Assembly (NCBI GenBank): GCA_002269645.1 | Contig: NIVC01000358.1 | Location: 1-64,000, forward strand | Length of the DNA: 64,000 nucleotides | Source: Macrostomum lignano | Lineage: Eukaryota | Direction of reading: 5' to 3' | Shown: positions 1-64,000 of the stretch, one piece after another | How positions within the stretch are numbered: position 1 is the stretch's first letter | Layout of the letters: the number at the start of each line of letters is the position of its first letter | Program-made: the position numbers and the translations under genes | The notes under the pieces: generated by a model | The model's database searches: none | What the model saw: only the letters and a program-made list of their open reading frames with translations | What the model was told of the DNA's origin: nothing

Positions 1-879
1 TTGCACATGGGCAGGGTGTAGTCATATTATATTATATTATATTATTATTATATTATATAATTTAAAACAACAGCACGGTTCGAAATCTGAATTCCATCAG
101 ATAAACTAGTAATCGATACAAATACACAATTCACAATATAGCTATATTTATTTGTTTTATAACTTTCAGACAGATTTTGACAGTGTTTAAGATTGAGTTA
201 GCTAGCTATTATTAACGAGTAACTTGCCAGGATAAAGCTGACTAGTGATGCAAATTTAGAAAAAACACAGCTTAAGCAATTATGAAACTTAACATGAAAT
301 GCGGTTTGTTAATCTAGTAGGTATCCGTTTTAGCTATAATATTTTTACAGGTAGCAATTGGCAGATTTATCAACTAAATTGTTAACTAACTACTTATTGC
401 GCATATAATTATAAAGAGTAAGCTAGGCTAATTTTAAGGATTTCATATCAGAAAAAAATCCATTATAGATGGCTAGTTATGAATAATGTTTAAGACATTA
501 ATGATCTCTCATACAGCTGCTGACAAGCCACAATTGCACTAAAGAAATGACAAAATTCAGGAAATATGAATACGTACAACACAGCGCCATATAAGTCAAA
601 GTTTACTTAGCCACTTGCCTTAAAGCAACTCTTCCCCAAACACTAGCCGAATAATCCAAATAACTACTAATCCTTACCTTCCATTCAACCTGGATATGAT
701 GCCAATAATCCTTCAAGTTGCCTTAGGAAATTTTTTGCTTATCAGTCGACACACGCATTCACAGATCGAGGATTATTGTGTCAACTGCAGTTTTCCTTAA
801 CATTGAAGTTCCTCAAAAGTGATAAGCTATTTGCTTCATTGTTAGCTGCCTAACTAAAGTAGGGATGGTCTAAAATAGC

Positions 880-1575
880 TAGCAATGACCTATATTTCAG
901 GAGAATGATCTAGCAATGACCTATATTTCAGGAGAATGATCTACAATCTATGACCAATTTCACGAGGGACTATAATCATGACCAAGTTCCGAGGATGATC
1001 TATGACCAATAATTCACGAGGAGGATCTATAATCTATGACCAATAATTCACGAGGATGATCTATAATCTATGACCAATAATTCACGAGGATGATCTATAT
1101 CTATGACCAATAATTCATGAGGATGATCTATGACCAATAATTCACGAGAGGATCTATAATCTATGACCAATAATTCACGAGGATCTATAATCTATGACCA
1201 ATAATTCACGAGGAGGATCTATAATCATGACCAATAATTCACGAGGATTATCTATAATCCATGACAATAATTCACGAGGATGATCTATAATCTATGACCA
1301 ATAATTCACGAGGATTATTTATAATCTATGACCAATAATTCACGAGGATGATCTATAATCCATGACCAATAATTCACGAGGAGGATCTATAATCCATGAC
1401 CAATAATTCACGAGGAGGATCTATAATCTATGACCAATAATTCACGAGGAGGATCTATAATCTATGACCAATAATTCACGAGGAGGATCTATAATCTATG
1501 ACCTATAGTTTACGAGGAGGATCTATATCTATGACCAATAATTCACGAGGAGGATCTATAATCTATGACCAATAA
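880..1575. repeat. Minisatellite, ~33-bp unit (ATGACCAATAATTCACGAGGAGGATCTATAATCT), downstream of otopetrin
   Basis: About 20 imperfect tandem copies read directly from the sequence. Confidence 0.9.
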
Positions 1576-1859
1576 TTGAAGAGGAACTTGGTAACTACCA
1601 TTGTTTAATATTTTTTGCTTCGTTTTGACGTTGCTGCCTGAATTTTATCGACTTTAATCATAGAAAAATGTACTTTCATTTGTACTCTTTCTAACAAAAT
1701 TACAATATGCTCTGCGTCTAAATGAGAAAAAATTTCAATAGTTTTGGAAGTCTCGTGCTAAAAAACTCCGAAACCTCCCTCCTGTAATGCATTTCAAAGT
1801 AAATTTGGACACACATTCGCTAGATACTACTGACACCAACAAAGTAGTCCAGATCGCCG

Positions 1860-2736
1860 CTAGCTAGCCTTGAATTTGTAGATTTCTTTCCACAGGTCGG
1901 CAGCAATGCGACGCTGTGGCACCGATACAGGCAGTGCATCGGCAGGCCGATGCGTTCGATCACCGACAGACTCCCTCTGGACGGCTCTGCCGTGGCGAAT
2001 CCTAACAGTGCAATATTTGCCACTAGCAGGTAGGTCACGAGTTCGCGTCCCGGCTTCTCCCTGGCGTGCAGAGCTTTGTAGCAGCGACGCCGCCGGGCGG
2101 TGCACAGCAGGGCGAGCTGGGCCGCGGCCTGCACCGGCTGGGCCAGGCAGGTGAGCACTCGATGAGGCGGCGGCGCAGGCTCAGCATCCCCAGACGGAAC
2201 CAGGCCAGCCAGCCAATACAAGCAGCCGCCGCCGAAACCCAGCAGCTGGAGAGCTTCATCCAGCGGCCAGTCGAGCTGCTTAGAAGCTTCGTACAGCAGG
2301 TCGGCCAAGCGTGGAAAGGCCGCCAGAGTTGCCGCTAGGCTGGCTGCGAGCAGCGCCAGTTCGCTGCAGTGCGACACCAGACTGGCAGCCCGATGGAACC
2401 GAGGCTGCTGCCACAGAGCCGCCGAGGTCAACAGGGCGACAGCGGCGCAGACGAGCGAGGCCAGGCCGAGGCAGAGGCCTCGATGCGAGCCGTCGCACGT
2501 GTTCCGTCGTTGACGTCGATAAGTTGCAGCCGGCGACGTCGACAAGAGTCGATGAGGACTTTGCTGACTGTCCATCGCAGCGGATTCCGACGCCGCCGAC
2601 GCTGCAGCAGCCACTGCTTCATCATCATCGTCGTCGACATTCTCGTCATCGTCGTCTTCGAGATCTTCGCCGAGGATTTGTCGACGGCGCGGTGGCCAGA
2701 GTTGGCCGACATTTTGCCAGACGGCGCAGAGGATCG
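1860..2736 (-). CDS. OTOP: Otopetrin-like proton channel, last exon (8 of 8), with a 1-nt frameshift near 1900
   Basis: Acceptor cccacag|CG ATC. Translation AILCAVWQNVGQ...CDGSHRGLCLG...KPGRELVTYLLVANI...PMHCLYRCHSVALL matches otopetrin C-terminal motifs (KPGRE.VTFLL..N, P...YRFHS). Adding one G restores ...LLADLWKEIYKFKAS* with the stop at 1860-1862. Confidence 0.85.
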
Positions 2737-2861
2737 CTGTGGGTGATGAGTTTGGGGGGTCTCTCTTAACATCACTGAACGATTTGTAGGGGCAAATTCG
2801 ATTGCGGAGCTGCTTGAAGAGGATTTAGTCTACTGGGTGGAGGACCGAGGGTCCAAGATTT

Positions 2862-3590
2862 GGAGGTGAAGTCAGTGCTTCATGGCCTGAGGATTTGGAG
2901 GTGAAGTCAGCGCTTCATGGCCTGAGGATTTGGAGGTGAAGTCAGTGCTTCATGGCCTGAGGATTTGGAGGTGAAGTCAGTGCTTCTTGGCCTGAGGATT
3001 TGGAGGTGAAGTCAGTGCTTCTTGGCCTGAGGATTTGGAGGTGAAGTCAGTGTTTCATGGGCCTAAAGATTTGGAGGTGAAGTCGGTGCTGTATGGGCCT
3101 GAAGATTCGGAGGTGAAGTCAGCGCTTCATGGCCTGAAGATTCGGAGGTGAAGTCAGCGCTTCATGGCCTGAAGATTCGGAGGTGAAGTCAGTGCTTCAT
3201 GGCCTGAGGATTTGGAGGTGAAGTCAGTGCTTCTTGGCCTGAGGATTTGGAGGTGAAGTCAGTGCTTCTTGGCCTGAAGATTTGGAGGTGAAGTCAGTGT
3301 TTCATGGGCCTAAAGATTTGGAGGTGAAGTCGGTGCTGTATGGGCCTGAAGATTCGGAGGTGAAGTCAGCGCTTCATGGCCTGAAGATTCGGAGGTGAAG
3401 TCAGTGCTTCATGGCCTGAGGATTTGGAGGTGAAGTCAGTGCTTCATGGCCTGAGGATTTGGAGGTGAAGTCAGTGCTTCATGGCCTGAAGATTCGGAGG
3501 TGAAGTCAGCACTTCATGGCCTGAAGATTCGGAGGTGAAGTCAGTGCTTGTTGGCCTGAGGATTTGGAGGTGAAGTCAGCGCTCATAGGT
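2862..3590. repeat. Minisatellite, ~35-bp unit (GATTTGGAGGTGAAGTCAGTGCTTCATGGCCTGAG), fills otopetrin intron 7
   Basis: About 20 tandem copies. Confidence 0.95.
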
Positions 3591-3614
3591 CTGAATTTTA
3601 CACTACGAACTCAC

Positions 3615-3921
3615 CAGCAGACAGAGCGCAGTACTGCACAGTGACAGGAAACAGGTACGGATCGCTCTTCCAAATCATGTCCCTGATGAAACTGTCTGTA
3701 TCCGTGGCACACGACGAATTTCTATCGTATGCCGGAGGTGTCTCAGTTGACAGGTGTCTATCAATGGTTGCTATGCTGTGATTCCTATCCAGCAAAGAAC
3801 TTTGAGCACTGGTGCGAAGACTCGAGTCGAGTAGTACTGTTCTCAACCAGACGCAGGTATTGGTGGCGACCAGATGTGCTAGGAAAAATCTAGCCACTAC
3901 CTGATACTTGTTGATACACAT
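3615..3921 (-). CDS. OTOP: Otopetrin-like exon 7
   Basis: ccgcag|ATG TGT ATC AAC ... GCT G|gtgagt. MCINKYQVVARFFLAHLVATNTCVWLRT...DPYLFPVTVQYCALSA matches otopetrin RF.LMH..ATN.CVW and P.LFP...EYSL motifs. Phases fit both neighbouring exons. Confidence 0.88.
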
Positions 3922-3939
3922 CTGCGGGTATGCAAGGTT

Positions 3940-4560
3940 ATCATGTAATCTCACCCCTAATTATCGATGGGATCATGTAATCTCACCCCTTATTATCGAT
4001 GAGATCGTGGAATCTCACCCCTTATTATCGATGGAATCATGGAATCTCACCCCTTATTATCGATGAGATCGTGGAATCTCACCCCTTATTATCGATGGGA
4101 TCATGGAATCTCACCCCTTATTATCGATGGGATCATGGAATCTCACCCCTTATTATCGATGGGATTATGGAATCTCACCCCTTATTATCGATGGGATCAT
4201 GGAATCTCACCCCTTATTATCGATGAGATCGTGGAATCTCACCCCTAAGTATCGATTGAATCATGAAATCTCACCCCTTATTATCGATGGGATCGTGGAA
4301 TCTCACCCCTTACTATCGATAGGATCATAGAATCTCACCCTTATTATCGATGGAATCATGGAATCTCACCCCTTATTATGTATAGGGTAATGAATGTAGT
4401 CTCACCTCTTATTATGTATGGGACCATAGAATCTCACTCCTAAATATGTATGGGATCATGGAATCTCACCTCTTATTATTTATGGATCATGTAATTTCAC
4501 CCCTAATTATCGATGGGATCATGGAATACACCCCTAATTATCGATGGGATCATGAGATCT
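3940..4560. repeat. Minisatellite, 32-bp unit (ATGGAATCTCACCCCTTATTATCGATGGGATC), abutting the exon-7 acceptor
   Basis: About 19 copies, degenerate at the right end. Confidence 0.95.
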
Positions 4561-5559
4561 CATCCCTTAATTATTTACGATGAGATCTAGAAAAAAAATA
4601 ATTTAATAACGAAGCTATCAATATTTTGGTTACAAATAATATATGAAAATTTTCACCAGCGCTACTTACAGTAGCACTAACAGAAGTATTCAAATTACTG
4701 CTATCTTAAGTTTTAAACAAAAACATTTTGCAGAGTGCAAACTAAACGCGGCCCAAGTCTAGAAGTAATTCTCGATCCACTTTGAAATTTTTTGTAACTT
4801 TCGCTTTTTCAATCGAAGTCGCGGTCTCGAGTTTCGCTTGGCAGTCTTTCTCGTTGGAAACACGCTGGAATTTTCACAAAAAGAAGTCGTCCGGGACACT
4901 TCGCTTCTGCGGTGGACGGGCTCGGTCGGTAAAGCTAGGAGGCTTCGCGGAGCCTAATTAAAGCGGTCACCAAAAGACCGAAGAGCACTCACTAAGGAAG
5001 AGTGTGGGATGGGAAGAGAAGAGGAGAATCGGTCAGAGTGGGACGGGAGGCTGACTCAAAGAGAGAGCAAATTGTTAGAAAATAGACTAAGCCAGCTGGG
5101 ATGCTCGAGGGCTATTCTAAACTAGATCCGCCTCCACCACACAGCCATCATCCTCTAACTTTCACCTGGAGCTCTAATCCCCTGTGGGCTTTAATCTCTC
5201 CTCCCCCCACTAAGGATGAAAGGATGTGAACTGAATATGTTGTCCACTATTCTTTATTAAAAAAGGTCTTTCACAACTGCTATAGTTAGCTAATGCCCTG
5301 TAAAGTCTCTAAGTCTATTATTTGTAGCACAATGCTACCCCATCCTTGCTTGCTTTGTGACTTGCTTTCTAATTTCACCTTTTTTACGTTGAACAGCTAC
5401 TGAGTTCTTTTAAACTCTTCATAAGTTTATTAAACTGAAGACTACGGCTTTTACCTGTATTAAATTTTCCAGCCAAGTTTATCGGGTAAAATATTGACAA
5501 ACTTTGAGAGCCTGTTGCCTTTTGAAGAAGCAAGCTATTTCAAAAATGACTAAGACCTT

Positions 5560-6660
5560 CTATGGCACGTTCTTAAGACACCTCATGGCCCGTCCTTAAG
5601 ACTTTCTATGGCACGTTCTTAAGACACCTCATGGCCCGTCCTTAAGACTTTGTATGGCACGTTCTTAAGACACCTCATGGCCCGTCCTTAAGACTTTCTA
5701 TGGCACGTTCTTAAGACACCTCATGGCCCGTCCTTAAGACTTTCTATGGCACGTTCTTAAGACACCTCATGGCCCGTCCTTAAGACTTTGTATGGCACGT
5801 TCTTAAGACACCTCATGGCCCGTCCTTAAGACTTTCTATGGCACGTTCTTAAGACACCTCATGGCCCGTCCTTAAGACTTTCTATGGCACGTTCTTAAGA
5901 CACCTCATGGCCCGTCCTTAAGACTTTGTATGGCACGTTCTTAAGACACCTCATGGCCCGTCCTTAAGACTTTCTATGGCACGTTCTTAAGACACCTCAT
6001 GGCCCGTCCTTAAGACTTTCTATGGCACGTTCTTAAGACACCTCATGGCCCGTCCTTAAGACTTTGTATGGCACGTTCTTAAGACACCTCATGGCCCGTC
6101 CTTAAGACTTTCTATGGCACGTTCTTAAGACACCTCATGGCCCGTCCTTAAGACTTTCTATGGCACGTTCTTAAGACACCTCATGGCCCGTTCTTGACAC
6201 CCCATAGCACGTCTTTAAGACACCCCATGGCACGACCTCAAGACACCCCATGGCAGTCATTAAGACAACCCATGGCAAGTGCTTAAGTGCTTAAGGCATC
6301 CCATGGCACGTTCATAAGACACTCTAAGGCACGATCTTAAAAGAGCCCATGGCACGTTCATAAGACACTCTAAAGCAGGATCTTAAGAGACCCCATCGCA
6401 CGAACTTAAGACACCCCATGGCGCGTTATTAAGACATCCCATGGCAAGTCCTTAAGACACCCTAAGGCACGTCGTTAAGTCACCCCATGGCAAGTCCTTA
6501 AGACACCCTAAGGCACGTCGTTAAGACATCCCATGGCACGTTCTTAAGACACTCCATGGCAGTCCTCAAGACAGCCCATGGCACGACCTTAAGGCACCCC
6601 ATAACACGTACTTAAGACAACCTACGGCACGTCCTTAAAACACCTTCTATGGTACACCTA
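5560..6660. repeat. Minisatellite with a 46-bp dimeric unit (CTATGGCACGTTCTTAAGACACCTCATGGCCCGTCCTTAAGACTTT) grading into diverged ~23-bp monomers
   Basis: Near-perfect copies 5560-6190, diverged copies 6190-6660. Confidence 0.95.
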
Positions 6661-6793
6661 AATGACATGATTGTCTAACACTAACTTGCATTTTCCCTAG
6701 GAACAGTGAAGGCATTACAAACAAGCTCAAGAAGCGATCGATTCATCAAGCTCTCTAGGCTCTAAGTGTCGTCATCCCATCAATTGAACTCAC

Positions 6794-6960
6794 CTTCGCA
6801 TTCATAAAGAAGAGAAAATTCAACTGAACAAAGGTGAACAGGATGCTAAGAGCGCCGCGTATTGGCACAATGGGATGCGAGCAGTTGGTCAGCTGGGATC
6901 CGTGCTGCAGACTCGCGGCCAGGGCTATCCCGTCTCGAATCATTGAGGCGATGCCAAACA
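6794..6960 (-). CDS. OTOP: Otopetrin-like exon 6
   Basis: ttgcag|TG TTT GGC ... GCG AAG|gtgagt. FGIASMIRDG...ILFTFVQLNFLFFMNAK matches otopetrin FGIGSMI and FTF.Q..F.F.N motifs. Confidence 0.88.
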
Positions 6961-7184
6961 CTGCAAAGTGTAAAGTTCAATGCTGGATGTAAGGCAGTGT
7001 ACCTTTTAGCGGTCAGGTGGAGAATATAAGGGAACTGATAGTATGTGAATCTTGAACAGACGTTATCAACTGTCACTCTTTTGTCATGGCCAGATGGCAA
7101 CTTTGTGGTTACTTGTACCATAATTTACGGCTCGTGGAGGCTATTAGCTCGTAAAAATGGTTTTTCCGTGATAGCTATTATCGT

Positions 7185-7690
7185 GTGACTATTGTGTGAC
7201 TATCGTGTGACTATCGAGTGACTATCGTGTGACTATCGAGTGAATATCATGTAACTATCATGTGACTATCGTGTGACTACCGTGTGACTATCGTGTGATT
7301 ATCGTGTGACTATCGAGTGACTATCGTGTGACTACCGTGTGACTATCGTGTGAATATCGTGTAACTATCATGTGACTATCGTGTGACTATCGTGTGACTA
7401 TCGTGTGATTATCGTGTGACTATCGTGTGGCTATCGTGTGAATATCATGTAACTATCATGTGACTATCGTGTGACTACCGTGTGACTATCGAGTGACCAT
7501 CGTGTGACTATCGAGTGACTATCGTGTGACTACCGTGTGACTATCGTGTGAATATCGTGTAACTATCATGTGACTATCGTGTGACTATCGTGTGACTATC
7601 GTGTGATTATCGTGTGACTATCTTGTGACTACCGGTATAGTGTGATTATTATGTGATTATAGTGTGGCTATCGTGTGATAATCGTGTGAT
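7185..7690. repeat. 11-bp unit minisatellite (TATCGTGTGAC)
   Basis: More than 40 imperfect copies. Confidence 0.95.
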
Positions 7691-8644
7691 TCTCACTTCT
7701 CATTGACAAGTACTCAATTGTGAGGTGTAATGAGATGTATTACAACAGTGAATTCAGCTTAGAATATAGGCAGGTTTGGAGCGTCAATGATATATTCCAA
7801 TGATATCTATACATGTATCGGTATAAAGCATACTGTACTATTCCTGTGCATGTTTGACTCATCTGCCTCGAGCCTCGAGAGAGATCAGACGCGTCACATT
7901 GGTCATTGCAGAGAATTCTAGCCTACAGAAGGGTGCCATAAAACTGATACTAAAAAAACTTGCCCAGCAGGAGTCCAACTGCAATTCCTTCTCTTACTTC
8001 AGACAAAAATAATCAATGGTCGTAAAAATTAGGACTTTACTTGACTATTTTCAACACAACAATGTGTACGGGGATGACTAAGCCTAGGTAACTAATATTA
8101 GTTCACGTGAATTAAAAGTCAGGCATCAATTTTTCCCTATGTAGAACACCCGTAGAGGTGTTAGAACTAGCTAAACCACTGTGATATGGTACACTTTCAT
8201 TTTTTGCTCCCAGAGTGATTCCAACCGCGGGGGATCTGTTGTAGAGGCTCACGGTTGTAAAACTCAAAGTCTGCAGATAAAAAATGCTTGTGACTCACTC
8301 TGCACTGGACTGTCAGGAAGAGCAGTATAGGTTTATATCCGAGTTAGCTGTGCCTGTGTTGTGGGCAGACGACTCCATGGTCACTGCGCCTGGTCAGTGC
8401 TGGCATGCTCCCACCCCGCCCTGTGTCTAAACACAAATGTCCGATGCAGCACAGCTTAATCCTGTTGCGCAACTGCCTCTATACCTTCAACTCAACTTGG
8501 ACAGGAAGCTGGTGTGAAAGTGTGATGAAGCTGATGACACACTTCGAGTTGTTGCTGTCAGATTGTGCAACAAGTCGAGAGATTACACATTATTATTGTT
8601 TACATCATGTTGGCACTTTCTGCTTATACTGAAACAACCACTCT

Positions 8645-9290
8645 TCACTTGCCACTCTCTGTGATACCCAATGAATCTTCATTGTGTCACACACACTCTG
8701 TGATACCTAATGACTCTTCACTGTGTCACACACTCTCTGCGATACCCAATGACTCTCCACTGTGTCACTCTCTGCGATACCCAATGAATCTTCATTGTGT
8801 CACACACACTCTGTGATACCCAATGACTCTTCACTGTGTCACACACTCTCTGCGATACCCAATGACTCTCCACTGTGTCACTCTCTGCGATACCCAATGA
8901 ATCTTCATTGTGTCACACACACTCTGTGATACCCAATGACTCTTCACTGTGTCACACACTCTCTGCGATACCCAATGACTCTCCACTGTGTCACTCTCTG
9001 CGATACCCAATGAATCTTCATTGTGTCACACTCTCTGCGATACCCAATGACTCTCCACTGTGTCACTCTCTGCGATACCCAATGAATCTTCATTGTGTCA
9101 CACTCTCTGCGATACCCAATGACTCTCCACTGTGTCACTCTCTGCGATGCCCAATGAATCTTCATTGTGTCACACTCTCTGCGATACCCAATGACTCTCC
9201 ACTGTGTCACTCTCTGCGATACCCAATGAATCTTCATTGTGTCACACTCTCTGCGATACTCAATGACTCTTCACTGTCACACTCCGTGAA
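8645..9290. repeat. Minisatellite, 35/37-bp units forming a 72-bp dimer
   Basis: TCTCTGCGATACCCAATGACTCTCCACTGTGTCAC alternates with a 37-bp variant; this gives the 24-aa periodic spurious ORFs. Confidence 0.95.
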
Positions 9291-9744
9291 ATTTGTGTAA
9301 AAATGTTTATTGACAATCGAGAAAAAATATACGATTCCATCACGAAAATTGATAGTGACAGCAACATCAGCAAATAATCTTCCAAAAGCCCAGAAAATTC
9401 AGCATTGCAAAGGCCGATAGAGAGGAGCCACAGTCGCTATGGATTACGTCATCAATGATTGGCTTTAGCAAAATTAATGGTTAAACACCTGATATATAAG
9501 GCCTATATGTATGATTATTAACCTTATTATTGTTGTTGGCAGTGCGTGTGATGCAATAATGATTGAGTATTAAGTATAGAGATCAAGGGAGGATTTAAAG
9601 GGGGGATGGGTGACTCATACTGAAGCAAATTCCGCAATTCTAGTTAAACAAAACCGAAAATTCTCAGGATGTAATCTTTAAGCTTTTGCGCTAAAAGCGT
9701 TGAGGTAAGGCATACATGACTCATTGCTTGCCTTCACTTCACCC

Positions 9745-12175
9745 GTGTCACTCTCCATTTCTTCAGTCACTCCTCTGACCAATCCACCTCATTGTCACTC
9801 TCCTTCATTCTTCAGTCACTCTACTGGCCAATCCACCTCATTGTCACTCTCCGTCATTCTTTAGTCACTCTACCGGCCAATCTACCTCATTGTCACTCTG
9901 CTTCATTTCTTCAGTTACTCTACTGGCCAATCCACCTTATTGTCACTCCTTCATTCTTCAGTCACTCTACTGGCCAATCCACCTCATTGTCACTCTCCAT
10001 TTCTTCAGTCACTCCTCTGACCAATCCACCTCATTGTCACTCTCCTTCATTCTTCAGTCACTCTACTGGCCAATCCACCTTATTGTCACTCTCCTTCATT
10101 CTTCAGTCACTCTACCGGCCAAGCCACCTCATTGTCACTCTGCTTCATTTCTTCAGTTACTCTACTGGCCAATCCACCTTATTGTCACTCCTTCATTCTT
10201 CAGTCACTCTACTGGCCAAGCCACCTCATTGTCACTCTCCTTCATTCTTCAGTCACTCTACTGGCCAAGCCACCTCATTGTCACTTTCCTTCATTCTTCA
10301 GTCACTCTACTGGCCAATCCACCTCATTGTCACTCTCCTTCATTCTTCAGTCACTCTACTGGCCAAGCCACCTCATTGTCACTCTGCTTCATTTCTTCAG
10401 TCACTCTACTGGCCAATCCACCTTATTGTCACTCCTTCATTCTTCAGTCACTCTACTGGCCAAGCCACCTCATTGTCACTCTCCTTCATTCTTCAGTCAC
10501 TCTACTGGCCAAGCCACCTCATTGTCACTCTCCTTCATTCTTCAGTCACTCTACTGGCCAAGCCACCTCATTGTCACTCTCCTTCATTCTTCAGTCACTC
10601 TACTGGCCAAGCCACCTCATTGTCACTCTCCTTCATTCTTCAGTCACTCTACTGGCCAATCCACCTCATTGTCACTCTCCTTCATTCTTCAGTCACTCTA
10701 CTGGCCAATCCACCTCATTGTCACTCTCCTTCATTCTTCAGTCACTCTACTGGCCAATCCACCTCATTGTCACTTTCCTTCATTCTTCAGTCACTCTACT
10801 GGCCAATCCACCTCATTGTCACTCTCCATTTCTTCAGTCACTCCTCTGACCAATCCACCTCATTGTCACTCTCCTTCATTCTTCAGTCACTCTACTGGCC
10901 AATCCACCTTATTGTCACTCTCCTTCATTCTTCAGTCACTCTACCGGCCAAGCCACCTCATTGTCACTCTGCTTCATTTCTTCAGTTACTCTACTGGCCA
11001 ATCCACCTCATTGTCACTCCTTCATTCTTCAGTCACTCTACTGGCCAATCCACCTTATTGTCACTCCTTCATTCTTCAGTCACTCTACTGGCCAATCCAC
11101 CTCATTGTCACTCTCCTTCATTCTTCAGTCACTCTACTGGCCAAGCCACCTCATTGTCACTTTCCTTCATTCTTCAGTCACTCTACTGGCCAAGCCACCT
11201 CATTGTCACTCTCCTTCATTCTTCAGTCACTCTACTGGCCAAGCCACCTCATTGTCACTCTGCTTCATTTCTTCCGTCACTCTACTGGCCAATCCACCTT
11301 ATTGTCACTCCTTCATTCTTCAGTCACTCTACTGGCCAAGCCACCTCATTGTCACTCTCCTTCATTCTTCAGTCACTCTACTGGCCAAGCCACCTCATTG
11401 TCACTCTCCTTCATTCTTCAGTCACTCTACTGGCCAATCCACCTCATTGTCACTCTCCTTCATTCTTCAGTCACTCTACTGGCCAAGCCACCTCATTGTC
11501 ACTCTCCTTCATTCTTCAGTCACTCTACTGGCCAAGCCACCTCATTGTCACTCTCCTTCATTCTTCAGTCACTCTACTGGCCAATCCACCTCATTGTCAC
11601 TCTCCTTCATTCTTCAGTCACTCTACTGGCCAATCCACCTCATTGTCACTCTCCTTCATTCTTCAGTCACTCTACTGGCCAATCCACCTCATTGTCACTT
11701 TCCTTCATTCTTCAGTCACTCTACTGGCCAAGCCACCTCATTGTCACTCTCCTTCATTCTTCAGTCACTCTACTGGCCAAGCCACCTCATTGTCACTCTG
11801 CTTCATTTCTTCAGTCACTCTACTGGCCAATCCACCTTATTGTCACTCTCCTTCATTCTTCAGTCACTCTACTGGCCAATCCACCTTATTGTCACTCTCC
11901 TTCATTCTTCAGTCACTCTACCGGCCAATCTACCTCATTGTCACTCTGCTTCATTTCTTCAGTCACTCTACTGGCCAATCCACCTCATTGTCACTCTCCT
12001 TCGTTTCTTCAGTCACTTCACCGACAAATCTACCTCATTGTCACTCTCCTTCATTTCTTCAGTCACTCTACTGGCCAAGCCACCTCATTGTCACTCTGCT
12101 TCATTTCTTCAGTCACTCTACTGGCCAAGCCACCTCATTGTCACTCTGCTTCATTTCTTCAGTCACTTCATCCCC
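9745..12175. repeat. Large minisatellite, 49-bp unit (CATTGTCACTCTCCTTCATTCTTCAGTCACTCTACTGGCCAATCCACCT), ~2.4 kb
   Basis: About 50 copies. The lack of stops on + produces the 812/696/408-aa non-genic ORFs. Confidence 0.97.
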
Positions 12176-12770
12176 AAGTATTTTTAAAAAATTCACTTTT
12201 TTTCATCCCTTTTCACAGGTAAAAAGCTAAAAACCATAATTAACACAGAATTTCTTGTAGCCAGAGCTCGCTAGAGTTCATCGTGCCAAAATACTGGTCC
12301 GTAGCAAGAAGCACGGAAGCCACATAGTGCTGCAAGACTTTGTCAGCCATAAATTATGCATTAATTGGTAGTTTTGATGGCTGCGCTAGAGAAAGAAAAA
12401 GAGGCCAGCTCTGAGGCTCTCTACGTGTGGGACACGCGACACCAATTGTGCAATGCTGGGTAAGTTGGGGAGATGAGATGAAATAAAACATTCGTAGCTG
12501 ACAAACAAGTGACTAGTTGGCATTTAAGACTGGATAATAGACGAAATTTGAGAATAATGCGTAGACTAGAGACTCATGGTTAGATTAGACCTATTGAGAA
12601 AGTACAGATTAATGATTAGATTAGATTAGAGACTAACGATTAGATTAGATTAGAGACTAATGAATATATTTGATTAGATACTAATGGATAGATTAGATTA
12701 GAGACACATCCTGCATGACCATTAGAGACCCGAGTGTCAAACCAACCAGAGCTCGATACTAAGATCATAC

Positions 12771-12972
12771 CGATGGCACCAAGCCGCAGGTAGAGGCCAC
12801 CCTTGGCGGCGCTCCGCCTGAGCAGTCGAACTCCCGGATTTCTCCTTGCCGTCCATCGACGATCAAGTCTCGACGATGTCGCGGCCGCTGTGTCGGCGCC
12901 CTCCCGCAGCAGCAGAGCGTAAACGCAGGCCATAAACCCGATGGCCGTCACGAACAGGTAGATGTAGAATGC
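12771..12972 (-). CDS. OTOP: Otopetrin-like exon 5
   Basis: ctttgcag|GCA TTC TAC ... GCC ATC G|gtatga. AFYIYLFVTAIGFMACVY...GGLYLRLGAI(V) matches otopetrin FYLYLY and GSFYLR.GA motifs. Confidence 0.88.
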
Positions 12973-13060
12973 CTGCAAAGGGGATTGCATTTATGGTTTG
13001 AAAGTTGATGAAGGGAGTGGTTGTTGTTTTTTACCGTTAAATTAGAATTCCCCACACAGC

Positions 13061-14963
13061 GAGGGTAGGAGAGAGAATAAAGGGGGGTTAAGAGAGAGAG
13101 AGGGTAGGAGAGAGAGGGTAGGAGAGAGAGGGTAGAAGAGAGAGGGTAGAAGAGAGAGGGTAGGAGAGAGAGGGTAGAAGAGAGAGGGTAGGAGAGAGAA
13201 TAAAGGGGGGTAAGAGAGAGAGGGTAGTAGAGAGAGGGTAGGGGAGAGAGGGTAGAAGAGAGAGGGTAGGAGAGAGGAGGTAGGAGAGAGAGGGTAGAAG
13301 AGAGAGGGTAGGAGAGAGACGGTAGAAGAGAGAGGGTAGGGGAGAGAGGGTAGGAGAGAGGGTAGGAGAGAGAGGGTAGGAGAGAGAGGGTAGGAGAGAG
13401 AGGGTAGGGGAGAGAGGGTAGGAGAGAGAGGGTAGGGGAGAGAGGGTAGGAGAGAGAGGGTAGGAGAGAGAGGGTAGGGGAGAGAGGGTAGGAGAGAGAG
13501 GATAGGAGAGAGAGGGTAGGAGAGAGGGTAGAAGAGAGAGGGTAGGAGAGAGAGGGTAGGACAGAGAGGGTAGGAGAGAGAGGGTAGGACAGAGAGGGTA
13601 GGAGAGAGAGGGTAGGGGAGAGAGGGTAGAAAAGAGAGGGTAGGGGAGAGAGGGTAGAAAAGAGAGGGTAGGGGAGAGAGGGTAGAAAAGAGAGGGTAGG
13701 GGAGAGAGGGTAGAAAAGAGAGGGTAGGGGAGAGAGGGTAGAAAAGAGAGGGTAGGGGAGAGAGGGTAAAAAAGAGAGGGTAGGGGAGAGAGGGTAGGAG
13801 AGAGAGGGTAGTAGAGAGAGGGTAGGAGAGAGAGGGTAGGAGAGAGGGTAGAAGAGAGAGGGTAGGAGAGAGAGGGTAGGACAGAGAGGGTAGGAGAGAG
13901 AGGGTAGGACAGAGAGGGTAGGAGAGAGAGGGTAGGGGAGAGAGGGTAGAAAAGAGAGGGTAGGGGAGAGAGGGTAGAAGAGAGAGGGTAGGAGAGAGAG
14001 GGTAGAAGAGAGAGGGTAGGAGAGAGAATAAAGGGGGGTAAGAGAGAGAGGGTAGTAGAGAGAGGGTAGGGGAGAGAGGGTAGAAGAGAGAGGGTAGGAG
14101 AGAGGAGGTAGGAGAGAGAGGGTAGAAGAGAGAGGGTAGGAGAGAGACGGTAGAAGAGAGAGGGTAGGGGAGAGAGGGTAGGAGAGAGGGTAGGAGAGAG
14201 AGGGTAGGAGAGAGAGGGTAGGAGAGAGAGGGTAGGGGAGAGAGGGTAGGAGAGAGAGGGTAGGGGAGAGAGGGTAGGAGAGAGAGGGTAGGAGAGAGAG
14301 GGTAGGGGAGAGAGGGTAGGAGAGAGAGGATAGGAGAGAGAGGGTAGGAGAGAGAGGGTAGGAGAGAGAGGGTAGGAGAGAGAGGATAGGAGAGAGAGGG
14401 TAGGGGAGAGAGGGTAGGAGAGAGAGGGTAGTAGAGAGAGGGTAGGAGAGAGAGGGTAGGAGAGAGGGTAGAAGAGAGAGGGTAGGAGAGAGAGGTAGGA
14501 GAGAGAGGGTAGAGAGAGGGTAGAGAGATAGAGAGAGAGGGTAGGAGAGAGGGTAGGAGAGAGAGGGTAGGAGAGAGAGGGTAGGAGAGAGAGGGTAGGG
14601 GAGAGAGGGTAGGAGAGAGAGGGTAGTAGAGAGAGGGTAGGAGAGAGAGGGTAGGAGAGAGGGTAGAAGAGAGAGGGTAGGAGAGAGAGGGTAGGAGAGA
14701 GAGGGTAGGAGAGAGAGGGTAGGACAGAGAGGGTAGGAGAGAGAGGGTAGGGAGAGAGGGTAGAAGAGAGGGTAGGGGAGAGAGGGTAGAAAAGAGAGGG
14801 TAGGGGAGAGAGGGTAGAAAAGAGAGGGTAGGGGAGAGAGGGTAGAAAAGAGAGGGTAGGGGAGAGAGGGTAGAAAAGAGAGGGTAGGGGAGAGAGGGTA
14901 GAAAAGAGAGGGTAGGGGAGAGAGGGTAGAAAAGAGAGGGTAGGAGACAGGGTAGGAGTGAGG
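13061..14963. repeat. ~1.9-kb polypurine (+)/polypyrimidine (-) array, 12-14-bp unit GGGTAGGAGAGAGA
   Basis: Almost C-free on the plus strand, with an internal ~828-bp higher-order duplication. Confidence 0.97.
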
Positions 14964-15454
14964 GAACGAATAGAAGCAGTTGTGAAACCCAAGAGCGTCG
15001 CCCCCCAACAAGGTTCGTCCCTCCAGCAGGGCCAGACGTGTACGACGTAAACAAATACACGCGCATGTATAAATGTTTTTTCTCCAATATTGAATTCTCA
15101 GCTTCAATTCTGTTTTAGTAGGCAGGCAGGCAGACATTGGGAGTTATAATAAAGTATTTGGTTTGTGTTCAGCGCGTGCCTAACAAGCCCACCGCAGCTC
15201 CTGGGCCTACAAGATTTTTGCTGACGGTGCACCAAAGTCGAAAATACGGAGCTATAGGGAGAGAAGGAGGCAGAAGCGAAACTTTAATAAACACTGGAGC
15301 CACCAGGGTTCTCAGATTTCAATGCAAAACGAATTTTTCGCAAGCAAAAATGAAATAAGAGTTTTCTTCTTTGCAGCTGAGAAGATGCGCGTTTTGATGG
15401 AGAAATTTTTTTAAATCGTTTGTGTTTTTATTATTCGTGATCAAAAATAAAGAC

Positions 15455-15900
15455 TGAAGGGTTTGTGTGAAGAGTTCAGTGTTTGTGTGAAGATTTCAGT
15501 GTTTGTGTGAAGAGTTCAGTGTTTGTGTGAAGATTTCAAGGTTTGTGTGAAGATTTCAAGGTTTGTGTGAAGATTTCAGTGTTTGTGTAAAGATTTCAGT
15601 GTTTGTGTGAAGATTTCAGTGTTTGTGTAAGGAGTTCAGTGTTTGTGTAAAGATTTCAGTGTTTGTGTGAATAGTTCTGGGTTTGGTGTGAAGATTTCAA
15701 GGTTTGTGTGAAGATTTCAAGGTTTGTGTGAAGATTTCAAGGTTTGTGTGAAGATTTCAGGGTTTGTGTGTGAAGCTTTCAGTGTGTGTGTGTGTGGATG
15801 AATATTTCAGTGTTTTTTGAAGATTTCAGGGCTTGTGTGAATATTTTGGGTTTGTGTGAAGATTTTAAGCTTACGTGCGGGTTTTTGAGTTTGTGTGAAG
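15455..15900. repeat. 20-bp unit minisatellite (GTTTGTGTGAAGATTTCAGT)
   Basis: About 20 copies, degenerate at the right end. Confidence 0.9.
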
Positions 15901-16364
15901 ATTGAGGTTTAAGAAAAGAGTTTGCAAGAAGTTTAGAATTTAGAATTTGATTTTTCGGTAGATTTTATTGTAAACTGCACCAGACTTTATAAGAAATTTA
16001 TCTCGTATATACTCTAAGCAAAGTCTACACTTCTTACTCTGACTGCAGCGTCAATATTATCATGACTCATACTACCTACAATAGGAACTTCTTACCTATT
16101 AATTTTCATTCCTAAACCGATCATTAAAGCCTCTCCTTATCTTTATGATCCATTATTATTATTATCTGTGGCTGCTTTCCTGTCTGTCTGTCAACCTCAG
16201 TCTCTGCGCCTTTGACTTTCTGAGTTTGCTGAGACTGTCTGATATATCTGGCTTATATAATGATAATTCTATAATATTAATACATATCGATTTTGTATTT
16301 CTCATGTTTTTATAGATTTTAGATTCTATAGATCTTTTTTATTCAACGCTCCCACATTCCTCAC

Positions 16365-16453
16365 CTCAAAGCTGAATTCGATGGCTGACTGCTTCGAGTA
16401 AACTACTTTTGATCAATAGGCCGAGACAGCAGAGCAGTATGCAGTAGATCCCG
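16365..16453 (-). CDS. OTOP: Otopetrin-like exon 4 (first TM), 89 nt, containing an apparent 1-nt frameshift
   Basis: ttttcag|C GGG ATC TAC ... TTT GAG|gtgagg. GIYCILLCCLGLL aligns with otopetrin ALYGKLLVVMGIAF. The length does not fit the flanking phases (2 in, 0 out); removing one A from an AAAA run gives ...LIKVVYSKQSAIEFSFE|AFYIYL. Confidence 0.7.
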
Positions 16454-16525
16454 CTGAAAATGGGAATGAGGATTTTAGGGATTTTATAGTTAAAAATCAC
16501 CGTGATAAAAGGTAAAATATGAAGC

Positions 16526-17426
16526 GCTAATCTATAGAATGGATTGCTAATCTATAGAATGGATTGCTAATCTATAGAATGGATTGCTAATCTATAGAAT
16601 GGATTGCTAATCTATGCAATGGATTCCTAATCTATAGAATGGATTGCTAATCTATAGAATGGATTGCTAATCTATAGAATGGATTGCTAATCTATAGAAT
16701 GGATTGCTAATCTATAGAATGGATTGCTAATCTATAGAGTGGATTGCTAATCTATGCAATGGATTGCTAATCTATGCAATGGATTGCTAATCTATGCAAT
16801 GGATTGCTAATCTATGCAATGGATTGCTAATCTATAGAATGGATTGCTAATCTATAGAATGGATTGCTAATCTATGCAATGGATTGCTAATCTATAGAAT
16901 GGATTGCTAATCTATAGAGTGGATTGCTAATCTATGCAATGGATTGCTAATCTATGCAATGGATTGCTAATCTATGCAATGGATTGCTAATCTATGCAAT
17001 GGATTGCTAATCTATGCAATGGATTGCTAATCTATAGAATGGATTGCTAATCTATAGAATGGATTGCTAATCTATGCAATGGATTGCTAATCTATAGAAT
17101 GGATTGCTAATCTATAGAGTGGATTGCTAATCTATGCAATGGATTGCTAATCTATGCAATGGATTGCTAATCTATGCAATGGATTGCTAATCTATGCAAT
17201 GGATTGCTAATCTATGCAATGGATTGCTAATCTATAGAATGGATTGCTAATCTATAGAATGGATTGCTAATCTATGCAATGGATTGCTAATCTATAGAAT
17301 GGATTGCTAATCTATAGAATGGATTGCTAATCTATAGAATGGATTCCTAATCTATAGAATGGATTGCTAAGCTATAGAATGGATTGCTAATCTATAGAAT
17401 GGATTGCTAATCTATAGAATGGATTG
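16526..17426. repeat. 20-bp unit minisatellite (ATAGAATGGATTGCTAATCT) with interspersed ATGCAAT variant units
   Basis: About 45 copies. Confidence 0.97.
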
Positions 17427-17719
17427 TAATTCCAAGTCTTCTCTGTGCCACAATGCAGTAAATCAGGCTTCGATAGAATTAGAAATTCGGCTTCCAGATT
17501 AGCGGTCTGCCTGAACGTGGCACAAGCAGCAGAGCCGAGGCTTCAGTTCTTTTCTCACACAAAAGACAAACAGATGAAAGAGACAGACCTTTGCAAAAAG
17601 AGAGGTTTAAGATAATACCTGATTGAAAAGTACATTTAGCTACAAATAGAATTTTCGTTTGACATTGTCTAGCAATTTGAAAGCATTTTCTAGAAAATAC
17701 TCGTTTCTTTTGACTTGAG

Positions 17720-18300
17720 TGTACTATATGAGTTTACTATTATTTTTATCTATGAGTTTACTATTGTGCTTATCTATGAGTTTACTATTGTGCTTATCAA
17801 TGAGTTTACTATTGTGTTTATCAATGAGTTTACTATTGTATTTATCAATGAGTTTTCTATTGTGTTTATCAATGAGTTTACTATTGTGCTTATCAATGAG
17901 TTTACTATTGTGTTTATCAATGAGTTTACTATTGTATTTATCAATGAGTTTACTATTGTGTTTATCAATGAGTTTACTATTGTGTTTATCAATGAGTTTA
18001 CCATTGTGTTTATCAATGAGTTTACTATTGTGTTTATCAATGAGTTTACTATTGTATTTATCAATGAGTTTACTATTGTGTTTATCAATGAGTTTACTAT
18101 TGTGTTTATCAATGAGTTTACTATTGTGTTTATCAATGAGTTTAATAGTGTGTTTATCAATGAGTTTACTATTGTGTTTGTCAATGAGTTTACTATTGTG
18201 TTTATCTATGAGTTTAATATTGTGTTTATCTATGAGTTTAATATTGTGTTTATCTATGAGTTTACTATTGTGTTTATCTCTGAGTTTACTACAGAGTTTA
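17720..18300. repeat. 24-bp unit minisatellite (TGAGTTTACTATTGTGTTTATCAA)
   Basis: About 24 copies; source of the INEFTIVF repeat ORF. Confidence 0.97.
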
Positions 18301-18879
18301 CTCCAACATCAGTAAGCTCTGGCAAAACGGTCAGAATCGGGACAAATATCTATAATCTAACAGAAAAATCGTTTTCACTTCTCAGATTCTATTTTTAGAT
18401 GCCTGAAACGGCGAGAGGGCGAGCCTGGGTGGGGGGGGGTGAGAGTCTGACAGAAAGCCTCCGGGGGGGGGAGCTTATAGCGAGAGAAGGGAAAAAACAA
18501 CTTCCACATCGCCGGGATATAATTTGTCCACACAACCAGATCAAGCATGGTTTTGTCAATGTGTCCAGAAATGAGACTCCGCGCAGAGGGCACGCAGATC
18601 ATCAGCAGTTTTCGCTCTGCCTCAAATGAATGATGAATGAAAGTACCGGAGACTGGGGAGACTCAACCCAAGCTAGTTGTTTCTTTTTTGCTGCCTATAC
18701 TTTCACAAGAGGTCTCCGTTGGCACTAATTGCTCAACAAGGACGGCTAAAAATAGTAGAAAATTGGATTGGAAATTACCGCGAGCTAAAATCTTCTGGAT
18801 TTTTATTATTCAGGTTTTTTCGTCTGCTTTTATGGCGGCCAAACTCCGGGAATTTGCGCCTTTCAGACACTCAAATCAG

Positions 18880-19280
18880 CGCCCTAAAGACGCCCGAATC
18901 GACGCCCTAAAGACAGCCGATCGGCGCCTCTCAGACTCACATCGACGCCTAAAGACATTCAAATCGCGCCCTAAAGACACCCGAATCGGCGCCCTAAAGA
19001 CACCCGAATCGACGCCCTAAAGACACTCGAATCGACGCCCTAAAGACATTCGAATCGACGCCCTAAAGACACCCGAATCGGACGCCCTAAAGACACCCGA
19101 ATCGGCGCCCTAAAGACACCCGAATTGGCGCCCTAAAGACACCCGAATCGGCGCCCTAAAGACACTCGAATCGACGCCCTAAAGACACTCGAATCGACGC
19201 CCTAAAGACACCCGAATCGACGCCCTAAAGACACCCAAATCGGCGCCCTAACGACACCCGAATCGACGCCCTAAAGACAG
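18880..19280. repeat. 23-bp unit minisatellite (CGCCCTAAAGACACCCGAATCGA) just inside the exon-3 donor
   Basis: About 15 copies. Confidence 0.93.
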
Positions 19281-19304
19281 CCCCACCGCACGTCAAAAGC
19301 TCAC

Positions 19305-19575
19305 TTAAACGCCTCTTGCATATATCCGGTCTGCAGGTCAATGTTGGCAGCACCAGTCGGTTTCAGAATGCCCACCAGAGGCGTCCCGTGCCTGCCAACT
19401 TGCTGAGGATGTCGACGAGGTGACAGCAGCTGATGCTGCTGACTGCAGTGCTGCCTTGGTGCCTTGCCGCCCAGCATCAGAGTTGGCGTCCTTGATGAGG
19501 AGGCATCGGCTTTCGCCAAGATCAAGTGCTGAAACTCTGTTGAGCTCTGCGTCTCGGGGGAAGTATTGCTGATGC
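19305..19575 (-). CDS. OTOP: Otopetrin-like exon 3 (N-terminal cytoplasmic region)
   Basis: ccttgcag|GC ATC ... TTT AA|gtgagc. 271 nt, open, with phases 1 and 2 matching exons 2 and 4. Confidence 0.7.
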
Positions 19576-19704
19576 CTGCAAGGGTGAGAAGTTGATTGAC
19601 AGGTGTGAGGGCTTTTAATTAGGAAGCTAAATGGATAATTTTAAGGATGTGATTCGTTTATGTATAGGACATTTAGAATTTTTAATTTTGAGTGATTGGT
19701 CAAG

Positions 19705-19990
19705 GGGATATTTTGAGTATGTGGATATTTTGAGTATAGGGATATTTTGAGTATAGGGATATTTTGAGTATGGGGATATTTTGAGTATTTGGATATTTTG
19801 AGTATGGGAATATTTTGAGTATGGGGATATTTTGAGTATGGGGATATTCTGAGTATGGGGATATTCTGAGTATGGGGATATTCTGAGTATGGGATATTTT
19901 GAGTATGGGGATATTCTGAGTATGGGGATATTCTGAGTATGGGGATATTTTGATTATGGGGATATTCTGAGTATGGGATGTTTGAGCATG
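19705..19990. repeat. 16-17-bp unit minisatellite (GAGTATGGGGATATTCT)
   Basis: About 16 copies. Confidence 0.9.
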
Positions 19991-20815
19991 GAGACAGTTT
20001 TAGCTTGAGATATTTAGCATAGCTAGTTTTTTTAAGTTACAAAACTTTATAGATGCCCAGAATTGCTGGTTTGAGAAGTGCATCAAGTGCTAATTATAAC
20101 AGGATTTTGTTCTGCTGCATAGAAAGATCCCATGAAAATTGCAGGTTGAGGAACAGGAAACTTCTGGATGAGTCATACGGGAGCGACTGTCTGAAATTTG
20201 ATTGAGCAAAACTGCATCTCCAGAGTCAGACAAGCGAATAAGATGCAAATTACCTAGCCGCGGTTACATGCTAACTGAAAACTCAAACTCGACGATTTTC
20301 CACGAGTTTCTTCTCTTCCGCGTCGGGGGGTTTTCAATTTTTGTCTCGTTTCCTCGGATCAAGCAATTGGTGGGTGGGATGGAGAGCGAGATGTGGTGAC
20401 TGTGTCCTCATGCTTTCCGCAAGATCGAGACGACGTATTCATTGAGACGCAAGTTGCCGACGAAAATTTAATTATGACTCATACTGCACTGCCTCTCCCT
20501 GCTCAATGAAGTTATCCGGACAAAATTAGGCTTTCTACGTTGTAATATTGATTGATGCTCAGTAGCTCAAGCATGCGTAAGGGGAGTTTGAGCTGTCCAT
20601 CTCGATGATGATAAGGATGATCGGGTATCGCGGATAGCTCAATACGGTTGAGCTTCTCAAGCATTGATACGATCGAAACTCGTCGGACAAACTTAATAAT
20701 CAATATTTGTATGGATCAAAGGCCTGTCCTCGCTAAATCGCTTCTGCGCAAGGGTATCTTAAGATGTTCGAAAGATTATGTTAAACTCAATAATGATTTG
20801 ACTGAGTGACAGATC

Positions 20816-20945
20816 CAGGTGAATAAGTCACTGCAATGACTTTGATAGCCACATTAGTGATTGATGCAGGTGAATAAGTCACTGCAATGACTTTGATAGC
20901 CACATTAGTGACTGATGCAGGTGAATAAGTCACTGCAATGACTTC
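20816..20945. repeat. 51-bp tandem repeat, 2.5 copies
   Basis: CAGGTGAATAAGTCACTGCAATGACTTTGATAGCCACATTAGTGA(T/C)TGATG repeated. Confidence 0.85.
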
Positions 20946-22094
20946 GGATTTTCAAGTGACTGATCCGAGTGAGAACAGGATTTACAGTCAAACCATCACT
21001 TCATCCCCTATCTATTCATTGAGTCGGTAGCAGGTCAGAACACATTAGGATAGGGATCGAGCGACTCCAGAGTGAGGCGTTGTCAGAGTGTTCATGGCTA
21101 CTGCGTGAGCGAGACCTATCAGAGTCGGGATCAGTGTCTCGCAATCTGATCAAATCGTTTAATAATTCAGCTGTTAGTCTACACAACACAAAGTTGTCCA
21201 GTGGAGACTTTCCTTGAGCACAATTGTTACCCAGCGGTACAGGTGCACTAAATCACGGAGATAAAAAGTCAAACACCCTCTATCCCATGTAATTCATTAC
21301 CAATAAAGTGAATAACTGATTAGAAAGCATTGAGATTGTGTTTCTCAATCTTGTCTGAGAAAGTGGATCGCTCGCTTCACTGCTGTAGTTCTTGTTATAA
21401 AAGCTTTGATGTCTAATAGAGTTTTGCGCGTGTTTGCGTGGCCAAGAATACGCCAGGTAGCAAGAGAGGAGGACACTGCATTTACACGGGCTGGTTTTGG
21501 CAATGACAGATTAGTCCTCAGTAGTAACTATAGTGGCCTTGCTCGCCGCCGCCTCTCAGTGCTTCTGTTACAAACTCTTCTCCCCTGCTACTCTGAGCTC
21601 CCAAAATCTCTAATGTCATGTGTCACGCTAACTAGCTGCATTGGTAATTTTTTTCTCTACCTTACAGACGCGGAAACTTGGCTTGGAGTAAGCATGACAG
21701 GATTGAGGAGGCTCTCCACTGCCTGGCTGTAGGCGGGACGGTGTGTACGAGTGAGTATAGAGGGCTTTTGAGGGGATAGCAGCGGCGTTTGATTGAAGCT
21801 CCTATTGAGTTTTGATGTACTAGGGGGGGGGGGCATTGCTGTACTAAATAAGCTGCAAAAACGCTGGCATGGAGTGTTTTTTGGATTTTAAAGAATGAAA
21901 ACTAACGATTTTAATATTGAATATTGTACAATCAAAATATTTGCCTGTTAAAATATACCTCGTAGGTGTCAGGACACGCTTAAAAAGAGAGTTCAAGAAA
22001 ATATAATAGAACGGCTAAAGGTTTTTTATTCGGTGACACTAATTTTAGTGTCAAGACACGCTAAGGTAGTGCCAGGAGAAGCTTACATGTAAAA

Positions 22095-22258
22095 GGTGTC
22101 AGAGGGCCTTAAAATCCGTGTCAGAGGGCCTTAAAATCCGTGTCAGAGGGCCTTAAAATCCGTGTCAGAGGGCCTTAAAATCCGTGTCAGAGGGCCTTAA
22201 AATCCGTGTCAGAGGGCCTTAAAATCCGTGTCAGAGGGCCTTAAAATCCGTGTCAGAG
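22095..22258. repeat. 22-bp unit minisatellite (GTGTCAGAGGGCCTTAAAATCC)
   Basis: About 7 perfect copies, starting ~70 nt inside the exon-2 donor. Confidence 0.95.
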
Positions 22259-22328
22259 GAGTCAAGATCTGTATCAGAGGAGACTATAAAATCTGAGTCA
22301 GAGAGCCACCTTAATCTCATCAGCTCAC

Positions 22329-22603
22329 CAGAGTCGGCGACTCCTCCAGCGCACTGGAGCGCGATGCTCTCAACGATGGTCTCAGCCAACACGGTCTCCA
22401 TTCGGCCAGTGGCCGAGCTGAACTGACTGATCAGCGAGTGTCGGGTACCGCAGCCCGGATTCGAACCGGCGCTATTAGACGAGGGCGACGGGCTGCCTAC
22501 AATGTTCATCCCGGCCCGCTGAGGGATGTTCGACTGCAACTGCGGCGGCGGCGGCGGCGGCGGCGGCGGCTGTTTTCGAAGTCCGGAGGAGGCTGCACTC
22601 CAT
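22329..22603 (-). CDS. OTOP: Otopetrin-like exon 2 (poly-Pro, low complexity)
   Basis: aatccag|A TGG ... GAC TCT G|gtgagc. The acceptor was chosen because it is phase-compatible and open; the alternative acceptor at ~22631 gives an immediate stop. Confidence 0.55.
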
Positions 22604-22835
22604 CTGGATTCAGGAAGGTGTTGTTAAAGACTGAAGGTTTATAATTTAGTTTTGAATATTCAAGTATAACAATTTTTGGGAGAGTTTTATAAATAAAAAC
22701 TGAGCGTCTAACAAACAAATTTTAAAGCTGATCAAAGCAACTGAAAATCGAATTAATTTAAACTGATTTCGCATTTATTACGTGCATAGATTGCATGAAT
22801 TCGTAGAAACAATCATTTTATGCATCAGAACTCAC

Positions 22836-23377
22836 ATTCGAGCTTTAAAAGCTGCGGGCCTCAACTCTTCACTGCTAGTCGAACTTGAGGAACTACTCAG
22901 CTGTCTCTGCTGCTGCTGCCGATCGCCTTCGGAGTGGCTTTCGCTGTCCGATGACTGCGGAGATCCGCAGCTTCCGGTTCTGTCACGTGGCGCAGCTTTC
23001 GGACCGGAAGTTCTAGAAATCGCCGACGAAGTCATCGCTGGCAGGATGGCTGGCTGACTGCCGCTGCTGCTGCCGCAACCTCCAGTTGGAGATTCCGCGT
23101 ACGTTGGGCTCGATGCATAACTGGCTTCGTCTTCGTTGAATTGTCGTCTTGAGTAAGAAGACGGAGAAGACGATGCGGCTAGAGCTAGAAAAGGATCGCC
23201 TCGATGGTCTAGAGGCGTTCGCCCAGTCTGAGCGTAGGTCTGTGAGGCTGAGCTAGTCTTTGTAGTCTTTTGTGCTTGCACCTGATGAGCTGACGAATTT
23301 TCGCCGACGGCGTAAAGATTTATTACAGATGGGAAATTTCCATGCTCAATTGATGATTCCGAGCTGCTCTGATACAT
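22836..23377 (-). CDS. OTOP: Otopetrin-like exon 1 (Ser-rich N-terminus, putative start ATG at 23377)
   Basis: ORF MYQSSSESS... ends at CGA AT|gtgagt; GC-rich, exon-like composition. No conserved motif, so assignment rests on phase continuity. Confidence 0.55.
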
Positions 23378-23849
23378 TGATTACCAAATCAGAGCTGCTA
23401 ATGCAAATCCTCGAGTTAAAAGGATTAAGTAAATGACGCGAAATGTAGCCCTGGCGGCGTGCACATTTGCTTTGACATACGTCTCGTGCATTGGATTTGG
23501 ATATAAATGTTCTCAGAAAGTATCGTTTAAAAAACTGCAAGCGCGCTAATGTACATAAACATCTCTTGCTTTTTTACACAGTAAATGTAAAATTTATTAC
23601 TTATTTCTTAAAAAATTTTCCTTTTAGGCCAGAAATTTGTAATTCTTCTAACAGCTCTGAGATCATTTTTTAATTTTTTTTTACTAGCTAACAGTTTAAA
23701 GAATCTTTTCAAATGTATGAAAGATATCGTGGCGCATGGACCATGATCCTATAAAAATTCATACCACTCCTTCTTTGACCGTTTTTGTAAGCGCTTCACT
23801 GGAAAATATACATAAGGGTGGAACTCAGATTTTATTTTCTGAATTAAAA

Positions 23850-23984
23850 ATGCCTAAAAACGCACTGGATAGTTCAACACATTCGCCCATGGACTGTCAC
23901 GTGGGCTAGCAGACAGGATCATCTGGAAGAAACTGCTATAACTTCGCTTAACGAAACCTACGAAACTCTAAAAGAGCTTGGACG
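23850..23984 (+). CDS. DRAK/STK17-like kinase exon 1 (5' boundary uncertain)
   Basis: ...SLNETYETLKELG R|gtaaat splices in phase 2 to T GGC CGC TTC, giving ELGRGRFAKV (Gly-rich loop). The ATG at 23850 is out of frame by 1 nt, so there is either an indel at GGG 23902-23905 or an unseen upstream exon. Confidence 0.6.
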
Positions 23985-24643
23985 GTAAATAGGATTAATT
24001 TCCATTTGTTTTTCTAAAGATGTGTTTGTATATCATTTTATGAAATTGTTGCTATACTAAAATTTGTTTCTTGCATTTATTGCAGCAAAATTAAAAAAAG
24101 AGTAAATTTAGAATTATAAAATATCTATATAAAATTGATTTTTGATATAATAAAAAGTTGTGCTGTTTGGTATACAGTATAAAAAATTAGCAATTAAACA
24201 AGTAATATTAAACTTTTAACTTAACCTAATTCTAATATAAAAACCTAAAATTAGCCAAAAAATTCGATTCAGCGCTATTTCTATATGACAGAGGAAACTA
24301 AGCCTTTTATGTTTAAAAAATCATTGTAATTATGTAACAATAAAAACTAAAATATTTGCTTAAGTGTTTAACAATAAACATTGTTGAAAAAATATAAATA
24401 AGCTTCCCAGTTGAAAGCTATAATTGTAAGAAAAATGACATAGAAGTCAAATAAAAAACTATTTAATGTTTCAAGGTCTTGCTTAATAGAATACAAAAAA
24501 CAGTATGATTTTTTAAACTTGAATCTAAAACTTTAAACAACTTTTTTGCAATAGCAATAGTGCCATTTAAAAATATTTTAGATATTATATTTGCCAGTCA
24601 GCATAAAATAAAATCTGTTAAAATTTTTCTTTGTTTTAATCAG

Positions 24644-24938
24644 TGGCCGCTTCGCTAAAGTTGTCGCCGTACGGCACCGCGCCAACGGCGAGCTGTTCTC
24701 CGCCAAGCTGCAGCGCTGGCGCAGATTCTGCGGCAACGGGCGCAACATGAAGAGCATCGTTGACACGGAGCTGAGCATCCTGCGAATGGCGCACGGGCAC
24801 GCCAGTTTTGTTCAAATGCGCCGTTGCTTAGCAACCAAGCAGGAGTCCGTCATTCTGCTCGAGACGTGCCAGGGTGGCAGTCTGCAGGATGCCGTCATCG
24901 CGTCAATTGGCGACGATTGCGAGGACTGCAACGGACGA
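24644..24938 (+). CDS. DRAK/STK17-like kinase exon 2
   Basis: ttttaatcag|T GGC CGC TTC. GRFAKVVAVRHRANGELFSAK (VAIK Lys)...TELSILR (alphaC Glu)...ILLETCQGGSL. The 3' donor (CGA|gttcgt) is tentative. Confidence 0.8.
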
Positions 24939-25099
24939 GTTCGTCATCTTTGAGTTTGATGCTGGGGATCTTTTAGTAGGAGATATTTGAATGGGAGTTA
25001 TGGTTTTTTAAGACACCTGTGGATGAATCTTGAAATTATATTTGAGAATTTCTGGGTATTTTTAGAGGGTGGAGATATTTTAGAGATCCTGGGGATGGT

Positions 25100-25360
25100 T
25101 AGAGGCATTAGGAATGTTTTAGAGACACTGGGAATACTTTAGAGACATTGGGGATATTTTAGAGACACTGGGATACTTTAGAGACATTGGGATATTTTAG
25201 AGACATTGGGGATATTTTAGAGCCATTAGGGATATTTTAGAGACACTGAGGATATTTTAGAGACATTGGGGATATTTTAGAGACACTGGGGACAGTTTAA
25301 AGGCCTTAATGATTTTTTAGTGATATTGGGAATATAAAGATGCTTTAGGAGTTTTTAGAG
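25100..25360. repeat. ~20-21-bp degenerate minisatellite (TTTTAGAGACATTGGGGATAT)
   Basis: About 11 copies in kinase intron 2. Confidence 0.85.
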
Positions 25361-25455
25361 ACACTTTAAGAATATCCTAGTCGATTCTGGTGAGTTTAAT
25401 CGCTCTTATACGCTCGTACACAATCAAATTCCGCCACCATCAAAAACACCAACAG

Positions 25456-25726
25456 CAGCATCAGCAGCAGCACGTGGAGTTTTGCCGTCTGGCGGCTGCT
25501 CGGCTCCTGGCCGGCCTGGACTTCCTGCACAGCAGGCGGATGTGCCACCTGGACGTGAAGCCCTGCAACCTGCTGCTTCGCCGGCCCTACCCAGACTGCG
25601 ACCTGTGCATGTGCGACTTCGGCTTGGTCAAACGGCTGGGCGACGACGCCTCCAACAACGTCACGATGGACGGCACGCCGGACTACGCCGCGCCGGAGGT
25701 GCTCAACTATGAGCCGATTAGCACCG
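25456..25726 (+). CDS. DRAK/STK17-like kinase exon 3 (catalytic loop, DFG, activation segment)
   Basis: HLDVKPCNLLL...PYPDCDLCMCDFG...GTPDYAAPEVLNYEPIST G|gtgaga resembles DRAK/DAPK-family signatures. The 5' acceptor is ambiguous among several CAG codons. Confidence 0.85.
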
Positions 25727-25789
25727 GTGAGAGACGCAAGCAGTTAGTTGTCATTGCGGCGCACATTGAGCATAGAGTTTCTCGGGGAT

Positions 25790-26000
25790 GATAGTCCGAG
25801 AGTGACAGTTTGAGAGTGACAGTTTGAGAGTGACATTCTGAGAGTGATATTCTGAGAGTGACAGTTTGAGAGTGACAGTTTGAGAGAGACATCCTGAGAG
25901 TGGCAGTTTGAGAGTGAAATTCTGAGAGTGACAGTTTGAGAGTGAAATTCTGAGAGTGACAGTTTGAAAGTGACGTTCTAATAGTGAATGTTTAAGAGTG
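25790..26000. repeat. 14-15-bp unit minisatellite (GAGAGTGACAGTTT)
   Basis: About 14 copies at the start of kinase intron 3. Confidence 0.85.
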
Positions 26001-27139
26001 AATCTCTAGGATTGACACTTTCGGTGCGCAATCCTATGAATGGGATTCAAAAATAGTTTTCTAAGAGGGACTGTAGAGTTAAAATTAAAACCGTTATTGT
26101 CATTTTAAAAATGAAATTCTCCAAGTCAAAAATCAGTCAAAAATTGCAAGTTTAAAAACCATGCATATTTGTCGACACACGCGTTGCAAAAAGCATTTTT
26201 ACTTAGTAAAAATTCGATGAATGAAGGAAAGCGACCGAACAAGTACAAACGCATGTCAAACGCTCCTGACAATGTAAGCGTTCGCTATAAAGATGAATGA
26301 CTATTTTTGGTAGCTGTCGAATTCTTTTGAAAGTTCCTTTTCGCCTCTTCTCTCTTCTCCGTTATACCGGAACAACGGGTAGACAGAGATTCCCAGCTTT
26401 AGTCACAGAAAAATCAATGACAGACACATTTAACAGCTTTGCTTGGCCATATTCTAACTGCATCTGCAGACTCTCGAAGTTATATGGATGAGGTACAGCT
26501 GTTGTGTTCTGTCGTGAGACTGTCGTTCGCAATGTGTTTCTGCCCCCCAGATTGCATCCCATGCACCCGCCCCCATGACTGCTGACTGCATATTTGTCGT
26601 CTGCTGCATGTCCCTGTCTTTTACACATCCACACGAGCTGTGCAACCGGAGGAACTAGCAGCAGAGCCTCTATTGATTTGAATATTTTTCTATCTGTCTG
26701 TCCGTCTGTCCCCGCTGGCTGCTACACAGGAGGAAGGCGGGCAGCTGACAGCTTAAGCTATGCCCCATCATCCCCCCAGCCTCCTCCAAGTCGATCTGCT
26801 ATACCTATAGCCGCCCCAATCAAATCCCAAGCTTTGCTTTGGCATGCCAGGGCCCGCATGACCGTGGTGTCCTGCCGCAACCCCTGGAAATGCCGCGAAC
26901 TTTTGCATACCTGAACAGCCTTTTCCTTCAGGTTCAGGCCATACCTCAGGACTGTGCAAAAGGATTTGTTACTCCACCCACGCGAAAGATCTTCTTTTTG
27001 GACGATTTTTGATTGGTTTATTTTTCCTTTTTTCCGTGGCCTTGAATGCAGGGCGATCTCGAGCGAGAATATGGAGTGAAAAACCTTGTATAACATCCTC
27101 ATTTTTAGGGCACCATTACTCCATTAGGCTTACTCCAGC

Positions 27140-27400
27140 CTTCCATTGACTGAGGCTTGCTCAAAGTGTAGTTGCTCAATGGGAGTTGCTGAGAAGCCAT
27201 GGCTCAATATGGGAGTTGCTGAGATGCCAAGGCTCAATAGGGAGTTGCTGAGATGCCATGGCTCAATGGGGAGTTGCTGAGATGCCAATTGGCTCAATGG
27301 GGGGAGTTGCTGAGATGTCATGGCTCAATGGGGAGTTGCTGAGATGTCATAGCTCAATGAGGAGTTGCTCCAGAGATGCCATGGCTCATTGGGGATTTGC
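27140..27400. repeat. Degenerate ~28-bp minisatellite (GGCTCAATGGGAGTTGCTGAGATGCCAT)
   Basis: About 8 copies. Confidence 0.8.
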
Positions 27401-29697
27401 TGAAAGCTGTCCTTGAGACCTACATGTAGCCAAGAAATCAATTTTGTTGATGTTGTTGTTGCAGTTGTTTCCGTTATTTTTGTGTAATTTTTTTGTTTTT
27501 ATTGCTGTTGCGTAGGCGGATTGAGATTCTCCCGTTGAGCCTGAGGAGGGAAAGGTCCAGGCGTCATCCCGAGGGCGGGGACGGTTAGTCCAGCGTCATC
27601 CCAGCCAATTCCCGGATTTCCCGCGGGTTCTCCGTATCGGCTGTTTTTTGTTTTAGGCATTCCAGATTTTCATGCAATAAGATCGCTTTGGCTCTAATGC
27701 ACGGTTGTTGCCGCAGGTAGCTAGTGTAGTACGGATATATTCGGGATTTATTAAACTTGGGTGTGGAAATTTCGACAATTTTCCATCCTTACCACAGCTT
27801 TCTTTCACCCCGGAATGCGGTCATCTCCCCATCTGTCATCCGTCAGGGACTTCGAGATTACTCAGATTGGAAACCGCGTTAGAATCGTGAATCGATCTTT
27901 TAAAAAGTCAATAATATAAAAAAAACGAAACAACAAACAAGCATTGATTGTTTTAAAATTATACATAAACTAAGTAAATTTCGTGAATTGGTGGATTAAT
28001 TCACTTTTATTAAATATTTGGTATTTATTAGACTTCTGCTCAACTTATAAATTAGAAATTAGAAAAAAGTCATTATAATTACGTTACAATTTTATAGATT
28101 AAAATTTACATCAAACAAGAAAAAAATCTGCATACAGCTGAACAAAAAATTAGCTTTGAATCTTTATTTCTAATATTTTTCTATTAATTACACGTATGAA
28201 TAATTTTTGTAGCCTTGTAACCGATCGAGTTATAATTTTCGCTTTTTTATGTCATTGATAACTAATGCCAAGTTCCAAGTCCAGGTGTCTATATAGCCTA
28301 GACGTCCATGCAGTAATTCTGGGGCCACGCAAGAACATCTGTATCTAACGGTATGCCTTGGCACTTGAAGCCTAGTGCGCATTCCAATGTATCATTCGGT
28401 CGTAAAAACATCGTTCCCTATTTTACGACCCTCCAAGGCGAACCCGCAGCAAGTAGTATCTGTATGTATATAATAACCCATTTCCAAAGTTCGCCAAAGC
28501 ACTAAAATCCAAAGATTTTGGCATCAGCGCGAGATTGCGCGGATCTGAAATTTTAAGCGCATAAAGTAGTCGTAGTTTATGTTTTTTTTAAATTGCATCC
28601 CTCCCTGTCAAAGCGCATTGCGCTCGTATATGTACATAAAAATGTGTACACTCGCAATCGTAGAATGGCACTTGAAAGTTTTCGCTGAGACTAATAAACA
28701 AGGTGAATTTTGTAACAGTTTTGAAGTTTAAAACAAAATTAAATTAAATAGAATTAAGTAATTATTAACAGCCATTCGATCCTTAATAATGATATGGTAT
28801 TATATATAGTTACTACGAGCGTATATTATTTGGAATGACATATTTAATGTCCTACTGACATGCATACATGTAGTAGATGCAATTATTTCAGGAAAGAAAC
28901 TTTGCTATATAAGAAAGTATAATTTGGTTTCACTCAAATCGCTACTGGATGATACAGTTATGAAAATTTCGCGAGTTTCACAAAACAATTTATTTTAACA
29001 GTTGTCTTTTGAACTTTGTTTTAATCCAATCAAACTTTTGAACATTTTCAATTAAGTCACAGTTTTTCCATTGCGGTTAAACATTTTTCTAAAAATATTT
29101 AGCCTTCATAAGTTTTCCAAGAAACTATTGTCCCATCCACGTGATCCGCGTACTTCTAGTTGTCTTTGACTGCTGGACCAGCTATCCGGCTAAGAATCCG
29201 GCATCAATTTCCCCCAAAGGAATGCAGAAAAGAACTTTAGTCAAAGTGCTGATCCTAGAAAGCCATCACACGTGATTTTACTATAGCTAGGGCTAAAAAT
29301 ATTTTTTTCTGTTTGTTAATCCCGCTTTTGACAGGCAAGTGAAAGATATATCTGCGCAGTTTTTGAATTCAAATCAATTTTAACAAATCGCGTTTTTGCT
29401 GAGCTTCGGTTTATCATGTTTTATAGGAGAGTAACCTGCATTTATGCAGTGTCCACAATGCAGCTTTCTACTTGGGATCCAAAGCTCCGTAATCTGGTCG
29501 TTGATATTTGGAATTGGATACAACACGCCATCGCTCTGACTAACTCAGATCATTTAAACAAAAAGCACTTATTCAACTCAGATTTTAGGAGATTTCTTAG
29601 ACTTTATTTTAATATTTGTATCCCATAGCTAAACCTCTAAGTATAATTTTAACCATTAGAATATTATTATATTGGCATCATTTTATTAGTAGTACGT

Positions 29698-29911
29698 TGT
29701 GGCGGCCACTGGTGCACGGTCGAGAGCGGGGCCCGCCTGTGCACAGGCCGGCCCTGCACGCCTAGCTGCTGGGGAGTTTTGTCCAGCCAGCCAGTTCGCT
29801 CTGACTCACACCTCCCTATTCTCTCAAGAATAAAGACTATGCTTAAACAAATATACACAAGATCTTTTGCTCGCTTGCTGCTTTTCAAGCTTCAACTCGC
29901 AAGCCGCTTCA
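29698..29911 (+). repeat. 5' LTR (214 bp)
   Basis: Direct repeat of 33479-33689; AATAAA at 29829-29834. Confidence 0.95.
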
Positions 29912-29941
29912 TTGGTGAGCCCTACGCAGCCATTTCGTGCA

Positions 29942-32587
29942 ATGGCCCAACAAACCGACTCTGCTGTGTCCCTGAAGCTGCCCACGTTTTGGGCGGCCCA
30001 GCCTCGAGCCTGGTTCATCCAGGCCGAAGCTCAGTTCACCCTGAGAGGCATCACTCAGGACGAGACAAAGTACGCCCATCTGGTTGCAGCTCTTGACCAG
30101 CAGACAGCAGAGCGCCTGCTCGATGTGCTCGAGGCTCCTCCGGAGGCGAACAAGTATGTTCAGCTAAAGGAGCGCCTCAACAGCACTTTCGATTTGACTC
30201 CTCAGCAGCGGGCGAGTCGCCTGCTCAGCATGTCCGGCCTCGGCGACCGGCGGCCTTCCGAGCTGATGGACGAGATGCTCGCGCTGCTGGGGAACCACCG
30301 CCCCTGCCTGCTATTCGAGGAGCTGTTCCGCCAGCAGCTGCCACCGGAAGTACGCATGGCCATGACAACCGTCAGTTTCGCGGACCCCCGGGCAGCAGCG
30401 CAGCAGGCGGACAAGCTCTGGGCCAGCCGGCCGCAGCTGGTGGCGGCCTCCGTTCAGCAGCCGGTGGTAGAGCCGGCCCAGCAAGCCCAGCCGGCGGTCT
30501 CTGCGGCCAGCAAGGGCGCCAGACAGAGACGGCCCAGCAGCACCGCCCGGACGACGGCCTGTGTTTCTTTCACCGTCGTTTCGGTGCGAAAGCCCGCTGT
30601 GAGCTCCCGTGCAGCTTCCAGGGAAACGGACAGGCCGGCCGTCAGTGAACAGCTCGACAGCCGGCAACAGCAGCAGCCTGCTCCTCATCCCGGGTGTGCA
30701 GACGGGGGCCGGCGTTTCCTGGTCGACACCGGCGCCGAGGTCAGCATTTTCCCCGTCGCCGGTTCCGACGCCCGCCTGCACTCGCCAGGCCCGCCGCTTT
30801 TCGCAGCCAACGGCAGCCTCATCCGAACCTTCGGCACCCGCCAGCTAACGTTGGACCTCGGCATCCGGCGCTGCTCCTGGCCGTTCCTTCTGGCCGAGGT
30901 CTCCCGCCCGCTGATCGGCGCCGACTTTCTGCGGCACCACGGCCTGCTGGTGGACCTGCCGCACCGGCGCCTCGACGCCCGCTCGCTCGCCAGCGTGCAC
31001 CTGCTGGACGGCGCGGGGCCCGGACTGCAACTCGCGGCAGCCGCCGCTGCGGACCCGTACAGCCAGCTGTTGGCAGAGTTCCCCGCCCTCACCGAGCCCA
31101 GTTTCCAGCGGGCTGAGCCACGACACGGGGTGGAGCACCACATCCCGACGCAGGGCCCGCCGGTCCATGCCCGCCCTCGCCGCCTGCCGCCAGACAAGCT
31201 GGCGGTGGCCAAGGAGGAGTTCCGGCTCCTGGAGCAGCTCGGAATCGTTCGTCAGTCCAACAGCCCTTGGTCCTCGCCGTTGCATATGGTCCCAAAAGCC
31301 TCCGGTGGCTGGCGGCCCTGCGGCGATTTCAGGCGGCTAAACGACGCCACGGTGCCCGACCGCTACCCGGTGCCGCACATCCAGGACTTCTCAGTGCGCC
31401 TGGCTGGCTGCTCGGTTTTCTCCAAGATCGACCTGGTTTGTGGCTACCACCAGGTGCCCGTGGCCGCAGCCGACGTGCCCAAGACCGCCGTCACCACCCC
31501 GTTCGGCCTCTTTGAGTTTCTGCGAATGCCATTCGGTCTCAAGAATGCCGCCCAGGCCTTCCAGCGGTTAGTGGACTCCATCTGCCAAGACCTGGAATTT
31601 GTCTTCGCCTACATCGACGACTTCCTGGTCGCTAGCCACAGCCCGCAAGAGCACCTGGAGCACCTGCGGACGCTTTTCCAGCGCCTGGCGGACAACGGCC
31701 TTATCGTCAACCCGGCCAAGTGCGAGTTCGGCCGCAGCGAGATCGACTTCCTCGGCCACCAGATCAGCGCCCAGGGAGCCGTGCCGCTGCCCGCCAAAGT
31801 CGACGCCATCGCCAGATTCGCACCGCCAGCCACCGTCAAGGGCCTGCAGGAGTTCGCCGGCATGGTGAATTTCTACCACCGCTTCGTGCCGCGCGCCGCC
31901 CAGCTGCTGCGCCTCATCCATGCGGCCACGGCCGGCAAGGAGAAGTACGTCTGGTGGACGCCCGAGCTGACCGCCGCTTTCGACGGAGCGAAGCGGGTGC
32001 TGGCCTCCGCCGCCATGCTGGCGCACCCGCGGCCAGACGCGCCCATCGCCCTCACCGTCGACGCCTCCGATACCACGGTCGGGGCAGCGCTCGAGCAGCG
32101 GGTTGGCAGCGCCTGGCAGCCGCTTGCCTTCTTCAGCCGGCAGATGCGCCCGCCCGAGCAGAAGTACAGCGGGTTCGACCGCGAGCTGCTCGCCCTGTAC
32201 CTGGCGGTCCGGCACTTTCGCTATTTCCTGGAAGGCCGCACGTTCACTGCTTTCACGGACCACAAGCCGCTAGTCGCCGCCATGTCCAAGATGTCCGACC
32301 CGTGGTCCGCCCGACAGCAGCGCCACCTGGCCTACGTGTCCGAGTTCAACACGGACATCCAGCACGTGGCGGGCAAGAACAACTCGGTCGCAGACGCGCT
32401 GTCCCGCTGCACGGTCTCTTCCGTGCAGCCCCGGCTGCTCCCCGGCGTGGATTTCGCGGCTATGGCGCAAGCGCAGGCGGCCGATACGGCCAGTCAGGCC
32501 GATGCCAGCCTCCAGCTCGAGCCGCTGCAGCTCAGCCCCGGTGTCGCCCTGCTCTGCGACATCTCCACAGGCCGGCCGCGCCCGTAG
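29942..32587 (+). pseudogene. Gypsy gag-pro-RT-RNaseH (internally frameshifted; ends at premature TAG)
   Basis: Gag KLPTFW...WFIQAEAQF; FLVDTGAEV; GTPFGL-type block [24 protein letters not shown]; YIDD; DAS...ELLA..DH RNase H motifs. The CHCC finger and the pol N-terminus lie in other frames. Confidence 0.9.
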
Positions 32588-32619
32588 GTGCCGCCGAATT
32601 TCAGACGCCCGTCTTCGAC

Positions 32620-33365
32620 GCCATCCACGGCCTCGCTCACCCGTCCGTCCGCAGCACGCGGCGCCTCGTGGCCGCCAAGTTCGTGTGGGCCGGCATGAAC
32701 AAGGACGTTAGCCGGTGGGCCTGGTCCTGTGTCGCCTGCCAGACGGCCAAGGCGCACCGGCACGTCGCCGCCCCGGTTGACAATATCCGCGTCCCGGACC
32801 AGCGCTTCGCCCACGTGCACGTCGACCTGGTGGGGCCGCTGCCGCCTTCGCAAGGCTTCACGCACCTGCTGACTATCGTGGACCGTTTCACCCGGTGGCC
32901 GGAGGCGATCCCGATGACCGACAACTCCGCGGCCGGGTGCGTCTCCGCCTTCATCGCCCACTGGATCGCCAGGTTTGGAGTGCCAAGCGACATCACCTCG
33001 GACCGCGGCTCGCAGTTCACGTCGCTGCTGTGGTCCAACGTCTCACGGCTCCTCGGAATGCAGCTCCACCGGACAACGGCTTTCCATCCGCAGGCGAACG
33101 GGCTGGTCGAGCGTTTCCACCGGCAGCTGAAGTTCTCCCTCATGGCGGGACTGGCCGGACCAGCCTGGGTCAGCGAGCTGCCCTGGGTGCTGCTCGGCAT
33201 CCGGACGGCCCCCAAGGAGGACCTGCCAGCATCGTCGGCCGAGCTGGTCTACGGAGCGCCCCTCTGCGTGCCTGGCGAGTGCCTGCAGCCCAGCCCGCCG
33301 GCCGGCGACCACGACCAGTTCCTCGCCCGGCTCCGCGGCGCCGTCCAAGCATTCCGGCGACATTC
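32620..33365 (+). pseudogene. Gypsy integrase (HHCC + DDE core), C-terminal GPY/F region apparently missing
   Basis: IHGLAHP...CVAC; HVDLVGP, TSDRGSQF, GLVERFHR. Separated from RNase H by TAG plus a frameshift. Confidence 0.88.
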
Positions 33366-33478
33366 CGCCGGCGGCCCAACGCACTGCTGCTTTCCCCAGC
33401 CGCCAACTGCCACCCCGCCGGTGCCGTCCGAGCCCGGCGGCCTTGGCCGAATAGCTCGGTGCTGGGGGGGGGGAGCTC

Positions 33479-33689
33479 TGTGGCGGCCAATGGTGCACGG
33501 TCAAGAGCGGGGCCCGCCTGTGCACAGGCCCCTGCACGCCTGGCTGCTGGGGAGTTTTGCCCAGCCAGCCAGTTCACTCCGACTCACACCTCCCTATTCT
33601 CTCAAGGATAAAGACTATGCTTAAACAAATATACACAAGATCTTTTGCTCGCTTGCTGCTTTTCAAGCTTCCACTCGCAAGCCGCTTCA
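33479..33689 (+). repeat. 3' LTR (211 bp)
   Basis: By manual alignment it differs from the 5' LTR by 8 substitutions and one 3-nt indel; the poly(A) signal reads GATAAA. Confidence 0.95.
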
Positions 33690-34947
33690 ACTTACTATAT
33701 GCAAGATAGGCTATCACGATGGACTGAACAATCTATCATGGATACAAATATAGAGACCTGAAGAGATTCTGAAATCTCAGGAGAAATCAGGGCGGACACC
33801 TGAAAAGTCAGGTGATAACAATGACCTCAGGTACATGCAAGAGAGACATGAAGGTTCGTAAGAATACAGGGGATATTTAGGAGGATAACAAAGACGTAAA
33901 GTTTGTTCAGAAATAACAGGGGCCTGAAGATTGAGAGGGTAAGTGAGGTCGGGAAATGCAGAGGTTAACAGAGCCTGAAAGTGCAGGAGACAACAGAGAT
34001 CTGAAATTTCAAGCATTAATAGAGACATACATGTAGAGGCTCAGGAGATACATACTTACAAATACAGTTATAGGTATTAAAATCAAAACGGAATTTATTA
34101 AAACAAATACATGCATGTATTACTGCTAATAATTTGATGCCAATTATTATTTGGATTCATTGAGTAAAGAATCTACATGCAATACTTAACAAAAACATAT
34201 TACACTGCAAGTACTTTAAATACGAGAGTTAAAGTGAGTTGCTAGCCCATTATTCAACTCAGTTGCATACTATACAATCTAACATTGTTGTTGTTTTATC
34301 GCGGAAGCAACTTTAGAAAGCTATGCGGAAATATCCAGTATGAGTATTATAATTCCATGAATTGAAAAAATAGCTATGGTCCAATATTATCCATTATCAA
34401 GCCGCGCACAAAAGGCAAAATGATGGAAGACATTTTAAAATAAATGACTGTCTAGAAAATTAAATCGCCGAATTTTTCCGAGTATCAGTCAGTTTGGTTT
34501 AACAGACGGACGGCAGCAAATACGAGACAAAAAAAATTAAACAAATGTACTGCTGCCGTCGAACTACTAAGAGTAATACATTATGCAAATTTAAAAAAAC
34601 CCGCTAAGTATTTTTGTTAAAAAAGACTTAAAAACAAGGACTCTTTAGACTTGGTTTAACAACATTGCTTGCGAGAATAGTTTCTTACTAAATCCTAATG
34701 GCGACAGCACTGAATTTGAAAGCAGACAATTTGATAATGAGAGAATTGCAGCATTTTTAGTAGTTAAAAATCTTACACTTCTCTCGATTGTCGGGTGGTC
34801 AACTGACCTCTCTAGAAGACCCCACTGAGCCTGCAAAATTGATGGGGTCTGCTGAATCTGGTTTATCGACCCTAATTTTGCTTACAGTTTTTAAACAAGC
34901 AAAAACGCAGAACTAAAATAATCAATATCGTCAAGGCTACTCAAAAT

Positions 34948-36039
34948 CTACTCAGTCTTTTTGTCCTCACTTGCCGCTAGCGCAGACCCAACAGTCGTAG
35001 ACGCTTTGGCCCCAGTCTGCGAATCAACCTTCGATCTGGGCGGAGCCGGCAGCACAAAAGTGGCCGCCAATGCAACAAACACAACAATGTGTCCGGTCCA
35101 CATCATTGTGCCATGGTAGTAGGACAATACCAAGTTGAGGTGCAGCAGAGTGAACGGCACCACAATGTAAGCCAGGATCAGTTGCGTACAGAACCAAGTG
35201 ATAACGTGGTACAATAGCAGCTGATTGGCTGCCAAAAATCGCGGTCTGAAAATCCTGCGAATCCGTCTGGCGGCAACCGTGGTTGGCACAGCGAACAGGA
35301 ATGTGAAATAATAGCCGGGATAAAATCCATGCCACATTGCCGACAACACAAATGTGCCAATCATTTTAAACTTTGGCGGCAGTCGACTGTAAGCTAGCAG
35401 TCTTAACCACGCGTTCGTTGAAGTGTTCCACGCGTCGATGTAGGACCGCATCGATGTGGCCGCTTCGAGACCCATGATGCTGACATTTTTTATGCCGGTC
35501 CAGTCCTCTTTCTGTCGGTCGTAGCCGTACCCAGCAGCCAGTTGAATACAGCTGCCCAGATTCCAGGCGAAATAGTACTTCAATCTAGCCACCATCATCA
35601 CCAGGTAGGTTAGAAATACGCGAACTAGGAATGGCCGTTGTTGAGCATAGTCCAGCAGCGTGTCTGGCTGCCACCTTGGCGCCAGCACAAGCATCAAAGA
35701 AACCAGCACCAGAGTCAGTAGCATGTGCCGCACTAGAGCTCTCTTGCGTCCTCTGGCTTTGAAATTGAGCGGCTGCTCCTCCATGAAGTGAATGTACTCA
35801 GAGTAGAAGGAAATCGGGCCAACAACAACTCCGTGAAAGAAGAACACAAATGAAGCCAACTGAAGCAGGGTTGGCTTCTTCTCGACCATGAGTCTTTGAT
35901 TCTCCTCTGGCAGTCGGTCGCGATCTTTGCGCGAATAGTCGTGCAAGCTGAAGGCCAGTGCAGTCAGCTTCTGGGTGCTGATCATCACGGGCGCGGTGAA
36001 GTCCACGGTGCCCAGATCCTTCTGCATGATTCGTTTCAC
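34948..36039 (-). CDS. MBOAT1/2: Membrane-bound O-acyltransferase (lysophospholipid acyltransferase, MBOAT1/2-oysgedart type), exon 2
   Basis: ctgtgcag|GTG AAA CGA. MISTQKLTALAF, KYYFAW, DAWNTSTNAWLR, SAMWHGFYPGYY (catalytic His) are MBOAT signatures. Confidence 0.92.
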   Translation of the reverse strand: MKRIMQKDLGTVDFTAPVMISTQKLTALAFSLHDYSRKDRDRLPEENQRLMVEKKPTLLQLASFVFFFHGVVVGPISFYSEYIHFMEEQPLNFKARGRKRALVRHMLLTLVLVSLMLVLAPRWQPDTLLDYAQQRPFLVRVFLTYLVMMVARLKYYFAWNLGSCIQLAAGYGYDRQKEDWTGIKNVSIMGLEAATSMRSYIDAWNTSTNAWLRLLAYSRLPPKFKMIGTFVLSAMWHGFYPGYYFTFLFAVPTTVAARRIRRIFRPRFLAANQLLLYHVITWFCTQLILAYIVVPFTLLHLNLVLSYYHGTMMWTGHIVVFVALAATFVLPAPPRSKVDSQTGAKASTTVGSALAASEDKKTE

Positions 36040-37075
36040 CTGCACAGGTTATGGAGAGGTTCCGGAGTGGGTTTTCGTCCAACTGCATCAAAACGTTTTA
36101 CAGGTTCAAAGAAAAGAAAATCTAAGCAAATACTTCTGAAGTCAAAGGACCTAACACTTTGATTCGATATGGCCTTTAAAAATTCGAAGTTCATGCCTAG
36201 GAGCAAGCAGTTCAATACTGAATGGGAGAATCAAGCTATTGAATACTTGCTTTTCATTGTCTATGGCCCATCAGGGGGTCTGTGGAGCAGTCAATCTGGG
36301 AATTTCGGAGCGCAATTAATCCTTTCCACTGCTGTGCCAGCCTCAGACCATAGACAATAGCAGATGTCATCAGACAAACAAACGGCAGACAAGGAATTTT
36401 AGCGAGAAGCCGAGAGCATTGTCGGCTGATTTTCCATGCAAGAATGGCATTCTTGCACTCTTTTGCGTGCAAGAATGGATGTCTATGGTAAAATCTCACT
36501 GAAAAAGCATTAGGCGCAGAAATGCATTCCTGCACGGTTTTGTGCATTCCTGCACGATGAATCATCCGACAATGGAATTCCTTCACGTTCACTCGTGCGT
36601 GAAGGACATCGTGCACTCGTGCGCTAGCGCGCACTCGTGCAGATGTCATTCCCGCACTCGTGACCGTGCAGGAATATAGCAGTGACGCAAAGTTTTGCTA
36701 CATGTACAACTCAAGATGCCACAGAATATTGTAAGATAAGCAACGAAAAGTGCACGACCGGATTGTCGCTGCCATCGAAAGTAATTGCCAATTTTAATTT
36801 CGTTATACAATCTGTTTGCAGACGTTGTTTCAGCAAATACAGGAGGATTTTACTGTGGCAAGCATTGATTGCGTGATTAAAATTCTAAAATTGGCTGCTC
36901 CACAAACCCTCTGTTGGACTATAGACAGTGAAATTAAGCAAGTCTTTAATAGAGCTCGTGTTCCTTATGCTCAATTGGCTTGAAAAATGCTATATTGCGA
37001 CTATCATTAATGCAAGAAAATTCCTGGCTCAGTGAGTGCTTTAGCATAGATGCCATTTGAAAAGTCTATGGCCAT

Positions 37076-37376
37076 TATAGCTTTTTGCGATTGAATTCAG
37101 CCAAACTGCAAAACCTTTAAGCCCATGAGATTTTGCCTTCACTTCGGCGGCTTCTACCATAGACTATTTAGGACATACCGGCTAGCTGTGTGAGAAAGTC
37201 ACTGACTGGAAGTCTTGGCTGAAAGGTTTTTCAGTTTGGTGAATTCATTTACAAAAGCGGGACAGCTAGCCGGTGTGTCCTAAAAAGTCTATGGTAAAAA
37301 CAGCTGAAGTGAAGGAAAAATCTCCATTGGCTGAAAGGTTTTACAGTTTGGCTAAATTCAATCGCGAAAAGCTATA
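37076..37376. mobile_element. Foldback/MITE-like element, ~114-bp imperfect inverted arms containing CCATAGAC
   Basis: 37076-37189 is the reverse complement of 37262-37376 with scattered mismatches; both ends are TA. Confidence 0.75.
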
Positions 37377-38086
37377 TTTCTCCTGATTTGTCGATTTAGG
37401 TTCAACGACTCATTTTTCAGGATATTTCGGTATTTCCGAGGAGTTCGCGGTTTGAAAATTTTCTGAACTTCAAAAAATAGTTAGAATTTGCAATTTTGTT
37501 CCTTAGACTGGATAATGGCACCTGTTTCGCTCTGACAATTGCAGTCAATTTTTGTTTGTTCCAGCGTAGCTAACAGTGAATGGTGCTTTCTCGAACTCAT
37601 ACCGGAAGAACACAATAAATTTAACCTTCTTAGATGAATTGGACATCAATAATAAATGATTTAACTGCAAAAAGCCTATTGTCTAGGTAGTCCCGTCATT
37701 GTTCTCTCATGGCTACATATTGTAGGCCAGCACGGTGATGTTGACTTTATTTAGAAATTAAAAGAAAATTAAAATTTGGGAGCTTTGAAATTAGAGAAAC
37801 GCTACTACTTAAGAAGCCTGAAGGTCATACTCATGTGATGCCTAGATTCGAGGTGGCGGTATTGGGTTCGGGGTTCCCAAAGGAATGTTTAGGATTGGGT
37901 ATTCGGGATGAACCCCGAACCCCGAAAAAAGGAACTAATCTTCGAAACTATTATTCGCACTTATAGTAGCTATAGTTTATAAGCTCAATGTTCCATCCAG
38001 AGTGAGTTTTTTAAGGTAATATAGATCAGATTACATAAATTCATGGCTCTCTAAATTTGTTAATAAAAGTGCACAAAACAGGTTAC

Positions 38087-38428
38087 CTGCAGGTAGCACA
38101 GAATAGCCATGGAATCGATTAGTATGAGTATAGCAGCGGAGCGCGAGTCTCGAACAGTGCTCAGAATCAGCCAAGCCAGACCGACTTGAAGGATGATATA
38201 GAGCACATTGGAGCCAAAGATAACCGATAGGAATAAAATGCCAAGAACTGCGGCGATCCGATGCAGCGCATCAGTGCTTAGTAACTGATGATTCTTAGCC
38301 ACGTAGAATCCGGCAGCGCATACGATTGACAGCGAGTGCACCAAAACGAATAAAAGTTCACCTCGGTCGAGACTGATCAAACCAAATATCACCTGCTTAC
38401 CGTCGTCCAGTTGCTGTTGCTGAGCCAT
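38087..38428 (-). CDS. MBOAT1/2: MBOAT exon 1 (hydrophobic N-terminal TMs)
   Basis: ATG at 38428, ...LCYLQ|gtaacc splices in phase 0 to exon 2; joined protein ~477 aa. Confidence 0.8.
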
Positions 38429-39499
38429 AAGTGTTTATAGTTGATCTGTAAAAATGTGCAAGCAATTCAGTGTCTGTCAATCATCCGCGATGATATGGGT
38501 CGATTCTATTTCTATCATTAGTTCGTGCTATCTCTGAAATGAAAAGTAGCTAGCTTGACGTCCTTAGACCGTTTAGTTACACTCTTCTCTGCATGCACAA
38601 TGTCTGATACATAATCGGAGGAAGGCTTCGGTCTGGGCTGGGCTATATACGGGGGTTAGGAACTGCCAACACAAGCCAAGCCCCACAGAGCATGTGGACT
38701 GCAGAGTGTACACTCTCCACTCTCTTCATTCTTGAAAAGACGAAAAAATTGCCCTCTCCCTCAAATGGGTACCCCCCTCCCCACTCTCTCTTACCAATAG
38801 CTATAGGCTTAACAGATTTTGTGCATTGAAATATTTAGGGGGGGACGGACGGAAGGGGGTACGGCTGGCAACGCGCTTCTGTGCCTATACGTACCCCGCC
38901 GCGTCCTCTGGGTCGTCTTCAGTTCGGCACTCGCACTAGCTGTGTGAGTCATTGTATAGCTTTGCACACGCGCACACAATTACCCCCCCCACATTTGGTT
39001 TGTCAAAATACCTGGCTGTCTCTGTCTTATACCCTTGAATTTCTATTTTAGTCAACAGAGAGAATTCACTAAAATGATTTTCTCATTGTCATCATCATGC
39101 GTATGCTACACTGCGACCTCTCCACACGCCATACTACTTGCTTAAGTCCAATCCGATAGGACCATTTTCTGTTTTTCATAATTAAGCTCTCTACATTTAT
39201 ACCTTTCAATTTTAAAACTCAACTCAGCTAGAGGCGTTTCAGTATGAGAATTTAGCTATTCTTAGCTATTTTCAAAAGATGCTTGCATTTAAACTAACTA
39301 TTGGACAAGGGTTGTAAATTTCTATTTTCTTCTATACTTTACTGTTCCAACTCATTTGGAGATGAATTGGGCTCATTCATGCAAAGATTTTAGCGCCAAG
39401 AAATAGAAAGTGTGGTTAAGACAAGAATATAGAAACCTTTATGTACCGTGTTTTAGCGTCCAGCTCTGTATATTAAAAATTTGGACGTTAGATCTATTG

Positions 39500-40560
39500 T
39501 TGGTGTCACTGCAGTCTATGGTTAGTGTGTCGTCTATGGTTGGTCTCACTGCTGTCTACATGTATATGGTTGGTGTCACTGCTGTTTATGGTCGGTGTAG
39601 TCTATGGTTGGTGGTGTCACTGCTGTCTATGGTTGGTGTAGTCTATGGTTGGTGTCACTGCTGTCTACATGTACGAGTACATGTATATGGTTGGTGTCAC
39701 TGCTGTCTATGGTTGGTGTAGTCTGGTTGGCGTCTCTGCTCTCTATGGTTGGTGTAGTCTATGGTTGGTGTCACTGCTGTCTATGATTGGTGTAGTCTAT
39801 GGTTGGTGTAGTCTATGGTTGGTGTCACTGCTGTCTATGGTTGGTGTAGTCTATGGTTGGTGTCACTGCTGTCTATGATTGATGTATTCTATGGTTGGTG
39901 TAGTCTATGGTTGGTGTCACTGCTGTCTATGGTTGGTGTAGTCTATGGTTGATGTAGTCTGGTTGGTGTCTCTGCTCTCTATGGTTGGTGTAGTCTATGG
40001 TTGGTGTCACTGCTGTCTATGATTGGTGTAGTCTATGGTTGGTGTAGTCTATGGTTGGTGTCACTGCTGTCTATGGTTGGTGTAGTCTATGGTTGGTGTA
40101 GTCTATGGTTGGTGTCACTGCTGTCTATGGTTGGTGTAGTCTATGGTTGGTGTCACTGCTGTCTATGGTTGGTGTAGTCTATGGTTGGTGTAGTCTATGG
40201 TTGGTGTCACTGCTGTCTATGGTTGGTGTAGTCTATGGTTGGTGTAGTCTATGGTTGGTGTCACTGCTGTCTATGGTTGGTGTAGTCTATGGTTGGTGTA
40301 GTCTATGGTTGGTGTCACTGCTGTCTATGGTTGGTGTAGTCTATGGTTGGTGTAGTCTATGGTTGGTGTCACTATAGTCTATGGTTGTGTTGGTGTTACT
40401 GTAGTCTATGGTTGTGTTGGTGTTACTGTAGTCTATGGTTGGTGTCATTGTAGCCTATGGTTGGTGTCACTGGTTGTCACTGGTATGTTGGTCACCATAG
40501 ATTTCACTGTAATCTATGGTTGATAAAACTGTAATCTATGGTTGCAGGCGTCACTGCAAT
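39500..40560. repeat. Compound minisatellite of 16-bp (GTCTATGGTTGGTGTA) and 22-bp (GTCTATGGTTGGTGTCACTGCT) units
   Basis: About 1 kb array ending ~60 nt before the kinase last-exon acceptor. Confidence 0.95.
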
Positions 40561-40626
40561 CTATATGGTTGGTATCTATGTATCACCTAAAGGCTGATCA
40601 CATTTAACCAAACTTTCATCATGCAG

Positions 40627-40895
40627 CCGTCGACATGTGGTCAGCCGGAGCTGTAATATTCTTCGTAGCAACCGGTTATTCACCTTTCGCACCGGCCATG
40701 CACGAACCCAAAGAGGTAGTCTACTCTCGCGTAGCAACTGTCGGCTGCGACTGGTCTCTGCTAGCTGGCCACGAGTCCGAGTCCCTGGTACAGCAGCTGC
40801 TAGTTAAAGAGGCCGACCGGAGGTTGACAGCCGAGGAAGCGCTCAAGCACGAGTTCCTGCGACAAAGGCCAACTAACAAAGTTGAAACTGATTGA
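40627..40895 (+). CDS. DRAK/STK17-like kinase last exon (subdomains IX-XI)
   Basis: catgcag|CC GTC GAC ATG TGG in phase 1 continues exon 3 as EPISTAVDMWSAG...TGYSPF...LVKEADRRLTAEEALKHEFL, completing the kinase domain. Confidence 0.85.
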
Positions 40896-41409
40896 GAGAG
40901 ATCAACTGCTGACAGGTAATGTAGTTTAGCTCGATTTTTTTGTAGTCGAAAGACACAGAAGACTATATAGTCTTGTCTTTGCTATTATCTGGAATTTTAT
41001 AGTCTTCAGATCCAGAAATTTTTCAGTGCTTACTCAGGAGATTAGGGCGCCATATATCTTAATCTCTTATCTCTTGCTTGGGGTGTGCCTCTGCTTAACT
41101 CTCTCTCCATACTGGCATGGCGTGCACACAATAAACCTATTGGAATTTGAAAGCGAGGCGCCGCTGGCATGCTATTGAAAGATCGAATACCTGAGTATAT
41201 TATCATACAACCTAGTGGTGCGGTCTAGTCCGCTTAAGTATACTTGTACATGGTATGGCTCGGTTTGTTTGCACTTAAAAGTTTGCGCGCGACCGAAGCA
41301 GCTGTAAAACTAAGAGGGTGTGAGAGCTATACAGTGTATGACTTACAAGAGTCAGTTTTGCTTGCAGTCGGCCTCCCAGTGTGAAATCACACTTCCTATC
41401 TGGTACATG

Positions 41410-41770
41410 TTATAGGCCGGTGCTCCTGTCTTTTGGTGGACGCCCCCGTCTCTTAAGATCGGCGCACCTGTCTCTTAGTGGGTGCCTCCGTCTCTTGGGT
41501 GGGTGCCAATGTCTCTTGGGTTGGCGCCCCTGTCTCTTGGGTGGGTGCCAATGTCTCTTGGGTGGGCGCCCCTGTCTCTTGGGTGGGTGCCAATGTCTTT
41601 TGGTGTCCGCCCCCCGTCTCATAGATCGGCACCCCTGTCTCTTAGTGGCGCCCTTGTCTGTTGGGTGCTAATAATGCCACTTGGGTGCCAATGTCTTTTG
41701 GTGGGCGCCACCGTCTCTTAGATCGGCGCACCTGTCTCTTTGGTAGACGCCCGTCTTGGGTGGGAGCCAA
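41410..41770. repeat. Degenerate 19/38-bp GC-rich minisatellite (GGGTGCCAATGTCTCTTGGGTGGGCGCCCCTGTCTCTT)
   Basis: Repeated GTCTCTT-anchored units. Confidence 0.8.
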
Positions 41771-42536
41771 TGTCTAGTCTAATGTCTACAAAAGTATACT
41801 AAATCTTAGCCTTTTTTAGTGGTAGCTATCTATATAGCTCCTTTACATATACTTCTAGACCTTGATTTTGTCGTTACTGCATGGCTAATCAATGCAGCAT
41901 TTTGATCCGCTCACACACGTGGCAAAGAGGCTAAAACCTCACGTACATTTACATGCAGCTATATATAATTATATGCAAAAAAGTTTGCAACAAAAGCTGT
42001 TATATGAGAAGCAATCGAGAGAGGGGAGCTACATACATGTAGTAATTAATGAATGAATAATGGGATCATTTGATCGAACTGTGTGAATTGCGTCACTTGA
42101 GGCTGGAGATCTTTAAAAATTTGACCACCGGTTTCGTGTTTTAAAGTGTACATATTTTTAAGTAATCAATAAACGAAAACAAAATAAATAAAGATTTTTC
42201 ATTCATTATTTCGTTTCAGATCTCAAATTACGGATGCAAGCACACCTTTGGACGAAAAAGTGCATAGATTACGAGTCAATTTTTATTTATAATTTACCGT
42301 CTGCAAACAGCTGTTGATAATGCAGCCATATACTGATCTTCCTCGTCTGCTATAAAATTTAATTTAATTTTGAAACCCCCTGATGTCGGCGTTTAATTTA
42401 AGCAGAAACTATTCTATTCATTATTTTTATTCAGTTACATCAGCATGCGTGTGTGTATTGTCTACCGAAATTGACAACCGATCGCGAGGACCCTAGCTGG
42501 AACTGCACTTGGCCGAGAGTCAGTCAGTATTCTGTA

Positions 42537-42715
42537 CAGCAATCCGACGTCAGCCACGTCGACCGACGTTCTCGCCGTCGATGACAAATAATTACATCGA
42601 CGGATAACGACGTCATACATGACGTCGGCTGAAAGTCGGTTAAATGTTCTCGTTAAAGTACATATCTTTCTCTTAAAGTACATATCTGTTCTCGGTCACC
42701 GACATCGGATTGCTG
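42537..42715. mobile_element. Small MITE with CAGCAATCCGA TIRs and TA target duplication
   Basis: TA|CAGCAATCCGACGTC ... GACATCGGATTGCTG|TA. Confidence 0.6.
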
Positions 42716-43203
42716 TATGGCTATGGATCGAAAGAGATCCCGGGCCTCTGCATTGGCTTGATGCCGATGCGAAAAATCGATCTTTCGGTTAAATAGTTCA
42801 ATTTTTTGTGCTGCATATTTATATATATATATATATATATACGATGTACAAAAATTATTGTATAGTAGATAACGTTTTTATTTTTTGTCAGTGTTTATTA
42901 TTTTTACCTTCGATCCTGTCTAACTGAAAATGTAAATGATAGCTACCAACAACATTATTTTGCATTGGAATAGGCCAATCACCAATTTGATTTTCTACTC
43001 AAGTGTTCTCGTTAGCTAGTTATAGCTACTAGTACACATGTACACCGTCGTTAAGTTAGAACAAGTAACCCAAAAGCTTGCAACTAATAGTAATAACAAC
43101 AATGAACTTAACACAACTTTAAGTCTCGTTCACACTGAGCCATCAATCAGTGTCCTACTAGCTATAGCCATTTTGTGTGATCTGATCACGTACGGATTGC
43201 GCA

Positions 43204-43575
43204 CATGGATGAATGAATAGAATGGATTGCTATTCTGGCTCTGGCTATTTTCGTTTTTGACTCTTTTGCATCCGGTTCCCCCCCCGTGCCTTTTCATTGG
43301 TTGATGATTGCCATGGACAGTTTTCGGCCTTTGCCCCTTTCTTTCGATGCACAAGCGCTTTCTTGTTAGTAAATAGAAGTTACTTGTGTTGAAATTGAAC
43401 TTTGTTGAAATTCTCAGTTCTTTGCGCTTGTGCATCGAAAGAAAGGGGCGAAGGCCGAAAATTGTCTATGGCAATCATCAACCAATGAAAAGGCACGGGG
43501 GGGAACCGGATGCAAGAGTCAAAAACGAAAATAGCCAGAGCCAGAATAGCAATCCATTCTATTCATTCATCCATG
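43204..43575. mobile_element. Foldback/MITE, ~153-bp near-perfect inverted arms with a 65-bp spacer
   Basis: 43204-43358 is the reverse complement of 43424-43575 with few mismatches. Confidence 0.85.
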
Positions 43576-44824
43576 ATTGCGCATGAACAGATCTTTAGTA
43601 TCGATGCCAATTGTTATTCCGATTGGCGAAATATCCAAAATTATGCCGATGATATATTTTTAGTTCAGGCTTACAGGTTACATGTAGTCAGGTTTATCCC
43701 ATATAATTTTTTTACAAACCTAGCATGCCGAACGACAGCCTGATATCATAGAATTGTCTTTACTCTAACCTTTTACTCTCTCTGGTCATGTAAAAAAATT
43801 CGCTTTTTACCTTTTTAAAACCTTTGCTATACAATTAAATAAAATATCTATCAAGGATCACTAGAAGTAACCGTATCAGGAAGTAGTAACGATCGCTTTT
43901 TATGGAAAATTTTTGTAAATCAAATTTGCCTAGAAATGCATTAGCGAGATAGGTAGCCAAGATTTTGAATCCTATGAGCACATAAAACTAGCACATGTTC
44001 AGTCCGATGTGGCTTCATCAATTTATCGACTTAGGTATAAATTCAGTGACTGCTACTAGTGACTAAACTAAAAAAACGCGCAAAATTATAGCGTCCATAT
44101 TTATTAAATGTACTGGTACCTTTTCTTGTCGACTTTTTCTCGTTCAAGGATTGTACTGTGGCTGTGGTAAAACCCCATTTCTACAGTGCACCTCGTTAAT
44201 GCATTTTTAAGCAACACAGGAACGCGTGGTTGTCCTGACACAAATGAGTAAATTCTAGTGGTCCCTGCTAGCTATTTTTCACAAAAATGTAGTTACATTA
44301 GGAGCTACCCGGAAAGCTTAGCATGTCGTTTTGACCATTTGATACTTAATATTTTGTATCAAGTTCATACGCCAATGTGCTGAGAGAACTATTTTTTGTG
44401 TAACATTGTTAAAGACAGACTAAATAGACTAAACCTTACTCATGAAAAAATTAGTAGAATCAATATTTTCATAGATTAGAGATGTAAACAGAGTACACAT
44501 TTGGAGAAAAACTCGACACAACAGAATGTTGAGTCTTTCATCTTTCTTTTATTAATTCCTCGTACATTAAATATTGCATAAAGGAACACGAAACTGTTCA
44601 AAGTTAGGCCAAGTACACAAGTCATGACAGAGAAAAAACAGACTCGAAATATGACTATCATAAATTAATCAGCAACTTTGGATTGCCTTTTGACAACGTT
44701 CATAGACAACGTTCACCATAACCCCATGACTCAAACTACCTGATTTTTTAAAGCCAGCTATCGCCAACGAACATACTAGACCCAAACTATTAGAATTGAT
44801 ACAAAAATTGTAAGTCCGTTACAC

Positions 44825-45835
44825 GTAGCAGTAGATGGATCTTCTTAGCATCAAAATCAGACACAGTTTGTCTCAGCTGCTGGTCATTGACCTTGACCAA
44901 ACGTTCAGCTTCACTGATTGACCCAAACTGTTCGAGTCATCTTGCGTAAAACGGAACCACTCAGATCCGCCATATAGTGATCAGTGAATGCTGAGCGATG
45001 TATACGGAGCGTGGTGTTTACTGTCACAGCTCAGACAACAAATAAAATCGAACCCCAGTTCGAACAGCCGTCAATTAAACGGATTCAAGTGGTTGAGTTA
45101 TTTTAGAATCCGGTTCATAGAGGATGACAAGACACGGCTGAGAATTGAGAAAGGCTCTGCAAATCAGGAGACTCTGTCTTGATCACCTTGTCCTGAGAAT
45201 CCACATAAAAGTCGTCAGTGTTGTTGCAGCTGATGAGATTAAGCGGGTGAACCCTGCAAAACTTAAATCTCCCTTTTGAGCTCATAAATTCGCTTACCAA
45301 TGCAATCCTTGTCTGCAGACTCGCACAACTGCATCACTTCAGTCATGTGCCTGTCAATGAGTATCTTTAGGCCTCTCTAATACTTCCGCTGCCCAGCCAC
45401 GCAATCTTCGTCAGCTGTGTTATTATTCAGTTCGTAGACTCTCCTGGCGTCATCATTGGCTTCCGCTGCCGCACATGCAGTCTCATACTAGTCCAGTGCA
45501 GCGAGGTCTCCCAGCTTCTGCAGTGCGCTGTCGTGTTTGATAATCAATAGGTTTGTCACAGGCTCTTACCATGTACATTATTCTGAGAATAGGTGTTGTC
45601 AGCGCTCATTTTGACGCCGCAGCCGCTATGTTTTGTCACCCTAAAGCAAAATTTTAGATTTCCATAATGGGTCACAAGGTGGAGTGGGGGGGGGACAAAA
45701 TATTGCCATGCCCCCATAGCTTTTGGGTGGTGACGACGCCCCTGGTCACAGCCGTCTTCCAGTTGTTCAGCGAGTCCACAGCTGACTCCAGTCCATGCAA
45801 TTGCACTGCGTTCTGAGTTCTCAACTACTTCTAAA
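44825..45835 (-). pseudogene. Degenerate fourth paralog of the Zn-motif/coiled-coil/NHL family
   Basis: Recognisable blocks AVDSLNNWKTAVT, KHDSALQKLGDLAALD*YE...RRVYEL, IDRHMTEVMQLCE...YELKREI*VLQGSP, ADLSGSV, DKLCLIL...SIYC align by eye to the intact paralogs. In-frame stops at 45488-45490 and 45263-45265; frameshifts; a ~183-bp insertion. Confidence 0.8.
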
Positions 45836-46741
45836 TAGTTTGCAAATGAAATTATGAAAAAGTCATGAAGGCGAAATATTATTTTTAACCACTAAAGCCG
45901 AGGGTGCTAAACGCCGGATAACACCCTTCTTTGAATTTTAGAGCTTTGGAGCACAGAAAGTCAACATATTTATATTTCAATCTTATTTCGAATGTTAGCA
46001 TTGAAGAATGGTATTGATAAACTTTTAAAAACGTTTCTACGCTCGTAAAATCACAAAAACTTTAAAAAGGAGAAGAGACGTTTGTGTTAAAAAATCTTCT
46101 GGAATATTAAAGAATACAACCAGGGCTGTCAATCAAAATTGTTTGCTGGTAAACATATAAACAATATATGTTTGAAAGCATCTGCAAAGAACGATAAAGA
46201 TTAATACTCAGATTACTTAATTGCAATATACTCGTACATTTAAGCTACTTAGGGGAAAACTGTAACTGTAAAAATCTGCAAGGCACAAATTCAGACGATT
46301 TTACACAATAGTTAGCACAAAATCAAGTGCATATTCGCCGACAAGCAATTCGGTACAAAATATTCAGGGTCAGTCTCATAGCATGGTGGATTTTAGTTAG
46401 CTGCTCGAAATTATACAGAACCAATAAAGCGCCTTCGTGAAGGTCCAAATACCTGAATTAACCCTAAATGGTAAAATGGATTTTCCATTGGTGGCTAAAC
46501 TATTTTCGGTAACGCATAGTTTACAGGAATCTTGACACTTTCAGCACATTCTCATGACGAGGCACTTGCTTACGATAAGCTAAAAGGTAAATTTACTATT
46601 AATACTATCAAACATTAAAGTAAATTATAAATTCGTTCTTGAGCAGTATATATAGCACCTGGAGTAGAAAAACAATTATGAAGTAAAAACATGGTCACTG
46701 ATTTATATTTGTCAATGAGCACGGTTCAAAAATCGGTAAAA

Positions 46742-48262
46742 TCAATTCAGACTGGGAGCGTTAACTTTGAAGATGCTGACAGCATTTCGACCCTTTTGAC
46801 AAATTGCAAGCATTGGCACGTCGGCGTCAAGTACATCAAGGCCGTAAGGATCGGCCATGGCAGTAGAATCGTCTGGCATTCCAAGGGTTTGCAGAACTTC
46901 TCCATCTTGTTTCAATACTCGAACCAGATTCTTGGTGCTTTGACTGACAAATATGAGACCTGACCGGTGAGCAACAACATCAGCAGGGGTTGGAAGTTCA
47001 CATGCTGCGATAAGCCGTCCGCTAATAGTGCAAATTTTGAGTACATGATTTGCATTCCAATCTGTCACCAGGATTGAGTTGCCAAGTGGTGATAAACCTT
47101 CATAAATCACACCTGCACAGTCAGAATACATTCCTGCCAGATTAATTTTGCTTATGAACCGGGTATCACTTTTCGACCAACATAAAATACTGATGCTCTT
47201 TTGCTCCAAGAGGTAAATTTTTTCGCTGCAACCGCCAATCGCTAAAAACTTGTAGTCCGAATCGCTCGATTTTATAACATTTCGAATGTAACCATTTAAA
47301 TCTGCAACAGTTACGCGGTCGGGCTGTCCCAGAAACAGCGCTTGGCGTTTGCTGTCGCAATGAATTCCAATAGAACGAACTGACCAATCAATGTCGCAGT
47401 TGACAGTAAGCCTAACGGATCCATCGAGCGAACACAAAAGGATATGGTCTTTCTTTGAGTCCACATGGAACATTATAAAAACGCACTGTGCTGGAACTTC
47501 TGCACCGCTGCCTGAAGAAGAGGCTACTTTTACTACTCGACCTGCTGAGTCAGAAGTAAAACCTTCCGTGTTTTTGCAGGCTGCGACCCACTGAGGTGCA
47601 CCATCAAACTCCACAATTTCCCAGTCGAGCTCGCAGATCTCTTTCTCAATCACAGTTTTGCCATCAACCTCGCAGTGCTGCGCCACTTCTCTCATTTGCT
47701 TGTCAACCAGCAGAAGCAAGTCTCGCAGACTGCCGCTCACATCGCCTACAATTCTCCGAGCATCATCGATGCCCTCTGCAGTCTCCTCTGCATCAGCCTC
47801 TTCCAGCTTGTCTTCCAAGTCAGTGCATTTCAGCTCCATCTCAGAGCTGAGTTCAAAAACTTTTCTCAAGTCGTTGGCGCTCTCAGCTGCATCAATCGCA
47901 CTATCGTACTCCTGCAGCACAGAAAATTCAGTCAAATTTTCTAGAGCACCGTCGTGTCTCTCCGTCAGTCGTGTTGTCACCGATGACCTCCACTTTGTCA
48001 ACAAGTCGAAAGCTTCATCAAGCAGGTCGTCAGCAGCCTGAAGCTCGGCAGCCAGGGTCTGTTGGTAAGTTCTTAGCTGGTCTCTCTTAGCTTTCATAGG
48101 CGCCAGTTTGTTTTGCACAGATCTCTGCAGCTCTCGCACTTTTTGTCTGTCCTGATCAAGGTGCTTCTGGCACAGAGGCTGAGGGATGCGACCACCGCAA
48201 CCCGAGATCGGGGCGCTGCAGCCTCTGATGAAGCACGCATCGGAAGTCGAGGCCTCAGACAT
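46742..48262 (-). CDS. Intronless C3H zinc-motif / coiled-coil / NHL-like beta-propeller protein (TRIM-NHL-like, RING-less), paralog 1, 506 aa
   Basis: N-terminal CFIRGC-x15-CQKH; heptad-rich helical region; C-terminal repeats such as PADVVAHRSGLIFVSQSTKNLVRVL and DPYGLDV resemble NHL blades. Confidence 0.8.
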   Translation of the reverse strand: MSEASTSDACFIRGCSAPISGCGGRIPQPLCQKHLDQDRQKVRELQRSVQNKLAPMKAKRDQLRTYQQTLAAELQAADDLLDEAFDLLTKWRSSVTTRLTERHDGALENLTEFSVLQEYDSAIDAAESANDLRKVFELSSEMELKCTDLEDKLEEADAEETAEGIDDARRIVGDVSGSLRDLLLLVDKQMREVAQHCEVDGKTVIEKEICELDWEIVEFDGAPQWVAACKNTEGFTSDSAGRVVKVASSSGSGAEVPAQCVFIMFHVDSKKDHILLCSLDGSVRLTVNCDIDWSVRSIGIHCDSKRQALFLGQPDRVTVADLNGYIRNVIKSSDSDYKFLAIGGCSEKIYLLEQKSISILCWSKSDTRFISKINLAGMYSDCAGVIYEGLSPLGNSILVTDWNANHVLKICTISGRLIAACELPTPADVVAHRSGLIFVSQSTKNLVRVLKQDGEVLQTLGMPDDSTAMADPYGLDVLDADVPMLAICQKGRNAVSIFKVNAPSLN

Positions 48263-49394
48263 GGGAGCGCAACATCAAGTTAAAATGCACAATACTTAAC
48301 TGCATGTGGTGTGCAACATTTAATAATGTAAATGGATCATGTCTACAAGTGTATAAATTAGATTACGGACCATGTCACTGGGTTTTTCATTATCTATATT
48401 TTTATAGTTAAATATCTCCAGAAAATAACATAAAACATGAAACACACCGAACAAAAAGTTGAATTCAGCAAGTGCGAGCTACATAATAAAAAAGCCTATG
48501 TGCTATCTATCAAAACCGGAGGAGTATTGAAGCTACTGGATACGAATAACCAATAAAGACGCTAAACTCGTGTAAATGTAAGTGGTTTTATATCAATCAA
48601 GGTTTCAACGTACTATATTTCACTGCAAAAAAGTTTTCGGTTGGTAAGAAACAGTAATACAAATACAAAAAAGTAATATAAATATACCGTTATATTTATT
48701 TCGTACAGATCATACAAAAAACGCGAGACAGTTTGTTGCCCAAAAACCGATTGCTGAGAAAATTCACAATCCGTTGCAACAAAAGTAGCTTAAAAGTTGA
48801 CAGTCGAAAAAAATCGATGTAAAATTGACATCGCAAAGTAAGAAAAAAGCACCTGTTAAATACAATTCTTTGAATGACGTAGCATATGGATGTACAATCA
48901 TAAGAACACAGCCAACGAAGTAGTAATCGAGTTTTTATAATATGTACTAAGGAAGTATTGCAATGTAAGTAGCTTGAAAAAGTATCTGATACATATATTG
49001 TGCTCAGTCAGTAATCATTTTCCTGATTATATATGTGCATATGCATATAAATGTTGCTACATCAAATCGAATACAAAATTTAAGCCTAAAGTTGACTGAA
49101 AACAGTAAAAAAGCTTGCTGAGAGTTTTGTCCTCAGTTTTTTTCAAGCCGCCACCACCCAGAGGTAAACGCCACTGTATTTTTTAAAAGCTAAGTTTATA
49201 CTTAAAATCGATATCTAGTTGTGCCTTCTTATGCACTACTTATGTCACTATATTATTATGATGCATCATAATACTACAAAAAAACTGCAGACTTGAAATG
49301 GCAACTGACGAATTTTAGACACAGAACCAGCAACTCCAGATCGCCTTTGACGAGGGTCAATTAAACAGGTTTGTCTAGTTTTCACTGCGGCAGC

Positions 49395-49430
49395 GCAGCC
49401 TCTGATGTAGCAAGCAATTCATCCTGGTTG
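49395..49430 (-). pseudogene. Isolated 5' fragment of a further paralog (CYIRGCAA)
   Basis: TGCTACATCAGAGGCTGC matches paralog 1 TGCTTCATCAGAGGCTGC at 17/18 nt, preceded by ttatttcag and an out-of-frame ATG; similarity is lost after a few codons. Confidence 0.5.
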
Positions 49431-49837
49431 CCGAAAGTTGACTGAAATAATAAAAATCGGCTGGGTGTATGCGTGACGGTTATTGAATATTACCTACCTA
49501 CTTATGAATATTATGTGATACTATGAATATTATTATATAGGTAATACTATGAATATTACCTACTGAATATTACCTACCTACTTATTGAATATTACCTACA
49601 TATATCAAAGAATATAAAATCTATGGACTAAATGAAAATACACAACGCTCTGAAATCTGAGTGCCAGGCATGGAGGAAAGAATAGAATGGAGTGCTAATC
49701 TGAGCCAGTTATTTTTGTCCCGCTCGATCTTCACTTTTAGTATCCCTTTCCCCCACCGTTCCTTCCTATTGTCTTGTGACTGCCATAGACAAAGTCGTTT
49801 CGTTTTCGCCCCCCTCTGAAAGGCATGTCCCAGCATA

Positions 49838-50515
49838 GTATCGCTTTTGACGCTCTAGATAAGACTTTAGACATTCAAAATAAGACTGCATAGGATCGCA
49901 AGCAAGGCCAGGCTAGCCACGGCCAGAGCATGCCCAGTCTTGGCTGCAGGGATGGCTTGGCCATAGACTAAAAAATGGAATATCAAAATGAGAATAAGAC
50001 GCTCAATATGAGACTGAGTGTGAAAGCCTTCAGATATCGCTCTAACCCTCTGACCCTCAGCCAGCTCTCCTTCTTCACCCCTTGGGTTGCATCTTACCCC
50101 TTGGATTTCACTGTTTCAGCTGATTTCAGCTGAGAAGGCGGCCTGATGGGAACTCCGCTGTCAGAGGCACTTTGGCAGGTGCTTAAATCGAATGGCCTTC
50201 TAACGCAGTCCGCCAGGCTGAATTCAGTGATGGACTAAACATTTCGATATGCTATTCTGCTTCTTGTTTATTGCCTAATTTCTCCTTAGCTGTTTGTATA
50301 GTGACTGCCAAAAAGCAAATAAATTACGTTCACTCCCGGTCTCATATTGAGCGTCTTATTCTCATTTTGATATTCCATTTTTTAGTCTATGGCCAAGCCA
50401 TCCCTGCAGCCAAGACTGGGCTTGCTCTGGCCGTGGCTAGCCTGGCCTTGCTTGCGATACTATGCAGTCTTATTTTGAATGTCTAAAGTCTTATCTAGAG
50501 CGTCAAAAGCGATAC
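49838..50515. mobile_element. 678-bp foldback element with 177-bp nearly identical inverted arms
   Basis: 49838-50014 versus 50339-50515: two mismatches found by eye; the arms contain CCATAGAC; no clear TSD. Confidence 0.85.
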
Positions 50516-51470
50516 GAGCTCACATCAAAATATGCTTACAGCCAATGGGAGCCGTTCGGTCGGAATGAGAAGAGCTTTAAATAATTGATTGCATATTTAT
50601 TCCTAGCGATAGCACCAAAAGTATTAATTTATTAAGATATAAGTAATACATACAGATATAAGTAATACATTTGTTTCATATATTTTTAGTTTACGGACTA
50701 AAGCCAAAGTTCAGGCGGAACGCGAAAATCGTTAACTTTTTAAAAATCTACGTCGGCATTATACATAAACTATAAATATCATCTGGTCTGAAGTTGCCAA
50801 CCACTGTGCGAAGAGAGTTTAAGTTAGAGGCGTCTTTGGTTTCTACCGTAGACGATTCTGAGAAAGGGAAATTGATTTGGTCGCCTGCACTTGGAGCTGA
50901 GCGCAAAGTGAATTAGCAAAAACTAAATAAAATCAGTAGAAGTGCCTGGAGTATAAAAACCCATAAAGATACTCGTATAACGGTGTAAACAATCGCTTGT
51001 TCCAGCAAATTCTTAATTTAACAATCTTAGAATTGGGGCTTTGCTTTGTTAATCAAAAGTAACAATCAATAACAAGTAGTCTAAATCTGATCTGTCGTAA
51101 AAAAACAACTCAAAACATCAAACTGTTTTGAGTCTTAGAAAGATCTACCAAAGATCTGCCAATTACTGTAAAAAAATAATAATTCAATTAGGCACGCCAG
51201 TTAAGTCTAAAAAGAAGAACGTGATAAAAATGTTTTCTATTAAAAATAAAGCACATAGCAATAATACCACCAGTTTCAGCTATTGGCAGAAACAAATTCA
51301 AAATACTATAAGTAATACAAACACGAGCGCACACATAAAATCAACAAAATATATTCAAAAGGTAATTTGGAATTTATCGGAATTATTTTGTTAACAAGAT
51401 GACGGCAATATTAAAGATCAGTAAGATTCACAAAAAAGTGATTTAACTATCAGGAGGGACATTGGGTCAA

Positions 51471-53080
51471 TTAGACGCAACAAATCGTGAAAATGCTGAC
51501 AGCCTTGCGTTTTTCTTGACAGACGGCTAGCATCGGAGGGTCGCCTTCCACGACTGCGAGGCCATATGGGTCAAACTTGTAACCACTATCAGTGCTACCA
51601 GAACCTTCTTCATGATCTTTGCTACTATTGCTACTGTCATCTCCTTCACTTTCGTTCTCGTCATCTTCAGAAGCGAATTGAAGAGTCTGCAAAATGGTTC
51701 CGTCATTCAATAGGACATAAACTGAATCGGACAGACTCCGGCTAACAAAGACCAATCCGGATGAATGAACCGCAACATCGGCAGGAAATTCGAAATCGGC
51801 GGGCTCGCTCAAATCAGTGGGATACGATACTACGAGTTGGTGACTCACAATGCAAATCTTATGCAGCTGATCTGAAGCCCAATCGGTCATTAAATGAAGT
51901 GGCCAAAAGCAGACAGACCTTCATAAAGTACACCGCTATTAGTTGGGTAGTACTTCGATACGTCAATGACAGACTGCAATTGCTCGCCATCCTTTGCCAG
52001 ACAAAAAATGCTGGAATTTTTCTGCTCCAGAAGAAACAATTTGTCCGAATTTCCGGTCATACCGACGAATTTGCATTCAGAAAGACCTAAGCTTTGGGCG
52101 TTGACGGCATGAGTTATAGAGCCACTCAGATCTGCCACAGTCACAACGCTAGACTGCACGATATACAAACTTTGCCTATCGCTGTCACACTGAAGTCCAA
52201 CAGCTTCCACAGACCAATCGATAGCACAGTTGACAGCTAGTCGCAATGGTCCATCAATTGATGTGGCAAGAATATGGTCCATACCAGAGTTAACATGAAA
52301 AACTACAAACAAGCACTGAGATGTAAGGCTAATAGGCTTACTAACGACAGTTGATGCCTTCACCAAGTTGCCTTTCGAGTTTCCAACGTATCCGTTGGTG
52401 TTGCTGCAAACTGCAATCCACTGTGGCGCACCTTCAAGCTCTAGAATTTCGGAATGAAGCTGACACAGCTCTTTCTTTTCTGTTTGGCTCGGAGTCTCGG
52501 TTGATTCGCAGAGTCTTGAAATTTCTTTCATTTTTACTTCATTTAGCAAGCGAAGATCCCTCAAGCCACCGCTTACATCGCCAACAACTCTGGTATCGCA
52601 ATTTACTTTCTCGTTGGCTTCAAGCTTCTCTTCTAGGTCAGTGCACTTTAGCTCCATTTCAGAAGTGAGTTCAAACACCTTTCTAGTATTTTCATCACTC
52701 TCAGCTGCAGTAATTGCATTTTCATATTCCTGCAGCATTGAAAACTCTCCTAAATTTTGCAAAGCATTGTCGTGCCTTTCAGTCAACAGAGTAGTGACAG
52801 CTGACCTCCACTTTACCCACGAGTCCAAAGCTTCATCAAACAGATCCTCTACAGCCTGCAGCTCAACAGCCAGAGTTTGCTGACGAATCCTAATCTTGTC
52901 CCGCTCGGCAAGCATCGGCTCTAACCTAGCCTTCATCGAAATTCGTAATTCTCTAACTTTCTCGCTGTCCTGGGCCAGGTGCCTTACACAGAGTGGCTGA
53001 GGAATCCGACCACCAAAACCGGATGCGGGGTTGACGCAACCTCGAATGAAGCACTGGTCGGAAGCAGATTGCTCAGACAT
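51471..53080 (-). CDS. Zn-motif/coiled-coil/NHL-like protein, paralog 2 (split by a 1-nt frameshift at ~51890)
   Basis: The 396-aa and 139-aa ORFs join into one protein if a T is added (CAC TTC ATT TTA ATG ACC GAT TGG = HFILMTDW, cf. SILVTDW and ALLLTDW in the paralogs). Confidence 0.78.
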
Positions 53081-53973
53081 AGATGCAGCAGAAATTCAAT
53101 ATTGGTGGTATTCAGTTTAACGTCAATTCTTATTGCGGAGAAATATTGTTTTCAGATGAGATAGTGGCAGAAATTATCCAATTCTGAACACTCCAGTTAC
53201 AATAACTCCTCTTAAAAGTACGTATCTAACGAGGCGAAAGAGTCAAAGGTAAATCGCGTCTCGCTTCACAATCCATCACGAACAAACGATTTGGCGCTTG
53301 TAAATAAAAAAAATTACCGGTGCATTTCTGCGGCTTTGCATATTCCAAAAAATGTCTTTGAAACGAAAGGTTGTAAAAAGGGACAAATAGTAGAGCGACT
53401 ATTTGGGCTATTGAGTTCGTTTGAAGTTCGTTTGAATCTCTAACGACAATGACATGCTTTATATTAGAGCTCGCTACATAATTAGAAACTAAACAAATCA
53501 AATGCAATTCTTTTAATGTCCAAAATAAATTAAAACTTTGGCATATATTTTTTGTTTAAAACAAAAAAGACAAACGGTATAGCTGCAAGAATTTAGCTAT
53601 AAAGACACGGCGACGCCAAATGGATTTACAATTGCCAGTAATTCCTAAAGAGGGGTTTATTAAGCTTTTCGGTTTGACAGAAACTACGTGTTTGAATAAA
53701 AACTACCTGAACTTTTAATTTAGCTTACAAACAAAATTGTAAAAGTAAGTAATTCAACCTAAAATTAACAATAATATGAGAAAATGCAAGTCAAATTTAA
53801 CTTGAGAATGAAAAAAAAACGTGTAGGCCGAATACAACGAACCAAAACCTTGAAAAAATTATGGAAAAAATAAAAAGCTAATACGTGCAAAAACCTGGAA
53901 CCAAAAAACAACTAGAAATTATATAATTTGACTTGTAAGACGCGTCGGTCAGTCGTCGCACAATGTATAGAAA

Positions 53974-55515
53974 TCACTCGCAGTCAATGCGAATGCGGTA
54001 AACGCTGATGCTATTTCCTATTCGCTGGGACACTAGTAGCAAATCGGGTTTGCCATCAACGATGGTAAGCCGGCACGGCTTGTTCATGGGCTCATTAATT
54101 GGGCCAAAAATACTGATTGTTCCGAGGCTCTGCAACAGAAACCCGTCGTTTCTTAGGACGCGCACCATATGCTTTGAACGCTCGCTGACAAATATGAGGC
54201 CAGAGCGGTGAGCCGCAACACCGGACGGGTCTGCGATGGTTTTTAGCGCGGTTTCTTTGCTTGGATACGATACGATTACATGACCGCTCGCGATGCAGAC
54301 TTTATGTAGCAACTTAGCGTTCCAATCGGTCAGTAGCAAGGCGTTGTCTAGCACAGCCATGCTCTCAATGTGAGTACCATAGTGAGAAATACCTTTGATT
54401 GAAATAACGGACTGGACCCTACCACTGCCTTTGTCGATGCAAAACACTTGCTTGCTCTGCTCACACTGCTGTAAAGCAAATATCTTGTCCGTATTGCAGG
54501 TCATCCCGATTAGCTGGCACTGCTGGCCAAAGTTGCTAGAGTCAACGAAACGCATCGCTTTACCGCTAAGATCTGTCATCCGTACTGAATTGGACTGAGC
54601 AACAAAGAGAGCCTGCCGTTTGCTATCGCAGCAAAGTCCGACAATTGGCTTGGACCAGTCGATATTGCTGTACACTTTTAGTCGGATAGATCCATCTATT
54701 GAGCATGCCGAAAAATGATCAACTTTTGATGTTGAATGGAATGCAACAAAAATGCACGGCTCAGGAATGGGAACAACAATGTCATCTGCAGCCGGATCCG
54801 CCTTGATAACTCGATTCAATGTGTCAGCGGTGAAACCTTTCGTATTGCTGCAAGATGTCACGTGAGTAGGAGAGCCCTCTAGATTAGCAATTTTGCACTG
54901 GAACTCACAGATGGAAGTCTCTTTAGAGGGCATACCTCCAGGCTCGCAAAGCTGCATCGTGTAACTCATTTGTCGGCTAATTGACAGCTGCAGATCTCTA
55001 AGGCTACCGCTAATGTCACCAACGATTCTCTGAGCACAGTTTTGGTTATTATTGTCGAGCTCAATTTGCTCTTCCAGGTCGCTAGATTCAAGATCCATCG
55101 CGGCAGTTAGGTCAAAAACTTTCCTAACGTCATTGTTATTCTCAGCTTCAGTGACGGCGCTTTTAAACTGTTGCAGTATGGAGAACTTGCTCAGCTTCTG
55201 CAGCACACTGTTGTGCTTTGTAGTTAGTCGGTCTAGAATAACGGTTTTCCACCTTGTCAGCAAAGCCAATACAGACTCGAACAGTTCCTCGGACTCTTCC
55301 AGTTCTGCAGCCAGGGCCTGTTGCTGCAATCGAAGAGCGTTTCTGTGAGCCAGGAAAGTTTCCAGCTTATTAAGCACAGATTTGTGAAACTCTTGCACTC
55401 TCTGCTTGTCCTGTTCAAGATGCCTCTCACACAACGGATGCGGTATTCTTGCGCCAGTGCCCGAGACGGGAGCGACGCAGCCTCGGATGTAGCATTCTGG
55501 ATCTGTGCCGCTCAT
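53974..55515 (-). CDS. Zn-motif/coiled-coil/NHL-like protein, paralog 3, 513 aa
   Basis: CYIRGC-x15-CERH; coiled coil; DPSGVAAHRSGLIFVSERSKHMVRVL NHL-like blade; colinear with paralogs 1 and 2. Confidence 0.8.
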   Translation of the reverse strand: MSGTDPECYIRGCVAPVSGTGARIPHPLCERHLEQDKQRVQEFHKSVLNKLETFLAHRNALRLQQQALAAELEESEELFESVLALLTRWKTVILDRLTTKHNSVLQKLSKFSILQQFKSAVTEAENNNDVRKVFDLTAAMDLESSDLEEQIELDNNNQNCAQRIVGDISGSLRDLQLSISRQMSYTMQLCEPGGMPSKETSICEFQCKIANLEGSPTHVTSCSNTKGFTADTLNRVIKADPAADDIVVPIPEPCIFVAFHSTSKVDHFSACSIDGSIRLKVYSNIDWSKPIVGLCCDSKRQALFVAQSNSVRMTDLSGKAMRFVDSSNFGQQCQLIGMTCNTDKIFALQQCEQSKQVFCIDKGSGRVQSVISIKGISHYGTHIESMAVLDNALLLTDWNAKLLHKVCIASGHVIVSYPSKETALKTIADPSGVAAHRSGLIFVSERSKHMVRVLRNDGFLLQSLGTISIFGPINEPMNKPCRLTIVDGKPDLLLVSQRIGNSISVYRIRIDCE

Positions 55516-57794
55516 TTTGCATCAAGATACATGCAAATGCAATGTGTTGATTGACAAGATAATAATAAATATCAGGCATTTATCTAAGATGAGATAGGTA
55601 ACCTAATTAGCTGAATGTACCAGCATCTAAATTTTACAGTTTTTTGTGATTGAAGAAAAAAATTAAATAAAAAATATTTTACTCTATCTACCATCTGACC
55701 TCACAAACTTACATACGTCACAGGACCTAGATAAACACGAAAAAATAAAGGATACAAAAATGACTCATTTGAGTGTTTTACACTCATTGTAATAGAAACT
55801 ATTGCGATCAAAAAACATGATTGTATAAATTATTAAAGATCCACATTAAAATAAAGCCACCAATATTTTCGAGAAAAGATTTGCATCCTAAATTTTGAGG
55901 CATTTAATTAATCAGAAGGCATGAGAAGTATACGAGATGCCGAATAAACGTCAAAAATGAATTTCAATCGAAAACAAAATCATGCAATCGCGTAAAAGTT
56001 GCTATTCAATAAAAATAGCGGCAATTTATTAAAAGTTGTTAATATACGGACTCAATCGGTACATGCCTATCGACTATATTTCTAGAACTGTTCCGGCAAC
56101 ACGAGCACGCTGCCGTAGCTCACTACGTACCGTCGTTACTCGATACTCACATTGCCGGCCATGGCGCGTTTCAACTTATTAACTTTAATCTTATTAATGA
56201 TCCAACATTGTACTCGTAAACAGCCTAATGACAACAGAATGATAGTTAAATAATTAGTTATTTCAACACCTTTGACGCAATGTTATGCTTCTTTCCGTGG
56301 CTTGTAAATGACGTCATGGACCATAGAACATTGCTTCGTTACAACGCACAGGTGATAACTGATAACGCAATTATGTTATAATTGCATATCATTTTTTTAA
56401 TTTGTATGAATAAATCAAGTCTTATGGCTTTTTGCTTTAAAGAAAAACTTTTTGTGCAACTCGCCGCCGCATAACCGATTATGATTTTGAGTAATCTGTA
56501 ACTGTACAAACTTAAAGTATAGTTATGCTTTTGCACTCTGAATTTGTAGTACGGGTCAAAATTGTCACTCAAGCAGAAGTGTTTTTTGTTAAATTGTTTA
56601 TTTATATTTAGTTTTTAGTTAAAATATTGTTAAAAGCAACACTCTGTTATTGCTATTATTAAGTAAACAGTTATATAGATAACAGTTGTGAAACGGTTAG
56701 TTTTTTGCATTTCGCATAGGACTTGCAGCAGTATATAAACCGTAACAGTTATTCTCTACTCCTAAAAAACAAGTCCAAGATGTATAAACACAGAACGAAA
56801 TTCCTTATATACGTAAGGAAATCGTTTTGTTTTAACTGGGGTTCTAAAGTGCTGGTGTCTCGAAGCTTGCTGTAATATACAGAAATAAAAATAAGTACAA
56901 CGTTCTGAGAGCCAGTATTTTTTGTAGAAATTTCTCACTTTTTCTTCAAATTTCGAAACTTCAATTTCTATTTGTCAACCTGGAAACACAGCTATCCTAG
57001 GACTATCAATTTATTGAAATCTAAAAAGAAATAAAAAACGATTTGTTTGCGAAATCTGCAATTAAAGAAACGATTGAGATCAAAATGTCATTCCTATTAG
57101 TGCAAATTATATTTATTAAATCGAATATGCACGGAAAATGATCAATATCTGCACACATCTGCCAGAATGTCAACTATGTTGTGACAGGCTATGCTCATTA
57201 TTTACTAGTAAAAGCATAGCGGCAACTGTAGTATATCAGCAAGCACAGCCTTCTGAGGAATTAAAACAGTCAATATAGCTTTGAAAACATGGAAATCGAT
57301 TCCAGCATCACTAATAATTTGAAGTAGAGAAACAAAGGCGAAAAAGCGATGTAAATTTAATCCAAACGCAGAACTGAGCAAAGCATATTAGGAAAATTAT
57401 AGAAAAACATTCAATCTCAGCTTGATAATATAGCACGGTTAAAAGTTACAACTACTCAAAACACGTGGAACTATAATTTTATTATGAAACATACAAAAAT
57501 GAAAATGCTGCTTGCCTAATTCGTTCACTCATCTCGAAAATCATGCAGTAGCTACCCCAGATACTAGAACAACTAGATTTGTCGCTCGCAATCGCAATTT
57601 ATGTTGTGAATAAGTCTACTTGTTTTTTAGTAGTTTGTCTGCGCAGTTTCTTTTAAATTAAATGTGGCAGCTGACACCGGGGTTTGCCGCCTCAGGAGCA
57701 TATTGGGTGAATAATGAACAAAAAGCATTAAACTCGATGTACACAAGTGAACGCAAGACGGACAAAACTCTGCCTAGGGAGCAGGCTCAATCTA

Positions 57795-57985
57795 GCTCAG
57801 CCAATGAGGGAGCAGTAAGGAGAGAGGGCAAAGTCAGAAGGACGAAACTCAGCCTAGGGGTAGGCCCATCTGGATCAGCCAATGAGAGAGCAGTAAGGAG
57901 AGAGGGCAAAGTCAGACTGACGAAACTCAGCCTAGGGGTAGGCCCAATCTGGATCAACCAATGAGAGAGCAGTAAGGAGAGAGGG
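57795..57985. repeat. 78-79-bp tandem repeat (2.5 copies), each unit containing CCAAT
   Basis: CCAATGAG at 57801, 57879 and 57958. Confidence 0.85.
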
Positions 57986-58894
57986 TAATGAGGCTTGCTA
58001 TGCACACTGAAATTTGGAGTGCTAAATAAATCCTTGTTAAATATTTTCAAGCCTAAAGCGGTCTATAAAACAGGATGAAGATGCTAATTTAATCGATCTA
58101 CTTGTAGAAACCAGAGGCCACCGTTGCAGCTTAAAAAACTTAATATCAAGTAAATCACAGCATTTTTGTGAGTGACAGATCTTTTTTTAGTATATGTGCT
58201 AGTTACATATACATGTATTAACAGTAACAATGATTAATCAAAGACAAAGCAAATAAACAATTTGCTATGAAATAGAAATGAAAAATGGTGCCAAAATGAG
58301 TGAGCATATCTACATGAACTACAGAGACAGAAGAGAACTTAGAATACCTAAGCAAGAGATCAGTTTCAATAGTGTTAAAAATGACTTAGTACATTTTGCG
58401 CTTGCTAAAGAAAATATACATCCAAAAATTATTCCGAGTAGTAACGGTCAAAATAATAGTAGAAAACAAAGGGTATATTAGTTACAAAGACTAGTTGGCA
58501 GTCTAAAGACGATATCAAGGAAGTCAACACGGGGTTCCAGATACACAGCCAGAAAATGTCTTCACACTTACTACATACTTCACAGGAATTTAATAAACAT
58601 GTAAGGCATACGAGCCATAATTTTCGATAAATATGAAACTATTTAATGGAGTTCGATTAGATGTTATAAGCAAAAGATAAATATAATACACCCTGTGCTT
58701 AAGAAATTATAGCAACTGATAGGCCACTAATACTTTAAAATCTATGCGTAATTATGGCTTTTCTATTTTTCTAGATTGGATTTAGGGGGGGGGGGAGGGT
58801 GCGATTCCTTTGCGTTGGCGACTGAACCTTTTTACTTTCACAGAACTATTTTTAGGTAAATACGGCGCTAATCAGAGCTTTTTTTGAAAATTGT

Positions 58895-59323
58895 CACGCA
58901 TAAAAGTGGGGCAGTCACAATTTTTGATCACCGTCAATTAATGTGACCCTGCAATGTGACTGTCAAATAAATGGTTACTCACGTAAACGTCAATGTGACT
59001 GTCAAAAAATTAAACGACCGTCATTTTCACCCTGTGCGTTAGATTAGATTGATTTAAGAAAACATATAACGGCAAAAACAAACAACTTGATATAAGTGAC
59101 TTATATTTGAAGGTCACATAAGTGACCATTTATTTGATGATCACATTAGAGGGTCACGTAGATGGTCACATTGACGATCACATAAGTAGGCGTTTATTAG
59201 ACGGTCACATAAGTGACCATATATTTGACGGTCACATTGAAAGATCACTTTGACGGTCACATGCGATACCGTTGTTTGAGTGTCGAGAAATGTCGAAATG
59301 TGACCGCTACACTTTTATACGGG
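58895..59323. mobile_element. Degenerate MITE-like element with imperfect TIRs and internal (G/T)GTCAC repeats in opposite orientations
   Basis: CACGCATAAAAGTGGGGCAGTCACA versus the reverse complement CCCGTATAAAAGTGTAGCGGTCACA; TGTGAC motifs in the left half and GGTCACA motifs in the right half. Confidence 0.5.
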
Positions 59324-59426
59324 CAGTTGAACACTTACTATCATATCTAGGTGCTTGAACAAAACAGAAATAATAAATAATAATCCTGAGAAATCATTAT
59401 TATAAACTACACAGCGCTGAGCAAGT

Positions 59427-60083
59427 CTACTCCAGAGCAGGAGGAAACAGGCGCTCTTCAACGTATTTCAATTGCCACACTTTCCCTGCCAATCGCTGGA
59501 ATCTCTCCGGCCCCATTATGTCGCGCAGAGCGTCTTCGACGTCGTCTGGATCGCGCGAAGCGTCGTCAAGAACTTCGTAGCAACGTCGCAACAGTTGCAG
59601 ACCGAGCTGTTGAAGACAGTCGCGCCTCAGCTGCACCATACGGTCGCGCATTCGTCCAGTACGGCCCAGGGTCTCCTCTTTAGACTCGATCGGTCCGCAT
59701 TCGCTGTCGTCGGCTTCGTTGTCAACCTCCGTCGGGTTTGACGCTGACGCCAAGTCCGATGCCGCCGCTCCAGACCTCGGCGAAGCTGCCGCAGCAGCCG
59801 CGGCCACAGTCAGAGTCTGGTTCATGTGCTCCACTAAATCGGCCATCTCCGCCGCCTGCTGCTGCTCGCGATCGCCTGAATTGCTTCGGCTGCCACCGCC
59901 TCCGCCGCCGCCGCCGCTAGAGCCGTTTCTATCGGCGGTTTTATCAGACACTGGCGATTGAGATTTCTTCTGTCTCTTCTGCCGCTTCTCTGAGGCATCA
60001 GCCTCGTGCTCGCTGCTGTCTCTGCCGGCATCGTTGCCGACTGCCGCCGCCGCTGGCACGGAAGCTTTTGGCGAATCGCGTGG
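59427..60083 (-). CDS. NEK4: NEK4 last exon (conserved C-terminal helical domain)
   Basis: ttttcag|CCA CGC (phase 0). LRRDCLQQLGLQLLRRCYEVL...MG...KVWQLKYVEE resembles the NEK4 C-terminus. Confidence 0.85.
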   Translation of the reverse strand, partial: PRDSPKASVPAAAAVGNDAGRDSSEHEADASEKRQKRQKKSQSPVSDKTADRNGSSGGGGGGGGSRSNSGDREQQQAAEMADLVEHMNQTLTVAAAAAAASPRSGAAASDLASASNPTEVDNEADDSECGPIESKEETLGRTGRMRDRMVQLRRDCLQQLGLQLLRRCYEVLDDASRDPDDVEDALRDIMGPERFQRLAGKVWQLKYVEERLFPPALE

Positions 60084-60124
60084 CTGAAAATTAGCAAATA
60101 AAGAAATCGCTTTTTATCTATTTT

Positions 60125-60410
60125 GGGGCTTGCAGCCTCGCGGTTAAGAGCGTCGAACTCACGACTGAAAAGGACCCACTCGGAACAGTTTGTGGTCCTT
60201 GAGCAAGACACTTAACTCTGCATTGCTTCAGTTCACTCAGCTGTAAAATGGGTGCCAGCATTAGCTGGGGTAATTGAGGGTGTGTGGCGACCCCCCCCAT
60301 CCTTGGGCTGAACAGCCGTACGCAGTCTTTAAAGTACCTAAAGCGGTACCTAGGTAAAAAAGCGTCCCAGAGTTGTTGCAGGGAACACGGGTGAAACAGG
60401 AACGACTCTA
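60125..60410 (+). mobile_element. tRNA-derived SINE with CORE-like domain
   Basis: tRNA-like head (GCCTCGCGGTTAAGAGCG) followed by GTCCTTGAGCAAGACACTTAAC...CTCAGCTGTAAAATGGG, similar to the MIR/CORE consensus CCTTGGGCAAGTCACTTAAC...CATCTGTAAAATGGG. The 3' end is uncertain. Confidence 0.6.
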
Positions 60411-60670
60411 AAACGACGAGATGTCAGAGTACAAATCGTTAGAGTCGCTTAAAAGTAAATTTGAAGCGTCGGTTTGTCTGCGACTCTGAAACGACCTTGG
60501 GGCGCTTCTATAATGAATCTGGGGGCCGTATAGTCCCCCATATAGAGTTAGAAACGCATTTGAATTTATAACAACAGCTTTATTTAGTCTACTTGAGTTA
60601 GTAGAAATTTCAGCGCTAACACGATTCGCTAACTCTCTGGGATGCATGTACAAAACTTCAAACAACTCAC

Positions 60671-60762
60671 TGAAAGTCTCGGATTGGCCGTCTTCGGTCT
60701 CCTTTGCTTCTGTTTGAGCACTAACGACTGCAGATTAGAATACTGTTCAGAGTTGGTAAATG
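60671..60762 (-). CDS. NEK4: NEK4 exon 3
   Basis: aatttcag|CA TTT ... CTT TCA|gtgagt. 92 nt, phase 1 in and 0 out, open, bridging exons 2 and 4. Confidence 0.7.
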
Positions 60763-60809
60763 CTGAAATTTACAAATACGTGCCATTGAGATTATGATTT
60801 TAAGGCATC

Positions 60810-61670
60810 AGATTCAAGGGAGATTTCATGTACAGATTCTAGGGAGATTATCATGTACAGATGTTTCAAGGGTATAATCATGTGCAGATTCAAGGGAGGT
60901 AGATATAATCATGTACAGATTCAAGGGAGATTATCATGTACAGATTCAATTATCATGTACAGATTCAAGGTACAGATTCTAGGGAGATTATCATGTACAG
61001 ATTCAAGGGAGATTATCATGTACAGATTCAAGGGAGATTATCATGTACAGATTCTAGGGAGATTATCATGTACAGATTCAATATATCATGTACAGATTCA
61101 AGGGGTATAATCATGTGCAGATTCAAGGAGATTATCATGTACAGATTCTAGGGAGATTATCATGTACAGATTCAAGTATTCATGTACAGATTCAAGGGGT
61201 ATAATCATGTACAGATTCTAGGGAGATTATCATATACAGATTCAAGGGTATATCATGTACAGATTCAAGGGGTATATCATGTACAGATAGGGAGATTATC
61301 ATGTACAGATTCAAGGGAGATTATCATGTACAGATTCAAGGGGTATAATCATGTGCAGATTCAAGGGAGATTATCATGTACAGATTCAAGGGTATAATCA
61401 TGTACAGATTCTAGGGAGATTTCATGTACAGATTCAAGGGGTATAATCATGTACAGATTCAAGGGGTATATCATGTACAGATTCAAGGGAGATTATCATG
61501 TACAGATTCAAGGGGTATATCATATACAGATTCAAGGGAGATTATCATGTACAGATTCAAGGTATAATCATGTACAGATTCAAGGGAGATCATGTACAGA
61601 TTCAAGGAGATTATCATGTACAGATTCAAGGGTATAATCATGTGCAGATTCAAGGGAGACTATCATGTAA
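60810..61670. repeat. 25-bp unit minisatellite (TCATGTACAGATTCAAGGGAGATTA)
   Basis: About 35 copies filling NEK4 intron 2. Confidence 0.95.
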
Positions 61671-61695
61671 AAAACATGCTAAAATGGCGACTCAC

Positions 61696-62376
61696 CTGGC
61701 GAATTGAGCCCCAAATGTTCGCGACGCCTTCGACGAGCGGCCGTGTTAACTCTGGGCGAAGCTTCAACAACAGCTTTTACCGCGGATGGTGTCGCTGCTG
61801 CCGCAGCCGCGCCGCCGCAGACTCCGGCACAGCCTCAGCCTCGAGCTCCGAAGCTACCGACGAAGATTTTGGCAACTTCGGCGCTGGCGCCGGAGTCGAT
61901 GGCGCCGAGGTGCACGACGAGGAGGAATTTCGTCTAGACGATGGAGACGAAAACGGAGGCATGGAAGGTTGCGGAGCCGGCGCTGCCGATGTCGGCGGTC
62001 GAGGAGGCCGTCGGACATGCTCCTGCTGGTGCTGCTGTCGTTGAAGTTGTTGCGCCGAAGATGGCGAAGGCGGCAGCGGCTGCCGGCTGGCACTGTTTGG
62101 CGCGGTGCCAGGACGTCGCGTACTTTCTAGGAATAGTTGAATACTCCGACGAATGAACGGATCGCGCAGGATTCGATTCACGGATGGTCGTTTCTCAGGA
62201 CTGAGATTGAGCATGCTGCGCATGAGTTCAAGCAGTTCACTGCTGTACTGTGTAGGCATATCCGGTGTGCGACCTTTGAGAATCTTGTAGGACAATGAGC
62301 TGAAGTCTCTGGCGTTGAACGCGTGCTTTAGTGTGGCCATTTCGTACACGCAGCAGCCGAGAGCCCACACGTCCGA
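61696..62376 (-). CDS. NEK4: NEK4 exon 2 (end of kinase domain + low-complexity linker), 1-nt frameshift near 61810
   Basis: attcccag|TCG GAC GTG TGG: SDVWALGCCVYEMATLKHAFNA...RPSVNRILRDPFI. Donor CCA G|gtgagt is reached only if a G is restored in a GCG run. Confidence 0.85.
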
Positions 62377-62397
62377 CTGGGAATGGTAGGGTAGCAT

Positions 62398-62690
62398 TTG
62401 GATTCTATTCTACCGGATATTGGAATTCCATTCTACCGGATATTGGAATTCTATTCTCTACCAGATATCGGAATTCTATTCTACCAGAAAGTGGAATTCT
62501 ATTCTCTACCAGATATTGGAATTCTATTCTCTACCAGATATTGGAATTCTATTCTACCAGATATCAGACTACTATTCTACCGGATATTGGAATTCTATTC
62601 TACCGGATATTGGAATTCTATTCTACCGGATATTGGAATTCTATTCTACCGGATATCACACTACTATTCTACCGGATATTAGAATTCTAA
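62398..62690. repeat. ~23-bp unit minisatellite (TTCTACCGGATATTGGAATTCTA)
   Basis: About 12 copies abutting the exon-2 acceptor. Confidence 0.9.
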
Positions 62691-62824
62691 GACTTCTCAG
62701 ATTTAGTATATTAGATTGTACCATATATAAGAGTTCCATTCTACTAGATTATTAAATCAATTCTATGATCAGTCTACTAGACTTTAGAATCAAGAATAGT
62801 CCTAAACAATAAACCAGCACAAAC

Positions 62825-63376
62825 CTTGTGATTATAGGGCTTGTTAGAGAACAGCTCCGGGCTCATATAGTATGGTGTACCAATAAGCGTCTTGGCCATA
62901 TCATTGGATGAGTCCAGCACCCGAGCAATCCCAAGGTCGCCAACTTTGATAATTTTAGATCTTGTCAAAAAGATATTCTGAGTTTTTAAATCTCTGTGCA
63001 AAATGTTTCTCTCGTGCATGTATTGCAAAGCCATGGCAACCTGGACGAACCATTCCACTATTTGCCTCTCTGGCAGCGGTACACCTTTCTGCTCTTTAAG
63101 CTTCGTGTACACGTCGCCACCTTCGCAATAGGCCATCACAATGTAGAGGATACCCTCCAGTTCAAATGAGTCCCTATAGCCAACTATGTTGGGATGCTTC
63201 AACTGGGACAGCAGTTTGCACTCCTGCTCAGCACTCTTGCGCTCTTTCTGGCTAGCATTGACCAGGCTGATCTTCTTCAACACATACTGGCGCCTATCTT
63301 TCTGATGCTTGGACAGCCACACCTCTCCATAGCTGCCTTTCCCTATCTGCTTGATTAGCTGATACTCGCCAAGCAT
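62825..63376 (-). CDS. NEK4: NIMA-related kinase NEK4, first coding exon
   Basis: IGKGSYGEV, QYVLKK, EQECKLLSQLKHPNIV, HRDLKTQNIFL, VGDLGIARVL, GTPYYMSPELFSNKPYNHK|gtttgt; the DLG motif and overall sequence are characteristic of NEK4. Confidence 0.93.
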
Positions 63377-64000
63377 GGATTGAAGGCCTGCAAAAACAGT
63401 CGCTTGCAATTGATAGAAACTAATACTGATTTTATGGAAATCAGTTCTAGTTAGTCAAAAAATACAAATCAAATAAAATACTAATACATGTATCTCGATC
63501 CTATTGTTTACATTGCTAAGCGTCTCTAACCCAAAAGCCAGATTCATCAAATTTTAAAATTGATAGAATGGCATTTAGGATCCAACTTTAATTATTCAAA
63601 AATTCAAGTTAATTTAAATATGACCCACACAATGACAAAATACTAAATAACAGCATAATATTTATTATATGTCTATATGCCTATCAACAAAGAGGGGGTC
63701 ATTTCATAAGCCAAAATTATACCATGTGTTGGACTTTGAATAAAAACAAATTTATATAGTATTATCTTATGGGTTTTATCTTGTTTATTTTTTTGAGAAA
63801 TTGCTATATAAAGGGCTCAAAAGGTAGAGTTGGACAATAAGTATGCTTAAAATTGTCATTAAGAAACAAAATGGGCTCAATCAACAATTATTGTACAATT
63901 TTACCACAGTTATAACTGTTTTACATCTGTTATTTGTCTTGTTTGGCATAGTAATATACTGAATAGCATCATTGTATCATAAGTTAAGTTAGTTTTTAAT

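What the first reader, a model, noticed from the sequence alone, without database searches (positions are those of the whole stretch)
44825..55515. Birth-and-death cluster of intronless zinc-motif / coiled-coil / NHL-propeller genes (RING-less, TRIM-NHL-like)
Seen: three colinear ~510-535-aa minus-strand paralogs plus a pseudogene and a 5' fragment within ~11 kb. All lack introns, whereas every other gene here is heavily spliced. The N-terminal motif is conserved while the propeller blades differ strongly between copies. Known: TRIM-NHL proteins use B-box/coiled-coil for oligomerisation and NHL propellers for RNA or protein binding, and many TRIMs act in antiviral defence. Inference: this is a lineage-specific, fast-evolving receptor or restriction-factor family, possibly an undescribed invertebrate innate-immunity or RNA-recognition system. 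It is the best candidate for a novel system in this window.
Basis: partly seen in the sequence, partly recalled or inferred. Interest (0 to 1): 0.78.

Follow-up and report, generated by a model that had tools for sequence, protein, structure and literature searches.

The report
Flatworm zinc-knuckle, coiled-coil, NHL-propeller gene cluster
This is a tandem cluster of intronless genes from a large, undescribed Macrostomum (flatworm) family that joins a small zinc motif and a long coiled coil to an NHL beta-propeller; it resembles TRIM-NHL proteins but lacks their RING and B-box, is gaining and losing copies, and has no known function.

Summary
The window is Macrostomum lignano DNA. It carries three minus-strand paralogs:
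- c1, 46742-48262, 506 aa, intact.
- c2, 51471-53080, broken by a 1-nt frameshift.
- c3, 53974-55515, 513 aa, intact.

It also carries a degraded pseudogene (about 44735-45574) and a roughly 20-30 nt relic of the N-terminal motif (49383-49415). All three paralogs are single-exon.

The AF2 model is confident (pLDDT 87). It shows an invariant C-x4-C-x15-C-x2-H knuckle, a 97-residue helix with two return helices, and a propeller. The propeller best matches TRIM71 and TRIM3 NHL domains (TM 0.78). The family profile hits Thin NHL at E=1e-32.

No RING is present. No B-box is detectable by Pfam, PDB profile or Foldseek, so the family is TRIM-NHL-like but not a TRIM.

About 30 divergent clusters were found. 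Nearly all are M. lignano hypothetical proteins; a few sit on short environmental contigs. They often lie in tandem arrays that include broken copies. One array has at least 5 copies about 80% identical.

dN/dS is about 0.35-0.5, higher in the propeller. That indicates relaxed constraint, not demonstrated positive selection.

Birth-and-death evolution is supported. The immune or restriction-factor reading has no evidence either way. Verdict: an uncharacterised variant of a known kind, of moderate interest.

The parts
46742..48262 (-). c1: intact single-exon gene, 506 aa. Zinc knuckle (C10, C15, C31, H34), coiled coil and NHL propeller.
   Evidence: ORF. Family HMM E=5e-175. 94% identical to M. 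lignano PAA BOX15_Mlig022866g7. dN/dS against that counterpart is 0.34.
51471..53080 (-). c2: paralog closest to c1 (53% aa identity). In this window it is split by a 1-nt frameshift into a 396-aa ORF and a 139-aa ORF. It is a likely young pseudogene, or the frameshift is a homopolymer assembly error.
   Evidence: Its counterpart in L001 reads through this site (GHFILMTDW). That counterpart instead carries a 160-bp GC-rich insertion, flanked by an 11-bp direct repeat, in the last blade.
51888..51893 (-). Frameshift site in c2. ATT TAA TGA is read here where the L001 counterpart has ATT TTA ATG.
53974..55515 (-). c3: intact single-exon gene, 513 aa. Its nearest relatives (P0004, P0005) lie on other contigs.
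   Evidence: ORF. HMM E=5e-189. 99% identical to BOX15_Mlig022866g4. Tree.
55420..55494 (-). c3 zinc knuckle: C8-x4-C13-x15-C29-x2-H32.
   Evidence: C8, C13 and C29 are invariant and H32 is at least 90% conserved across 15 family members. It is modelled as a small beta element that leads straight into the long helix. It matches no Pfam zinc-finger family.
54946..55428 (-). c3 coiled-coil region: helix 30-126 followed by return helices 130-155 and 158/164-190.
   Evidence: AF2 models with pLDDT above 90 over most of the region.
53992..54909 (-). c3 NHL beta-propeller, aa 203-508.
   Evidence: Foldseek TMt 0.77-0.78 and rmsd 3.9 A to TRIM71 and TRIM3 NHL domains. Profile against PDB hits Thin NHL at E=1e-32. 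Pfam NHL is sub-threshold for c3 itself (16.9 bits against a cut-off of 20), but 7 of 21 family members match, best E=6e-9.
44735..45574 (-). Degraded pseudogene covering aa ~90-310 of the family. It lacks the zinc motif and the distal blades and has several stops and frameshifts. The robust part is 45163-45574.
   Evidence: tblastn E=1e-14 to 1e-8 with several family members in three frames. Stops are visible in the translation. HMM fragments.
49383..49415 (-). Relic of the 5' end of a lost copy. It encodes ...ACYIRGCAA..., the first half of the zinc knuckle.
   Evidence: The 18-mer pattern is found 3 times with 0 expected.

Best explanation
**What it is.** The cluster belongs to a Macrostomum-restricted multigene family of cytoplasmic, non-enzymatic adaptor proteins. 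Each protein has three parts:
- a single C2CH zinc knuckle;
- a long helix that starts at the knuckle, followed by two shorter helices that fold back on it;
- a C-terminal NHL beta-propeller.

**How it most likely works (inferred).**
- The helical hairpin forms an antiparallel dimer, as TRIM coiled coils do, so that two propellers are displayed.
- The propeller is the most variable part. It is the ligand-binding module and differs in specificity between paralogs. Its ligand is RNA or protein.
- With no RING, the proteins cannot ubiquitinate on their own. They would act by binding, sequestering or recruiting partners, in the manner of Brat-type post-transcriptional regulators.

**How it evolves.** The family changes by tandem duplication, local gene conversion and frequent pseudogenisation, that is, birth and death. 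It most likely descends from, or shares an ancestor with, TRIM-NHL proteins.

**Shown:** domain architecture, absence of a RING, the family's restricted distribution, tandem arrays, broken copies, and moderate purifying selection.

**Inferred:** zinc binding, dimerisation, the type of ligand, and the biological role.
For: **Organism and family**
- The window is M. lignano DNA, and about 30 clusters of paralogs were found.

**Structure**
- Full-length AF2 model: pLDDT 86.7, pTM 0.71. It shows a beta knuckle, helix 30-126, return helices and a propeller.
- The N-terminal model gives the same picture, pLDDT 89.
- C8, C13 and C29 are invariant and H32 is nearly so.
- The propeller's best structural matches are the six-bladed TRIM71, TRIM3, TRIM2, Thin and LIN-41 NHL domains (TMt 0.70-0.78). 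These beat seven-bladed WD40 and YncE folds at about 0.55-0.64.
- Profile against PDB gives Thin 1e-32, TRIM71 5e-24 and TRIM2 6e-21. These rank above NHLRC2, SOQ1 and the bacterial PknD.

**No RING**
- The ORFs start a few codons before the knuckle, with in-frame stops 9-18 nt upstream.
- The transcript-based gene models start at the same place.

**Tandem arrays elsewhere**
- L002 has 3 intronless members.
- L004 has at least 5 copies about 80% identical, 2 of them disrupted.
- L003 has 2 members.

**Selection**
- dN/dS is 0.34-0.58 between the window and its counterpart copy.
- In the young L004 array it is about 0.4 overall, 0.24-0.43 in the coiled coil and 0.41-0.54 in the propeller.
- Codons 61-135 are homogenised in that array (pS 0.03), which suggests gene conversion.

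**Paralog differences**
- Propeller charge differs between copies: pI 5.3, 4.4 and 8.5. This fits different ligands.
Against: - The N-terminal half shows no sequence or structural homology to TRIM B-box or coiled-coil domains. Descent from TRIM-NHL therefore rests on the propeller alone.
- Dimerisation, zinc binding and ligand type were not tested and cannot be tested with these tools.
- There are no expression or phenotype data.
- The blade count is not settled. The structural matches favour six blades. The sequence periodicity over residues 216-292 could hold one or two divergent units, and unit-against-unit hhalign was inconclusive.
- dN/dS of 0.4-0.5 together with many broken copies also fits a partly dispensable family.
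Confidence: 0.55

Rival explanations
1. The family is an innate-immune receptor or restriction-factor array that recognises viral or transposon RNA or protein through hypervariable propellers. It would be an invertebrate analogue of the TRIM5 or finTRIM clusters.
For: - It is lineage-specific, tandemly arrayed, and turns over copies through pseudogenes.
- The propeller is less constrained than the scaffold: dN/dS 0.50 against 0.17 for c1, and 0.41-0.54 against 0.24-0.43 in L004.
- Local windows have pN/pS at or above 1, at c3 residues 239-283, 314-358 and 434-463.
- There is precedent in another spiralian. TRIM genes, including TRIM3-like ones, are associated with herpesvirus resistance in oyster (PMC9437489).
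Against: - There is no gene-wide positive selection, and the windows near or above 1 rest on very few synonymous changes.
- The paralogs in the window are old, with saturated dS.
- There is no RING for effector ubiquitination.
- No expression, induction or infection data were found.
- The same pattern is typical of reproductive and other lineage-specific families.
Confidence: 0.15
2. The proteins are germline, stem-cell or reproduction-related post-transcriptional regulators, with functions like those of Brat, Mei-P26, LIN-41 or NHL-2. They would have diversified under sexual selection or developmental subfunctionalisation in a hermaphrodite with rapidly evolving reproductive genes.
For: - The closest structural and sequence relatives are TRIM-NHL RNA-binding propellers: TRIM71/LIN-41, Brat and Mei-P26.
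- The RING-less state parallels Brat (my own knowledge).
- c3 has a basic propeller (pI 8.5), which is compatible with RNA binding.
- dN/dS of 0.35-0.5 is typical of reproductive genes.
Against: - c1 and c2 have acidic propellers (pI 5.3 and 4.4), which is unfavourable for RNA binding.
- No expression data were found.
- Conservation of the RNA-contacting residues was not tested.
Confidence: 0.2
3. The family is largely dispensable and drifting. It would be retrogene-derived or carried along by repeat-rich DNA, persisting through duplication rather than function.
For: - The copies are intronless while a divergent subfamily has introns, which fits a retrocopy origin.
- The neighbourhood is very repeat-rich and holds mobile elements.
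- Broken copies are frequent.
- dN/dS is 0.4-0.5.
Against: - dN/dS is clearly below 1 over hundreds of codons.
- The zinc ligands are invariant across paralogs that share only 20-30% identity.
- Intact ORFs are maintained across saturated dS.
- The copies have no shared flanks, LTRs or TIRs. DNA similarity ends at the ATG.
- The NCBI models come from a transcript-based core gene set (PMC5730564).
Confidence: 0.08
4. The NHL propeller was acquired by horizontal transfer from bacteria and then fused to a eukaryotic coiled coil.
For: - Most non-family sequence hits are long multi-repeat NHL proteins from metagenomes.
- The genes are intronless.
Against: - The profile ranks metazoan TRIM-NHL domains (1e-32 to 1e-15) far above bacterial and archaeal NHL proteins (1e-6 to 1e-8).
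- Some family members have spliceosomal introns.
- GC content and codon usage were not seen to be unusual. GC is about 0.40-0.43, like the flanks.
Confidence: 0.02

Closest known systems
TRIM-NHL proteins (TRIM2, TRIM3, TRIM32/Thin-Abba, TRIM71/LIN-41)
   Same: - The C-terminal NHL propeller is the best match by both sequence profile and fold.
- A zinc-binding element sits immediately N-terminal to a long helix that has return helices.
- The overall order is zinc element, coiled coil, then NHL.
   Different: - There is no RING.
- There is no recognisable B-box, only one C2CH site where a B-box has two cross-braced zinc sites.
- There is no filamin domain.
- The genes are intronless and tandemly amplified.
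- The family is restricted to Macrostomum, whereas TRIM-NHL proteins are conserved 1:1 across bilaterians.
Brat / NCL-1 (RING-less TRIM-NHL translational repressors)
   Same: They lack a RING and act non-catalytically through the NHL top surface (my own knowledge). This is the best functional analogy.
   Different: - Brat keeps two B-boxes and is a single conserved gene.
- Profile similarity to the Brat NHL domain is weaker (1e-10) than to Thin or TRIM71.
- Two of the three window propellers are acidic.
Clustered, rapidly turning-over TRIM arrays (primate TRIM5/22, teleost finTRIM, bivalve TRIM expansions)
   Same: - Tandem arrays with pseudogenes.
- Lineage-specific copy number.
- A variable C-terminal recognition domain on a conserved scaffold.
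- Bivalve TRIM genes are associated with antiviral resistance (PMC9437489).
   Different: - Those families keep the RING and B-box.
- They mostly use PRY-SPRY domains.
- They show documented positive selection and immune induction. Neither is shown here.
Other NHL-repeat proteins (NHLRC2, PknD sensor, SOQ1)
   Same: They share the NHL propeller fold.
   Different: - They have different partner domains.
- Their profile scores are much weaker.
- They have no zinc-knuckle or coiled-coil module.

Membership tests
TRIM / RBCC family | N-terminal RING finger (C3HC4, two zinc sites) | tested here: not met
   - The ORFs begin 7-9 residues before the only Cys/His motif, and in-frame stops lie 9-18 nt upstream.
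- Only four conserved ligands are present.
- Pfam finds no RING.
- Some UniProt entries for family members are auto-named 'RING-type domain-containing'. Their sequences show only the half-motif C-x2/4-C...C-x2-H.
TRIM / RBCC family | B-box zinc finger(s) preceding the coiled coil | tested here: not met
   - Ten family N-termini scanned against Pfam at E<=10 gave no zf-B_box hit.
- The N-terminal profile against PDB gave only generic helical proteins.
- Foldseek on the N-terminal model gave nothing at E<=1e-3 and no TRIM entry.
TRIM / RBCC family | Long coiled coil with return helices that forms an antiparallel dimer | tested here: inconclusive
   The helix topology is predicted with high confidence: H30-126, H130-155 and H158-190. 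Dimerisation and its antiparallel geometry could not be tested, and no TRIM coiled-coil structure was retrieved.
NHL-repeat beta-propeller (Pfam PF01436) | Matches to the NHL repeat profile | tested here: met
   - 7 of 21 family members match PF01436, best E=5.8e-9.
- The window copies themselves are sub-threshold. c3 scores 16.9 bits against a cut-off of 20.
- The family profile hits solved NHL domains at E=1e-32 to 1e-10.
NHL-repeat beta-propeller (Pfam PF01436) | Six-bladed propeller fold | tested here: met
   - In the AF2 model, residues 203-508 are all-beta with pLDDT mostly above 85.
- Foldseek gives TMt 0.77-0.78 and rmsd 3.9 A to six-bladed TRIM71 and TRIM3 NHL domains. These score better than seven-bladed folds.
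Brat-type RNA-binding NHL | Electropositive top surface that contacts RNA | not testable with these tools
   Only bulk pI could be computed: c3 propeller 8.5, c1 5.3, c2 4.4. No coordinates were available for surface mapping.
Immune restriction-factor arrays (TRIM5 / finTRIM-like) | Positive selection concentrated in the recognition domain | tested here: inconclusive
   Pairwise dN/dS is 0.34-0.58 overall and 0.41-0.54 in the propeller. A few 30-codon windows are at or above 1, but they rest on 0-6 synonymous changes. Site models need more young paralogs.
Immune restriction-factor arrays (TRIM5 / finTRIM-like) | Induction by, or activity against, pathogens | not testable with these tools
   No expression or functional data were found in the literature or in held supplements.

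The most novel reading that the evidence does not exclude
A previously undescribed module, a C2CH zinc knuckle fused to a coiled coil, dimerises to display diversifying NHL propellers. This would form a flatworm-specific, RING-less recognition array against viral or transposon RNA or protein. It would be an independent invention of the TRIM5/finTRIM strategy on an NHL scaffold.
Probability: 0.1. Interest if true: 0.75.

Novelty: new variant of a known kind. Interest (0 to 1): 0.4.

Why it matters
- Macrostomum lignano is a model for regeneration, stem cells and sexual selection, yet dozens of its 'hypothetical proteins' belong to this unannotated family.
- Recognising the family as zinc-knuckle, coiled-coil, NHL proteins gives those genes a structural annotation and a testable mode of action: a dimeric, non-catalytic binder.
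- It offers a natural experiment on how a TRIM-NHL-like scaffold behaves after losing its E3 ligase parts.
- The tandem arrays contain both young paralogs (about 80% identity) and old ones. They are suitable material for studying gene conversion, pseudogenisation and possible diversifying selection on a propeller surface.
- If the family proved to be immune or germline-specific, it would add a spiralian example of clustered recognition-protein evolution.

Tried and rejected
1. **B-box or RING homology of the N-terminus: rejected.** Three tests found nothing:
   - Pfam scans of full proteins and of ten isolated N-termini at E<=10.
   - A profile search of PDB.
   - A dedicated AF2 model searched with Foldseek.
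2. **TE-borne genes: rejected.** The copies share no flanks, and DNA similarity ends at the ATG.
3. **A shared stop after '...FI' in c2 and in the L004 copy d3 (P0180): coincidence.** The d3 stop is an in-frame nonsense codon about 12 residues upstream of the c2 frameshift site.
4. **Reaching further relatives with the N-terminal alignment.** The search for homologous proteins with A2 returned one extra M. lignano member. The word index saturates on coiled-coil words.
5. **Expression and literature: nothing found.** There are no papers on NHL or TRIM in Macrostomum, and the gene IDs are absent from the held supplements of two M. lignano papers.
6. **Blade count from repeat-unit hhalign: inconclusive.** Five units (residues 293-513) resemble each other weakly. 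Residues 210-292 do not resolve.
7. **Rfam and tRNA scans of the window: nothing**.
8. **Viral structure library: only generic propellers**.


Full report
**What is in the window**

ORF listing and tblastn show three colinear minus-strand paralogs:
- c1, 46742-48262, 506 aa.
- c2, 51471-53080.
- c3, 53974-55515, 513 aa.

c1 and c3 are intact. c2 is split into a 396-aa ORF and a 139-aa ORF in different frames, because one T is missing from a T-run at about 51890.

A family HMM searched against the six-frame translation finds these three at E=1e-123 to 1e-189. The only other match in the 64 kb is a degraded copy at about 45118-45574.

Sensitive tblastn extends that pseudogene to about 44735. It covers aa ~90-310 in three frames, with several stops.

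Between c1 and c2 lies a short relic encoding ACYIRGCAA (49383-49415). The 18-mer TGCTWCATCMGAGGCTGC occurs three times on the minus strand (c1, c3 and the relic), with none expected by chance.

Nucleotide similarity among the copies is confined to coding sequence and ends exactly at the ATG. These are therefore old gene duplicates, not copies of a mobile element.

**Organism and context**

The best protein hits are Macrostomum lignano hypothetical proteins. c1 is 94% identical to BOX15_Mlig022866g7 and c3 is 99% identical to Mlig022866g4.

The GenBank contig NIVC01003278.1 (locus L001) is colinear with window 37615-58563 at 94-98% DNA identity. It is probably the duplicated or allelic block expected in this hidden polyploid. 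Its assembly has 180 Mb in blocks at least 95% identical (PMC5730564).

The neighbours are an otopetrin fragment, a gypsy-type LTR retroelement, an MBOAT gene and a protein kinase with a split kinase domain. Many minisatellites are also present.

The NCBI models for the c1 and c3 counterparts are single-exon. The genome averages 4.9 introns per gene. The intronless claim therefore holds. 'Every other gene heavily spliced' is overstated.

**Architecture**

An alignment of 21 family members (A1) gave a confident AF2 model of c3, with pLDDT 86.7 and pTM 0.71. The model has:
- a small beta element at residues 16-29;
- an uninterrupted helix at 30-126;
- two return helices at 130-155 and 164-190;
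- an all-beta domain at 203-508.

Foldseek ranks six-bladed NHL domains best. TRIM71 and TRIM3 give TMt 0.77-0.78 at rmsd 3.9 A, followed by TRIM2, Thin, LIN-41 and Mei-P26. Seven-bladed WD40 and YncE folds score lower, at 0.55-0.64.

The family profile hits solved NHL domains at the following E-values:

| Structure | E-value |
|---|---|
| Thin | 1e-32 |
| TRIM71 | 5e-24 |
| TRIM2 | 6e-21 |
| NHLRC2 | 9e-13 |
| Brat | 1e-10 |
| bacterial PknD | 3e-6 |

Pfam NHL is sub-threshold for the window copies. It is met by 7 of 21 family members.

The exact blade count could not be verified. Five sequence units (residues 293-513) are NHL-like. Residues 210-292 are too divergent to resolve.

**The N-terminus**

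In a 15-sequence N-terminal alignment, C8, C13 and C29 are invariant and H32 is at least 90% conserved. The motif is C-x4-C-x15-C-x2-H, with C-x2-C in some subfamilies. The last two ligands sit at the start of the long helix. That arrangement suggests a treble-clef-like single zinc site (inference).

It is not a recognisable B-box or RING:
- Pfam at E<=10 finds nothing relevant.
- The profile search against PDB finds only generic helical proteins.
- A separate N-terminal AF2 model (pLDDT 89) has no Foldseek hit at E<=1e-3 and no TRIM entry.

In-frame stops 9-18 nt upstream of each ATG exclude a contiguous RING-coding extension.

The 'RING-type' names on some UniProt entries for family members reflect the half-motif only.

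The family therefore works like a TRIM-NHL scaffold in outline but fails two of the defining TRIM features.

**Family size and distribution**

An exhaustive HMMER search with c3 found 344 hits. About 30 clusters at 50% identity carry the N-terminus, the coiled coil and the propeller. The rest are generic NHL-repeat proteins that match only residues ~420-480.

Every N-terminus-containing hit that was looked up is either M. lignano or from short JGI environmental contigs. One of these contigs (L005) encodes a complete 533-aa member in a single ORF. No member was found in any other annotated genome.

Members commonly sit in tandem:
- L002 has three intronless genes.
- L004 has at least five copies about 80% identical. 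One has an in-frame stop and one has an insertion plus a frameshift.
- L003 has two members with 1-2 introns. Intron absence is therefore a subfamily trait, not a family trait.

A neighbour-joining tree puts c1 and c2 as sisters and places c3 with P0004 and P0005 from other contigs. All five fall in one clade.

**Evolutionary dynamics**

The window paralogs are old. dS is saturated and dN is 0.39-0.54. Identity is 64-74% in the zinc motif, 39-65% in helix 1 and 38-47% in the propeller.

dN/dS between the window and L001 counterparts:

| Gene | dN/dS | Note |
|---|---|---|
| c1 | 0.34 | coiled coil 0.17, propeller 0.50 |
| c2 | 0.38 | |
| c3 | 0.58 | only six differences |

In the young L004 array (dS about 0.2), dN/dS is about 0.4 overall, 0.24-0.43 in the coiled coil and 0.41-0.54 in the propeller.

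A sliding window over that array shows codons 61-135 nearly identical among copies (pS 0.03), which suggests gene conversion. A few windows have pN/pS at or above 1, but they rest on very few synonymous changes.

Constraint is therefore real but relaxed, and is weaker on the propeller. Positive selection is neither shown nor excluded.

c2 is damaged differently in the two homologous blocks. The window has the frameshift. L001 has a 160-bp insertion flanked by an 11-bp direct repeat. That fits ongoing gene death. A homopolymer assembly error in the window copy cannot be excluded.

**Interpretation**

Best-supported reading, confidence about 0.55. The proteins are non-catalytic and probably dimeric NHL-propeller adaptors, related to TRIM-NHL proteins through the propeller. 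They have diversified by tandem birth and death in the Macrostomum lineage.

Propeller charge differs between paralogs (pI 5.3, 4.4 and 8.5), which suggests different ligands.

The immune restriction-factor idea (about 0.15) and a germline or reproductive regulator role (about 0.2) are both compatible with the data and untested. No expression or functional information was found. TRIM expansions linked to antiviral resistance in oysters are a precedent only (PMC9437489).

A drifting retrogene family (about 0.08) and bacterial horizontal transfer (about 0.02) are disfavoured. The evidence against them is dN/dS below 1, invariant zinc ligands across very divergent paralogs, transcript-based gene models, introns in one subfamily, and the ranking of metazoan over bacterial NHL domains.

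**Verdict**

c2 is broken. The 5' fragment is only about 20-30 nt. The neighbours are not 'heavily' spliced.

The architecture, the absence of a RING, the lineage restriction and the birth-and-death dynamics all hold. B-box homology, rapid adaptive evolution and immunity are not shown.

This is a new variant of a known kind and is of moderate interest.

Noticed in passing
window 49838-50515: A 678-bp element with 187-bp terminal inverted repeats that are 97% identical (49838-50024 and 50329-50515). It is flanked by a TA duplication. It is present in the window but precisely absent from the homologous L001 site (empty site ...AGCATAGTACGAGCTC...). This is a polymorphic, apparently recently mobile MITE or foldback element of Tc1/mariner type, lying between c1 and c2.
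   Followed up: partly
window 43198-43583; related pieces at 49669-49791: A 386-bp near-perfect palindrome (85% self-complementary), with about 70% similar copies between c1 and c2. It is probably another foldback or MITE family.
   Followed up: no
L001 7278-7437 (counterpart of window ~51628-51647): A 160-bp GC-rich insertion flanked by the direct repeat GACAGTAGCAA. It interrupts the last blade of the c2 counterpart. It encodes a fragment with a CPDCG...HRKTC motif followed by a stop, and looks like a transposon-derived piece.
   Followed up: partly
window 29867-33624 (+): A GC-rich (0.64-0.67) Ty3/gypsy-type LTR retroelement. RT and RNase H lie in one ORF and the integrase in an overlapping ORF in another frame. 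Its composition contrasts with the host DNA at about 0.40 GC.
   Followed up: partly
window 879-27403, 39493-41667, 57756-62689: An exceptional density of minisatellite arrays. Examples are a 49-bp unit x 50 copies at 9746-12167 and a 14-bp GA-rich unit x 135 copies at 13094-14962, which has strong GC skew. These create long spurious ORFs.
   Followed up: no
L004 (NIVC01003604.1) 2268-16644: A tandem array of at least 5 family copies about 80% identical. Codons 61-135 are almost identical among the copies (pS 0.03 against about 0.2 elsewhere), which suggests gene conversion of the central coiled coil. The NCBI model P0180 chimerically joins two adjacent copies.
   Followed up: partly
L005 (JGI sample 3300040775, contig Ga0450778_159907) 134-1735: A complete 533-aa family member encoded as a single ORF on a 1.9-kb environmental contig. 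It is 33-36% identical to c3. This indicates the family exists in at least one other organism, presumably a macrostomid. The sample's habitat is not known to me.
   Followed up: partly
window 1820-2614 (-), 34948-36045 (-), 61777-63409 (-): Neighbouring host genes: an otopetrin exon, a 365-aa MBOAT acyltransferase exon, and a Ser/Thr kinase whose catalytic domain is split across two exons of about 200 aa each.
   Followed up: partly
c1 residues 194-222 (window ~47597-47683): 12 of the 29 amino-acid differences between c1 and its L001 counterpart cluster in the linker and first propeller strand. In this stretch the L001 copy matches c2 (LHSEILEL), which suggests a small gene-conversion tract between neighbouring paralogs.
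   Followed up: no
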